Positions 1-64,000 of a DNA stretch of 64,000 nt are shown here, one piece after another. Numbering within the stretch: position 1 is the first letter of the stretch; every line of letters starts with the position of its first letter. The DNA comes from Ylistrum balloti. Its lineage: Eukaryota. A program made the position numbers and the translations under genes. The DNA lies in the NCBI RefSeq assembly GCF_031769215.1, contig NW_026782064.1:1426001-1490000 (forward strand), written 5' to 3'. The notes beneath the pieces were generated by a model. The model saw only the letters and a program-made list of their open reading frames with translations. It was not told the origin of the DNA and made no database searches.

Positions 1-1521
1 AAACCAGTAATCAACATGATCAATTGATGTGACATCGATTGGTTCCAGCTCCACCATGCATATAAGAGTATGATGGGCAGACAATTAAAATCATTGTGTT
101 ACATCTTGTTAGTAATGACATCTTAACTGATTGAGGGTCACACAAGTGAAATGATATACTTTTTGACATTGCAGTCTATGATACAGGAATAACTGAGTGT
201 ATATAAACATTTAGTAGATAGGATATAGCCTACATGTGATAATTTATCATAGTTTAATGGTAGTGATTATGATAATTGTCTAAACATTAATCTGTACTGG
301 AGTGTAATTAAATCGCAATGTTTTATAACATAATTACATATATATGTGGATCTATTTCTATAGTGTTATATACACAGGAGATGAACTACTTCTCAAGCTT
401 TTCACTGACATACAGGAGAGTACAATGTACATTATATTGTATGATTATAAGGCTGTTACAATTACGATATAGAAAAGAAAATTCACTTGTTAATGTGTCA
501 GAAAGTCTGGTACTGAAAACCAGTCAGTGTGTCACAATTAATACCTTAACCAAAGATCAGTCAGTGGTTTATACCAGACTTGACCATCAGGTGGATGGTC
601 ACTGGTCTCCTTGACTCTTCCTATTGCTATGTATTCTATAGAATCTGCTGAGTCAGCGATCTGACTGGCTGTGTATCATTACTGCCATGAACTTTACCTT
701 ATAACCTTACCTTCATAAGGATATACCTGGTTTGCATGCTTCAATGATTTAAAGATGCTTCAAGTATTATATTTGGATCTGCTGATTGTCAGCTGGCTCT
801 AAGATTTAAGATACATTGTCACCTACATCAGGTGGACCTGCTGGAGGCTCTGTAATATCCAGGCAATGACTTTTAACAGATAGTGTCACTGTTACAGACA
901 GCAGTGTTGTAGGGTCTTTCAACAGCTTTAATATATCTTGTGGCTGTCATAAAAGTGCAAAGTGGTCTGAAGCTAATGGGAATGACTTTCAATTGGACAT
1001 TAATATTTCTTACACACGACCAAAGAAAATAGCTTGAAATCCATTTAAATTATTCCTGAGCTAATTTACAGTATTACAAAAGTCATTACACTATTTATGA
1101 AATTAAATCCCAACACTTCCCACAGAATTATCTCCCTTGTCATCAGTCTATATATGTGTCTTCATGTCCCTAGGAACATGGCATAATATCACAAAATTTC
1201 TATGCAGACCAGATACTAGATAGTGCAGATATAATGATATACAATGTGGTGTATGTTTGTTTAGAATTAACATGTGGTCAAATTATAAACAAGAATGAAA
1301 GAAATGTATATGTACTTATTTGGGATGGGCCTTCTGTTAAGATAAATATGTTTTTGAAGGTTTCTATTATAGCACAAATTATTTTCTCATACCAGCTTAT
1401 ACATACATTAAGAATGCCCTTTGTTTGAATTCAGTTTTTAATAATGATTGCTACATTCCAGTTTTCAATGATGAATTCAGAACTGTAATGATCTGTCATG
1501 TTAAGCCATATTAATATAGAG

Positions 1522-1645
1522 TATAAAGGTAGGGCTACTATTATATAAAGGTAGGGTTACTATCATATAAAGGTAGGGTTACTATCATATAAAGGTAGGG
1601 TTACTATTATATAAAGATAGGGTTACTATCATATAAAGGTCATAT
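1522..1645. repeat. 22-bp tandem repeat, about 5 copies
   Basis: Unit ATAAAGGTAGGGTTACTATCAT; TAAAGGTAGGG recurs at 1524 and 1546. Confidence 0.85.
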
Positions 1646-1666
1646 AAAGAAAGTTATAAGTCATGT

Positions 1667-2483
1667 TACAGGTTAAACAGTAGTGGCCGGTTATGAATAT
1701 TCCATCAGGTGAATCAGTGTGACAGGTTAAACAGTAGTGGCCGGTTATGAATATTCCATCAGGTGAATCAGTGTGACAGGTTAAACAGTAGTGGCCGGTT
1801 ATGAATATTCCATCAGGTGAATCAGTGTGACAGGTTAAACAGTAGTGGCCGGTTATGAATATTCCATCAGGTGAATCAGTGTGACAGGTTAAACAGTAGT
1901 GGCCGGTTATGAATATTCCATCAGGGGAATCAGTGTGACAGGTTAAACAGTAGTGGCCGGTTATGAATATTCCATCAGGTGAATCAGTGTGACAGGTTAA
2001 ACAGTAATGGTCGGTTATGAATATTCCATCAGGTGAATCAGTGTGACAGGTTAAACAGTAATGGTCGGTTATGAATATTCCATCAGGTGAATCAGTGTGA
2101 CAGGTTAAACAGTAGTGGCCGGTTATGAATATTCCATCAGGTGAATCAGTGTGACAGGTTAAACAGTAGTGGCCGGTTATGAATATTCCATCAGGTGAAT
2201 CAGTGTGACAGGTTAAACAGTAGTGGTCGGTTATGAATATTCCATCAGGTGAATCAGTGTGACAGGTTAAACAGTAGTGGCCGGTTATGAATATTCCATC
2301 AGGTGAATCAGTGTGACAGGTTAAACAGTAGTGGTCGGTTATGAATATTCCATCAGGTGAATCAGTGTGACAGGTTAAACAGTAGTGGCCGGTTATGAAT
2401 ATTCCATCAGGTGAATCAGTGTGACAGGTTAAACAGTAATGGTCGGTTATGAATATTCCATCAGGGGAATCAGTGTGACAGGT
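1667..2483. repeat. 54-bp minisatellite, about 15 near-identical copies
   Basis: Unit GACAGGTTAAACAGTAGTGGCCGGTTATGAATATTCCATCAGGTGAATCAGTGT; TAGTGG recurs at 1681 and 1735; no spacers. Confidence 0.95.
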
Positions 2484-2847
2484 TATTTTGGTCTTGATGT
2501 AATATTATAATCAAAACACAAACAGAATTTTTCATTGTAGTTAGAAATATGATATAGACCTGTTAAAAATGGTGACATTAATATATACATACTTCTACAT
2601 TGTACTTCTGTGAAATATCATTAGGTGAATACTGAATACCAGCAGTGTTGTCTTTTTTATCACATCACCTGATCATGAGACAGTCTTGTTTGACATATTA
2701 TCATTACCTTGAGTTCATCAAAAGGATATCATTGTGTGTAACATCTGGGAGAAAATGAGCCTTCATTATAACAAATTGTATGACAAGGGAGAGCTGGAAA
2801 AAAATGATAAAATGTATCGTTTTTAAATCATTTAATTCTTTTTACAG

Positions 2848-2913
2848 GAGAAGTCATATAAAATTCCACAAGTGCATAAAGGGGGAATAAGCACATTTGT
2901 ACCAGAAAGGGAG
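2848..2913 (+). CDS. SESN: Sestrin upstream internal coding exon (distal-promoter isoform), EKSYKIPQVHKGGISTFVPERE
   Basis: Acceptor TTTTTACAG ends 2847, donor GTAAGT at 2914, 66 nt, phase 0/0. Aligns residue for residue with the recalled human SESN1 segment [22 protein letters not shown] and is in frame with exon 18997. Confidence 0.8.
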
Positions 2914-3119
2914 GTAAGTAGAAAAGTTTTAATTGAATCTGTCAGATTTATTGTGAAACTACAGGAAATTGTAAATGTAAGCAGTAAAACTGTTGGGGTT
3001 TTTTTTTCTGTAAAATTAGAATTAGAGAAAATAGCAACCATAAACTTGCTGCAACAAGGAACTGTTTACTTGTAATGTATATAGCAAGTGAAAAAGTGAA
3101 AAAAAACAATTACAAAGTT

Positions 3120-3580
3120 TCCTGTAATATCTGTAGAAGGAAAATGACAACTATTGTCACATGTAAAAAACTGACTCGCTATAATATCTGAAGGAGGAAA
3201 GTGACCGCTTCTGACATAGTAGATATTGACTTGCTGTAGTCTCTATAGAAAGAAAGCAATAACTTCTGACATTGTGTAAAAATTGACTCACAGTAATATC
3301 TGTAGGAGGAAAGTTATAACTACTGACATTGTGTGAAAATTGACTCTGTAATATCTGTAGGAGGAAAGTGATAACTATTGACATAGTGTAAAAATTGACT
3401 TACTGTAATATCTGTAGGAGGAAAGTTATAACTACTGACATTGTGTAAAAATTGACTCACAGTAATATCTGTAGGTGGGAAGTGATAACTATTGACATGG
3501 TGTAAAAATTGACTCACTGTAATATATGTAGGAGGAAAGTAATAACTATTGACATTATGTAACTTTTGACTTGTCCTGTA
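3120..3580. repeat. Diverged 56-57 bp minisatellite, about 8 copies
   Basis: GTAATATCTGTAGGAGGAAAG...ACTGACATTGTGTAAAAATTGACTC recurs at about 3124, 3293, 3348, 3405, 3462 and 3519. Confidence 0.9.
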
Positions 3581-4169
3581 ATAATGAAGAAGGAAAAATT
3601 GCTGGGGAAGTACAAACCAAGCATCTGTTATCATTAACTCAATGTAATATATATATATAGGAGAATGTTTGAAAAGACAGCTGCTCACTTGCTGTGATAT
3701 CTGTAGAACAGCATCTGTTATTAGCTTGCTGTAGAAATCAATCTCTTGTGATTAGTTGTTTATACCTTAAACATTTTTCAGTCAAATTCAGATTTGAAGG
3801 TTGGTTGATGGTTGGTTTGTTGGTTGACAGGTTTTCTGTCTCTGTAACTCTGAACATGAGTGTTCTGGCAATGTGAGGGAGTGACCTGCATCCCCCTCAG
3901 GGGGTTGGAACCATCTGTAGCAGTGAATGTTTGATTATGCTAGATCCAGGATCAAATAATGCCTTATCCTAACTCTTGCAGTCTGAAATATGTCTAGAAG
4001 TGGAAAGGAAAAAATTTGGGCCTACATAAATTTGGTTCACTTTAAGGTTAATTTGAAGTCTGTCAAATGCCTTCAAAACAATTGTATAGTCAAACATTAT
4101 CCCTAAACACCTGGACCGGCATTATCATGCTTGCTCTTTTTCAAAAAGGCACTGAAGGATCTTAAGTAT

Positions 4170-5542
4170 GTGAGAGTGACACAGTATTCACACTGGCCAC
4201 CTTTAGTGTGCGAGAGTGACACAGTCCTCACTCGGGCCACCTTTAGTGTGCGAGAGTGACACAGTCCTCACACGGGCTACCTTTAGTGTGCGAGAGTGAC
4301 ACAGTCCTCACACGGGCTACCTTTAGTGTGCGAGAGTGACACAGTCCTCACACGGGCTACATTTAGTGTGCGAGAGTGACACAGTCCTCACACGGGCTAC
4401 CTTTAGTGTGTGAGAGTGACACAGTCCTCACACGGGCTACCTTTAGTGTGTGAGAGTGACACAGTCCTCACACGGGCTACATTTAGTGTGCGAGAGTGAC
4501 ACAGTCCTCACACGGGCCACCTTTAGTGTGCGAGAGTGACACAGTCCTCACACGGGCCACCTTTAGTGTGTGAGAGTGACACAGTCCTTACACGGGCCAC
4601 CTTTAGTGTGTGAGAGTGACACAGTCCTTACACCAGCCACCTTTAGTGTGCGAGAGTGACACAGTCCTCACACGGGCCACCTTTAGTGTGTGAGAGTGAC
4701 ACAGTATTCACACGGGCTACCTTTAGTGTGTGAGAGTGACACAGTCCTTACACGGGCCACCTTTAGTGTGCGAGAGTGACACAGTCCTCACACGGGCCAC
4801 CTTTAGTGTGCGAGAGTAACACAGTCCTCACACCGGCCATATTTAGTGTGCAAGAGTGACACAGTCCTCACACCGGCCACCTTTATTGTGTGAGAGTGAC
4901 ACAGTCCTTACACCGGCCACCTTTAGTGTGTGAGAGTGACACAGTCCTCACACGGGCCACCTTTAGTGTGCGAGAGTGACACAGTCCTCACACGGGCCAC
5001 CTTTAGTGTGCGAGAGTGACACAGTCCTCACACGGGCCACCTTTAGTGTGCGAGAGTGACACAGTCCTCACACGGGCCACCTTTAGTGTGCGAGAGTAAC
5101 ACAGTCCTCACACCGGCCATATTTAGTGTGCAAGAGTGACACAGTCCTCACACCGGCCACCTTTAATGTGTGAGAGTGACACAGTCCTCACACGGGCCAC
5201 CTTTAGTGTGTGACACAGTACACGGGCCACCTGACACATCCGCCACCAGACTATGGTCAATGATTAGTCATTAAATTGGTGCAGGTGTTATTATAACCAC
5301 CTTTTAGTGTGCGAGAGTGACACAGTCCTCACACAGGCCACCTTTAGTGTGCGAGAGTAACACAGTCCTCACACCGGCCATATTTAGTGTGCGAGAGTGA
5401 CACAGTCCTCACAAGGGCCACCTTTAATGTGCGAGAGTAACACAGTCCTCACACCGGCCATATTTAGTGTGCAAGAGTGACACAGTCCTCACACCGGCCA
5501 CCTTTAATGTGCGAGAGTAACACAGTCCTCACATGGGCCACC
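4170..5542. repeat. 40-bp minisatellite, about 30 copies with one interruption
   Basis: Unit CTTTAGTGTGCGAGAGTGACACAGTCCTCACACGGGCCAC; interrupted at about 5231-5300 by non-repeat sequence. Confidence 0.95.
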
Positions 5543-6947
5543 ATGTAAAGTCCTATCCGCCAGACTATGGTCAATGATTAGTCATTAAATTGGTGCAGGT
5601 GTTATTATAACCACACTTGTTCTTTTTTTTATTTTGGTTGTCTCATCTGGCATCCTTTCCAATCATACTGAGTTACTTGATCAATTTACAAATGTCTGTT
5701 TCTTTCTGATAATCCACCCGCCTGCAGACAGCTTTCAATATTTAAAAGAACTTACTTTTTACCATCTTTCATGATTATGTTAGATCTTTGGTCATTAATT
5801 GCCCTGTAACTACCTATATGGTGCCGTGGAGTGACAGTCGTAGGTGATCACACCACACTGGTGTGGTGACATGTCACACATGAACCACATGCCATCTGCA
5901 GGTTTTGACATATTTCACCGATGACCAAAGCTGACCAATCACTGGGCTTTGTTTGTCCAGATAACCATATGGTTGACAGGATGATGTATAGACATCTCAG
6001 GAGCTGGAAAGTGGTGACAGAGACATGTCTAATTTACATACAGTTATAGCAGGTGTTGGGTAAGGGTATATAGGTAACATGACACAATAATTCAATTAAC
6101 AGGTACATCTATATGTAAATATTAGATTAGAAAGGACACCTTGTATGAATATATTGAAAATGACTAGAAGAGAATACGTAAAACTCTTTGAAATCATATC
6201 CACAGACAGTTGCATTGTTATTGGGGGTGTGGTTTGTGTTATGCATAGCAACAAAATTTAAATATTTTGAAACAGGAATTATAAATCATCCAATCTTCTC
6301 AGTTTTCATAACTATTGAGCATATTTGGAACGCCTCATTGTTTTCAGATAACTTCATGTGCATGTAAACAGGATGTTAGAACACAGGTTTTCATTGCCAT
6401 GTTCATTTTGAAAGGTTTTAAGTTTAATAGGATTTCATTATCCCTTTCATTAATTTTATTTAGGTATTAAGGATATGTCAGCTAGCTTAAGCATACATGT
6501 ATTATTTGTCACATAATGTTTAGCGAAAATTCCTGTTAATATTTTACAGATACTTGCTAACATGTAATGTGCTACATGCATAGTATTAGGAGATACCTGT
6601 TTCCATACGTGTATAATGTTGCTTGCACCTACCCAAGAAATGAGACACAGCAAAAACTATAAAGAATCCACTAGTCACAATATACCATTCTGCCAATCTG
6701 TCACTCCCTGTTTTTAGGCACCCCAGGGTTATTTGTCAGACATACAACTACAAACTGACAACCTGGGTCAAGGTCATGTCAATAGAACTGATAGGATCTA
6801 CACATAATGCAGACAAACCAAAGAAATTCCTGAAAAATCAAGAATGCTTAAAATCTTTCATAAATCTCTCATTGCTATCAATAATCAATTGTCAGGGTCA
6901 AACTAGGGTCATTTAATTTTTAGTGGTTTTTAGGGTTTTCTAATGAT

Positions 6948-7570
6948 TGCATAAAAGTAGATAAAGTTAATATAAGACAATAGATCTTTATAAAAGTAAA
7001 TAAAGTTAATATTAGACAACAGATCTTTATAAAAGTAAATAAAGTTAATATAAGACAATAGATCTTTATAAAAGTAAATAAAGTTAATATAAGACAATAG
7101 ATCTTTATAAAAGTAAATAAAGTTAATATTAGACAATAGATCTTTATAAAAGTAAATAAAGTTAATATAAGACAATAGATCTTTTTAAAAGTAGATAAAG
7201 TTAATATTAGACAATAGATCTTTATAAAAGTAGATAAAGTTAATATAAGACAATAGATCTTTATAAAAGTAAATAAAGTTAATATTAGACAATAGATCTT
7301 TATAAAAGTAAATAAAGTTAATATAAGACAATAGATCTTTATAAAAGTAAATAAAGTTAATATTAGACAATAGATCTTTATAAAAGTAGATAAAGTTAAT
7401 ATAAGACAATAGATCTTTATAAAAGTAGATAAAGTTAATATAAGACAATAGATCTTTATAAAAGTAAATAAAGCTAATATTAGACAATAGATCTTTATAA
7501 AAGTAAATAAAGCTAATATTAGACATTAGATCTTTATAAAAGTAGATAAAGTTAATGTAAGACAATAGGT
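6948..7570. repeat. 39-bp AT-rich minisatellite, about 16 copies
   Basis: Unit AAAGTAAATAAAGTTAATATAAGACAATAGATCTTTATA; explains the 13-aa-repeat minus-strand ORFs 6930-7175 and 7185-7565. Confidence 0.95.
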
Positions 7571-10414
7571 CTTATTTAATAAAACAATAGGTACCTAATG
7601 TGATGGAAACCATTTTTTATATCACTTCAAATTTTTGTGTTGAAATGGTCTGTGAGAGCCATACTACATTATTATCACATGTAAACCACAAATGGTAGAC
7701 TTATGTCACAAGTATCTCTTTATGCAGAGATCATTAATCATGATTTTATTAAGGAATGCAAAATTTGATAGTAAAACTTGTAGATCTTATGGCATTTGTT
7801 TGAGACCTTAAGACACAAATTATACATCAGTCATGATATAGCCATGGACTTTGAATATTTTAAGTCCTTGATATATCACAGTCAAAGCCATAGAAGGATT
7901 TTAGCATATAGTTTTTGTGACAGTAAAAAAGCATGCAAAACACCATTTAAACCATGTGACAATGATGTAGCACAGCTCTTAAAACAGATATAAACAGATA
8001 TAATCATGGGATTCAAAAGGTGATATATACAACAGTATTTTCTAATTATTAACACATTCTTAATACATTACAGCAAGGCCAATAAGTACCCATGTGTGTG
8101 TACATCTCTAGATTAAAGTCTACTTATACGGAATTTGAAGAACATGAAGAACTTATATGGCATGTTTGAGAAGGGAGGGAGACATATTGTTTATTACTGG
8201 TTCTTCTTTTGTGCCAGGCTTACCCTCCTGTTGATACTCAGTATTGTACCTCAGGTAACTGCCAAGACCACTAGACTTTACTTGTAATTTCGTGCCTTAC
8301 AGTTTTAACTGTAGTACCTGTCTTGAGTATACAGCGTTAATATCTTTAGGTAGATAATCTCCCCACAGGTCACTTGTACCAGGTCACTCATTCAACTTAG
8401 TCTGGTCTAATTACATATAAAGAAGAACTTGTATGGAAGGGCTGAACTATTATGACTGTTGTTTAAAATGTTCTTTGCATACAATTGACCCATTGTTTGT
8501 CCGGTTTATTTGGGGTTAGAATCCACAATGGAGTACAATCTTCATTCCAGAACTATTGACACACTGACACAATATATATATCCCAGTATGTATAATTAGT
8601 TGGTCTTTGATTATGTACGAGTTGGAGACTTTCAGGTCTAGAGTGTACCATACAAGGAATGCTTACACATTGATTACACAGTCAAAATAACAGTACTAAG
8701 TAAAGATTGGTCTCCAGTGCTGGCCATTACTTAACAGATTCTATGGCGTGTAAGATCTGTACATAGGGTTTTCAATAGCTTATCTCACTAATCTGATCAA
8801 AACTTATATAAAATTATAAACAAGGTTCTTAGGAATTGAACTCTGACTTGAGTTTTCTGCATAGTTTGGTCTTGTAGATAGTGTGTTTTTCTATATCTAG
8901 TTAAAATGAAGACTATTTTGATAGTCCCAAATGACTTGAACTCTTAACATTTATCTCTTAATCCTTTATGTAACATGCTTGGTTACCCTGTATAGATATT
9001 CGAAGTTCAAGACAGTACAGTGAGAGTTTTAATATCACTTTCTTTAAGCATTTTCTTTGGTTAAAAATATACACAGCTCTTGGTATTAACTTTATTATAG
9101 AGATGTTAGAAATTAAAGACAGCACAGTGAGAGTTTTATTATCATGCTCTGTAACCAAGCTCTACTCACCAATATGGTTGATATTTAAATAACAGAATGT
9201 TTTATTTGATAAAATCAATGTTTTCAAAGCCACCTGTTATTATCAGTATATGGAATTAGAAATTACATGTATTTAGGTTGAACACTGTTCCAAGAGATAA
9301 TTACTTTAAGAGAGATCTTTGCTTCTTATACAAAATCTGAACTGATTAATGTTTTCCCTGGGCAACATGACAGTTCACTTTGTTAACTAAATAGCTTCTC
9401 CATTAAAATTGCAGAAATTCGTACATTTTTAATTGTAGCTGTTTTACTTATGACGACTTCATGAACATTAGATATTTTTATTATATTTCCAATTCTCCTA
9501 AAAGCTTAAATGTGTTTTCCATCAATTTAGATACATTTGACACTTTGATATTATTATATAACACAGCTATATGTCTTAAGTCTTGTCACAGGAAACACCA
9601 GACCATGATTACACTACCTCTTGGCAACTGATTTCATTTTTGACAGAATTGTGGATCACTGGGTGTATTTGATTAGTTGTACTTGTGCCTGATAGTTGGA
9701 AACAGGGTATGATTAGTTCACATGACATTCAACCTGCTTGAGACTGATAGTGATGAATCAGCCAGTTTTCGTTGACTGGCCATAACTGCATGGATTGGGA
9801 TTTGGTCTGGTCGCTCACTATTTCTCATCGATGAAATATGAGGGGCCTTTTGTGGAATTTTCTTGTAAATCGTCCAGATTTAACAACTGCATCTTAAGAA
9901 TAAATGAAAATGCTGCAGCTGCTACCTGTCCATGATTTTTTGGGTTGAAATTTTGGGTCATAAAAGAAGGTCTTTGGTAATTACATGGCAGAGACTTGCT
10001 CAAATAGAGTCTGCCATGTACCGTACCTTACACAAACTTAGATTCAAAAATATAGCCTGCAAGTAGTAACTTTAAAATTGGAGACGATAAGTTCTAGACT
10101 GAAGCTTACTGTCATGCTCTAATACCTACAAAAATAAGCATTAAATTCTGGTCACATTCAGAGCAGAACAGAACACCACATTAGAATTAATGGACAGTTA
10201 AACATATAGATTATGACACTGAAACTGTTGGTGTATTGCAGACATCAGTACTTCAAGACATGGACTAGTTGTGCATTGATGAATTGAGAACTAGTTCACA
10301 CTTTAAGTAAATATAACAACAACTTAACACATGCAGACCTGCAACAATCACATGAAACCTCTGAGTGACTAAATTAATAGCTGCTAGTTGGTTTTACGTT
10401 GCCTAATAAGATAT

Positions 10415-11142
10415 AACGTAATATTACCACCAGTGCCTAATAACAGATATACCATAATATTACCACCAGTGCCTAATAACAGATATACCATAATATTACC
10501 ACAGGTGCCTAATAACAGATATACCATAATATTACCACAAGTTCCTAATAACAGATATACCATAATATTACCACATGTGCCTAATTACAGATATACCATA
10601 ATATTACCACCAGTGCCTAATAACAGATATACCATAATATTACCACCAGTGCCTAATAACAGATATACCATAATATTACCACATGTGCCTAATTACAGAT
10701 ATACCATAATATTACCACCAGTGCCTAATAACAGATATACCATAATATTACCACAGGTGCCTAATAACAGATATACCATAATATTACCACAAGTTCCTAA
10801 TAACAGATATACCATAATATTACCACATGTGCCTAATTACAGATATACCATAATATTACCACCAGTGCCTAATAACAGATATACCATAATATTACCACCA
10901 GTGCCTAATAACAGATATACCATAATATTACCACCAGTGCCTAATAACAGATATACCATAATATTACCACCAGTGCCTAATAACAGATATACCATAATAT
11001 TACCACCAGTGCCTAATAACAGATATACCATAATATTACCACAGGTGCCTAATTACAGATATACCATAATATTACCACCAGTGCCTAATAACAGATATAC
11101 CATAATATTACCACAGGTGCCTAATAACAGATATACCATAAT
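10415..11142. repeat. 36-bp minisatellite, about 20 copies
   Basis: Unit CCATAATATTACCACCAGTGCCTAATAACAGATATA; explains the 266-aa YTIILPPVPNNR ORF. Confidence 0.95.
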
Positions 11143-14100
11143 AACTGATATTGGTCAACTCTCTGGTAAGCAAATTGTGAAGGACTGATTTGACAAGTTT
11201 GAATTGCAATGGTCTGAAGGTACATTTGTTTCGAAGTGGTCATTTAAGGTGAACTATTTCCTCTCAGGCAAGAGTTTACATCACTTTTTGTGTAATAAGA
11301 ATTTCTGACAGTCATCAGTGTGTACCTGCCCCTAGCATCCTGTGTAAGAGAGTACATTTATCAGGTGTACAGGTGTATAGCTTTACCTGGCAGCACTAGT
11401 CGAACTCTTAGTCCTTCTGGACAGTGGTCAAGATATAATCACACTGCCAAAGGTGTGCATGATAACATTGGCCTGTCTCAAATGATAAAAGTCAAGAAAG
11501 TGTTCTATATCTGATAAGGTCAGGGTGTATGATTTAACAACTTACAAGCCCTTTCACACCTACAGTTAAGGGTGTAAGATCAGAATAATTCACCTTTCTT
11601 TTGTTAGAGAAAGCAGGCTGGTTATTTGGTGGAAAGCCCTGGATGAGATAGTGATATTGATAATATAGTATAGTTCAGCAGCCTTAATATTGTATTGACT
11701 GTTTCCTGGTGATCTGCTAGTTTGGGGAGGGGTCAATAAAGATATATAAATACTTTTCCTGATGAATGTTGAAAATTGAAAATCAAGATTTCATGATGCC
11801 TTCATGCATAACATTAAGTTGATCATAAGTTTCAAATTATCACCCCACCAGTTACTGAAAACTGAAAATTAACTTTTATGTACTTCTACTTCATATTCCA
11901 GAATTGGAATATAAGTACTAGAAGTAGAACAGTGAGAAGTGTTGAAAGGAGTGGGATAAGGTCTTTCTTTTATCATGTTGTAATGTATATCATTGGCAGA
12001 CTTGATTTATCTTTGTCTAAATTTTGAGTTCATTTGCCCTCATCTTAATTACCTGACAGTTGTTCAGATAGCCAAGTTGGACGTCACTTATAATCTGCAT
12101 ACACAGACAGGATGTCAATTATTAATACCCATTGATTTACCTAACAGTATAATGCCCAGAAAATGATACTTTGTCTTAGGCTATTAAAGAGGGTGGAGAA
12201 AGGTATGATATTGGTTCTAAGTCAGGGTGTTAGCATGAACGTTTCTAGATTAAATTTTCCAGTACATATGTCACTCAGTTCATTGTCCATTAATTAATTC
12301 CCAGACAACAATGAACATGGCCATACTGTGGTGAGTTAGCAGAGATTTAAGGAAACATGGTAGATTATTATCAGGCCTGATCAAAAACTAATCAATATTA
12401 TTTATATAACTAGTTTTATTGTATCATGAGATATACTACCCTTTATTTGAGGTAAGATATCACTGGTAGCAAATTTGATGACAGGATCATAAAATATGCC
12501 ATTTGGTCAAAGACAATAGTGATATGTGCTGTTAAGTAACATATAGGATAACCAATGATTATGGAACTTGTTTTATTAATAAATAACCTAATCCAATGCT
12601 GTTTGGATTGATATTCTTCCCTTGTTTTAATTAAGTTACTTTGGAGTTCAAATCTGTATCTGGCCCTATTTGAATTTTCATATAAATGCAAATTTAGATA
12701 AGGAGAATTTGAAGGTCAAGGTGAAATTATATGAAGGAGTAAGACATGTATCTGAAAGAGAATATGATGTGAAGGGAAATATATACCTACAATTGTCACA
12801 AATGCAAGTCCGGTGATTACCATACAAATACTCTTTCACTGCTGTGGTCATTCACATTCACTCTAGGTCACTTATATGACCAGTTAGATGACCATTCAGG
12901 CCTTTGATGTGGCCTGAAGAATAGAGATTGACATGACTTTATGATCCTATTCTCCTGGTTACCATGATGTATTGTGGCAGATCTGATGTAAATCAGAGTC
13001 CTCAGAGTGTTTGACAAGATAATCATGGTCTTTGCATGCTTTTGCAGGTCGCCAGCACGTGTGATGTGGATGTATATGATGTTTAGGTGTGGGTGGTGTA
13101 ACACACATGTAGTGGTATATTTATGGCTCATTCATTATAAGATAACGGTAAAATGAGAAAAAGAAAAGAAAAAAAAGTGTTGTTGTGAGATGTCATAGTT
13201 CAGTAGTTCATGTTCATTTTGTGTTCTTCACTGGGGAAAAAATACTCCCCTTATCCTATGTATGGTCTTGGTCTTATCAAAGCATTAATTACCTTGATGT
13301 GACCTGTGGGTGTTAATGTGAAAACAGACCATTACCATTGTTTGTCCTTATTTTGCTGGCAAGAAAATGATCACCAGATAATGTAATGTAACACCTCTAC
13401 ATCAAACTCTGTACGTTCATGATCTCCACTGATTCAACAAAAAATTGTATCATTCACGAATGTTCACTAAGCTTCTGCACTATATCTAAATGAAGTCATG
13501 AAAGAAAAAGTATCGATAAAAATCTTCAAAAACCTCTCAAATTTAAGTACCATAAAAAGTTTAAAAGCCAGTGCTATATATAATTACTCTCATTATATAC
13601 AACTTTATAGTCAGAAATACATTGTTTTTAAGCCACTACTATTTGATGGTGAGGGGAATGAAGTGTTTCCCTGGGCTGTCATTCGGTCATAATTTTGTTC
13701 CCACTGATATATACACTTTACCAGACCTAGATACAGATCTCCTGATTGGATAGACAGTTGTATAATACACAGGTAAAAATATACATGTCAAGTCTGATTT
13801 GGCAATTCCCTTTTTCCAGAGTTACAGCCATTAAACTTTGAGAATTTGAATTGAAATTTTCACAAAACATCAAGACCAATAATGGAGAACCTTGTCTAGC
13901 TTCAGAGGGAATTTAAAAGGCAAAGAATTGAAGACAATTTTAGCGGGACTTCAGTTTTATTTCTTGAGTCCTGAGTAGACAAAAACAAGTAGAAAAAAAA
14001 TTTAAAGTTCAGAATATTGTCTCTCTGTTTGAAAGAATAAATATAATTAATTAATGTACAAGATGGAATATTGTGAGAGCTGTATTTGTGTGGAACTACT

Positions 14101-14844
14101 CTTAATTTGCACAGCTTTGCTTAAGGAACAAGAATTGGAAACAACCCACACTGCCAGTTGGTAGCTTATTATGCCTTCAGGGTTTGAAATGAAGATGTCA
14201 TTTACTGGTTAAATAAGCAATGCATATTTTATATATAGCCATCATGTTGAGAGGTATGTCCAGATCTGTCCAATCAATGGACTTGATATTTAAATCTAAC
14301 ATTTAAATTGAGGGATTTTTTATCTGTTTCTGATTAAAAGAAAAAAAGTATCTCTAGCAATGAAGAGAGGTTGATTTAATGTTGTTTTTACCTCCACTAG
14401 AAGTTAAAAGACATTTCCTAATTGAATGTATGTCATTTCATTCATTACACATGATCTTCCATTTAATCCCTTGGAGTTTTTTTTTATGCCCTGGCATGAT
14501 TAAGGTCAGGTTCCCGATTTCTGTAAAACATGTAATGTTTCGTGACGTTTGATATAGTCTAGTCCATAGATTCCAATTTACCAAGATTTCACACATGTTT
14601 CTGACTCCAGTAAAATCCATTTACTTGAAACTGTCTCCAAACTTAACGTAGCGGATGACTCATTCCCGGATGTCACTATTTTTCCTGAATCAGCATATTT
14701 TGCAAGATGCAATGCCAAGTGTGTGCCGTTCTCACACAGAGATAAACTTCGCCTAGAATTGAACAGTTTTGTTACCTGTCACTACTGTTGTGGATTACAT
14801 GGGAGGAAGTTGCTTGATGAAGTTGTTAAGCAGACCAAAATCTT

Positions 14845-15000
14845 ATGTGTCTTTTGAGTGGTAATTTCAATAAGTCTAAATGAAGCAGTAATTTTTATGT
14901 GTCTTTTTTAGTGGTAATTTCAATAGTCAGTCTAAATGAAGCAGTAATTTTTATGTGTCTTTTCAGTGGTAATTTTAACACTCAGTTTAAATGAAGCAAT
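14845..15000. repeat. Diverged tandem repeat of about 60 bp, about 3 copies
   Basis: TTATGTGTCTTTT.AGTGGTAATTT...AGTCTAAATGAAGCAG recurs three times. Confidence 0.75.
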
Positions 15001-17892
15001 GTTAACAATATATAATATCAACAGGATTTTATTATTGAATGTGCTTGCAATACAGTAGCATCACCAAAATTGTATTTTAAAGAGAATCCTGGAGACAAAA
15101 AAGATTGCTGGGCAATGGTGATTTTAGTGAGCCCTTAAACACAGAACTATTCCAACATCATTCTCATTCATCAAGACAGTTACAGCATAGAGATGGCCCC
15201 CAGTTGATCAATGCTGGTCAGCTTCAGAAATATTCCCAACAAGACAAATTTCACTGTTATTCTATCAAAAAGACTTTATTTGAGGGGGGTGTATTTTTTT
15301 CTATCAAAATCAAGCATTGAAACTGACTTATAGTAAAAAATTGTCTACTAAAGACAAACAGTTTCCCTTTGTTAGTTGTTAACTTGACCAACCCCGTGAG
15401 TTTTCTATAAAAACACTCAATGGACACCATCATTCTCACAGCAATGAACGGAAACAGACATGTCTCTATTGATTCTTAGAATAGCCAGTTTTTCATTAGC
15501 AGTCCTTTCTTCTTGTTTATCATATTGATTTCTTCTTTCCATTAATCTAGCTGACTGGCTGTTCTAGAGGTCATCTAGATGGGTGTGATGGTTACAAAAG
15601 CAGGCCAATCAAACTGTTCAGGTTGCTAGGTGCATATAGAAAGGGGGTATAAGGGCACACCACTCCGAGATTCTGAAGAGAGATGGACCTACATAGAAAT
15701 GATAGTCCCTGGGATGATCTATAGAGACCTTTATTGTGTTTATAATGAAAATATGGGAACAGGGCCTAACTACTGAGAGAAATTACTCCATGATTCATAA
15801 TGATAACCCCTAAAATGGATAGACAGTTTTGTTGCTATGGTGTTAATGTGTGTCTGAATCATTAGTGATCATGCAATGTGTTTGGAAATTTCCATAGACT
15901 GTATTTCATACATTTGTTGGATTGTGATAAAAAACTGTGCAATCTGATCTTAAGTTAATGAAGGTAATCAAGCTTAAGGCTTATACACACACACACAGAC
16001 ACACACACATATATTTATATATAGAGAGAGGGGTGGGGGAGAGAGAGCTAAGGTCAGGGTTATCAAAGTCAAAATTAGGTAAAAATTATCAGGCTCAAGG
16101 TAAGACTTTAAAATGTTTATGTTTTCTACTACTCAAAAGTTTCAGGTAAAGAAATCTATGTCATAATCATCCTTTTTATCATCAAGAAATTGCAAGATGT
16201 ATTAGTGAGAAAAGTGATAAGATAAGGAGATATTCAGCTTTATGACGGTTGATATAATTTCAAATTTACTGCATTACCTTGTGTTTAGCTCAAATATTAC
16301 AGAAAAACAATCATTATATTTGTATTCATAAAAATTTTCTCAGAGTTACTTTGTAATGTAACTAAAAATACATGTGAGAAGTTTGTTAACTTCTATTGTC
16401 AAATATATATTCACACTTATACATTCAACAGAGTGTAGTGATCGTATATAAATATTAAAATTGGATCCAACTTAGTACGTTCTGCAGGAGTGGTTCAGTG
16501 ATAATCACATTGAAAATCTACAAAGTTATTGAAATCATTGGTATTGTATGGATCAAACCATTCAACTCCCTAAACATTGTGACAATATTGAATTACTTTT
16601 GGTGTAGTAAATGAAATTTTAAATTCTATGTATAATCATAATGGCTGTTTTGACACCTGGTTACAAAACTGTAAACATGTAAAAGAATATATACTTTTTT
16701 GATTGACCAGTGTTGCGTGTATACCTACCATAACTTTTTAAAAGTAACATGCAAACATTGAGCTTCACTGCTGTAACATGACAATGTTATGATTTTGTTA
16801 TAAATATTGTATTGGTAAAGTTCACGCATTACAGGCTGTTATAGAACGGATGAAGCTTGGGTAGCAGGAGGCTGCTGTGTATCATATCACAAGGCATTAA
16901 AGTCACTTATAACTGAACCTTGATGCCAACAAACTACCTTGTCTTTAAGTAAGATTCTGCTTAAATAATGAATATTAGTTAAGAAATATTAGTTTATTCA
17001 AGTAAGTTTAATTTTAAATTATACTTGAATTTAAAAGTATTAAACAACATAAACGATGATTCCAAGCATTTGTCGTTTTAGAAGTATAAAACATGTTTTC
17101 TAAGAGTCCCTATAACATACCATTTTATTGTTGTATTTTGTTTTAATTATTTCATTTCATGCTTATGCTGATTTGTTTGTGCGAGGCCAGTGACAAAAGC
17201 TTACCAAGTCAGACAATAACAAGTACCTTCGTGAAACAACTTGTGTTTCTGTGTGCATTTTGTAGATTTTCTTATATAAATGTAAGACTTGTTTTGATGA
17301 ATAATGTTCATGTCGCCTTATTAAAACTAAAGCAAAGTAAATGGTGCGTGGTCACGTTGTTGATCATAGCTGATATTCAGGTGAAGGTCGTTTGGAACAC
17401 ACCCCCGTTTTCCACCAATGAAATATCACCTTTGGGCAAACCCATTTTTTAACCAATCAACGTCGTGCTTTGAACATCAGCTGTTCGTAGACAAACACGC
17501 GTTTTTTAAAACGTGATACTGTCGATTAGAATAATCGAGATATTTTGAAAATTATTTTCAAATCACATTTTTTGGAGTAGATAGATAATGTTTCTTAGTC
17601 AACAACTAAATGACAAACGACTGAATTATGAATTAGAACACAATCTTTTCGAATTCAGTTTAATTTTGAGACAGCCCCAGTTTCATGCACTTTATTTATA
17701 GATATGAACTTGGTAGTGTCCGTTATAGCGATGGAAAATATCTGATGAATTGTTCATTTTGGTATTTAATATGGTATGATCTCCATCAAATTTGTATTGA
17801 ATTGAGTTGTTTTATAAGTGCTGTTAGAAACAATTTGCCGTCAAGCTGTGTATAAGAAATTTTAATTGACGAACCGGCGTTTATCTGTCCGT

Positions 17893-17954
17893 GGAAAAAT
17901 CCCATTCGTCGTGTCAATCAATTGGGCACGTGACTTTAGATGAAATGTGATTGG
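17893..17954 (+). promoter_or_regulatory. Proximal (internal) sestrin promoter motif cluster
   Basis: GGAAAAATCCC (Rel/NF-kB-like) 17893-17903, ATTGG (reverse CCAAT) at 17921 and 17950, CACGTGAC E-box 17927-17934. Lies in a CpG-retaining patch about 170 bp upstream of ATG 18121. Confidence 0.55.
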
Positions 17955-18120
17955 TTGTTAGAAGAAGCTCCTCCCGATGACTTCATCTTGCATGTATTAG
18001 CATACATTGACTGAGTTACTAGCCGCTACCTCAGCTGTTCAGAGTAACGAGTAGAGTTATAACGGAGAGGTTGTGTTGCACACTGAGGGAAATGTTTATT
18101 ATGTAAAACCCTGTTCGGTG

Positions 18121-18276
18121 ATGTTGGATTTTGCAAATACTTCAAACTCGTTGGAGCTTAAAGCTGCAGATTTGGATAAGATAAACGGAAACAATAATAG
18201 TGCATCTGTTATCTTGAGTTGTCAAATGTGCGATATTGCACCTAGAAAGGATGGACAAACAGTTCAAGCGGAAAAG
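18121..18276 (+). CDS. SESN: Sestrin alternative first coding exon (52 aa, MLDFANTS...SCQMCDIAPRKDGQTVQAEK)
   Basis: ATG at 18121, open to the donor GAAAAG|GTAG at 18277 (phase 0). Joined to the downstream exons it gives a 483-aa sestrin, the usual family size. Confidence 0.7.
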
Positions 18277-18768
18277 GTAGCGTTTTATATATTTACTTTG
18301 AGGAAAGCATGATTTTGTTATTATTAATTAATATATCACTGTAGCAATGAAGTATGAAATAAACAGAAATGTTTAGTCTTGAAGATATTATTCTTTTCAC
18401 GTTATTCTCGTTGCACTTGTCTTTGCACTTTGTAGAACGAAAAATTGCAGCAAAGTCATAAAGTATTTTCCATAATTTTGCTGTCAGATCATTCTTATTA
18501 TTATCATGGCAATGCTTACGCTGTTGTTGTTTGTAAGTTACCAAATTGTGTTTGCTGAAAGTTGGTGATGATTGATACCCTAGAAATGCATCCGACCAGG
18601 GCTTGTATTTTGGTTTTGAAATGTTCCCTCTGTAAAAGATACTATCCGTTAGGTGTCGCTTCTATCTTCGCAAGGTCAGCTGGAAAAATCAGCTGTTTAT
18701 GAACTAGACAAAGGAGCGTCAATCTTACTTGACAGGACTTGAAATTTGACAGTTAAGATAGACAAAAG

Positions 18769-18813
18769 ATGGTTATGAAAAACTCTATAGATGTTCCTAA
18801 GTTGCAGCAAGCA
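18769..18813 (+). CDS. SESN: Candidate second alternative first coding exon (MVMKNSIDVPKLQQA)
   Basis: ATG at 18769, open for 15 codons to a consensus GTAAGT donor at 18814, phase 0 and compatible with acceptor 18997. Confidence 0.4.
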
Positions 18814-18996
18814 GTAAGTTTATTTTATGTTTCACATATGTCAACATTTGGCTAATGTAATTAATATTGAAATTGCTTCTCTAAGAAAGTTTCCGACCAC
18901 AGGGAGGAGAAAATGAAGATGACAGCTTCCTCTTATCTTATTCAGTTTTGTGCAGAATCGTTAGGTATTTACGTATGCATTCCTTTTATTTTGCAG

Positions 18997-19026
18997 ATAA
19001 TACCAGCAAGCTCAAAAGATACAGAG
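18997..19026 (+). CDS. SESN: Sestrin 30-nt micro-exon IIPASSKDTE
   Basis: Acceptor TTTTGCAG ends 18996, donor GTATGT at 19027, phase 0/0. Matches the segment after FIPEKE in vertebrate sestrins (ILQVGSEDAQ / VVQANTVDER, recalled). Confidence 0.8.
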
Positions 19027-20496
19027 GTATGTATGTAAATTCTGTTAATTTGTGGGATTGATCAGGAATGTTGAGTTACTAAAATAATACTAAAAAAGAA
19101 CAGGAATCGGACGTTCTGTATGTGAAATAAAGTTACTGTGCTTCTAAAAATAATAGGAATCATATGCATAACATGATACCTGTTATTATAGTAGTATTAA
19201 AACTCAAATTCACATACAAGTAATTCCTGTGCTGAAATTAATACTCAGCCTCCTTTTTTACACAGTTTTAAGAAAAATTATTGTGGTCAAGAGCTCTAAA
19301 CCTTGCAGTTGGAACAATTTGGGAAAGCTGACAGAAAATTTTTGGAATGCTAACATAATTTCGATTTTGAGCAATTTCTGAATATTTATTTACGTGCTTT
19401 TTTAAACTCCTAACCCAATATAAGGATTGAGTTGCTGTATCTCAGAAATATAAAGGATACTGAACTTTATTTCCTGCATAGCCAATTGCAATTAAGTATG
19501 ACTTAAATCGTAGCAAAAAAAATTTGATTTGGATGTTGCAAATTTTGGAGGCTGAGAGATTAGATTTTCACAACTTTTTCAGTCAAAAAATATTTTCTTA
19601 TTGTCCTTTTCATTATTAAAATGGCAGAAATATTAGGGAATAAGTATATAAACTAGCTTTATATTACTATAAAAGGCATTACCAATAAAATTATCATCTT
19701 ATTTCAAAAGAAATTTGAAATGATCAGAGTATCTTAACATTAAGCTCACTTGTTAGAAATTACCCATTTTTCATTTAAAAAAAAGCTTCATACATTTGCT
19801 AAGCACCTTTTTGTGTCGAGGTTTGAACAAAAACTTGCAGTGAAAAGTGCAAAGTCAATGTAAAGTGAAATAGGAGTGCTTTCAGATTAAAAATTCAATG
19901 GGAAGTGAAATTGTTTGGCCTGTGACTGCATTGCTGTAAACAAGATGATGAAATATTTGTATAAAAAACCAGTCATGCTTGAAAAGTCGCACAGGAAGAA
20001 ATATAACAAGTAGTTCCTTTTTTGTACCATAGGATAGGCTATAGACTGACGACACTAGTGGCATGATGCAATATATTCCTATGTCTTGTGTACATACATA
20101 CAAACAACAGGGTCTGCTCTGTGCTGATGCAATAGTAGTGTTGGTAGATATACAGTGTAGTGTAGGCTAACAACCAGTTCATTAGCACTGCCTTGGTTGA
20201 AGTAAGGATATGGACGTCTGTGGTAGTGTACTTTACTGTAGTTGTTAGTGATATGTAAACAGTGGACAGGTTATTTTATTTGAAAGAAGTGTTTTAAAAT
20301 GACACAGTTGGAACATTTACTGAAAATATTAGGTGTGAAATATTCAGAGAAAATGGGATTGCCTAAACTTATGGAGGTAAATATTGTATATTTTCAAACA
20401 AATTTTCACCTGATCATCATCTTGAATTGAACGAGCTATATTAACATACAAGATTTTATTACTTTAATCACAAAACATTTACTTTTTGTCTTTTAG

Positions 20497-20667
20497 ACAC
20501 AGGCCCTGTTTGTGGATGCTTTCCTACAGAATAACCGGCTGGATCATGTCGTTCAGCTCATGGGTTATCATCCACAATACTTAGAATGTTTTCTGAGGAC
20601 ACAACAGTATCTGATGAAAGGAGATGGGGCCCTACCATTCCATTATCGGCATTACATTGCGATCATG
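20497..20667 (+). CDS. SESN: Sestrin exon TQALFVDAF...RHYIAIM
   Basis: TTTTAG acceptor, GTATGT donor, 171 nt; contains the hallmark [32 protein letters not shown]. Confidence 0.95.
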
Positions 20668-20932
20668 GTATGTTATCAAACATCAACAGCTTTCTTTTTA
20701 GTGTTTTTTGGTAAAAATCAAATATATGTAAAGAAAATTACAAACTGGTACAAAATATTAATAGATGTGGTCATTTAATTTGTAGTTTTGGTTTTGAAAA
20801 ATGTAATTGATAGATTTTTTTTAATTTGGTAAAAAGAAAGATTTGTTGTTGCATATATTTTCAGAAAGTATTGTAAGATTTTGTTTCTGCTCTTTCTCAG
20901 ACATTAAATTTTTTTTCTTTTTCAATTTACAG

Positions 20933-21115
20933 GCTGCCAGCAGGCACATGTGTACCTATCTGGTTCATCTCCATGAACAGGAATTCATTCTGCAAGGTGG
21001 AGATCCCGAATGGTTGAAGGGAACAAGCCATGTTCCCAAAAAACTAAGGGATTTGAATGAACTCAACAAATTACTGGCACATCGGCCTTGGTTGATATGC
21101 AAGTCACATATTGAG
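20933..21115 (+). CDS. SESN: Sestrin exon AASRHMCTYLVHLH...LAHRPWLICKSHIE
   Basis: TTTACAG acceptor, GTATGT donor, 183 nt; carries the catalytic Cys, Tyr and His equivalent to SESN2 C125/Y127/H132. Confidence 0.97.
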
Positions 21116-21379
21116 GTATGTATTAGTGTACAGCTGTCTCTTGACCACATAACATCCATCATTAAACTTGTCCATGGTTATAACAAGTTCTATCTGGTTT
21201 AAATGTTCTGATGAAAGCGAAAAAAATAAATTGAAGGTGAATAATTTGTTAATTATAGTAGAATAAATATTTCAGGATGATATCCATAATTTATGATAGA
21301 TTTGTTACTATGAGAACTGAACATTTTGCACTTTATAATTAAGAAAGTTAACTGATTAAGAATTATACTTGATTTTCAG

Positions 21380-21607
21380 AAACTCGCAAGATCAACCAAC
21401 TCCAAAGACAATTGGTCTATAAGTGAATTGGTGCAAGCTTTGATTCTCATGGCACACTTCCATTCACTTTGTTCCTTTGTTTATGGGTGTGGGATCAAAT
21501 CCGAGATTGACCACAATGGTGGTTACACTTACAGACCTCAGTCCCCTGTAGAGAAAAATGCCAATGATTTTGATTCCTCAGACAGTTCTTCCACAAATGG
21601 GGATATC
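21380..21607 (+). CDS. SESN: Sestrin exon KLARSTNSKDNWSISELVQ...NGDI
   Basis: TTTTCAG acceptor, GTAAGT donor, 228 nt; contains the NWSxxELVQA..HFHSLCSFVYGCGI motif. Confidence 0.96.
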
Positions 21608-21804
21608 GTAAGTATGATTTGTCAAACTGAATACCATTTAATATTAATCCTACCAAACATTTTCTTCTAAGAAAGGACACTATCCAAATGAAAGTGGAAC
21701 TTTGATAAGTTATTAGAATATGAAATATTACAGAGTTTACATAATGGAATAGCTAATTTCATGATTTAACAAAGTTTTCATTCATGGATGGTTGTTTGCT
21801 TTAG

Positions 21805-21937
21805 AATTCTGAACCTGAAGTTGGTATAGAAGTTCTTATGGAAAGAATGAAGAAATTAGTTGAAGAAGGTGAAGAGGAAACAACGCAAGAGGAAAGAGTT
21901 AAAAGATTTGAGAAGGTGGAAAGTCAGAGTGTTGAAA
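21805..21937 (+). CDS. SESN: Sestrin exon NSEPEVGIEVLMERMKKL...RFEKVESQSVE
   Basis: TTTAG acceptor, GTAAGT donor at 21938, 133 nt ending in phase 1; matches the sestrin linker EALMERMKxL..EExSQEE...RFE. Too short for the ORF track. Confidence 0.92.
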
Positions 21938-22299
21938 GTAAGTACTGTAGTGTGTAATTGATAATGATTAGATGTCAGAGCAGTGATTGATAAAACATTA
22001 GCTATAACATTATTGATCATCTCTGTAGTGTGCTGTGTGACAGTGATCCTGTCCTATTGATATGTGTCTTACATCCATGCATTGATTAATTCTGAAAGTC
22101 ATGGTACTGCAAACAACTTTTGTATAATCCTCCTTACAAAGCTTCTCCAAACTTAAGATGATGTAGCTGTTCAGTATCAACAGCATTTCTCCTATTACAG
22201 GTTTTTATTACAAGTTGTACCATGATGTACCCACAGACACTTCTGATGGGACAAAATACAAATTAAATATTACATTGGTGACTGTTTCTTTTTACTCAG

Positions 22300-22537
22300 T
22301 TGCTGCTAACACTGTGCGGCCATCACCAAAGGCTGAAGTCTTGAAATATGTTGATGAAGCTGAATACTGTTACCAAGATTTCGCCAAACGAGACTCTGTT
22401 GAAGACATACCTACCTTTAGAGCTACTGATTACAGTTGGGAAGATCATGGGTTCTCATTATCCAATAGATTGTATATGGACATTGGTAATCACTTAGAGG
22501 ACAAATTCTCCGTAGCAACCAACATGACTTACTACAC
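22300..22537 (+). CDS. SESN: Sestrin exon IAANTVRP...PTFRATDYSWEDHGFSL...NMTYY
   Basis: TTTACTCAG acceptor, GTAAGT donor at 22538, 238 nt, phase 1 to 2. Confidence 0.96.
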
Positions 22538-22692
22538 GTAAGTATATCTATTCATTCTTTTTTATTTTCCATGTAAAAAAAAGTTGAATTAAATTAATGT
22601 CCTCATAAAAACCTCACTTACATGACACTATTAAAGCATGTTTGAAAATTTGTATGGATTAAATTTTGACACAACTATTGATGCATTTACAG

Positions 22693-22918
22693 AATGGGAG
22701 AAATACGTGATGTGGACACCACTGCATTCCGTCGCGCTATCTGGAGTTACATTCACTGTTTATATGGTATCATGCATGATGATTACAACTACGGTCAGGT
22801 GAATCAGCTGCTAGAAAGAAATCTGAAGGCTTACATAAAGACAATGACGTGTTATCCAGAAAGATTGACTCGCAAAGATTACGATAATGTCATGAGGGAA
22901 TTTAAACATTCAGAAAAG
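22693..22918 (+). CDS. SESN: Sestrin exon [18 protein letters not shown]...HDDYNYG...FKHSEK
   Basis: TTTACAG acceptor, GTAAGT donor at 22919, 226 nt, phase 2 to 0; contains the GATOR2-binding DD motif and leucine-pocket residues. Confidence 0.97.
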
Positions 22919-23127
22919 GTAAGTGTAGTTCTAGAAATGCTTTTTTATTTGAGTGTTCTAAAACTTTCATGGTAGTTTTAAAATGTTCACAACTGAATTA
23001 ATACAAAAAAGCTATAGAGGGTAATGTAAATAGATTACATCAGAGTATCTGTTTCATTTGTTTAACTTGATCATGTAATTTATTTCTGATTTCAAAGAAA
23101 GATACATTTTTTTTTCTCATTTCACAG

Positions 23128-23214
23128 GTGCATGTGAATCTGATGTTGCTAGAGGCACGGTTTCAGGCAGAACTCCTATATGCATTGAGGGGTGTGATGC
23201 AATTTATGACGTGA
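23128..23214 (+). CDS. SESN: Sestrin last coding exon VHVNLMLLEARFQAELLYALRGVMQFMT*
   Basis: TTCACAG acceptor, TGA at 23212-23214; canonical sestrin C-terminus VHVNLLLxEARMQAELLYALRAIT. Confidence 0.97.
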   Translation: MHVNLMLLEARFQAELLYALRGVMQFMT

Positions 23215-24893
23215 TGTAAAGACTTTTTTCAGAACTAAAACAACAGAAAAGTGTGGTGAGAGGCAATCCTCATTGAAGTACTGTGATTGGATATGGATAA
23301 GCAATTAACCTTCTTTGGTTGCAGAAAGCCTTTCCTGATTGAACGAAGACTGATAGTGGTGCATGCACTACTGGTGATGCATCAAGTAGTTCAGTTCAAT
23401 GTGTCTGTGATAATGTCTTTCATTTTAACAAAATAAAAAACTTATGGTGGCGAGATTTATGGACATCAACTACTAAATATCTGTGACATAATAGTTGTGG
23501 GATGTATGAATACATTGTAAATGTGTTTTATGTTGTGTTAGAAAGTAGTCCATTGTTTTAAAAGCAGTAGATGAGATCTACTTGTTGTGATTAGAACAGA
23601 GAGTTGAGAACGATTTACACAGTTTCTGTGTATGGTGAGAAAGAGGAGGAAGATAGCGTTGACAGATCATATCTGTAGTGAACAAGTTCATTATGTATTC
23701 ATATAAACATGTTGGATGTGCAATTTATAGACTGAGAGAGATGCTATAAGCATCAATCCAAGGAGATTATAGAGTTATAAGGAACCCTTGTCATGACTTA
23801 CATATGGTTGCACAAATGGGGGTTCTGGTGAGTAAACACCCAGAGTGTGGCCAAAATGTGGTGAGCCATTTCGGGCAAGAACTCCAAATGTCTTTCAATA
23901 GGTGCTGCAGACCTAAGTTACATTGTAAACTGCTTAAAGCTATACTCATTTTGTTATATATATATATAATACTTTGATTACTTTCATAGTCTCCACATTG
24001 TCTTATTTCTATACAAATCACTGTTTATCAAGACACTTCTGAAAACCAAAGTCTCCTATAATTGTTGACAGCATTACTGGTAACTGTAGGTTACTGTTAT
24101 GGTGCAAGTTTGTTTGTTTCCTAACAATACATTCCACAGTGTTGTGTGAATTATCCTGCCTCGTACAAATAATGTTTCCTAGTCATGTTGACATTTCTGT
24201 GTATCTGTCCTTGGCTGAGTATGTCACTTTATGCAATATTCAAGTGTACCATAGCTATATATTGGTGAAACGACACCAAGATTTTATCTAAATTTGAAAA
24301 GAGTTTAGCGAGACCTGATTGAACAAAAAATTAAGTTTTGAAATTTATTATAAGTTCCCCCTAAGCTTCCCATCACTGTTGATGATCTGGCTGTTCAGTT
24401 CTTCAGGAGATGGACGTGTCCCAGAAAAGCAGCCAATTCACTGACCTCACAAGTTTATCTTGGGAGTGTAGTCAGGATTGATATGGTAGACTTGTGAAAA
24501 CGGGTACAATAAGTTTTTTTAAATATTTATTTCAAAATCAAAATATTAAACTTTTTCCAAAACCTAGAGGTTAGTCAAAAGACGTAGTGCTACAATCAAA
24601 AATACAAAATTTGTGTTGTATTTAGATTTTCTTCATTTGATGTGCTGTGTTGTTACAAATACAGCTGTGTTTTCCAGGTTCTTAACACACATTATTCTTA
24701 ATAGCTGCTGATAAGTGATATAGTTAATGATATAGGGCAAACAAATGTAAATAAGCATATATGTGTATAAGGTCTCATTTTACATACATACCAATATGTA
24801 GTTATGTCTGTTATATATAATACATGGCTTGCCTTGTAACTTGTTAGTATTATTTATATAAATATTATAGATAGTGTTTAAAACCTCCAACTT

Positions 24894-25288
24894 ACCAAAA
24901 CCTGAGTGGGTATCCCAAGATCAGGTTGGATGGGTTACCTAAACCTGAGTGGGTATCCCAAGATCAGGTTGGGTTACTAACATCTGAGTGATTGTCCAAA
25001 GATCAGGTTGGGTTACCAAAACCTGAGTGGGTATCCCAAGATCAGGTTGGGTTTCCCAATACCAGGTCGGGTTACCAAAACCTGAGTGGGTATCCCAAGA
25101 TCAGGTTGGGTTTCCCAATACCAGGTCGGGTTACCAAAACCTGAGTGGGTATCCCTAGATCAGGTTGGGTTACCAAATCCTGAGTGGGTATCCCAAGATC
25201 AGGTCGGGTTACCAAAACCTGAGTGGGTATCCCAAGATCAGGTCGGGTTACCAAAACCTGAGTGGGTATCCCAATACCAGGTTTGGTT
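24894..25288. repeat. 39-bp self-complementary minisatellite with 21-bp variant units
   Basis: Unit ACCAAAACCTGAGTGGGTATCCCAAGATCAGGTTGGGTT; AACCTGA/TCAGGTT and TGGG/CCCA are inverted pairs. Confidence 0.9.
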
Positions 25289-27279
25289 GTTTTACTTTAT
25301 TGTTGTTGTTCTATCAATAGCTAGTTAAGAAGATAGGAAGTGTTCTTGGTGGGCAAGTTGTAGTCAAAGTTTGGTTAGCATGATCAAATATTTCCTGTAT
25401 ATTTTGTTGAGCTAACCAGGCCTACTGCAGTCAAACCTACGCCATTATATACTGCTTCAGTCATTTGCCATTTCTAATTCCCGTTTCCTTGTTTCGCTTC
25501 AAGCTGATGATTTTATGTACTTGTAAAATCACTCTAAAAGTCTAGATCAGTCTAGAATGTTTTTATTCTAGAATATCTTCTTGTTGACATGTTTAATATT
25601 TGAAGTAGAACATACACCTGACTTTCAGATCAATTTTGACAACTAGATGTTTCAATCAAAAGCTCTGAACAGATACAACCAATGAAGATGATTTAATTGG
25701 TTGATTTATAGCACAATATATATACCCAACAGTAATAGGTTTATGTGTGGTTGGTAATAGATCTGACCTGGGCCAGTGTATCAATGTAAATAAATGGTAC
25801 ATGATATGGTATGTATTGTCAAAATACTGTTGTTAAGGTTGTAAGCCTTGTGTATTTATAGATTTCCTAAGAAGAAAATTATCTTTGAAAAGTAACTCTA
25901 GTTGTCCTAAAAATCAAATGAGGCTCATTGATGTAAATATAAGGTTTTGCTAATTTAAGTTTATGATAAAAATGGACTTTTCTTCTGTTGTCCGTTGATC
26001 ATTGAGCAGTGTAAAAGACAACAGAACCAACACACAACTTTTCCTAAGGCTAACTTGGAAATATTGCATCATTATTTTGCATGGATTTGAGATTATTTTC
26101 ATTATTAGAACAAAGTATGTACATGTATCTAATTCTTACAGTTTATGTTTTGGAGAGAAATATGGTGTTACCGTGCATATTGTAAATAACACATAATTCA
26201 CGTTAGATAACAGATTGACTGTAATGATCTAAGCATCGAACAAAATGTTTTATTTATATAAACTAGAAAATGGCAATTCAGAAATGGCTAAAATGATCAA
26301 CATGCAGTTTTTATCACAAATGAAATATTTTCAATATAAATTTTGTGCAATTATGAGATATGACACATCTATTTTGATTATATATTGTATTGAAGTATTG
26401 TGATGGGGCATTACTGATATGTGGAATTGTTGAATATGCCCCCTATGTTCATGTATGTACTGTCAAATTATGAATGTAACTTGGTTCATAAAATCCAGAA
26501 ACTATTAAAAGAAAAACTGAAACTGTTGGTAACAATAGAATTATTTTAGAAAATGGAAGAATGCACTGTCTTACAGATGTGTTCACTATATTTGTTTCTT
26601 AGAGTCTGCAGTAAAAGATAATATATAAGTGTATTTTAAGAAATCCTGCATGCATAAAAAGATATACATGACAAACCAGAACCTTGTTTAAAAACCTTTA
26701 AGCAACAAAAGTGTCTTTCCTTTTGGAGATAAAAATGTGCTCATCAGATCTTAACTATATTGATCTTTTTGTATCTATTGAAATTTATGTGAAAGACCTC
26801 CAAAGTTGTCATTGTTAAGGAACATGAAAATTATGATGACCAGGACGTTTGCAATAATAAAAGTGTTTTTTCCTTCACTGATCAAAACAATCCTTGTTGT
26901 ATCCAAGAGTTGTGTGGAAAAGGATGCTGAGGACACTTGTAGGCTTCCATTGGTTAAACAAAGTGTCCTAGCATAGCTGTGAGTGGGTGTTTGTTAGGGA
27001 GTAGTCTGTTTTGTTCAGTGATAGGAAGGAGAAACACTGTTATTCATTCCAAACCTGATCTCTATACATGTACAGAAATACTGGTGCCAGTGTTAATCTG
27101 TTTGGACTGTCCTAGTCTAAAAATGAATCTGTATTATTTATTTTACAAATTAACCTTTCCTACGTTGTGATACTATGTTGCTAAATAAAGAAAAAGTTGA
27201 AGAAAATTTCCTACTGTTGTTTTTTTTAACATGTATGTTTCAGAAAGCTCATATGCCTGAAGAGAAATTCAGCTCCTTC

Positions 27280-28830
27280 CTTGGGGTCAGGTCAAAGGTT
27301 ACGATAACAGCCAATAGCATGATAGCTTTTGAGAACTATTTAAGTTGTTCCCAGGCAAGTGGGTTAAATTACAATATTTCTTCAATGTTTTCTTCAAAAA
27401 CCAAGTGAGGCCTTACAGTGTTGGTAGCATGTTGGGATAAATGGCTATCAAGTTGGATACAATTTGTAAATGTCTTTCTCTGAATGATATGAGGCAAGGT
27501 CACCATACGTACAAAGCCAATAGCAAGCAGGGATGAAGAGCCACAAAATAGGTTGGGCGATTTCAAGATTTTACATTTTGAAATTACCTCTGAATATGTC
27601 TTAAGAGACATGCTATGATAAAGGACGATTTAAGTTTGACATTGGCTTATTTCCAAGGTCAAAGTGAAATAATTTGTGAAAATCTAAATTTCTTCCCATT
27701 AGCGAAGATGCCCAAAGTTTTAACATGGGGTAGTTTCTCGATGTGATGAACTTATTTTTTATCAAATATTTCAAATAATCTTGTCCGTTCTAGAATACAG
27801 TGCCAAATGTGTTGAAATCTTTGAACAACTTTTGAACTAACAGTTGGTCGAGTTTGACATTTGGCTGGTGGCTTTATGAATGGGTTTCATGTTTGTGTTC
27901 AAATGACTAGCTTTTACTTGTTAATACTCATTTGGCCTCATTTTCAAGGTTACAGGAGCTAGATTTATTAAAACACTTACACCACTTTTGATGACTGGGA
28001 AATCCTAAAATCATATTTTGTAAGTTGGTCCCTGGGAAGTGACCTTCACCCTTATAAGTCCCCTGCCGATGTAACCTGGAGTAGGACTATAGTGTCTAAC
28101 TCGAGGAAACGTTGATGAATTTGAATGAAACTTCATTTGCTGTTAAGTTATGAGGAGATACAGAGTGGGATCAAGTTTGGGGTCGAAGGTCAGTTACAAA
28201 GGTCACTTGCTAACAACAAATGTTTTTCGTCAAATTTTGCTTTCAAAATGATTACTTCAGAAAGGTGTAATGGATTTGGTTTAAACTTCATTCAATGTTA
28301 GCTTATTAGGTTATAAAGAGTGGAATTGTGTTTTGGTACAAAAGGTCGACTACGAAGATCACTTTAACTAAAAATAGATTTTTATCGTCATATTTTCGCT
28401 TCCAGATGATAAATTGTGATAGGGTTGACCGATTATATTGAAACTTACTGCTATCTAATATTATTTAAAAATATATAGAGTGGGATTTAGTTCGAGGTCA
28501 AAAGGTCAACTGTGAAGGCTGTATACTGACAATTAAACTAGTATGGTTAAATTTGCCATGAAAGGTCAGACACAAAGCTGGGTCCTTTCTGACATGTCGA
28601 TGTTTTAATTTGTTTTCTAGATAATCACTTGATTGAATTAGGGATAGCAAACTTGATTAAAATTTCATACAGTATTAAGCACAAGGGAGTGCATATACAG
28701 CTAGCTGTTCATAGCTAGAAATGATGGTTAAGATGAGACATTTGTCCATTGCTATCAAGATCTATGTTGCTTAAAAAATTTAATTAACGGCAGGGGACGA
28801 ATGTTTTAACACTAACTATTTGTTTTAAGG
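27280..28830. mobile_element. Decayed non-autonomous element, Helentron/HINE-like (tentative)
   Basis: Recurrent GGTCAAAGGTCA / TCAAGGTCA and GAAACTTCAT motifs at 27286, 27655, 27944, 28182 and 28494, ending in GGCAGGGGACGAATGTTTT...CTATTTGTTT. Resembles bivalve tandem-repeat-bearing Helentron derivatives; no coding sequence. Confidence 0.35.
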
Positions 28831-31039
28831 ATTTAACATACTCATAAATTAATCCATCAGTTGTAGACATATAATGTTTATAGTGTGAGTATGATTGTTC
28901 TTAAGCTTTTTTTAAAATGTCAGTAATGTGGAAAAACACTGAATCAACTTTATCCCTGGTCTGTCTGTCGGTCTGTTGATCTTAATTACATCTTCTGGAT
29001 AGATCATTCTAAAACCTCATTTTCTAGATTTCTTCCTCTCGAGTCTCACAGTATATTTTGGGACTGGTCCGAGGGGGTAGGGAAGGATAAACAGTCTCCA
29101 ATTGATAAATACCCTACCATAACGGGCACCAAGATGCCCCTGAGATCTGTTATGATAAATGACGGAATTAGTTCTTTGTCGTCGTGACTGATACAAGCTC
29201 TTACATACGGGCCCTATTCACTAATCCTGTTTGTCGTGGCCGAACTGACGATTTTTTACAGTTTGACAGGGTAGCGACCGGAGGTTTACCGTAACACTAG
29301 TCGACATGCTATTGTCCAATAATAACATCATATGGCCATTTCATACTCCGTACATAATATAGGATAGGATTTTCAGTTCCATTGACTTGATCGTGCCCCC
29401 CAGACAGAGATATATCACAAAGGGATTGATTACATACGGATTCAATGTTTTCCTTCGATATTGCGATTTTTTTCATATGATCGTTGACCTGTGGAGAGAG
29501 TTTGATTTAAACATTAGGCCCTAGACGGTTACGTGAGTAACTTTCACGGGTATTGTCCTTTAAACCTCGATATTGAAATGTCGTCTGAAGTGTAGAAATC
29601 GAGAACAGCTTCAAAACTGCTTGTCAAATAGGTGCGGTAGTGGTACTCGCAACCTTGTCATGTTATAGAAACTTTGATTCAACCAGGAAAGTCAACAACT
29701 GACATCGAGAAACATCGAATTGTCCGTTATAACGGACAGCAAAACGTTTTATATCTCAACGCAAACATTAAAATGTTAAACGTGTATACACATAGGAAAC
29801 AGCAAAAATGTATAATATTGATATGGGAGACAGGATTTTTACTAATTATTATAGAAACATCAAACTGTTTACTAGTTATAAAAAACTAGGCTTAATTTTC
29901 ACTCTCTAGTAAAACATCTTAAGTTTGAATATCAATTTAGAAAACGTCAATCTATATGTATATTTACATATGCGATATCAAAGTAATAGATATTAAAATA
30001 ATTTTGATATACTTCTGTATCAATTACGTTTACTGCATACAACTGGTACAGACATCGTACGGTGAATAAACTAAGTTCATTTGAAGGGTTAGTATAGATG
30101 CTAGCTATCATTATACCGTACATATCGCTAGACTAATGTAAAAAAAAAATCTAAAAAAAAATAAAAGTCCAGAAGGAGTCGTTTTGGCCGTGATATTATC
30201 TTAAAACAATAGATATATACCATAACATTTTCAAATACAGTCTAAGTGATGGTCGATTCCTATGTTCCTTTTTAGATGTGCCCGTATTCAAAGCCATCAC
30301 AACAAGCTAGGATAAATTCTGTTAGTCGGTCATGACATTGGTATATATATAAGCATAATTCAATGACAGTTGGTGTGGTTAGAGAAAGAGCTTTTCTTTG
30401 TTGTTCCTTCTCAACATGTTAATGAAACGGGAGGAAATGTACTTTAGAATCCTTTACTAACAGCCGTGTACACGTACACAACGCATATATCTGGTTATTA
30501 ATGGGTGGATTGAATTACTACAAAACGTAAACATGCCTATCCCCTACGACTTTTTAACAATCGAGTTTAACATATCTTTTGTTTCTACAACATAAACTTT
30601 TTACTTTCTGTTCCCGACTCGATGTGCTTGATAACAAAACTTCGTTAGATTTTATTCCCCACTGCTCATTGACCGAGAGTGTCAAGGCCAACAACCGCTC
30701 GAGTTTCTCATCTCTATTTTTAGACTTCAAGCATGAGCAAATATCGCTCGGATGTAGATCTCGATGTCAATGGAAATTTCCATCCGCGTGTAGCTGGGCC
30801 GAGTTAAATAACTCCTAAACACTTATTGTTGGTATAGCATTTATGAACAATGCTGAAGAAAACATTATTGTTATCCACAAAGAGTTCTAATAGGAAACTT
30901 GTACATATTTCCTCGTGATTTACAACGCTTAGGAGAAAAGACATATTTGACATAGGTCAATCGACACACAGTATGATAGTACAACAAAACAAATATTGTA
31001 CATAACAAAGTAGTCTAACACTTACTTAGATAATAATTC

Positions 31040-31617
31040 ATATCATAGTAATGGACAATAATTCATATTATAGTAATGGACAATAATTCATATTATAGTA
31101 ATGGACAATAATTCATATAGTAATGGACAATAATTCATATCACAGTAATGGACAATAATTCCATATTATAATATGGTAATGGACAATAATTCATATTATA
31201 GTGATGGACAATAATTCATATTATAGTAATGGACAAGACTTCATATAGTAATGGACAATAATTTATATTATAGTAATGGACAATACTTCATATAGTAATG
31301 GACAATAATTTATATTATAGTAATGGACAATAATTCATATAGTAATGGACAATAATTCATATAGTAATGGTGGACAATAATTCATATAGTAATGGACAAT
31401 AATTCATATAGTAATGGTGGGCAATAATTCATATAGTAATGGACAATAATTCATATAGTAATGGACAATAATTCATATAGTAATGGACAATAATTTATAT
31501 AGTAATGGACAATAATTTATATTATAGTAATGGACAATAATTCATATAGTAATGGACAATAATTTATATTATAGTAATGGACAATAATTCATATAGTAAT
31601 GGACAATAATTCATATT
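31040..31617. repeat. 20-25 bp minisatellite
   Basis: Unit ATAGTAATGGACAATAATTCAT with or without ATT, more than 20 copies. Confidence 0.95.
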
Positions 31618-34600
31618 TAAGAGTTTTTGTTTCTGGGTAACATTAAATTTTCCGTTGAAGCTGAAAAGTATATCAAGATAATTTAACTGGTCAACAATTT
31701 CGAGTTATGTACCATTATAATACCATTTTTCATCATGGAGTAGCATACATAGAATATAAAATTGGTGATAAGATTTCCACTTGAAAGAGACCGAGGCTGT
31801 TAGTGAAATATTCAGAGTAAGCTCCATCGTGCTTTACACAAGATTTAACACAGCTTTAGAAAGTCTGAATAACTTTAAACATTTTTTATTATAGAAATAC
31901 GACCTTGTCACAGACACATCGTACCACCAAACTAACTACTCAACGAGAAAAGATATTCGACCCCCTTCCAAGACTTACTCTTAGCTTACATCAAACAATG
32001 CTTCGTTTGTTTAAGGATTTATGCTCTCCAGCAAGGTTTGCGAACAGCATGACTTTGTCATCGTGAAAAGTGCTATATTTTTTATTTGGATGAATCAGTT
32101 TCGACACAGAAGCGCAAAAATGATATTTCTTACTTTTTTCACTGATAAATATTTTTGGAAACCGCAATGTTTACTCTCTACTGTATATGATTGACTTGTC
32201 ATTAAAAAAACTCAAGGAACTTAATTGGCATACTGCACTGCACAATTTCTGTAATATCTGTGTTTTTTCATGACAACTAGAGATATGTACTGAGTACACT
32301 TATGTAGTCGCCATTACTACTGAAGGACTTAACTGTTGTTAAGCTGACGACATGTTACTTTAGATGCGTGATAATCACGTGTTTTCGCCGATAACGCACA
32401 CGTAAAGGTGTTGTGAGGGACGTGCAAAAGGGCGTAGCCATACAATGACTCACTACCTGTCACCAGGGAGCTCAGTGATAATGGTTTACATACTGTATAT
32501 TGTAAGTGTATATCATGAGGCAGTTTGTGACTTTCAATACCTTGATAGATTAGAATGATGTCATTTTTAAATTTAACTTTAATGTAGAATGTGATATGAT
32601 GAAACGTCTGTGAGTAAGACCTGATTTACACTGATATCATCCTGTCAAAACATGCACAAAAGAAAAAAAACGAGATTAATAGGAACTGGAATGAGTAACA
32701 TTCTGTCAGTTCTGATTGAGTCTGAGGTCAGTGGTGGTCGGTCCACGATAGTATTATGAGTCAGAATGGTGAGTTGGGGCAGACGACAGCTGGGGAGTAC
32801 ACGGGTGACGTGTGCATAATCACTGCTCACTTAGCGATTATTTAATATCTTTGTTAATGTTTTTTCTGTTTATTTCGCCCAGAATGAATATTCATATATA
32901 GAATAACATATTTAACACGCGATAATCATGCAAATCACGCAAATTATATTGAAGAACTAGACAAATAATATGCATTAAGTCAGCATTTCATTTCAAGTAG
33001 AAGTTTTAAAGATTTGAAAACTATTTGACAAGTCCTTTGTCGATTGTGGGTATACAAGTTAGATATTGTAAGCGAAATTGTATGTAAGCAATTTGTGTGA
33101 TACTACTCAACGATAATCTAAAATGGTGTGGAATATGGCGGAGAAAGCATGTATTCCTAGACTACATCACAGTATAATTTCTTTACATTCGATCAAACAT
33201 TTTTGAAATACCTTGGCAATGCTGAATCACAGATCTGAAATCTGTACTTTATATTATGTATACTTATGACTGATCATATAGGGAATACGTAAACATGTTT
33301 TTTTTTATTATGACTTGGGCAAGATAGCGCATCGTTCGCCACTGGTCACAGGTAAAACGCCCTTAGCTGGACAAATCCTGCATATATTACCTCATGAATC
33401 ACGTTGAAAGTTTCCGAATTCATGACAGAGCATTTGAATTAGTAAGAAGCAAACAAATCAGTATTTATAGCATGGAGATCATCCTGAAAAAAAATAAAAT
33501 GAAAAGTATAATATCTGAATGCAGCGGTTTTCAAAACAGATGAAAGAAGAAAACACGTGAACATATTTCAATGCATTCATTCGTCATTATGAGATAAAAC
33601 TTCATCGATCGGAACGCTTTTTAGCGGTATCAAAATAGTAGGATAAAGATGACAAATTGACTGACATCCCTGAGACCTGAATCCTAAATTTATGAATGTA
33701 TACTATATTCTTTGTCGAATTTGAAGTATTACTGAATTCTTTGATAAACGGAACAAGAAAATGGACGATTCTGTGCAATGACTGAAGCTATACAGTTGTT
33801 ATTTCATAAGAATACACTTGTTTTGTATTTGCTTGATTCTGGTGTAAATGGAAACTCTGTCTGGAGTACTGTTGATAACACGGACATACCGCCGACTTCA
33901 GTTAACCCCCACACCTCCCTCCAAATCATTTCACTTATCTACGTTGAGAAGTAATAAAAGACTAAATTTCTGTTGTTTCTTGTTTACACCAACTGTAAGG
34001 ACGATTTACAGTCGGATCTATAGACAAGTCTAAATCTGCAGAACATATGATAGGTTATGTTGGTGGTGGTAAATGTGCAGCCTGCCCAACAAACGTAATT
34101 GGAATAACTTACTGTTCATTAGAGCAAAAATATTTGAAAAAGCAATTACTGATACCATAACTGTCATTGATCAGCTGATATTTTAGGGCAGCTGTAAAGC
34201 CACGTGCACACTACCTACGTAATTGCTGACTTGGTGATTTTACCGTATAACATTTAATGAAAGCGTTTGCCTTGAACTTAAAGTGAAGCCGTCAATCATC
34301 CCTAATGTATAGCTAGCTGTACACGGCGCGACCTAAGTGGGGAAATATATCATGATGAGATGGCGGATAGTCAGGTGTGACGCCGTCTATACAGGTACAC
34401 CACCGGTACAGGTGATCACAAGGGGCCGAAATACAAAATACTTATGGAGGTGTTAGTATGCAAATCTGGCGGGTCAGCCGTACTGTGGTGATAACCCTGG
34501 GCTAACACGAAACACGACGTGTGGTATCAAACGATACACTACAAGCGAGACATGAACAGGATAGCCACGTTCATACTCCTTATGCCCGATTTTCACACTC

Positions 34601-36914
34601 ATAAATTATTTGCATATTGGAATTTTAGGTGATGTAAGACACTGATATACTTTTAGAATCCGACGCAACAAAGGTAGTTTGGAAATTCCTGAATCACGAT
34701 TAGAACGACTTTTTTCACCTTACGCGTGTCGTTCTTTGTCGAACAAATTGTGCCGGAAACATGTCACAAGATTGCTTACACAATGTTAACCCGCATTAGC
34801 ATTAGTTGATTAACACATTCCATAGATTATCATCTTCAAATGTTGAGACCTTATATCGATATATTTCACGGTAAATCTAAAGGTCAGTGGGTCTAATTTC
34901 GGTACACGAAACGTTAATATCTCCTCACTTTTTGGAAACCAATCCAACGTTGACTTCCTCTAGTACATTGGCGCGTGATACATGAATGTAGAGTGCTGTA
35001 AGAAGTCTCTGAGAAGCGCCTAGCTTCTAATTCTATGTGAGGTTCTTACCCAACACTCATTCAGTATATCATGACAACGTAGTGCTTTGTTATATGTATG
35101 CTTATACATGTACTCTTCCACAAATAATATTCGGGATCGATTTATTTTCGCTGTTACATGTATATATTGGTCCCAAGTCTCATTACGTGAAATTCAGGAA
35201 GGAAACTTTTAGCATATAACAACAACGCAGTACTTATCTATACAGTACCATACTGTGAACCAGCTAATATTCGGGGTCCATTTATTTTCGTTGGTATAGG
35301 TGTACTTCGTCACATCAGTATTTTGTCTGAGTCTGCGTTAGAATCCAAACTGAATGAGTCTGATCATTCTTTTGTCTTGATTTTATAAAGTCTTCCCTTA
35401 ATTGATAATTCCATGTTGGTAGTCTGTTTTCAAGTGACATTTTGGCATTTGATGCCCAGAACTAATCGGTTGATTTCAGAATATTTCCATGAGCGGGAGT
35501 GTTACTAGCAATACAGACTGCAAGATTAGCTAACTAACTAAACGTAATTCACCCATCAGGAATCAGTAAAATGACAAGACTGATAGCGACCCAGTCGCCA
35601 CCTTGGTCTCTTGGTTCTAGAAGGACGAAACAGCTGTATGATATAGTTTAATGCACTGTTTGGCTCAACTGTATGTAAGTGTAATGAAAGGCACTATTCA
35701 CCTGTGTGTCTTTTATACAACCCTCGAAATTGTAGGCAGTAGACACTGCTGGTAAACATTTAGTCCCCGAGGTCTGCCGTAACCTGTACGCCAGGTTTTA
35801 ATTAATTGGAATCTGATAAAATAATAGCACAGTTCAAATTATTAACTCGTACTTGACGTCCTTTTGGAATCATCAGACATATGGAAATTACGAAACGTAC
35901 TGCATTAATGAGCTAGTGCACCTAACTTTCGGTCACATTTGATTTCCTAAGTCATCTAATCCTATGTTTCAAGCCTGACAAGACTCAGAAGGAAGAAACA
36001 GATGTATGCTGCAACTGAATTCATAATTTGGCTCAAAAGTTGTATTGAAAGGTGTTTTTCACTTGTGTGTCTCTTGTACAAAATGTTCTTGACATAGTCC
36101 AAGAGCACCGCGGACAATGAGGTGGCCAATAACCCAGGACACGACAAAGTCATAGATAACCGCAATTCAAATCCGCTGACTCTGGGACAGCTATAGGGTT
36201 AGTCTCTATCAAACGTCACCAAAACGTTTTCATAGTGACATTCGTTTCATGCAGAATGTGGTAAAAGTGGAACGTATCATTGAATAAGATATATGTTTGT
36301 ACGTACGTGCTGTACCGCACAGATGAAACCATTAACAGACACACAAATCAGATTGACTCTACCGCCGGCTTGCTGGCACGCTTTCATACGACCCGTTTTG
36401 CACCCAGAGGGGTGCTGACCAGGTCGCCCAGAAAAATGTGCCACTACAATAATTAGGACAAATTAATAAAATAGCTTTTGGCGATTTGTTCGTTCTTCAA
36501 GTAGCAATCGAATACAATTATCCCTTATGATAACCATATGTATGTAAAGGTCAGCTATCAACATGTAACATGTCTCTCTGACCATTTATCAAGTATCTTC
36601 CAAAATCCTTTAAATTTGCATTGCTTATAAATCTGTGAAGACCAGGGTCACGTGATATCGCAAATGGATAGCCTGTATAGCGTATATATGTATACTAGTA
36701 TTCGTTATCATATCAGAGAAGCGATGACAGGCATTTAAACAAGATATGATGTGCATCTCTCTCACTTTACAGACATTTGCTGTCTACGTTTTGATCAAGT
36801 GTCGTTGTACCTTCCATTATCATTTTAGATAATGACGTCACGTGTAACGTTTCACGTATCATTCAGTAACTGTGGCGGTTACGTCTGCATCAGTGTAGTT
36901 TTATCTCGAAACTA

Positions 36915-37250
36915 CGGAAGCGTATTCCGGCCACATTGTTTTATTTTATCTCGAAATTTCGAGATAGCAACTCGAAATTTTGAGTTAGTAATCCGAAATT
37001 TTGAGATATCAACTCGAAATTTCGAGATAGCAACGCGAAATTTTGAGATAGCAACTCGAAATTTCGAGTTAGTAAAATCCGAAATTTTGAGTTAGTAAAA
37101 CCGAAATTTTGAGTTAGTCAAATTTTGAGATATTAACCCGAATTTTCGAGATAACAACTCGAAATTTCGACTTACTTACTCAAAATCTCGGATTACTAAC
37201 TCCAAATTTCGTGTTAAAATAATACACAACGTGGCCGGAATACGCTTCCG
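36915..37250. mobile_element. 336-bp MITE/foldback element with terminal inverted repeats, flanked by TA
   Basis: Left CGGAAGCGTATTCCGGCCAC (36915-36934) is the exact reverse complement of the right end (37231-37250). Imperfect complementarity extends inward; TA lies on both flanks; internal 21-bp repeats. Confidence 0.85.
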
Positions 37251-37539
37251 TACCGCTCACATTCTATCGCTATCTCCCTCTACCATCCCTGTGCTAAAAT
37301 GTCCTACCCGCTACCCGGCCCTATTCCTACAAATACACAATTTAAACTATCTATCGTAGATAGACATCCCATCCTTTCTTCTAAAATTAGATCTGATATA
37401 CTTACATCTACTTTAAACTCTCTCCTGTATTTACTTATGCGAACAGCTGTCTATCAAAATCATGTCTTGATAGTTGTTGCGCATACGGCTTGGCTGTAAC
37501 TCCAGCAATGTCTTTCGAAACTTTCCTTGGTACTTGTAT

Positions 37540-37935
37540 ATGAAGGCCTAATCTTGATCTGTATCATGAAACCTGTCTGTAAAGACGTAATCTTTATCTT
37601 TATCATGGCACCTGTCTATAAAGACGTAATATTTATCTTAATCATGATACCTGTCTATAAAGACCTAACCTTTATCTATATCATGACACTTGTCTATAAA
37701 GACCCCATCTTTATATTTCATGACACCTGTCTATAAAGACGTAATCTGTATCTTTATCATGGCACCTGTCTATAAAGACCTAATCTTTATTTATATCATG
37801 ACACCTGTCTATAAAGACCCCATCTTTATCTATATCAGGACACCTGTGTATAAAGACCTCATCTTTATCTATATCATGACACCTGTCTATAAAGACCCCA
37901 TCTTTATCTATATCATGACACCTGTCTATAGAGAC
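37540..37935. repeat. 39-bp minisatellite, about 10 copies
   Basis: Unit ACACCTGTCTATAAAGACCTAATCTTTATCTATATCATG; explains ORFs 37527 and 37690. Confidence 0.92.
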
Positions 37936-38979
37936 AAGTGAGGCAAGTGAGTTGTTCTTTATCTTAAGTCCACAGCGGGACGTTAATACGTGTAATTGAG
38001 TCCTTTCCTTTCAAACAAATATGCCAAGTGATTTCTATGCCAACTTTTTAGCCATGGTTATATCAGGTTTTCACAAGCAGCGTAGTTAAATAGGCTTTAC
38101 GTGAGGCATTGGCTTGTTCAGTCTTCATGTGAAATTCTTGAAAATATGAAGACAAGACAAATTGGAGACACATGATATAGTACAAAGAAAAGAAGACCGA
38201 AAGAGTTTACGTTCCACAATGATAAGTGAAGGAAACAAACCAAACCAAACCAAAACAAACACACATAACCTCCCCCCTACCCCACCCCCCACCCCCCACA
38301 CCCCCTCAAAAAAAAACAAAAAAAACACGTACACACAATTGTTAAGAAATATTACAATTCGCATAATTTTAGTATTTAAAAAAAAGGCTGTATTTAATGG
38401 TATAAGGTATATTTACTCTCAAAAATAGTTCCCGAAATACAAATGATCATGTTGACTTGCTTCAGTATATTTACTGATTACCTATACAAGAGACGAGGGG
38501 ATGACAGGGTGCAGAAGCTGATATTTTGTTAACCCTGTACAGAGAAGGGCCACAGATAAAGGCCACATCGTAACGAATGTAGGACTGTACCGATCGCGAC
38601 GTCGCAATCTGTCAACACGGCGATCATGATCAAAGTATGTTAAAGGTCTATGTCCTAATCTGACGTGCTATGGTAATACTTATGACACGTTTTACAGCGC
38701 TTTTAAGCTAACATTTATTATGATGATGAACTTTTTCTCGACATTGGCGATAAGTTGGTTTGTCTCTCGGAGGAGAGCTCAACATAGGTACTGTTTCTCT
38801 GTAATAAATGTTTGATATCACAGGCTTTCTGTTCTAACATAGAGGTAATTGCAGTTCGAATTAGTCTCTTCTATGTTTTCTTGCAGAACAGAGAGTTTTT
38901 ATTTGTCCCTTTATTAAAGACACTGGACATGTTTTATTCTCCTTGTACGTTTTGATGGTAAGATCTCTTAACAGAATAA

Positions 38980-39440
38980 AGGTTTACCTGTGGGAACTAA
39001 ATTCTTGATTGGCTTGTTTTTGTTTTCATACGAGGCTTAATTTATTAAAGAACTTATCAAAACAGGCCACAAAGGCCTTGCAATGTCCTTCAACTTCACT
39101 TTCAGATACATAGATGATTTACTGTATTTAAATAAAAATTGGCCATGCCAATCCTTTATTCCCAATAGAATCAGGCATCAAGGATACGATAGTCTCTTCT
39201 ACAGCAGCCGTTTACCACGATCTTTACCTACAACGAATGGACAGCTTTCCGCCAAGCTGTATGATATGTGTGATAATTTCCCTTTCAGAAATGGTTCCAT
39301 TTTTACATTGTAGCATTCCTGTATCCCCAGTGGTGTTAACACGTTGTAATGTATTCGATATTCTAGAGCCTGTCTCCAATATCACGATTTTCTTGCAAGA
39401 TGCCGGCAAACGACAAACTCAGAACACATAGTTTCGATAG
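38980..39440 (+). mobile_element. Decayed Penelope-like retroelement RT fragment
   Basis: Across frameshifts reads GLPVGT..LFLFSYEA..SFNFTFRYIDDLL..IKDT..DLYL..GQLSAKLYD..PF..SIP..RYSRAC.YHDFL. This follows the GxPMGT / FRYIDD / KLYDKRDDF / IRYSRAC order of mollusc Penelope-like elements. Confidence 0.8.
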
Positions 39441-42400
39441 TTACGGGTTGGTGGAGATTCTGGGATTTTTTTACTGTTGGTATAATGACCTCTATGTAAA
39501 ATATTCTATTTCTGTTTGCGATATGAAGCTGGACCTGTTTAATGCTCGTTCGTATGCCTATCTCATTTATTTGAACTGCCGAGGAATCAGAAGACGCTTA
39601 CCATTGCTGAACACGTAGTCTTATTTGTCTTTTACCTTTCATGAATCTCTCTGCTAATATTTCTTTTGTTCTTATTTTACTATAGTTTCATCATATTTGT
39701 GTTTGAATTAAGATTCTGTTAAGATGTAGGCGTTCTTTGTTTTAATTGCAAGGGGTGAATGCTATATACTGTTTCATCAATGAGGAGAACACTTGACGTG
39801 ACGGAACGGTCTATTGGAACTTTTCCCATATCCACCTGTTTACATAAAGTCGACATTTCCTGCCCATCTGTGCATCGTAGTGTTACAGTCACGTGTATTA
39901 CACAAGATTATAACAAAAACAAAAGAATGGCATTTCACAGTTATTGCAACATTTCGGTCATTGCTAGGGCCTCACGCTCATTGGTTGTTTTCGGTGTTAA
40001 TGAGTCTATGATGCATGGCGTTAAGTTAACCTTCGGTCGGATTTCCTGTAGAGACATCTTCATTTATAATGCACAATGTTATCCGAAAACATGTCGGGCA
40101 ATGCACTAGATGCACAGAGGAGGAAATGTTTGGCAAATTGTAAAACGTATCAAGAAATATGACGTTTCTGTGTATACAATAGTAAGAGTCACTGACTAAA
40201 GCTGTGTTTAGTAGTGTAAACATTGTATAAACAAAATAATGAGGGTCACTGATGCGAGCTGTCTGTGTTTGGTAGTGTATAATACACAAGAGAGGTCTAT
40301 GTTTTGAAGTGTACAATGCCTTTTTCTATGCTGCTACTGCAGACTTAGTATTAAACGTGAAAAGAGAAATCTAGGGGATATACCTAAACATCTGTCCTTG
40401 TATCTAGTGTTCTCCTCAAAACGGATTGATTTCATTATCTATGATCTAGGTGTTTGGACTGATTGAAAGATGCCAATAATTTCCCTCGTAAATTATACAT
40501 ATACACATATGTAGAGAAGGTGTTAAGGTAGAAAGCAATTATCTAATTATTTGAGCCAATTAAAATATATTAACTATGAGAAATTCGAAATACATCATCA
40601 TTTACTCTACAGTCACGCGCTTGTCGTCTCGGACATACCGTAGCTCGTCCTTTTGCATAATTCTGAAGCTTTTCTTCACTTGCCTTGACCAATTTATCAC
40701 CTGTCAAAATCAGCGGCTTCGAAACACCTGTCCAAAAGATAACATAATGACTGCATGGAATGTTATACACATGACCTATAAAATAATTTAATCGTCCGCA
40801 CATGCTAGCCAACGTGCAACCCGACCCATGCCAAATTATCCAGTGATTTAAACTAAAAAAGTATGAGTATTTCATTCATACACATGTACATTTCTCTAAA
40901 AACAATTGATCTATAAATTTGGAAAACCCTGCCTTTTCCGTTTTAACAATTGTATCCCCTTATCACCACTACTGAAATCATATTTATTACGACATCTCCA
41001 TGCTAATATATCATATGTATACTTTCTGTTCCGTTGGTAACCCGAGATACCAGTGAACCGGATATCAACTGTTAGACAGGAAGACTGTAAAACAAATTTT
41101 AAAAAGTTAACCACAGGGCGACAACATCTCATATGACTTAGAAAATAAAAACATAGATATACTGTGGACTGTATAAATACTGTGATAGAGGCACGAAACA
41201 TACACGGTGGACTGTATAAACACTGTGAGAGAGGGACCAAAGTTCCGTACTAACTTCCTGTGCAAATTATGACCGACACCTAATAAGAAGGTGCAGGTAC
41301 CACATTAGATTATAAAAGAAATATCAAACACGACATCTGGTATTAGTCACAATTTAGAAAACTCTTGCGGAAAGATTTGGTCCAGAAGTATGTTGGAGGA
41401 ATCGATGTCTATAAAGTATTTTAAGTATTTTACATTCTTGGTGAAACTTCAAGGATATACGCTACTAGACAATTTGATCAGGCTTAAATCACTGTACACA
41501 GCATTTCCTAGTTAACACGCAATGTCGTCTTCTGGCATACAAAACCTGCATGGGAATTATAATCAGCCAAAGGCTGAAATGTTTAAATATACAAAATTAA
41601 TGCTTAACATGCAAGTACGTTAAGTGTTTTAATTACATTGTTGGGTAAAAACTCTCTTACAGTCATGCTAATTGGTTGCAAAGTATCGTCGTTAATAGAT
41701 TTAATGGTGTATGAGAAGGCGTGAAAAGCTCATGTTATATAGCTGTCTATACATATTTTAAATCTTTAATTGGTAAGCCAGGAGAAAAATAGCCAAACCA
41801 ATATTTGGTGTATTCTCTTTACTATATAACACTGTACTACCAATTTATATACCCAGAATAACACCATTTGTACTAATTCATAATTTCTAATCATCACCTA
41901 TATTCATCTTATTAACCCGTAAAGTCACAACATGTCATCTCTGGGCCAAACATGTTTAGAATACAGCACTCTAAATCATGAGAAAAGACAGTATGTTGGA
42001 ATGTGTGAAGTTCACAACACAATATCAAGCTACACTATGGAATGGAAATCATACATGAAAAAAGGAAACAAACGTGTTCCAAGATAAATATATTTTATCT
42101 TTTCTTCTGGAATCGTCCATCCGTCAGTACAACGTTTCCTGGTTAATGGTTCTTGTAAACCTTGTTATCCTACTCAGTCATACACTTTTCATAATGATGG
42201 TGCTTTCAATGGACTATTCTGAGTAATTCAATATAAATCAAAGATGAAACGTGTTCTCTACCTCATTGGTTTGTTCAACGCTTTAAAACCAATATTTTGC
42301 TCGACCTGAGAAAGGGTGAAACAGCAAACATCAAATATATAGCCTGAAAATTGAAAGTTATTTCTATCTGTAAAGGACTGTTTACATATTAAGTCTCATT

Positions 42401-45400
42401 TTCAACGAGTTAATAGTATGTTAACCCCAAGGAAAATTTATATATAATCCTTTACTTTAATACTTCTATCGCAGATTGGTAGACTAACCACCGTTCCAGA
42501 AGTTAAATAAGGATTTGTATACTAGCTTACCTCCCATCTCGTGAATCTTTGGGTCTAGAACTATCAGACCAATTTTTTTATGTAGTTTGAATATTTTAGA
42601 GATTTTAGCCAGTCTGTTAACAGGATTCCTATAAGTCTCGCAGCGGTATGCACTTATTGTTTTTTACCGCATGTTGTGTACCTGTGATTCTTTACCATGT
42701 ATTCTAAGTTTGTTTACAGTTTCATCCTCTAGTATGTAATACCACGCAACAACAACAATAAACTTGTTTCTGTCCATAACATTGCAGACGGAGTATATAT
42801 TATCTGTATTATCTTTTACTATAACGTTGAAATGCCAATCCAATAACGCGTCATTCAGCCATATATGTGTGGTACAGAGGACTATTTGGAAATAGGCCAA
42901 CGGCGAAATAGATTATGTTATTAACAAGCGTCACTGTGTCAACAACAAACAAGTGAACAAATAAATCTTCACACAATGAAAAATTCACACTGAAATAGTG
43001 CGACGGATTTGCTGACGTCACTGTAGTAAATGGGCTTGAATGGGATCGATAAGGGCTATGATAATATTTCGAATCAACATTAAAGGTTATGGGTGAATAT
43101 GTATACCGATATACGACATGTTTTGGATTTTGATTATCTATATATATATATATATGTACTAATTATTTTTACAACACTACGTGTCATATCCCGATATTGT
43201 AACCAGTATTTCGAAATGACGTCGTAATGATGTAGTGTTATTTAATTTAATCATTTAAATGTCTATTTTTTACATTTTTTATCAAATATAGTAAACGTAA
43301 TGTGAGATAATGTGTTCGGTGTGATTAAGAGGAAGAATCACAGGATTACTGCTTGCTGGGCCTTTTGACAAATATTCCATCAAGACATGACTGACAATTA
43401 TTCGTCCTCTCCTGTACTAATCACCCACTGAATGTAAATACTATTGGTGCTGCATGTCCTTTTGTTTGACGATGTTTGTCTTCTTCTCTGATGTGTTACA
43501 TTATAATGTGATTTAGATAGGACTACAATATATAGTAATAACCAGGATAACACTGACGACGTGAAAAGTAAAACGTTATACGTGCCTGCAAATGTATCTT
43601 TATCGAAGAAATACTAAAAGATAAGCACTGCTATCTATAGGTTTTCGAGGCTAGTTATTTTTTCTTTTAAACGGGACTGGTAAAAGCACGTGGCAGGGGC
43701 TTTTAATCTTTGATATATAACATACAAAATTCAGTATCATTGTCACGAGAACTACTATAATCAACCAAAGAGACAAAAAAAATGATATATATATATATTT
43801 ATATAAATCATAAAGGTATTGCTTTCAAACCAACATTCCGGTAAATATGCAGTTGTCTTTGAACAGGTGCTTCCTATCATGTGATGACATAATTCATCTT
43901 CTTTATATCTTCATTTAATTGCTACGCTGTGTTTTATATGCACACTCACCTTCACGATAAAAAACGTAGCTGATTCAGTTGTCACTTCATACGGTTGTTG
44001 TGGTAATAAAACTATCTTAACTACCTTTTGCATTGCGGTTATCTTATAGCAAAATAAGATAAATTGGAATGATTTTCTCCAAAATAGCTTAAGATTACTG
44101 ACTGCTTAGTGTGGATTATCATTAATAGCTGTATGCATTTTATTTTTTGTGTCTGAACCAGATGAAAATTTCTCGTCAATTTGTCGGAAATCCAACTTTA
44201 TGCTAAATATCAGGATCGTATGATATTCGTTGCAGTTTTATTATTGAAGAGGTTCTTCAAAACTGCACACGTGTGATAGATCAAGCGTGACCTGCACCAG
44301 CATTGTAGTGTTTGTGGTAAACCACGGAACATCACCTTTACCACAGACTAGGTTTTTATCTGGTGGTGTTTAATGTCTCACTACCTGTCATTTGATCGTA
44401 AACCTGACCACACCGCGTGGGTATTGCTAGTAATTATTTAGTTATTTACAGTGTGGTTACTGTTTTATCTCTCGTTTTGATTTGGCTTTCATCATATATA
44501 TATATATATAGTGCATGCACTACACCACATTAGCTCCATCAACCGCAAAACTTTTTAAATGATATATATTTCGGGATATTCTTGATTAACCGTTTTTTCA
44601 CACTACATATATTTTCATATTTATCCATATGTATTTTCGTTACAGGAATTTACGATTCGTAGATGGCCTAGTAGTTTTGGTTATGCCTTGCTTTCAGACA
44701 GCACAACCTTGAACAAGTACAAGCTCGCACCGTTACATCGCAAACATAGCATCTGTGTGGTCTTGATAGGGTGATGTTTATGTAATAAAAATAGGCATGA
44801 CGGCACAAGATCATTTATCAAAAGATTAAAAAAAAAGAAGAGATAACTGTGGTCCTCAAACGAAGATTGAAGTGGTATTAAAATAGACATGACGACATAT
44901 AGTTACTTATCAAAAGACCTCTTCTCATGAAGGGTTAATTATCAATTTCGAAATATACATTTAAGGCCGTTCAAGGTCGATTACATTCAACAACTCATTT
45001 TACCAAAACAACCAATTCCGAAAAATACCTTATCTTTGTAATTTTAAAACATGGATGAAGGCACCGATTTTATTTATCTGTACATTTTAGTTTTCACATT
45101 TTGTGTGATAAATGTGATATCAGCTCGCCTACACTAAAAGGTGTGCTGTACTGTTATATTCAGACGATAGATAATAGATGAACACAATGAGTGACACTTT
45201 AGGTATGGATAGAAGATAAATTATATGCCTACCTATGCTAAAACAGTATCATACAACTGTTCCGTCTTTAACGAAACTTCAGAGACTTTTAAAATTGAAA
45301 ACCAGAAGGGGCATTTGGGATATCATATCAATCTACACGGATGAAATACGGAAGAAAAACGTTATTTACAATAATTTATTCATTTTTGCAGTTTGTGAAG

Positions 45401-45929
45401 AAATGACATGATTTGCTGCAATGATATGAAACGATCTACATTCAGTTTATATGATCCGATGAAAACAAACGTAGCATCACCACAGCTTGAAGAGTTGACA
45501 TACAATTCTGTTTTAGCGACAATAAGTATATATTTCTTTGTAACCTGTATAGGAAGAATATCGTGGTACAGTGAAATTTAATGTCTAGTTTAATTCAAGT
45601 TGACCTGTAGCTGTCATTAAATTCATGTTGATATACATGATGATGTCAAGAAACATCACTATTATTGGTTAAAGTACAGACCACCAACAAGAGGAATTCC
45701 TTATTTTTCAAACACCTTCCAAAAATGTTCGCCAAAAACAGTTAATTGATTATGTTGTAAGTCGACAACCTACTGTGAGTGCTGGCATAAAGCATTTCTG
45801 GTCTTTTTGTTTGTTTCGAGATTGTTTGACTGGGTTGGGTGTGTTCAGTTCTTTTAAGTATATCTGATGGTTTCGTCGTCATTAATTAAATCATGTTAAT
45901 AACATTGTATAAAATATCAGACCTTCATT

Positions 45930-46080
45930 TCACGGCGGGGTTCTTAAAGAAAACGCTTACCCTTGCAAAACACATGATCCTGTTCTCAAACTTACCCCTT
46001 GTAAATCCTTTATTTATTTTTCCCTCCGTTTTCGATTCGATTTTGTGAATTATGGTCTTTTCGACTTGACGGTTTTCTCT
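45930..46080 (+). mobile_element. Possible degenerate terminal segment of a Penelope-like element
   Basis: TTCACGGCGGGG...ACGCTTACCCTTGCAAAACACATGATCC resembles the CACGGCGGGTG...ATGCTTACTCCTCC...CACCTGATCC end motif as I recall it; weak. Confidence 0.25.
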
Positions 46081-46656
46081 TGTTTATGATCAATGGTTTG
46101 TTTGTTTGTTCCTCTATTGCTTTATGAGGAATATGAATGCCTGTAAATATACACTTTTTACACTGATATATACACATATCAGACGATTACAAACGTTTAC
46201 TTGTTTTAAGAAGAAAAATCGTCCTCTTCATTAGCATCGTCTGTATCGCAAGACGGCAGGAATCCACAATAAAACTAGATTTATCCATAGCACATGGACT
46301 TTAGAATCGTTTTGAAATATGAAATATAAAATACTGTTCGAATGTCAGTTATTTGTCGTGTTAATAGATAAGTTAATTTGCATTTCTAAATCTATAATTA
46401 TCATATGTGGATATATTATGACAATTCTATTTTTTTTCCCCGTTGTGATGTTATTTATTTTACCCCTTAAACTACACTAGTTGTACGTACGACCTCAACA
46501 TTCATTGTTGTGTCAATCTTGTGAACTGATACATAGGATTTACAATGATAACTACAATACAATATTCCAGTAGCATTGGTTGGAGAGTTTAAAACATTAT
46601 AGAACCAGTTCGTGCATATTGCATGATGTTACTTATGTAGAAACTGTCAGCTGCTA

Positions 46657-46930
46657 CATGTCGACATCGTGACAGACATCGAGATAGTACTTGATATGTC
46701 GACATCATGACAGACATCAGAATAATACTCGATATGTCGACATCTTGACAGACATCAGAATAGTACTGATATATATGTCGACATTGTGACAGACATCAGA
46801 ATAGTACTCGATATGTCAACATCTTGACAGACATCAGAATAATACTGATATATATGTCGACATTGTGACAGACATCAGAATAGCACTCATATAGATGTCG
46901 ACATTGCGACAGACATCGGAATAGTACTTG
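46657..46930. repeat. 38-42 bp minisatellite, about 7 copies, with palindromic core ATGTCGACAT
   Basis: ATGTCGACAT.GTGACAGACATCAGAATAGTACT recurs in tandem. Confidence 0.9.
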
Positions 46931-49900
46931 AGCTTATACACCACCAAGCATCTGTATCTTAAACAGTTAGGCCAATAAGCACATCCTTTATTGCTTCAAA
47001 CTTTAAAAAAGACTACACCAAAATGTCACTTAAAGTATCGTGCACTTATGTTTCCTTTAAGACTTTACATGGAACAACTGCCTCACTATCAATTTATAAC
47101 TTTTTAAAAAGATCTCTATTCGCAAAGAGACATTTTCACAGCTCTACCTTGAAACATCAAAAACAAAAACAAAATACTGACTGAGATAAATGAGACCCAC
47201 TGTATCAGAATGAAGAAGCGCGGGTTTCTGTTCACATACTTCACATGAAGAAATGTCTGGTGCGTGTTGTGGAGATGATCGTTACAACTTTAATATTTGT
47301 CATTCAAACTTGTTGATTGTCATAAGCGACAGATATAATTTTCATTACATATATTAACATACATTGCACGACTATATGATATTTTGTTGTCAACAGAGGT
47401 GGAATACTTGGATGTCAACAGAGAAAGAACACTGTTGGGATGACCGAGTACTCCCTCTTCCGAAACGTTCAACCCATTTGGGTTTGGTTTTGTAACAGTC
47501 TATAAATACTAATTCTGTTATCCTTTGGTAACATTTTAGGTCTTACAATCACCCTCTGTTCATCCTACATAATTGAAGGCAGCTTCACCATAAATGCACA
47601 TTTATTATAAAGGTTCTTTGCTAATGCTTTCCTCCTAATTCAATCGTGTAATACAAAAAAACTGTACTTATCACTTTGAGTGTGAATGTAGATACTGTCA
47701 TGTGCTATATTCATGCAAGTATCTCTCCTTTTAAAGCCATCCATCTTCCATGGACTGTTGAACACTGATCTGATAACGTTATATTCTCGTTAAAGTTCAC
47801 CGAGATTCGGATACTCGGGGGCATGCCATAAGGGGTGAAGGTCGTTTTCTATTTTTTTCCTGATCTGTCATAGTTGTTGACGAAACTAGAGGTGTCTTGC
47901 GGTGTATCAGATGAACTGTATCCTCTCATAGGTAGCTTACCTGAGGGATACCATTAATGTACTTTCCAGGTTTGCTCCTGGTCAAACAAACAACGTGTGA
48001 ACTCGCACACTCAACTTGATCTCATTGGAATTTTTAACCTCAGTAAACGAGGTAGATAGTTAGATATGGTATTTCCCAACTTCTCTTGGAATAAATATAG
48101 CTCTGATTGGGTTCTTTATGTTTTCATAAGAAAACCGTTTAGTTTTATTTTGTTTTGTCATTCCCAGTCAACAGCCGCCAGGGTTATTTTGAAGGCGGCA
48201 TTTCCTCGTGGTAGTTACCTCACCAAATAACATGCGATGAGAACCACTGTGTATATTAAGATAGAGTGTGATAAAGGATTTTGTACAACACGGTGTAAAA
48301 CATGCAGTAAAACGTACAAGATAAAAACCAAAAATTCAAAACAGATGACTAATTATTTGGTTTTTCCTTTCGTTTGGACAATCATAACAGTTTATTTAGA
48401 CAATCTATCTTGTTTTACTAAAACGTCACTGAACGATAAACATTGTAAAAATGAAAAAATAAAAAGATAAAAAAAAAAGAGAAAATAGTTGAATCGGACA
48501 CTTCTTCCTCTCAAAGTTGCATTACCGTGTCTTGTCCTAACACTACAAAACATTTCCAGAATCCCCGTTTGATCCCGTCGAAATTTCAACTTTTTATTAA
48601 GCTACATCTTCGTTTTCTTTAGTTTTGCTATTTTTTTCTGATCTCCGTTGTTTTGATTTTACCAATGTTCCTACTTTAATACCGTTTCTATAACAACAAC
48701 AGACAGGAAGAATCGATGTCAATGATACTTCCATTAATGTTCACTCCTCATAATCTACCTTATTTTACAGGAGAGTTCACTTTACCCTGCTTCAAATAGT
48801 TCAGAAGTTCTACTGTACTGTAGAGTTATCTATCTAAACGTAGACTCAATACATAAATCGGGTTTTCACTCTGTAGGCGATCGTCATGGCAGTGAGACAA
48901 TCGTCACTGGAACAGAAACTTATTCACGAAGCGTTTGGACAATTTAGTTTGTTTGGAGTTTAATGTTCTTGCATAAAGCCACAACGACGAGTGTTTAGAT
49001 GAACGCTGACATAGAAATCAACCTGCAGAAAGACACAGCAATATGGCGTCCAGATTTACACCAGACATAACGTCTTCATCTGTAATGGGTGGACAGAATA
49101 GAAATATAGCTTCGAGATTTATCAACCAAATCGATGTTATTCGATAGAAGTATGTTTCTTAAATGATCCTCGTTTTATGACCTTCAGCATCCGATATCAA
49201 ATCAACCTCACATATTGTTCAGCTTTGGTACCTTTGGTGTTAATGAAAAACCGATGGATCGATGGTATGTAGTATAAATTTCTGCGAATTCTGCTTCAGC
49301 TTTCGGCACATGAGTGAAGTTTATAAAAATGTTTTAAAAAATCTAGCATTTCCCTCATTAATGTAATCTTACAATTGCATTTTCATGGTAACGCAAAATA
49401 TTTCAGATACAATTGGATAATGTTTCTGAGCAATATGCAAGATGGTTGATTTGAAAGTTGATTAATTGAAATAAAAACATTTTTATTGAATACTTTTTCC
49501 TTTCTATTGTTTATTCTGTCTGCTATTTCTTAGTATGTATCCTATTCTGTGGTTAATTTGGATGTACATTTTACGTATCAAACTGAGATCATGTATCTCA
49601 CGTGACTTTTTCCTTTTAGATGACGGAACCGAATCAGGACTTCATTTGATACGCTTTAAAACAAACATCTGATTTTAAGTTTTGCGTGTTCTAAGTGTAT
49701 AAAGAGAAGTATGTTTAATGGTTTGCAGGGTTAGGGTTGTATCAGGTGATTAATAAACACTCGTGGTCGTACGATGATACTCAATCATTAAAAACGTCTA
49801 CTTCACGTGACCAAACGTGACTGAGACTTACTCAGCAAATCAGGTAATGGATATATGACGCCAGTATAAGGTGAAATTTGAGTTATCTTTATGTACAAGA

Positions 49901-50042
49901 CAATGAGCTCGCGAGACCGGATTTATAGGGACAGCCACATAATGGTCCGTAACTTCAATGAGGTCAGTATGTGACTATAGAACCGTCCCTCTGGATTACT
50001 ATTTTACCTGTCGCTGCCGAACAAGAAAGGTGCCTCAATGGC

Positions 50043-50131
50043 ACAATACAATACAATACAATACAATACAATACAGTGCATTACAATACAATACAACAAT
50101 ACAATACAATACAGTGCATTACAATACAATA
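50043..50131. repeat. (AATAC)n pentanucleotide microsatellite
   Basis: Directly visible; explains the IQYNT and VLYC ORFs. Confidence 0.95.
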
Positions 50132-51778
50132 CAGAACTTTTGGAAGGTCTTGTCCTTGTCTGGAATAATTTATCACACATCACAGTCCGAATATTGGACA
50201 TTTCCAATCCCATGGACCCTAATTTGATCATTTTAATAGAAAAAAGATCTGTTGAAAAGAATGATGCAAAACGAGTAACAAATACATAACAAATGAAAAA
50301 ATACTAGATAGATTCTTCTAGGTTCCGTATTGTGCATTAACAAGCTAACGATTACACTTGTATACAACAAGGGAATTCGTACCAGTGTGAGATTACTTAC
50401 ACACAGTACCACTGGGATAGTGTCCAACATGATCAACATCATTATTTTATATCAGCATCATACTTTGATTTTTCAATTTCAATGACGTGGTGTTATCACA
50501 GGTTAGTTACTGTGAATGACCAGTATAACCTGAACGCACTTTAACAAGACTGACCAGGAAAGTGGCCAGCCAGCTGAGTCACGTGTATGACCTGGTTTGT
50601 GTTAAGTAAATCTGTTTTACAAGGTATGGGGTGATTTAAATGGTTACATCTGGACACGTGTTTCGAAAGCATGTGTTTACCTGGTACCATGAACAGCCTT
50701 TTCCTGCTTTTTAAGGTATCCAACAAAAAGACTGAAATATTTTAAAACCATAAAGTTACTACAGTTGCAAATAAATAGAATGCACCAACTACGTAACAAT
50801 ATTATGTACACTGTAGATATACGGAAACCATTTAATTGTTTGTATTAGAGCATGCGATCGTTAAGAGTAAAAGGCACACCAAACCTTCTGTAGTAAGAAG
50901 ACAACTAAGGAATAAGGCGTTATAGTGGTTTATACCATGTCCGTGAAACTACTAGTAATTGTACTCAAAATATATAAAAGACTGTCAATTAGTAATCAAA
51001 TCTCTTCATGTGTTCTATTTCTTCATTTTTTTGTGAAATATAAATATATATTTTTCTGGAAAAAATGAACTCGCGAGAAACGATCTGTACAGTAAAATAA
51101 CACATCGCTGACTCTGATACTGTAGGATAATAATAATATTAATGATATTTATAGATTTGGCAATACGACAGGGCGGGTTCAAACGCCTTTTTATAATTGT
51201 TCGGTAAGGAAACGTTGAACAAAGCTGGTGTGGTAGTCCGGTACGTTTTAGCCACGCCACTAACATTTCACTACGACTGGCCAAAGTATTAACTTAGAAT
51301 AACATTGTGACAATAACTTTGAAAGTCCAGCACTTTAATTACATTTAAAACAATCTCGATGTCATCGAGGTTGAAGTAAAGGTTGATCCAATTTTTAAAT
51401 CAGATATATGATAATGAACCATTATCTGTGTCATCAATCACATTTATATATATACTAAACACGGACATAAAAGTACATGAAAATGTTTATCTTTGGAACA
51501 TATAAATATACATATATATAAAACCCTTTTATGGTATGTTATCGCGGGTTACTATCCGCAGGGAACAGATGATGGGGCCAGGCCCTATCATGTAACAAAC
51601 TTTCTGGTAAATCAATACAATTAGATAAAAATGAATAAATTAGGCGAAGTTATAACACCAAATATATAATAAAATACACAGTACATTAGTTAGATAGTAA
51701 TTATACTTCCTTCTAGCAATAATGTACGGCGCAGTTTTTATGGGTTCGGCCAGTCTCTACAGATGCGGTCGGCGCAAT

Positions 51779-51795
51779 GTGCGCCCTCTAGTGGT
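51779..51795 (-). promoter_or_regulatory. CTCF-binding motif
   Basis: GTGCGCCCTCTAGTGGT; reverse complement ACCACTAGAGGGCGCAC matches the CTCF core CCACYAGRKGGCRS exactly, within an AT-rich background. Confidence 0.7.
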
Positions 51796-53889
51796 TCAAA
51801 GATTGTATTATTATTTTAATGACAGAATAACTATAAAACAACTATGAAGATTAACAACAACATTGGGAAGACAGCTTCAAAAGATTTAGTAACCGATTGA
51901 TCCCAGGATAAATATTACTATATAAAGATATATTTGTCTAGAAGAAAATTGACAATACGTTAATATTCTGAGATTTTCGATGAATTCGAGTAAAAAAATG
52001 CGTTGATAAAGGATTTCCATAATCTAGATTGAACATAATTTGAAAAAAAAATGCAATAAAGTAATATATAAAAATATAATGTCTACTCGGTTATACAGTG
52101 AAATAAGTTATGTTTAATCACAAGAGGTTGGTGTTAATATTGTTTACAGCGATATTCTGCGATCTGTACTCGCATTTAAAGTACGAGAATTGTCAATGGT
52201 ATCTGGAATCATCTGTCGATGAGGTTCTTAAGCACATGACGCTTACTAATCTGGAACACCTGGTCTTATTATCCTTTATCAGAAATCTCTGTGTTTCTAT
52301 ATTTTGCCATTGTTTAATTGAATTTGTGTTGGTAATAACATTATGTTTATATATCAGTATTCTCATTTTTTTTCCTACAAAGAAGAAAGGAATATTAAGG
52401 CAGACATCCTCTGTAACATCCTATGTTTAAAGAGTGACATAAAGTTTTGAATGTTATCATATTACCCGAGTGAGATATCATAACATTTTCTTTTCTCAAA
52501 CTTCTCTTTTCAATTTTCACGTATTAAGAACAACAAAATTCTACATCATATAAGTACAATCTACGTCAGGAGTTCCAGTAGACAGCAATTCAAGATTTAT
52601 TCTGTCACCAAAGCCGGCCATGCTTTTATAATATTGTTAAACTTAATCCTTTGAAGAATCAGTGACCTACACATTACCAATACATAAGTCACCATTGATA
52701 AGTGTCCCTATAACAGAGTACGTGCTGATTGTCGTGTAGACGTATCTGGAACAGGCTGCAGATATTCCAGTAGGAAATTATTGCCTTAAAAGGTTGAACA
52801 AGACAACACTACAACGGAAATGTACAGTCTATTGAATCCTGTTATTAACTGACTCTAAAGCCTTTATGTGGAGTAAAGAAAGTTTGTTGACATAGAAAAG
52901 ACAATTATTCACTACAAAGTATATATTTGTGTATTCAATAACACGCCTCTTCCCTTAAGGACATCCTACCGATCCTAATGTCATCTTATAAAATAAACTT
53001 TTACTCCATTAACCGGATATTACATGTTACTAGGAGGTTAGACATTTTTTGTCTCCTTGTGATTGGTTATATAAGCTATCTGACGGTGAAAACATGAGTA
53101 GAGATCTCCGTTATTTCCGTTCAATCTACCAGCCTTAAAGCAGATAGTTTTCTTATCCGGTAAAGTCGCTGAACGACATCACGTAACACTGCCAATTACT
53201 TAACGCGAACCCGGATGTAGACAATATCTCAATTCTGAAAAAAATGACCTGCAGTATTTTCTTAATGCATCCGAAATCTTTTGTTAAAACTGAAATTTAC
53301 ATTTCCAAATACTAATACCTACGGATAATATAGCACATTTCAATAAAAAAATTAGAAATTGCTTTGAACAGGTTTTACTACTTGTAACATCGGCCATTCT
53401 TTCTAATGACACTACAGTGTTATTCACACCATTCTCTTCGTTTTTGTATCTATTTCAAAACAATATCACAAATACTAAGTATAGGAATTTTCGGAAGAAA
53501 ATATACGGATATGATCTGAGAATACGATGGTTTCAAACAGAAATCTACATTATGCGTGCAAAATACTACACGTCTATTATAAGAAATGTTCAAACAAGTA
53601 CATTAGAAGTTATTCGTCTCTTCAACACCATCACCACACAAACAATATGTGGATTGGAAAATCCCTACTCTATTTAAACCACAACAGTGATTTCTAATCT
53701 GACCATGAAGAGCACAGAGATATCGATTTCCTGTATTTAAATAAACGGGTACTGAAGGAGGGTTACGGGAAATTTTAGATGTAAAAATTTGGGTAGATAC
53801 GCCCAATTTTATGGCATTATCAAGATTATTCCAAAATTTTATTTACGACTTTTTCACAATATCTCGACGTCATCGAGATAAATGATAAT

Positions 53890-55190
53890 TATCTGGGTTT
53901 CGTGGTGCTTGGAGGTACAAAAATTCTTAGGAAGCTGGGACACTTTTATTATGTATCTTGTGAAATGTTGTAAGCCTTAGTTCATCTCTTCTTTGTTTAC
54001 GTGCTTCCCAACCAGTTTCAAAATATAGCGACTCACGTGAGGCTACAGACGTAGGTACAGAGAGAACTCTAGCTACTTTTAACTGTACCTTTTCTAAGGA
54101 ATATGACAAGTGTTCCGAACAGGCGTCCCAAACACACGAGGCGTGTTCTAACAGAGGTCGGACAAGTCATTAAAACTGTATGAAGAGTGGTTCTTATTGC
54201 GTTATGTTTCAATCTCCTTAAAGTGGTATCCTTTTAAAGAAGAAGACTTTATTAGATCGTTTAAGTGGTCAGTTCAGTTACAGTTACAACTAAGGATCTT
54301 CCCTAAATGGCGATGTTAGTCATCAAACTCACCTTTACATACCAAGTCTAGTTTGGCTGGAATATTTCTAGAAATGAAAATGGCCGCCTCAGTCTTTGCA
54401 GGACTGAATTGTACGCCGAGTTTGAAGGCAATAGAAATCCGGATTCAATAATTGTTAGATTTCATTTAGATTTATATAAAACAGAAACAACAAGGCCCCA
54501 GTACCGAACCCTGAGGAGCACCTGCTGGGTCTAGTCTAAAAGAGGAGGTGACAACAACTTGCTGCCTATTATGTAAATAGTTAGATATTAATCGTCATAA
54601 TTCCCTTCCTATCCCATTCTGACGAAGTTTAAACAATATACCTTTATGCTTTGTCGAAACCCTGTAATAAGTCACAGAACACAACACAAATATATTAAGA
54701 GCAATGTTATGGTACGGATCTGATTAACTGGTAAACTGTTGAATGTCTGGTAAGGAGACCAGTTGATATTCACAAAAAATCATCTTTAACAAAGTTGAGT
54801 TTATGCTTAAAATATATCTTTCCACAAGTTTGGACAGACAATTAAGTAAAGAATTAGGTCTATGGTTGGCAGGATATTGGACATCTCCTTTTTAGATAAT
54901 GGTAAGGTTGCCACACAGAAGGGAGAACAACATCCAAAATAGACCGATTAAGTAACATAGTAAGAGGGTGATAATCTGTTCTGACTGCAACCTCTAGCAT
55001 ACTATGTCTTATCAGGACCAACTGTCCTCCGATACCAACAATAGACAGGATGCTTGATACTTTTCTTCTATAACAATATCATTAAGAGAGGTGGGACTTT
55101 TTCTTAAGAAATCGAGTAGAGAAACATTGGAACCAACACTACACGAAATTGAGGTGAAATTGTATGGAGTTCTTCATGACACGAAATGAA
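53890..55190 (-). mobile_element. Decayed CR1-type LINE ORF2 (reverse transcriptase) fragment
   Basis: Minus strand, across frameshifts: GPD..HSML..PLTYLLNRS, KKGD..PANHRPNSLLNCLSKLVER, RHSTVYQLI, VFCD..GFDK, HKGILFKLRQNGI..NYLHNRQQVV, GAPQGSVLGP, FSPAKTEA, LEKVQLKVAR..ASRESLYFETGWE. Motifs are in the correct order. Confidence 0.9.
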
Positions 55191-58100
55191 ACTGAAATTA
55201 TGAATTGGTAACTAACATCAAATGTATGCGCGGGAATCTTCCTCATTACCCATTGCGTAAGTGAAATAATTAAGAACGTGATGGGTGTTAGATTTTCGAG
55301 ATTAACTTTGAAACGTGGGAAAAGGTGACCATTAGTGTATCAGTATTTATATAAAACATTAACTCCCACTTTTCTTACCGAAGACCACTCATACAATTCA
55401 AAAAGACTGGATAAGAAAGACCAGGTAGTGAGGATACCGCTTTTACAAGATGGCAACTCTGGTGCAGATTATAAAAACAAGCAAACAAGAACAAACAGCC
55501 AACAAGGTAGGTACATTTAATCTATCTACTCATTATACTGATAACTAGTATTCAGTATATAGTTTAATGTGGCGTAACGTTACATATCTCATGTGATTTT
55601 CGTGCAAATTCTTGTGATTGATTTTTGAAAAACTAGCGATTTAACAAATTACAATAGAAAAAGTATTTTGTATTCGAAATCTCCTAATGTACAGCATGTA
55701 CATATTCTTCAAATATTTTTATAACTTTATTTGCAATAAACAATCGGCTGTTAATTACCACCGTTGAATATAGCTATATGTTTTCACTGATATTTTTAAC
55801 TTAGTAATTTTTTATTCATGTCGTCTCTATAGTCTGTAGCCTGTAGTCTGTAGAAGGACTTATACTTTCTCCAGTTATCCGCAGTCCATTTTTTCTCAAT
55901 TGGTTCAAAGTTGTTGAATGATCACGGGGGAAAATAAGCACTAATAATAGGCACGAGAGGGGTTATAGAATAACCCCTAACAGCATGGCAAGAGAACATG
56001 TTACTTGTATATCACTTATGGTCGACGATTGGGGCGTCTTGCATGTAATGGGTTAATGTATGATGGACCACATATCGCTCACGAAAGGCAAATACACACC
56101 GATCTGTGACAGGCGAGATGGATCAGCCCAGTCAATAACTCGCGTCATACTGGCGGAACAGGAACTGTATCACCAGCGCCATCTTGGTAGAGTGTCGGGC
56201 CAACTGGTCGGTCATCAAGCTAGACGTCCAGAAATCTAGTGTTATAATGAGAATGCAGTGTTCCATCTCCTAAACTTGTGAAAAATGTATGTTATTAGCT
56301 TAAGCACTAACATATTTATATGGTATGGTGACATTAGGCTAAGTATCAACATGGCATCACCTGGTTGTCAAGTTGTAAACTGTGCATAAGAGTTAAAATA
56401 ATTTCCCCGGTATGCTACCCTTTTATACTGATGTCAAACAGTGCTTAGTTATGCGCCATGTGGGTTACCTTACCTGGAGTGCATATTGTCTTCGAAGGTG
56501 AAGACCAAGACAGATTAGAGAGGTGTTATAAGACGAGACTGCGCTTTAAAATATTTCATCAAAACAATCAAACGGTAATTGGGCAACAGGCAAGCCCTCT
56601 CTTTGAATTCTTACATTTCAAATAATAACATGGTTGCAATATGGTCTTAAACGTATTAGCACTGGCTAGGGACGTTAAGCAGTGCTTTAAAGACAATTCA
56701 AAGATTTGACAGACAGCTACTAGAAACACACTTATATTTGTATATACACACAAGCATAATATTAAACTTGTGGTTAGAAAACATATTGATGTTTATAGTT
56801 ACACAGATAATATTATTAGAATCACCTCATAGTAGGACAAAGGGAGAGTATCATCAGCGAGTTAATTATTATACTAATTAGCCACTCATCACCTCTCCCA
56901 CTCAGTGACTTTTCGCACTCAGTGGTAGGGGTCAGCGTAGTTAGTACACGTGGTCGATACTAACAGCCGAAGTTATGTCGGTCAGCCGACAATATGTAGT
57001 ATTGGAATGCCCAGTTAATGTCATTTGATAGAGTGTATATATTGCCAATAATGCTGGCCTCCATTTAGTTTGTTCCGAGATAGGTATTGAAAGTATACAC
57101 AGATCCTGATTATAGGACATCACCGGTCAAACAAGTGACCACATGGCGTGTTTGTTACTGTCCGGAGGTAACGTTTGTTTACGGTCAGTCTTCGGCCTTG
57201 ACTGACCGATAAACGCAGTACTAAAGGTTAGACAGAAAAGCAGACTTTTCCCTTATTCTTTCAGTGTCCCATGCAATGTCTTATCGATGTGGTCTACTTG
57301 TTGAAGTATGTATGTTATCATTGACGATTTATATTTCGTGTTGTGATTTTGTGCTTCGGTTCTTCTCTATGAGTCATTGGTGATCATTTTAAGTATTGCC
57401 CACAGACGAAGGTATTGCTGAGGGGTGAAAGAGGGCCAAGGGCCGCACAATTATTCAGACATAAAGAAAAGTTTCAAACTGAGTGTGAATTTAGTGTTAA
57501 AGGTGTTATTCACTTGTGTGTCTTTTGTACAATATTCGAGATCGCAGGTGATAGACATCGATGGTGGGCGATTAGTCCCCGAAATTTGTCGTGACCTGCA
57601 TGCCATGTTTTAATTCATTCGAATAATGGCAAGTTCAGAACATGCACATACCCTTGGCTCAGATACACGAAATTTACAAAATTTACTGAATTAAAGGCCT
57701 AGTGCCGTCAAAATTTGGACTTTTATTATTCCGGTCATTGGTTTATAAAATGTAGGCCCTTATCATCTCTAACAAGTCTAAGATGGACGAAACTTCTGTA
57801 GGATGCAGTTTAATTCACTATTCGAATCTACTGTATCGTATCTAATTTGTTTGTCTTTTGTACCATCTCAGAGTCAAAGGTAGTGTTCGTAGTCACTAGT
57901 AATGCTGAGTAGAGCAACGACAAGAGGCTGAGAGAGGGGTTGATGACTAGGTGTCAGTCGTTTCCTAATATAAACCTACGCTCTATTACAAATACCATTG
58001 GTAATTGAGAACACATATCACATATGAATTACCAATATTCACACGCATTACGTGCGTGTGACGCGGTAACGATATATGTAGCAAGTTTTACGTGCATTAA

Positions 58101-60423
58101 ATATTGGAGATGATAGTGATAAAATAACAAGAATTTCTTTCATCGCTTACATCATTCGTAATCACCTGTTAATCGCACAGACAATCCTAGCCTGCCATGT
58201 CTACACATTATAGACTTACGAGGCATTACAATGGCCGTCTGTAATGGAACTGTTGTTAAACAGTTTAACCACTCTAACAAACTTCTATCGGTACAGAAAT
58301 ATTTAGAACATATCGATCAAAAACAAGCAGAAAAACAATATTAAATTATCACGTGATCATCTGAAGTTCAGTCTGTGGAAAAGACCCGTCTTTATTTTTC
58401 GCAGCCATAGTTACCAAAATTTACCCTTCTTTACATGTACTAGACAACCCATAAATGTGAATTTTGTTTCTTCAATATTCACACACTAGAAACAAATTGA
58501 CAGTTCTATAACTCCAGTCTATATTTGGTTGCCGATCTTTTATGGCCTGTTCCTTATAACAAAATTGCAATCCAAGTATTAATATTAACAAATACAATTT
58601 AAGATACCCCCAAACAGTTCATCAATTTTTCAACTGAGATTAAGAAGTTTCTGGGTTCTAATCTTTCGTTTGTCGTTCATGGTTGCACTATGAAAAGCGA
58701 CGGGTGAGTCAACAGGTCGCTTATCGCCACTAAGTTTGCTATAAATTAGCATGTCCTTCACCGATTTATTCGCATATTTCTACCGATAACCTTGAACCAC
58801 GGCAGGTTTACGAGTTGTTTTTAAACTCTTTGCCTCGTGATGTTGACAATGTCCAGGACAGGTTATCCTGTTGTGGAGGACAACGAAATGACCAGCTTAC
58901 CTGTGAATACTCTGATAATGGTTGTTCACATCAAGATTTGGAAACTCGATAAAGGGGAAAATATGAATCCAATTACTAACTTGATTACCTGTGCCTTGAT
59001 GTATACATTTTGTCATTTCTTCTCACATCACATACAACTTACTAAAATAGTCTTGGTAAGCATTTATCGTGTTTAGGGTTAATACATCATTCCCCTGCTT
59101 AACCAATATCATCAGGTAGCATACATATTTTCAAGTCAACTTCAAATCAATCTGTGCATCATATGAACAATTGATAAATCATTGGTGTAAGGCATCTGTA
59201 ATGGAGGCCCAGCCGGACATGACTCCCGCCTCTCTCTCGTCAGTAACCCTATATCAATATTGCCACAAGATTGTCGTATGTGATTATTACTCAGATTACA
59301 GAAACATCCACATTGTTATATAAGGCTTTGGAAGTTGGTGAACTACCATGGTAACAAGTATCCCATGCTAGTATGGGATACGTATAGAAAACAACATGGA
59401 AGGAAAGTGAGATGCTGGATGATCGTGACATGATACCTGTCAGTCTGGATTTATATAACTGTTAAATGTTTTTATACGGCACTTATGAAAAGGCAGATAT
59501 TGGCACGAATCCATCAGACCGAAAAATCAAGGTACATCCCAAAGATGTCTCCCGTGTGGCGGTTTCTCCACCTGTCCAATATAAAATAACTATAAAAAAG
59601 TCTCTTTCAGAAATGAACGTCGTGCCTGACATGTGAACAGAATTCGGTAAGTTAGTTCACGTGCATGCATATTCTCTTGACACGTGCAAAACACGAATAT
59701 ATAAAAATATATACACAAGTTGGTGTACTATGCTATGGCGGATATAGAATACCCTCGCGATAACACCGGCCAAAATTAGCAACCGACTTCTTTACAGACC
59801 AAACGTACGTCAATGGCGTACGTCACGTGCCCAGATTTTGCTGTTATTTTGGTGGTTGTTAAAAAAACCCGATGAATGCTGTGGCCAAGTACCAACACTA
59901 AGGTTACCCACGTCATTAACAGTAAACGTACTTTGTACATGGAGACGAGCCAGAAAACAACTTTTTCTCGTTGTTAGTATACAAATTTGTCATCCTAGCT
60001 TTGTTTACAAACAAAGCATATTTTCTGTGTGTGAGATAAATTCCAGTAAGTATGTGTTTTATCCAATTCCATGTATAACCTTACGATTCCTTAGTGCGTT
60101 AGCCACCATAAGTAAGATAAAAGTTGTGACAGTCTCGTATAATTAACTAACCAATTAACAATTATCATTAACAAAAGGTCCGAAAGAGAATAAAAACAAG
60201 AGGACGAGAACATTGATCTAAAGGACAAAGATCTAACTGCTGTTTAGTTAGTGCAGATCTTAAAACTGATAGAATATGATACAATAGACATTAGGGATGG
60301 TGAATCTGATTATTCATAGCGATTATTTCATCAGAAATTTCACGTAGCAGAAACTGAAAATAGAAGTCATGAGAAAAAGATTAGGAGGAATCTACATTAT
60401 CAACCACTAACTGAAAATACAGA

Positions 60424-60458
60424 TGCGTCATTACGTCAGATGGCGTCTATATATAAAA
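60424..60458 (+). promoter_or_regulatory. Core-promoter-like module: CRE/ATF sites, YY1-like motif and TATA box
   Basis: TGCGTCA 60424-60430, TTACGTCA 60431-60438, GATGGCG 60439-60445, TATATATAAAA 60448-60458. Confidence 0.5.
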
Positions 60459-60606
60459 CACTGTAAATTCTTAATGTCCTGTACATCGAGACCTATTCAC
60501 GATAAAGGTCGAAACTCTACATAGGTGTGATGTATATTGTTTACAGATGCGAGAAGAACTGGCGTACTGTAAGTATAAAGCAAACAAGAGTTAACGTACC
60601 ACAGCA

Positions 60607-63103
60607 TAAAAATACACACCGATAAACCCGGAGGATAAAATACACACCGATAAACCCCGAGGATAAAATACACACCGATAAACCCGGAGGATAAGATACA
60701 CACCGATAAACCCGGAGGATAAAATACACACCGATAAACCCGGAGGATAAAATACACACCGATAAACCCCGAGGATAAAATACACACCGATAAACCCCGA
60801 GGATAAAATACACACCGATAAACCCCGAGGATAAAATACACACCGATAAACCCCGAGGATAAAATACACACCGATAAACCCCGAGGATAAAATACACACC
60901 GATAAACCCCGAGGATAAAATACACACCGATAAACCCCGAGGATAAAATACACACCGATAAACCCCGAGGATAAAATACACACACCCCGAGGATAAAATA
61001 CACACACCGATAAAAAACCCCGAGGATAAAATACACACCGATAAACCCCGAGGATAAAATACACACCGATAAACCCGGAGGATAAAATACACACCGATAA
61101 ACCCCGAGGATAAAATACACACCGATAAACCCCGAGGATAAAATACACACCGATAAACCCGGAGGATAAAATACACACCGATAAACCCGGAGGATAAAAT
61201 ACACCGATAAACCCGGAGGATAAAATACACACCGATAAACCCCGAGGATAAAATACACACCGATAAACCCGGAGGATAAAATACACACCGATAAACCCCG
61301 AGGATAAAATACACACCGATAAACCCGGAGGATAAAATACACACCGATAAACCCCGAGGATAAAATACACACCGATAAACCCGGAGGATAAAATACACAC
61401 CGATAAACCCCGAGGATAAAATACACACCGGAGGATAAAATACACACCCCCGAGGATAAAATACACACCGATAAACCCGGAGGATAAAATACACACCGAT
61501 AAACCCCGAGGATAAAATACACACCGATAAACCCGGAGGATAAAATACACACCGATAAACCCGGAGGATAAAATACACACCGATAAACCCCGAGGATAAA
61601 ATACACACCGATAAACCCCGAGGATAAAATACACACCGATAAACCCGGAGGATAAAATACACACCGATAAACCCGGAGGATAAAATACACACCGATAAAC
61701 CCGGAGGATAAAATACACACCGATAAACCCGGAGGATAAAATACACACCGATAAACCCGGAGGATAAAATACACACACCGATAAACCCCGAGGATAAAAT
61801 ACACACCGATAAACCCGGAGGATAAAATACACACCGATAAACCCGGAGGATAAAATACACACCGATAAACCCGGAGGATAAAATACACACCGATAAACCC
61901 GGAGGATAAAATACACACCGATAAACCCGGAGGATAAAATACACACCGATAAACCCCGAGGATAAAATACACACCGATAAACCCGGAGGATAAAATACAC
62001 ACCGATAAACCCGGAGGATAAAATACACACCGATAAACCCCGAGGATAAAATACACACGATAAACCCGATAACACACCGGAGGATAAAATACACACCGAT
62101 AAACCCGGAGGATAAAATACACACCGATAAACCCGGAGGATAAAATACACACACCCGGAGGATAAAATACACACCGATAAACCCGGAGGATAAAATACAC
62201 ACCGATAAACCCGGAGGATAAAATACACACCGATAAACCCGGAGGATAAAATACACACCGATAAACCCCGAGGATAAAATACACACCGATAAACCCGGAG
62301 GATAAAATACACACCACCGATAAATCCCGGAGAATAAAATACACACCGATAAACCCCGAGGATAAAATACTCACCGATAAACCCGGAGGATAAAATACAC
62401 ACCGATAAACCCGGAGGATAAAATACACACCGATAACACACCGATAAACCCGGAGGATAAAATACACACCGATAAACCCCGAGGATAAAATACACACCGA
62501 TAAACCCCGAGGATAAAATACACACCGATAAACCCGGAGGATAAAATACACACCGATAAACCCCGAGGATAAAATACACACCGATAAACCCGGAGGATAA
62601 AATACACACCGATAAACCCGGAGGATACACACCGATAAATACGAGGATAAAATACACACCGATAAACCCCGAGGATAAAATACACACACCGATAAACACA
62701 CCGAGGATAAAATACACACCGATAAACCCGGAGGATAAAATACACACCGATACAGGATAAAATACACACCGATAAACCCGGAGGATAAAATACACACCGA
62801 TAAACCCGGAGGATAAAATACACACCGATAAACCCGGAGGATAAAATACACACCGATAAACCCGGAGGATAAAATACACACCGATAAACCCCGAGGATAA
62901 AATACACACCGATAAACCCGGAGGATAAAATACACACCGATAAACCCGGAGGATAAAATACACACCGATAAACCCGGAGGATAAAATACACACCGATAAA
63001 CCCCGAGGATAAAATACACACCGATAAACCCCGAGGATAAAATACACACCGATAAACCCGGAGGATAAAATACACACCGATAAACCCCGAGGATAAAATA
63101 CTA
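60607..63103. repeat. 28-bp satellite array, about 89 copies, two variants
   Basis: Unit AAAATACACACCGATAAACCC(G/C)GAGGAT; the 28-aa periodicity (3 x 28 nt) of the minus-strand ORFs confirms the unit length. Confidence 0.97.
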
Positions 63104-63289
63104 TGTTAAAAACACAAAGACAAAATAAAACAAGGCGTTAAAATACAAAGATAGTATATACTACAGAAAACATAATGAACATCACAGAGAAAATAATATA
63201 TATCATACCACAGAGAAAACATATCACATATATTTAATTAAGTACAAAAGCTTTTACAGAACACAAGGTCTACAATACAAATTAAAACG

Positions 63290-64000
63290 TCACCATGACA
63301 AAGAGACAACAACATGAATCAAAGTGTCACACGACAAAGGGACAACAACATGAATCAGAGCGTCACACGAACAAAGGGACATCAACATGAATCAGAGCGT
63401 CACACGAACAAAGGGACATCAACATGAATCAGAGCGTCACCAGAACAAAAGGACATCGAGATGAATCAGAGCGTCACCAGAACAAAGGAGACATCGACAT
63501 GAATTAGAGCGTCACCAGAACAAAGGGACATCAACATTAATCAGAGCGGCACCAGAAAAAAAGGAAATCAACATGAATCAGAGGGTCACCAGAACAAAGC
63601 GACATCGACATGAATCAGAGCGGCACCAGAAAAAAAGGAAATCCACATGAATCAGAGGGTCACCAGAACAAAGGGACATCGACATGAATCAGAGCGTCAC
63701 CAGAACAAAGAGACATCGACATGAATCAGAGCGTCACCAGATCGAAAGGACATCACCAGAAGAAAGGAAATAAACATGAATCAAAGCGTCACCAGAAAAA
63801 AAGGAGAGACATCAACATGAATCAGAGCGTCACACGACAAAGAGACATCAACATGAATCAAAACATCACCAGAAGAAAGGACATCAACATGAATCAGAGC
63901 GTCACCAGAACAAAGGGACATCGACATGAATCAGAGCGTCACCAGAACAAAGAGACATCGACATGAATCAAAGTGTCACCAGATCGAAAGGACATCACCA
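63290..64000. repeat. About 37-bp minisatellite running off the window
   Basis: Unit GACATCGACATGAATCAGAGCGTCACCAGAACAAAGG; GACATC recurs at 63675 and 63712. Confidence 0.92.

What the first reader, a model, noticed from the sequence alone, without database searches (positions are those of the whole stretch)
18121..18276. CxxC-xxxx-RKD first exon sits downstream of the exon it precedes in vertebrates
The exon ends ILSCQMCDIAPRKD, with the same CxxCxxxxRKD spacing as the recalled human SESN3 N-terminus (LLCTNCRKVLRKD); SESN1 also has LLGCKQC. In vertebrates this motif is followed by the GPSxFIPEKE segment. Here that segment (2848-2913) lies 15 kb upstream, so the two cannot be joined in vertebrate order by collinear splicing. 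An in-frame TAG at 18052 argues against use as an internal exon. This points to a first-exon duplication or reshuffle giving mutually exclusive N-termini: a CxxC isoform lacking the FxPExE segment and a distal isoform that has it. I know of no described function for this CxxC, which could be a redox or metal-binding module. This is the best candidate for new biology in the window.
Basis: partly seen in the sequence, partly recalled or inferred. Interest (0 to 1): 0.75.

Follow-up and report, generated by a model that had tools for sequence, protein, structure and literature searches.

The report
Scallop sestrin alternative first exon
This stretch is the first coding exon of an already annotated alternative-promoter isoform of a scallop sestrin gene; its cysteine pair (CxxC) is conserved in bivalves, but the "RKD" likeness to human SESN3 is chance.

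Summary
Window 18121-18276 (+) is an ATG-initiated, 52-codon exon with a phase-0 GT donor and an in-frame TAG at 18052. The GGISTFVPERE exon lies 15 kb upstream at 2848-2913.

Joined to micro-exon 18997-19026 and seven further exons, it gives a 483-aa sestrin. That protein is residue-for-residue identical to RefSeq XP_060067423.1, sestrin-1-like isoform X2 of the scallop Ylistrum balloti.

Spliced RNA contigs whose protein matches Argopecten irradians X2 are colinear with 17659-18279. They then jump to the micro-exon and the next exon, so this is a true first exon with a 5'UTR of at least about 460 nt.

Scallops have at least five alternative N-termini. The window holds three alternative first exons (18121, 18769, 20299) plus the shared internal exon at 2848.

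CQMC is invariant in four scallops, and a CxxC recurs in the matching exon of mussels, an oyster and an ark clam. It also recurs in a venerid clam, a chiton, a brachiopod and annelids. "RKD" is not conserved (IKD, LKD, IED).

I found no evidence for exon duplication. AlphaFold2 predicts the exon-encoded tail to be disordered.

Verdict: ordinary alternative-promoter architecture, already annotated. The one small new point is a conserved CxxC of unknown function.

The parts
2848..2913 (+). Internal coding exon (EKSYKIPQVHKGGISTFVPERE), the GPSxF[IV]PxxE segment. It is used by the long isoform (X1) and, in other scallops, by a short isoform that starts just upstream of it.
   Evidence: AG/GT, 66 nt, phase 0. 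tblastn shows 76% identity to residues 100-124 of Pecten and Mizuhopecten X1. The exons for X1 residues 1-99 are not in the window.
17659..18120 (+). 5'UTR part of the alternative first exon. This is the minimum extent; the promoter lies upstream, and CCAAT boxes occur at about 17414 and 17452.
   Evidence: Transcript contig L001 positions 24-648 align colinearly to 17659-18279 at 73% identity. L002 aligns from 18062. CCAAT boxes were read from the sequence. The transcription start site is not mapped.
18121..18276 (+). Coding part of the alternative first exon of sestrin-1-like isoform X2 (52 aa).
   Evidence: ATG, in-frame TAG at 18052, GT donor in phase 0. The assembled 483-aa protein is identical to P0276 = XP_060067423.1. 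dN/dS is 0.29 against the Argopecten-type transcript.
18220..18231 (+). CQMC (Cys34, Cys37), the conserved core of the exon.
   Evidence: Invariant in Ylistrum, Pecten, Mizuhopecten and Argopecten. A CxxC is present in the matching exon of Mytilus, Saccostrea, Tegillarca, Ruditapes, Liolophura and Lingula.
18769..18813 (+). Coding part of a further alternative first exon (MVMKNSIDVPKLQQA), which would join 18997.
   Evidence: tblastn to the Pecten X4 N-terminus, E=1e-6. ATG and |gtaagt donor in phase 0.
18997..19026 (+). Shared 30-nt micro-exon (IIPASSKDTE). It is the acceptor for the exons at 2848, 18121 and 18769.
   Evidence: AG/GT, phase 0. It is present in all the scallop isoforms that carry these N-termini.
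20299..20376 (+). Coding part of the alternative first exon of isoform X3 (MTQLEHLL...LME), which joins 20497 directly.
   Evidence: 100% tblastn match. The assembled 447-aa protein is identical to P0274 = XP_060067424.1.
20497..23214 (+). Seven common coding exons: 20497-20667, 20933-21115, 21380-21607, 21805-21937, 22300-22537, 22693-22918 and 23128-23214 (including the stop). They encode the PA26/sestrin domain.
   Evidence: All have AG/GT boundaries and the frame closes. Pfam PA26 covers residues 49-482, E=6.5e-187. PDB SESN2 5dj4 matches. The transcript contigs match exon by exon.

Best explanation
The window carries the sestrin gene of the saucer scallop Ylistrum balloti. 18121-18276 is the coding end of one of several alternative first exons, each with its own promoter inside the long 5' introns.

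Shown:
- Transcription that starts upstream of about 17659 gives an mRNA whose first exon (5'UTR plus 52 codons) splices at 18276 to the 30-nt micro-exon 18997-19026. It then joins the seven common exons and yields the 483-aa isoform X2.
- Because this exon lies 15 kb downstream of the GGISTFVPERE exon (2848-2913), X2 necessarily lacks that segment.
- The long isoform X1 starts upstream of the window. It passes through 2848-2913 and joins the same micro-exon.
- Two more first exons (18769-18813 and 20299-20376) give still shorter N-termini.

Inferred:
- The 52-aa N-terminus is a fast-evolving, probably disordered tail placed in front of the conserved sestrin core. Its only strongly constrained element is a hydrophobic-CxxC core (VIL-x-CQMCD-x-AP).
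- I think this tail is most likely a regulatory or targeting tag rather than a folded domain. The cysteine pair could be a site of S-acylation or a redox-sensitive dithiol.
- The choice of promoter sets which N-terminus the stress-response protein carries.
For: Identity:
- The assembled CDS equals XP_060067423.1 (Ylistrum balloti X2) exactly. The X3 assembly equals XP_060067424.1.

Transcripts:
- Logan RNA contigs L001 and L002 come from two runs. Their protein, after 16 extra N-terminal residues, is identical to Argopecten irradians X2.
- They are colinear with 17659-18279. They then continue in the micro-exon and 20497-20667, and so on through the last exon and 3'UTR.

Isoform repertoire:
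- X1 to X5 in four scallops show five mutually exclusive N-termini.

Coding constraint:
- The frame is kept in four species, including a 3-codon indel.
- dN/dS is 0.29 in exon 1 against 0.009 in the rest of the gene.

Orthologous exons:
- They share the M-x-D-[FL] start, the INGN and VIL motifs and the CxxC in mussels, an oyster and an ark clam. All of these isoforms lack GPSxF.

CxxC enrichment:
- 11 of 61 non-redundant short N-termini carry CxxC, against 2.7+-1.5 in shuffles.
- With bivalves collapsed to one lineage it is 6 of 57 against 2.1, P about 0.013.
- Other Cys spacings are not enriched.

Disorder and domains:
- AlphaFold2 gives pLDDT below 50 for residues 1-57 while the core is confident.
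- No Pfam family matches the exon.

Precedent:
- Human SESN1 has three transcript variants of about 48, 55 and 68 kDa (PMC8721191, Table 1).
Against: - No RNA data for Ylistrum itself could be found. The only run holding the stretch is genomic DNA. Expression in this species therefore rests on the RefSeq model and on orthologues.
- The transcription start site is not mapped.
- The 15-kb order of exons rests on this assembly alone. The independent contigs cover only 17500-23400, and the intervening intron holds several tandem-repeat arrays.
- The functional reading of the CxxC (acylation or redox) is inference from motif context only.
- The AlphaFold2 alignment was shallow (40 sequences), so low confidence does not prove disorder.
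- No p53-type response element is enriched near the exon, so nothing is shown about how the promoter is regulated.
Confidence: 0.9

Rival explanations
1. The CxxC exon is the displaced or duplicated counterpart of the vertebrate SESN3/SESN1 first exon (CxxC...RKD followed by GPSxFIPEKE). It was moved downstream of the FxPExE exon by a first-exon duplication or reshuffle in molluscs.
For: - Vertebrate-type N-termini returned by the search do carry CxxC, a basic tract and then GPSAFIPEKE in one protein (P0074, P0115).
- CxxC spacing is specifically enriched in short sestrin N-termini of several phyla.
- MAFFT stacks all the CxxC pairs in one block.
- Ylistrum against P0074 gives z=2.8.
Against: - RKD is IKD, LKD and IED in the other scallops.
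- The CxxC exons of Pecten, Argopecten, Mytilus, Saccostrea and Lingula score z about 0 against vertebrate N-termini.
- The tail of the CxxC exon scores no better than shuffles against a 35-sequence GPSxF profile (z between -0.8 and 0.4 in scallops; vertebrate control z=10.7). No remnant of a duplicated FxPExE segment is therefore seen.
- There is no second CxxC exon in the window.
- The CxxC-without-GPSxF layout is general in protostomes (bivalves, chiton, brachiopod, annelids, one insect). If the motifs are homologous at all, vertebrates may be the derived state.
- Other scallops already have a separate short first exon that feeds into the FxPExE exon, MNRFCRKIR....
Confidence: 0.08
2. The CxxC N-terminus is an ancient bilaterian sestrin isoform module with a specific biochemical role. 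Candidate roles are a dual-cysteine S-acylation site for membrane or lysosome tethering, a redox-sensitive dithiol, or half of an intermolecular metal site. It would be shared by descent with SESN1-T2 and SESN3.
For: - CxxC is enriched with the right spacing.
- It is invariant in four scallops inside an exon that is otherwise only about 70% conserved.
- It sits at the extreme N-terminus (MCxxC) in a chiton, a brachiopod and a venerid clam.
- It is often preceded by hydrophobic residues and followed by basic ones: annelid-like MCVTCQKKRRRR, Mytilus CGMCNRNK..RKKSR, vertebrate C(S/N)NC(H/Q)KVLRK.
- It lies in a region predicted to be disordered. From general knowledge, this context is typical of N-terminal S-acylation motifs such as GAP-43 and PSD-95.
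Against: - No sequence similarity beyond the two Cys links protostome and vertebrate exons.
- No CxxC isoform is annotated in the hemichordates, gastropods (Haliotis, Gigantopelta, heterobranchs) or most insects examined.
- With bivalves collapsed to one lineage the enrichment is only P about 0.013.
- Only two ligands are conserved, which is too few for an intramolecular zinc site.
- Full-text searches found no paper linking sestrins to a CxxC or to palmitoylation.
Confidence: 0.2
3. Assembly artefact. The 2848-2913 exon, or the block that carries it, is misplaced, and the true order is as in vertebrates.
For: - The 15-kb interval contains five large tandem-repeat arrays (3122-3562, 4161-5210, 5297-5542, 6951-7573, 10400-11143). 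Such arrays can cause assembly errors.
- No independent contig spans the interval.
Against: - The window has no N runs.
- Independent DNA contigs from another individual are colinear across 17500-23400.
- In no protostome examined does a CxxC isoform contain the GPSxF segment. That fits the CxxC exon lying downstream of it, although exon skipping could give the same proteins.
Confidence: 0.03

Closest known systems
RefSeq model XP_060067423.1, sestrin-1-like isoform X2 [Ylistrum balloti], with orthologous X2 models in Pecten maximus, Mizuhopecten yessoensis and Argopecten irradians
   Same: It is identical in sequence to the protein assembled from 18121-18276 plus the common exons. The orthologues have the same exon, the same CQMC and the same junction to IIPASSKDTE.
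   Different: Nothing differs. The database entries are automatic predictions. No publication describing the isoforms or the motif was found.
Human SESN1 (PA26) alternative transcripts T1, T2 and T3 (three variants of about 48, 55 and 68 kDa; PMC8721191 Table 1; Velasco-Miguel et al. 1999, from my own knowledge)
   Same: One sestrin gene has several promoters and first exons. These give a long N-terminal form and shorter forms on a common core. In both species, one internal promoter lies between the GPSxFIPEKE-coding exon and the next exon.
   Different: - In scallops there are at least five N-termini.
- The internal first exon here is coding and carries a CxxC. From my own knowledge, human T3 starts at an internal Met.
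- The micro-exon is separate in scallops but fused to the next exon in vertebrates (P0063 ORF fragment).
Vertebrate SESN3 / SESN1-T2 N-terminus (hydrophobic-CxxC-basic tract, then GPSAFIPEKE)
   Same: A CxxC preceded by hydrophobic residues lies near the N-terminus of a short isoform (P0074, P0115).
   Different: - In vertebrates the motif is followed in the same protein by GPSxFIPEKE. In scallops and other protostomes it never is.
- RKD and the basic tract are not conserved in scallops.
- There is no significant alignment outside the two Cys.
Short CxxC isoforms of other lophotrochozoan sestrins: Mytilus X2, Saccostrea X2, Tegillarca, Ruditapes X1, Lingula X5, Liolophura, Ridgeia
   Same: Each is an alternative first exon with CxxC, spliced to the [IV][IV]P...[DE] micro-exon and lacking GPSxF. 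Pteriomorph bivalves also share the M-x-D-[FL] start and the INGN and VIL motifs.
   Different: - The sequences are otherwise highly divergent.
- The number of extra Cys varies from 0 to 3.
- The position of the CxxC ranges from residue 2 to about residue 34.
N-terminal dual-cysteine S-acylation motifs (GAP-43 MLCCMRR, PSD-95 MDCLCIV; from my own knowledge)
   Same: Two closely spaced Cys sit in a disordered N-terminal tail, flanked by hydrophobic and often basic residues.
   Different: This is purely a resemblance in how it might work. Acylation was not tested, and in scallops the pair is 34 residues from the N-terminus.

Membership tests
Sestrin (PA26, Pfam PF04636) | Full-length match to the PA26 profile above the curated cut-off | tested here: met
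   Residues 49-482 match profile positions 7-445 of 445. E=6.5e-187, 622 bits against a cut-off of 29.4.
Sestrin (PA26, Pfam PF04636) | Sequence similarity to solved human Sestrin-2, and the conserved RH-x-C-x-YL cysteine of the AhpD-like Sesn-A domain | tested here: met
   Exon 20497-20667 matches 5dj4 residues 65-118. RHMCTYL is present, and C126 is invariant in the 40-sequence alignment. There is also a weak CMD/AhpD-family hit at residues 88-148.
Alternative first exon (own promoter) | ATG-initiated ORF closed upstream by an in-frame stop, with a donor whose phase fits the shared acceptor | tested here: met
   TAG at 18052, ATG at 18121, GT donor after 18276 in phase 0, acceptor at 18997 in phase 0.
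Alternative first exon (own promoter) | Transcripts whose 5' part is colinear with the genome upstream of the ATG and which splice to the common exons | tested here: met
   L001 and L002 meet this, but they come from a related scallop, not Ylistrum. No RNA run for this species was found.
Alternative first exon (own promoter) | Mapped transcription start site and promoter activity | not testable with these tools
   Only CCAAT boxes about 200 nt upstream of the transcript alignment were seen. The p53-element scan was at chance level.
Homologue of the vertebrate SESN3/SESN1-T2 first exon | CxxC near the N-terminus of a short isoform | tested here: met
   CQMC at residues 34-37.
Homologue of the vertebrate SESN3/SESN1-T2 first exon | Basic tract / RKD after the CxxC, conserved in orthologues | tested here: not met
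   RKD in Ylistrum only. The other scallops have IKD, LKD and IED.
Homologue of the vertebrate SESN3/SESN1-T2 first exon | Followed in the same protein by GPSxFIPxxE | tested here: not met
   Isoform X2 lacks it, and that exon lies 15 kb upstream. The tail of the exon is not GPSxF-like.
Homologue of the vertebrate SESN3/SESN1-T2 first exon | Alignment score above shuffled controls | tested here: not met
   z=2.8 and 1.5 for Ylistrum. z ranges from -0.8 to 0.8 for Pecten, Argopecten, Mytilus, Saccostrea and Lingula.
Zinc-binding cysteine module | Four conserved metal ligands in a confidently folded unit | tested here: not met
   Only two Cys are conserved in scallops, and the extra Cys or His vary between lineages. 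pLDDT is 26-33 over residues 1-50. No Pfam match.
Thioredoxin-type redox CxxC | CxxC at a helix N-terminus inside a thioredoxin-like or AhpD-like fold | tested here: not met
   The motif lies outside the folded core, in a low-confidence tail. Redox activity itself cannot be tested here.
N-terminal S-acylation motif | Experimentally acylated Cys pair that confers membrane association | not testable with these tools
   Only the sequence context fits: hydrophobic residues before, often basic residues after, disordered.

The most novel reading that the evidence does not exclude
The CxxC-bearing short N-terminus is an ancient sestrin isoform module. It would date at least to early lophotrochozoans and possibly be shared by descent with vertebrate SESN1-T2 and SESN3. 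Its cysteine pair would have a specific role, such as reversible S-acylation that tethers one sestrin isoform to membranes, or a redox switch. Vertebrates and protostomes would then differ in whether this exon is spliced in front of, or past, the GPSxFIPxxE segment.
Probability: 0.2. Interest if true: 0.5.

Novelty: already known. Interest (0 to 1): 0.22.

Why it matters
Sestrins are conserved stress and nutrient regulators that act on mTORC1, AMPK and redox pathways. Their N-terminal isoform diversity is rarely considered.

For this locus the result is mainly a clarification. The odd exon order is simply an internal alternative promoter, and the isoform is already annotated in RefSeq.

The one point that could be worth a bench test is the cysteine pair. 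It survives in an otherwise fast-evolving, probably disordered isoform-specific tail across bivalves, and recurs in other phyla and in SESN1 and SESN3. If it proved to be an acylation or redox site, it would give a mechanistic reason for isoform-specific sestrin behaviour.

Tried and rejected
- RNA evidence in the species itself. The only public run holding the stretch is genomic DNA contigs. These were colinear, with no joints and a SNP at 18133.
- Word search with the 52-aa exon alone found nothing. The length window of that tool excludes full-length proteins.
- I tested whether the tail of the CxxC exon (APRKDGQTVQAEK) is a degenerate copy of IPxxxxGGISTFVPERE, which would indicate exon duplication. 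A profile of 35 GPSxF segments with 500 shuffles gave z about 0 for all bivalves, against z=10.7 for a vertebrate control. Rejected. An hmmsearch version of the test returned no scores and was dropped.
- I tested whether the scallop T2-like first exon (MNRFCRKIR..KRRDK) is the true counterpart of the SESN3 N-terminus. z was 0.8 or less, so no support.
- A second CxxC first exon upstream in the window: none in 1-20500. The X1 N-terminal exons and the T2-like exon are not in the window.
- p53 response elements: 11 matches against 13.4 expected, none near the exon. The bacterial promoter and terminator scan was uninformative.
- Rfam found nothing in the window. Earlier findings of this scan showed nothing near this place.
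- Literature searches for a sestrin CxxC, palmitoylation or scallop sestrin found nothing relevant.
- Pfam on five larger ORFs elsewhere in the window found nothing.

Full report
**What is there**

On the + strand the window holds a complete 3' part of a sestrin gene.
- Reading the sequence gives canonical AG/GT exons at 2848-2913, 18997-19026, 20497-20667, 20933-21115, 21380-21607, 21805-21937, 22300-22537, 22693-22918 and 23128-23214.
- The flagged stretch 18121-18276 starts with ATG and is closed upstream by an in-frame TAG at 18052. It ends GAAAAG|gtagcg in phase 0.
- It encodes 52 residues that contain VILSCQMCDIAPRKD.
- Joined to the micro-exon (IIPASSKDTE) and the seven common exons, it gives an open 483-aa protein.
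- Pfam PA26 covers residues 49-482 of this protein (E=6.5e-187).
- The first large exon aligns to solved human Sestrin-2 (5dj4).

**Identity**

- A profile search returned many mollusc sestrins. The closest cluster holds RefSeq isoforms from four scallops.
- The protein assembled from the window is identical, residue for residue, to XP_060067423.1, sestrin-1-like isoform X2 of Ylistrum balloti.
- A second assembly uses 20299-20376 as first exon. It is identical to XP_060067424.1, isoform X3.

The window is therefore from this scallop, and the exon is already part of an annotated isoform.

**Is it a real first exon?**

- No RNA run for this species was available. The one run that holds the stretch is genomic DNA from another individual. 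It is colinear over 17500-23400 and has a G>A difference at 18133, which would change Ala5 to Thr.
- Two assembled RNA contigs from two public runs (L001, L002) encode a protein that is identical to Argopecten irradians X2 after 16 extra N-terminal residues.
- L001 positions 24-648 align colinearly to window 17659-18279.
- The contig then continues in the micro-exon and in 20495-20668, 20932-21115 and so on to the 3'UTR.
- Thus the introns are removed exactly where predicted, and the 5'UTR (at least about 460 nt in window coordinates) is contiguous with the coding part. Nothing is spliced on from upstream.

**The isoform set**

Scallop RefSeq models show five mutually exclusive N-termini.
- A long form of 554 aa, with a conserved LRLSVQCPFEDV helix followed by ERSYKIPRV..GGISTFVPERE.
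- A short form whose own first exon (MNRFCRKIR...) feeds into that same GGISTFVPERE exon. It is annotated in Mizuhopecten and Argopecten.
- The CxxC form, 480-483 aa.
- A 446-aa form (MI.K.CV....LQ..) that joins the micro-exon.
- A 447-450-aa form (MT.LEHLL...) that joins the TQALF exon directly.

In the window I located the shared exon (2848-2913, 76% identical to Pecten X1 residues 100-124) and the CxxC exon. I also located the fourth type (18769-18813, E=1e-6) and the fifth type (20299-20376, 100%). The long-form N-terminal exons and the MNRF exon are not in the window.

The apparent wrong order is therefore what an internal alternative promoter looks like. Human SESN1 likewise has three transcript variants (PMC8721191, Table 1). 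From my own knowledge, these come from separate promoters, one of them internal.

**How general is the layout?**

Long forms with LRLSxxCPFxDV plus GPSxF[IV]PxxE occur from insects and chelicerates to vertebrates. Short forms that skip the GPSxF segment are annotated in bivalves, gastropods, brachiopods, nemerteans, annelids, insects and hemichordates. A CxxC isoform that lacks FxPExE is thus not special to this locus.

**The motif**

Within scallops the exon reads as follows:

| Species | Sequence around the motif |
|---|---|
| Ylistrum | ...SVILSCQMCDIAPRKDGQTVQAEK |
| Pecten | ...SVILDCQMCDTAPIKDGQTVQPKK |
| Mizuhopecten | ...SVILGCQMCDTAPLKDGQTVLPKK |
| Argopecten | ...SVILDCQMCDTAPIEDGHAVQPKE |

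- CQMC is invariant and RKD is not.
- Against the Argopecten-type transcript, dN/dS is 0.29 for the exon and 0.009 for the rest of the gene. The exon is coding and under purifying selection, but about thirty times more relaxed than the core.
- Orthologous exons are recognisable in other pteriomorph bivalves by the M-x-D-[FL] start, D-x-INGN, VIL and the CxxC: Mytilus (five species, CGMC), Saccostrea (CKKCNKKAPD) and Tegillarca (CRMC).
- CxxC first exons spliced to the same micro-exon also occur in Ruditapes (MCSDC), the brachiopod Lingula (MCMVC), an annelid-like sequence (MCVTCQKKRRRR), Ridgeia (MCQWCQ) and one insect (LLCRRCQ). The chiton Liolophura also starts MCRMC, but its single annotated model does not show a recognisable micro-exon.
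- Among 61 non-redundant short N-terminal segments, 11 contain CxxC against 2.7+-1.5 in within-segment shuffles. No other Cys spacing is enriched.
- With all bivalves counted once the figures are 6 of 57 against 2.1+-1.35, P about 0.013.

It is met for the RKD.

**Link to vertebrates**

- Vertebrate-type sequences from the search do show hydrophobic-CxxC-basic tract followed by GPSAFIPEKE (P0074, P0115).
- Local alignment with shuffles gives z=2.8 only for Ylistrum, which owes it to RKD.
- z is about 0 for Pecten, Argopecten, Mytilus, Saccostrea and Lingula. The annelid-like exon scores z=3.1 against one of the two vertebrate sequences and about 1 against the other.
- I also tested whether the tail of the CxxC exon is a decayed copy of the GPSxF exon, as an exon duplication would predict. 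Against a 35-sequence profile the bivalve tails score at shuffle level, while a vertebrate control scores z=10.7.
- No second CxxC exon exists in the window.

Homology with the SESN3 N-terminus is thus neither shown nor excluded. A duplication or reshuffle has no support. If the motifs are related, the protostome arrangement is the widespread one.

**What the exon-encoded tail is likely to do**

- AlphaFold2 on a 40-sequence alignment models the sestrin core with confidence (many blocks above 85). It gives pLDDT 26-33 for residues 1-50 and below 50 up to residue 57.
- No Pfam family matches the exon.
- Only two cysteines are conserved in scallops, too few for an intramolecular zinc site. The motif also lies outside any thioredoxin- or AhpD-like fold.

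My best reading is that promoter choice attaches a short, flexible, isoform-specific tail to an unchanged sestrin core. The hydrophobic-CxxC patch is its one functional element. Candidate roles are reversible S-acylation and a redox-sensitive dithiol. S-acylation fits the context: a disordered N-terminal tail, hydrophobic residues before the pair, basic residues after it in several lineages, and MCxxC at the very N-terminus in three. This step is inference only. Full-text searches found nothing on a sestrin CxxC or on sestrin acylation.

**Caveats**

- Expression in Ylistrum itself, the transcription start site and promoter regulation are untested. The p53-type element scan was at chance level.
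- The 15-kb exon order rests on this assembly alone. The interval contains several tandem-repeat arrays, and no independent contig spans it.
- Enrichment statistics on related sequences overstate independence.

**Verdict**

The structural part of the interpretation (mutually exclusive N-termini) is right, but ordinary and already annotated. The SESN3 'RKD' match is chance, and duplication is unsupported. What remains mildly interesting is a conserved CxxC in an isoform-specific tail that recurs across phyla.

No human sequence was used.

Noticed in passing
window 18769-18813 (+): A further alternative first exon (MVMKNSIDVPKLQQA|gtaagt) lies between the CxxC exon and the micro-exon. It is orthologous to the N-terminus of Pecten X4 and Mizuhopecten X5. 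No Ylistrum isoform with it appeared among the cluster members listed.
   Followed up: partly
window 20299-20376 (+): This is the first coding exon of isoform X3 (MTQLEHLL...LME). It splices directly to 20497 and skips the micro-exon. The assembled protein equals XP_060067424.1 exactly.
   Followed up: yes
window 18133: DNA contigs of another individual (run X1) read A instead of G, which would change Ala5 to Thr in the CxxC exon. About 40 further single-base differences were seen over 5.9 kb, that is roughly 0.7% divergence.
   Followed up: no
L001 442-489 versus window 18073-18120: In the Argopecten-type transcript an upstream in-frame ATG adds 16 residues (MLCIEGDIYYVKQCSV) before the conserved MLDF start. 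In Ylistrum the same stretch has no ATG and is closed by TAG at 18052. The RefSeq Argopecten model starts at the second Met.
   Followed up: partly
window 1522-2485, 3122-3562, 4161-5542, 6951-7573, 10400-11143 (5' region and first intron); 24892-25288, 31032-31624, 37535-37935, 60609-63101, 63288-63997: There are many minisatellite arrays with periods of 22-57 nt. They include a G+C-rich 40-mer repeated about 26 times at 4161-5210, which raises local GC to 0.48. A 28-mer is repeated about 89 times at 60609-63101 and produces an 848-codon open frame on the minus strand. These were not analysed further.
   Followed up: no
window 39041-39310 (+): An ORF contains FRYIDDLL, which is reminiscent of a reverse-transcriptase YxDD box. 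Pfam gave no hit at E<=0.01, so it is unconfirmed. It is possibly a decayed retroelement.
   Followed up: partly
proteins P0271 and P0279 (Mizuhopecten X3, Argopecten X3): Other scallops have a short isoform whose basic first exon (MNRFCRKIRSLIYKRRDKF / MNRIYRKIRCLIYWRRDKF) feeds into the GGISTFVPERE exon. That is the vertebrate-like order. This exon was not found in the window, and its likeness to the SESN3 N-terminus is at chance level.
   Followed up: partly
P0372 (labelled Ancora sagittata in EukProt): A 560-aa long-form sestrin filed under a gregarine parasite clusters at 90% or more with Capitella teleta sestrin. It is probably host (annelid) contamination of that transcriptome.
   Followed up: no
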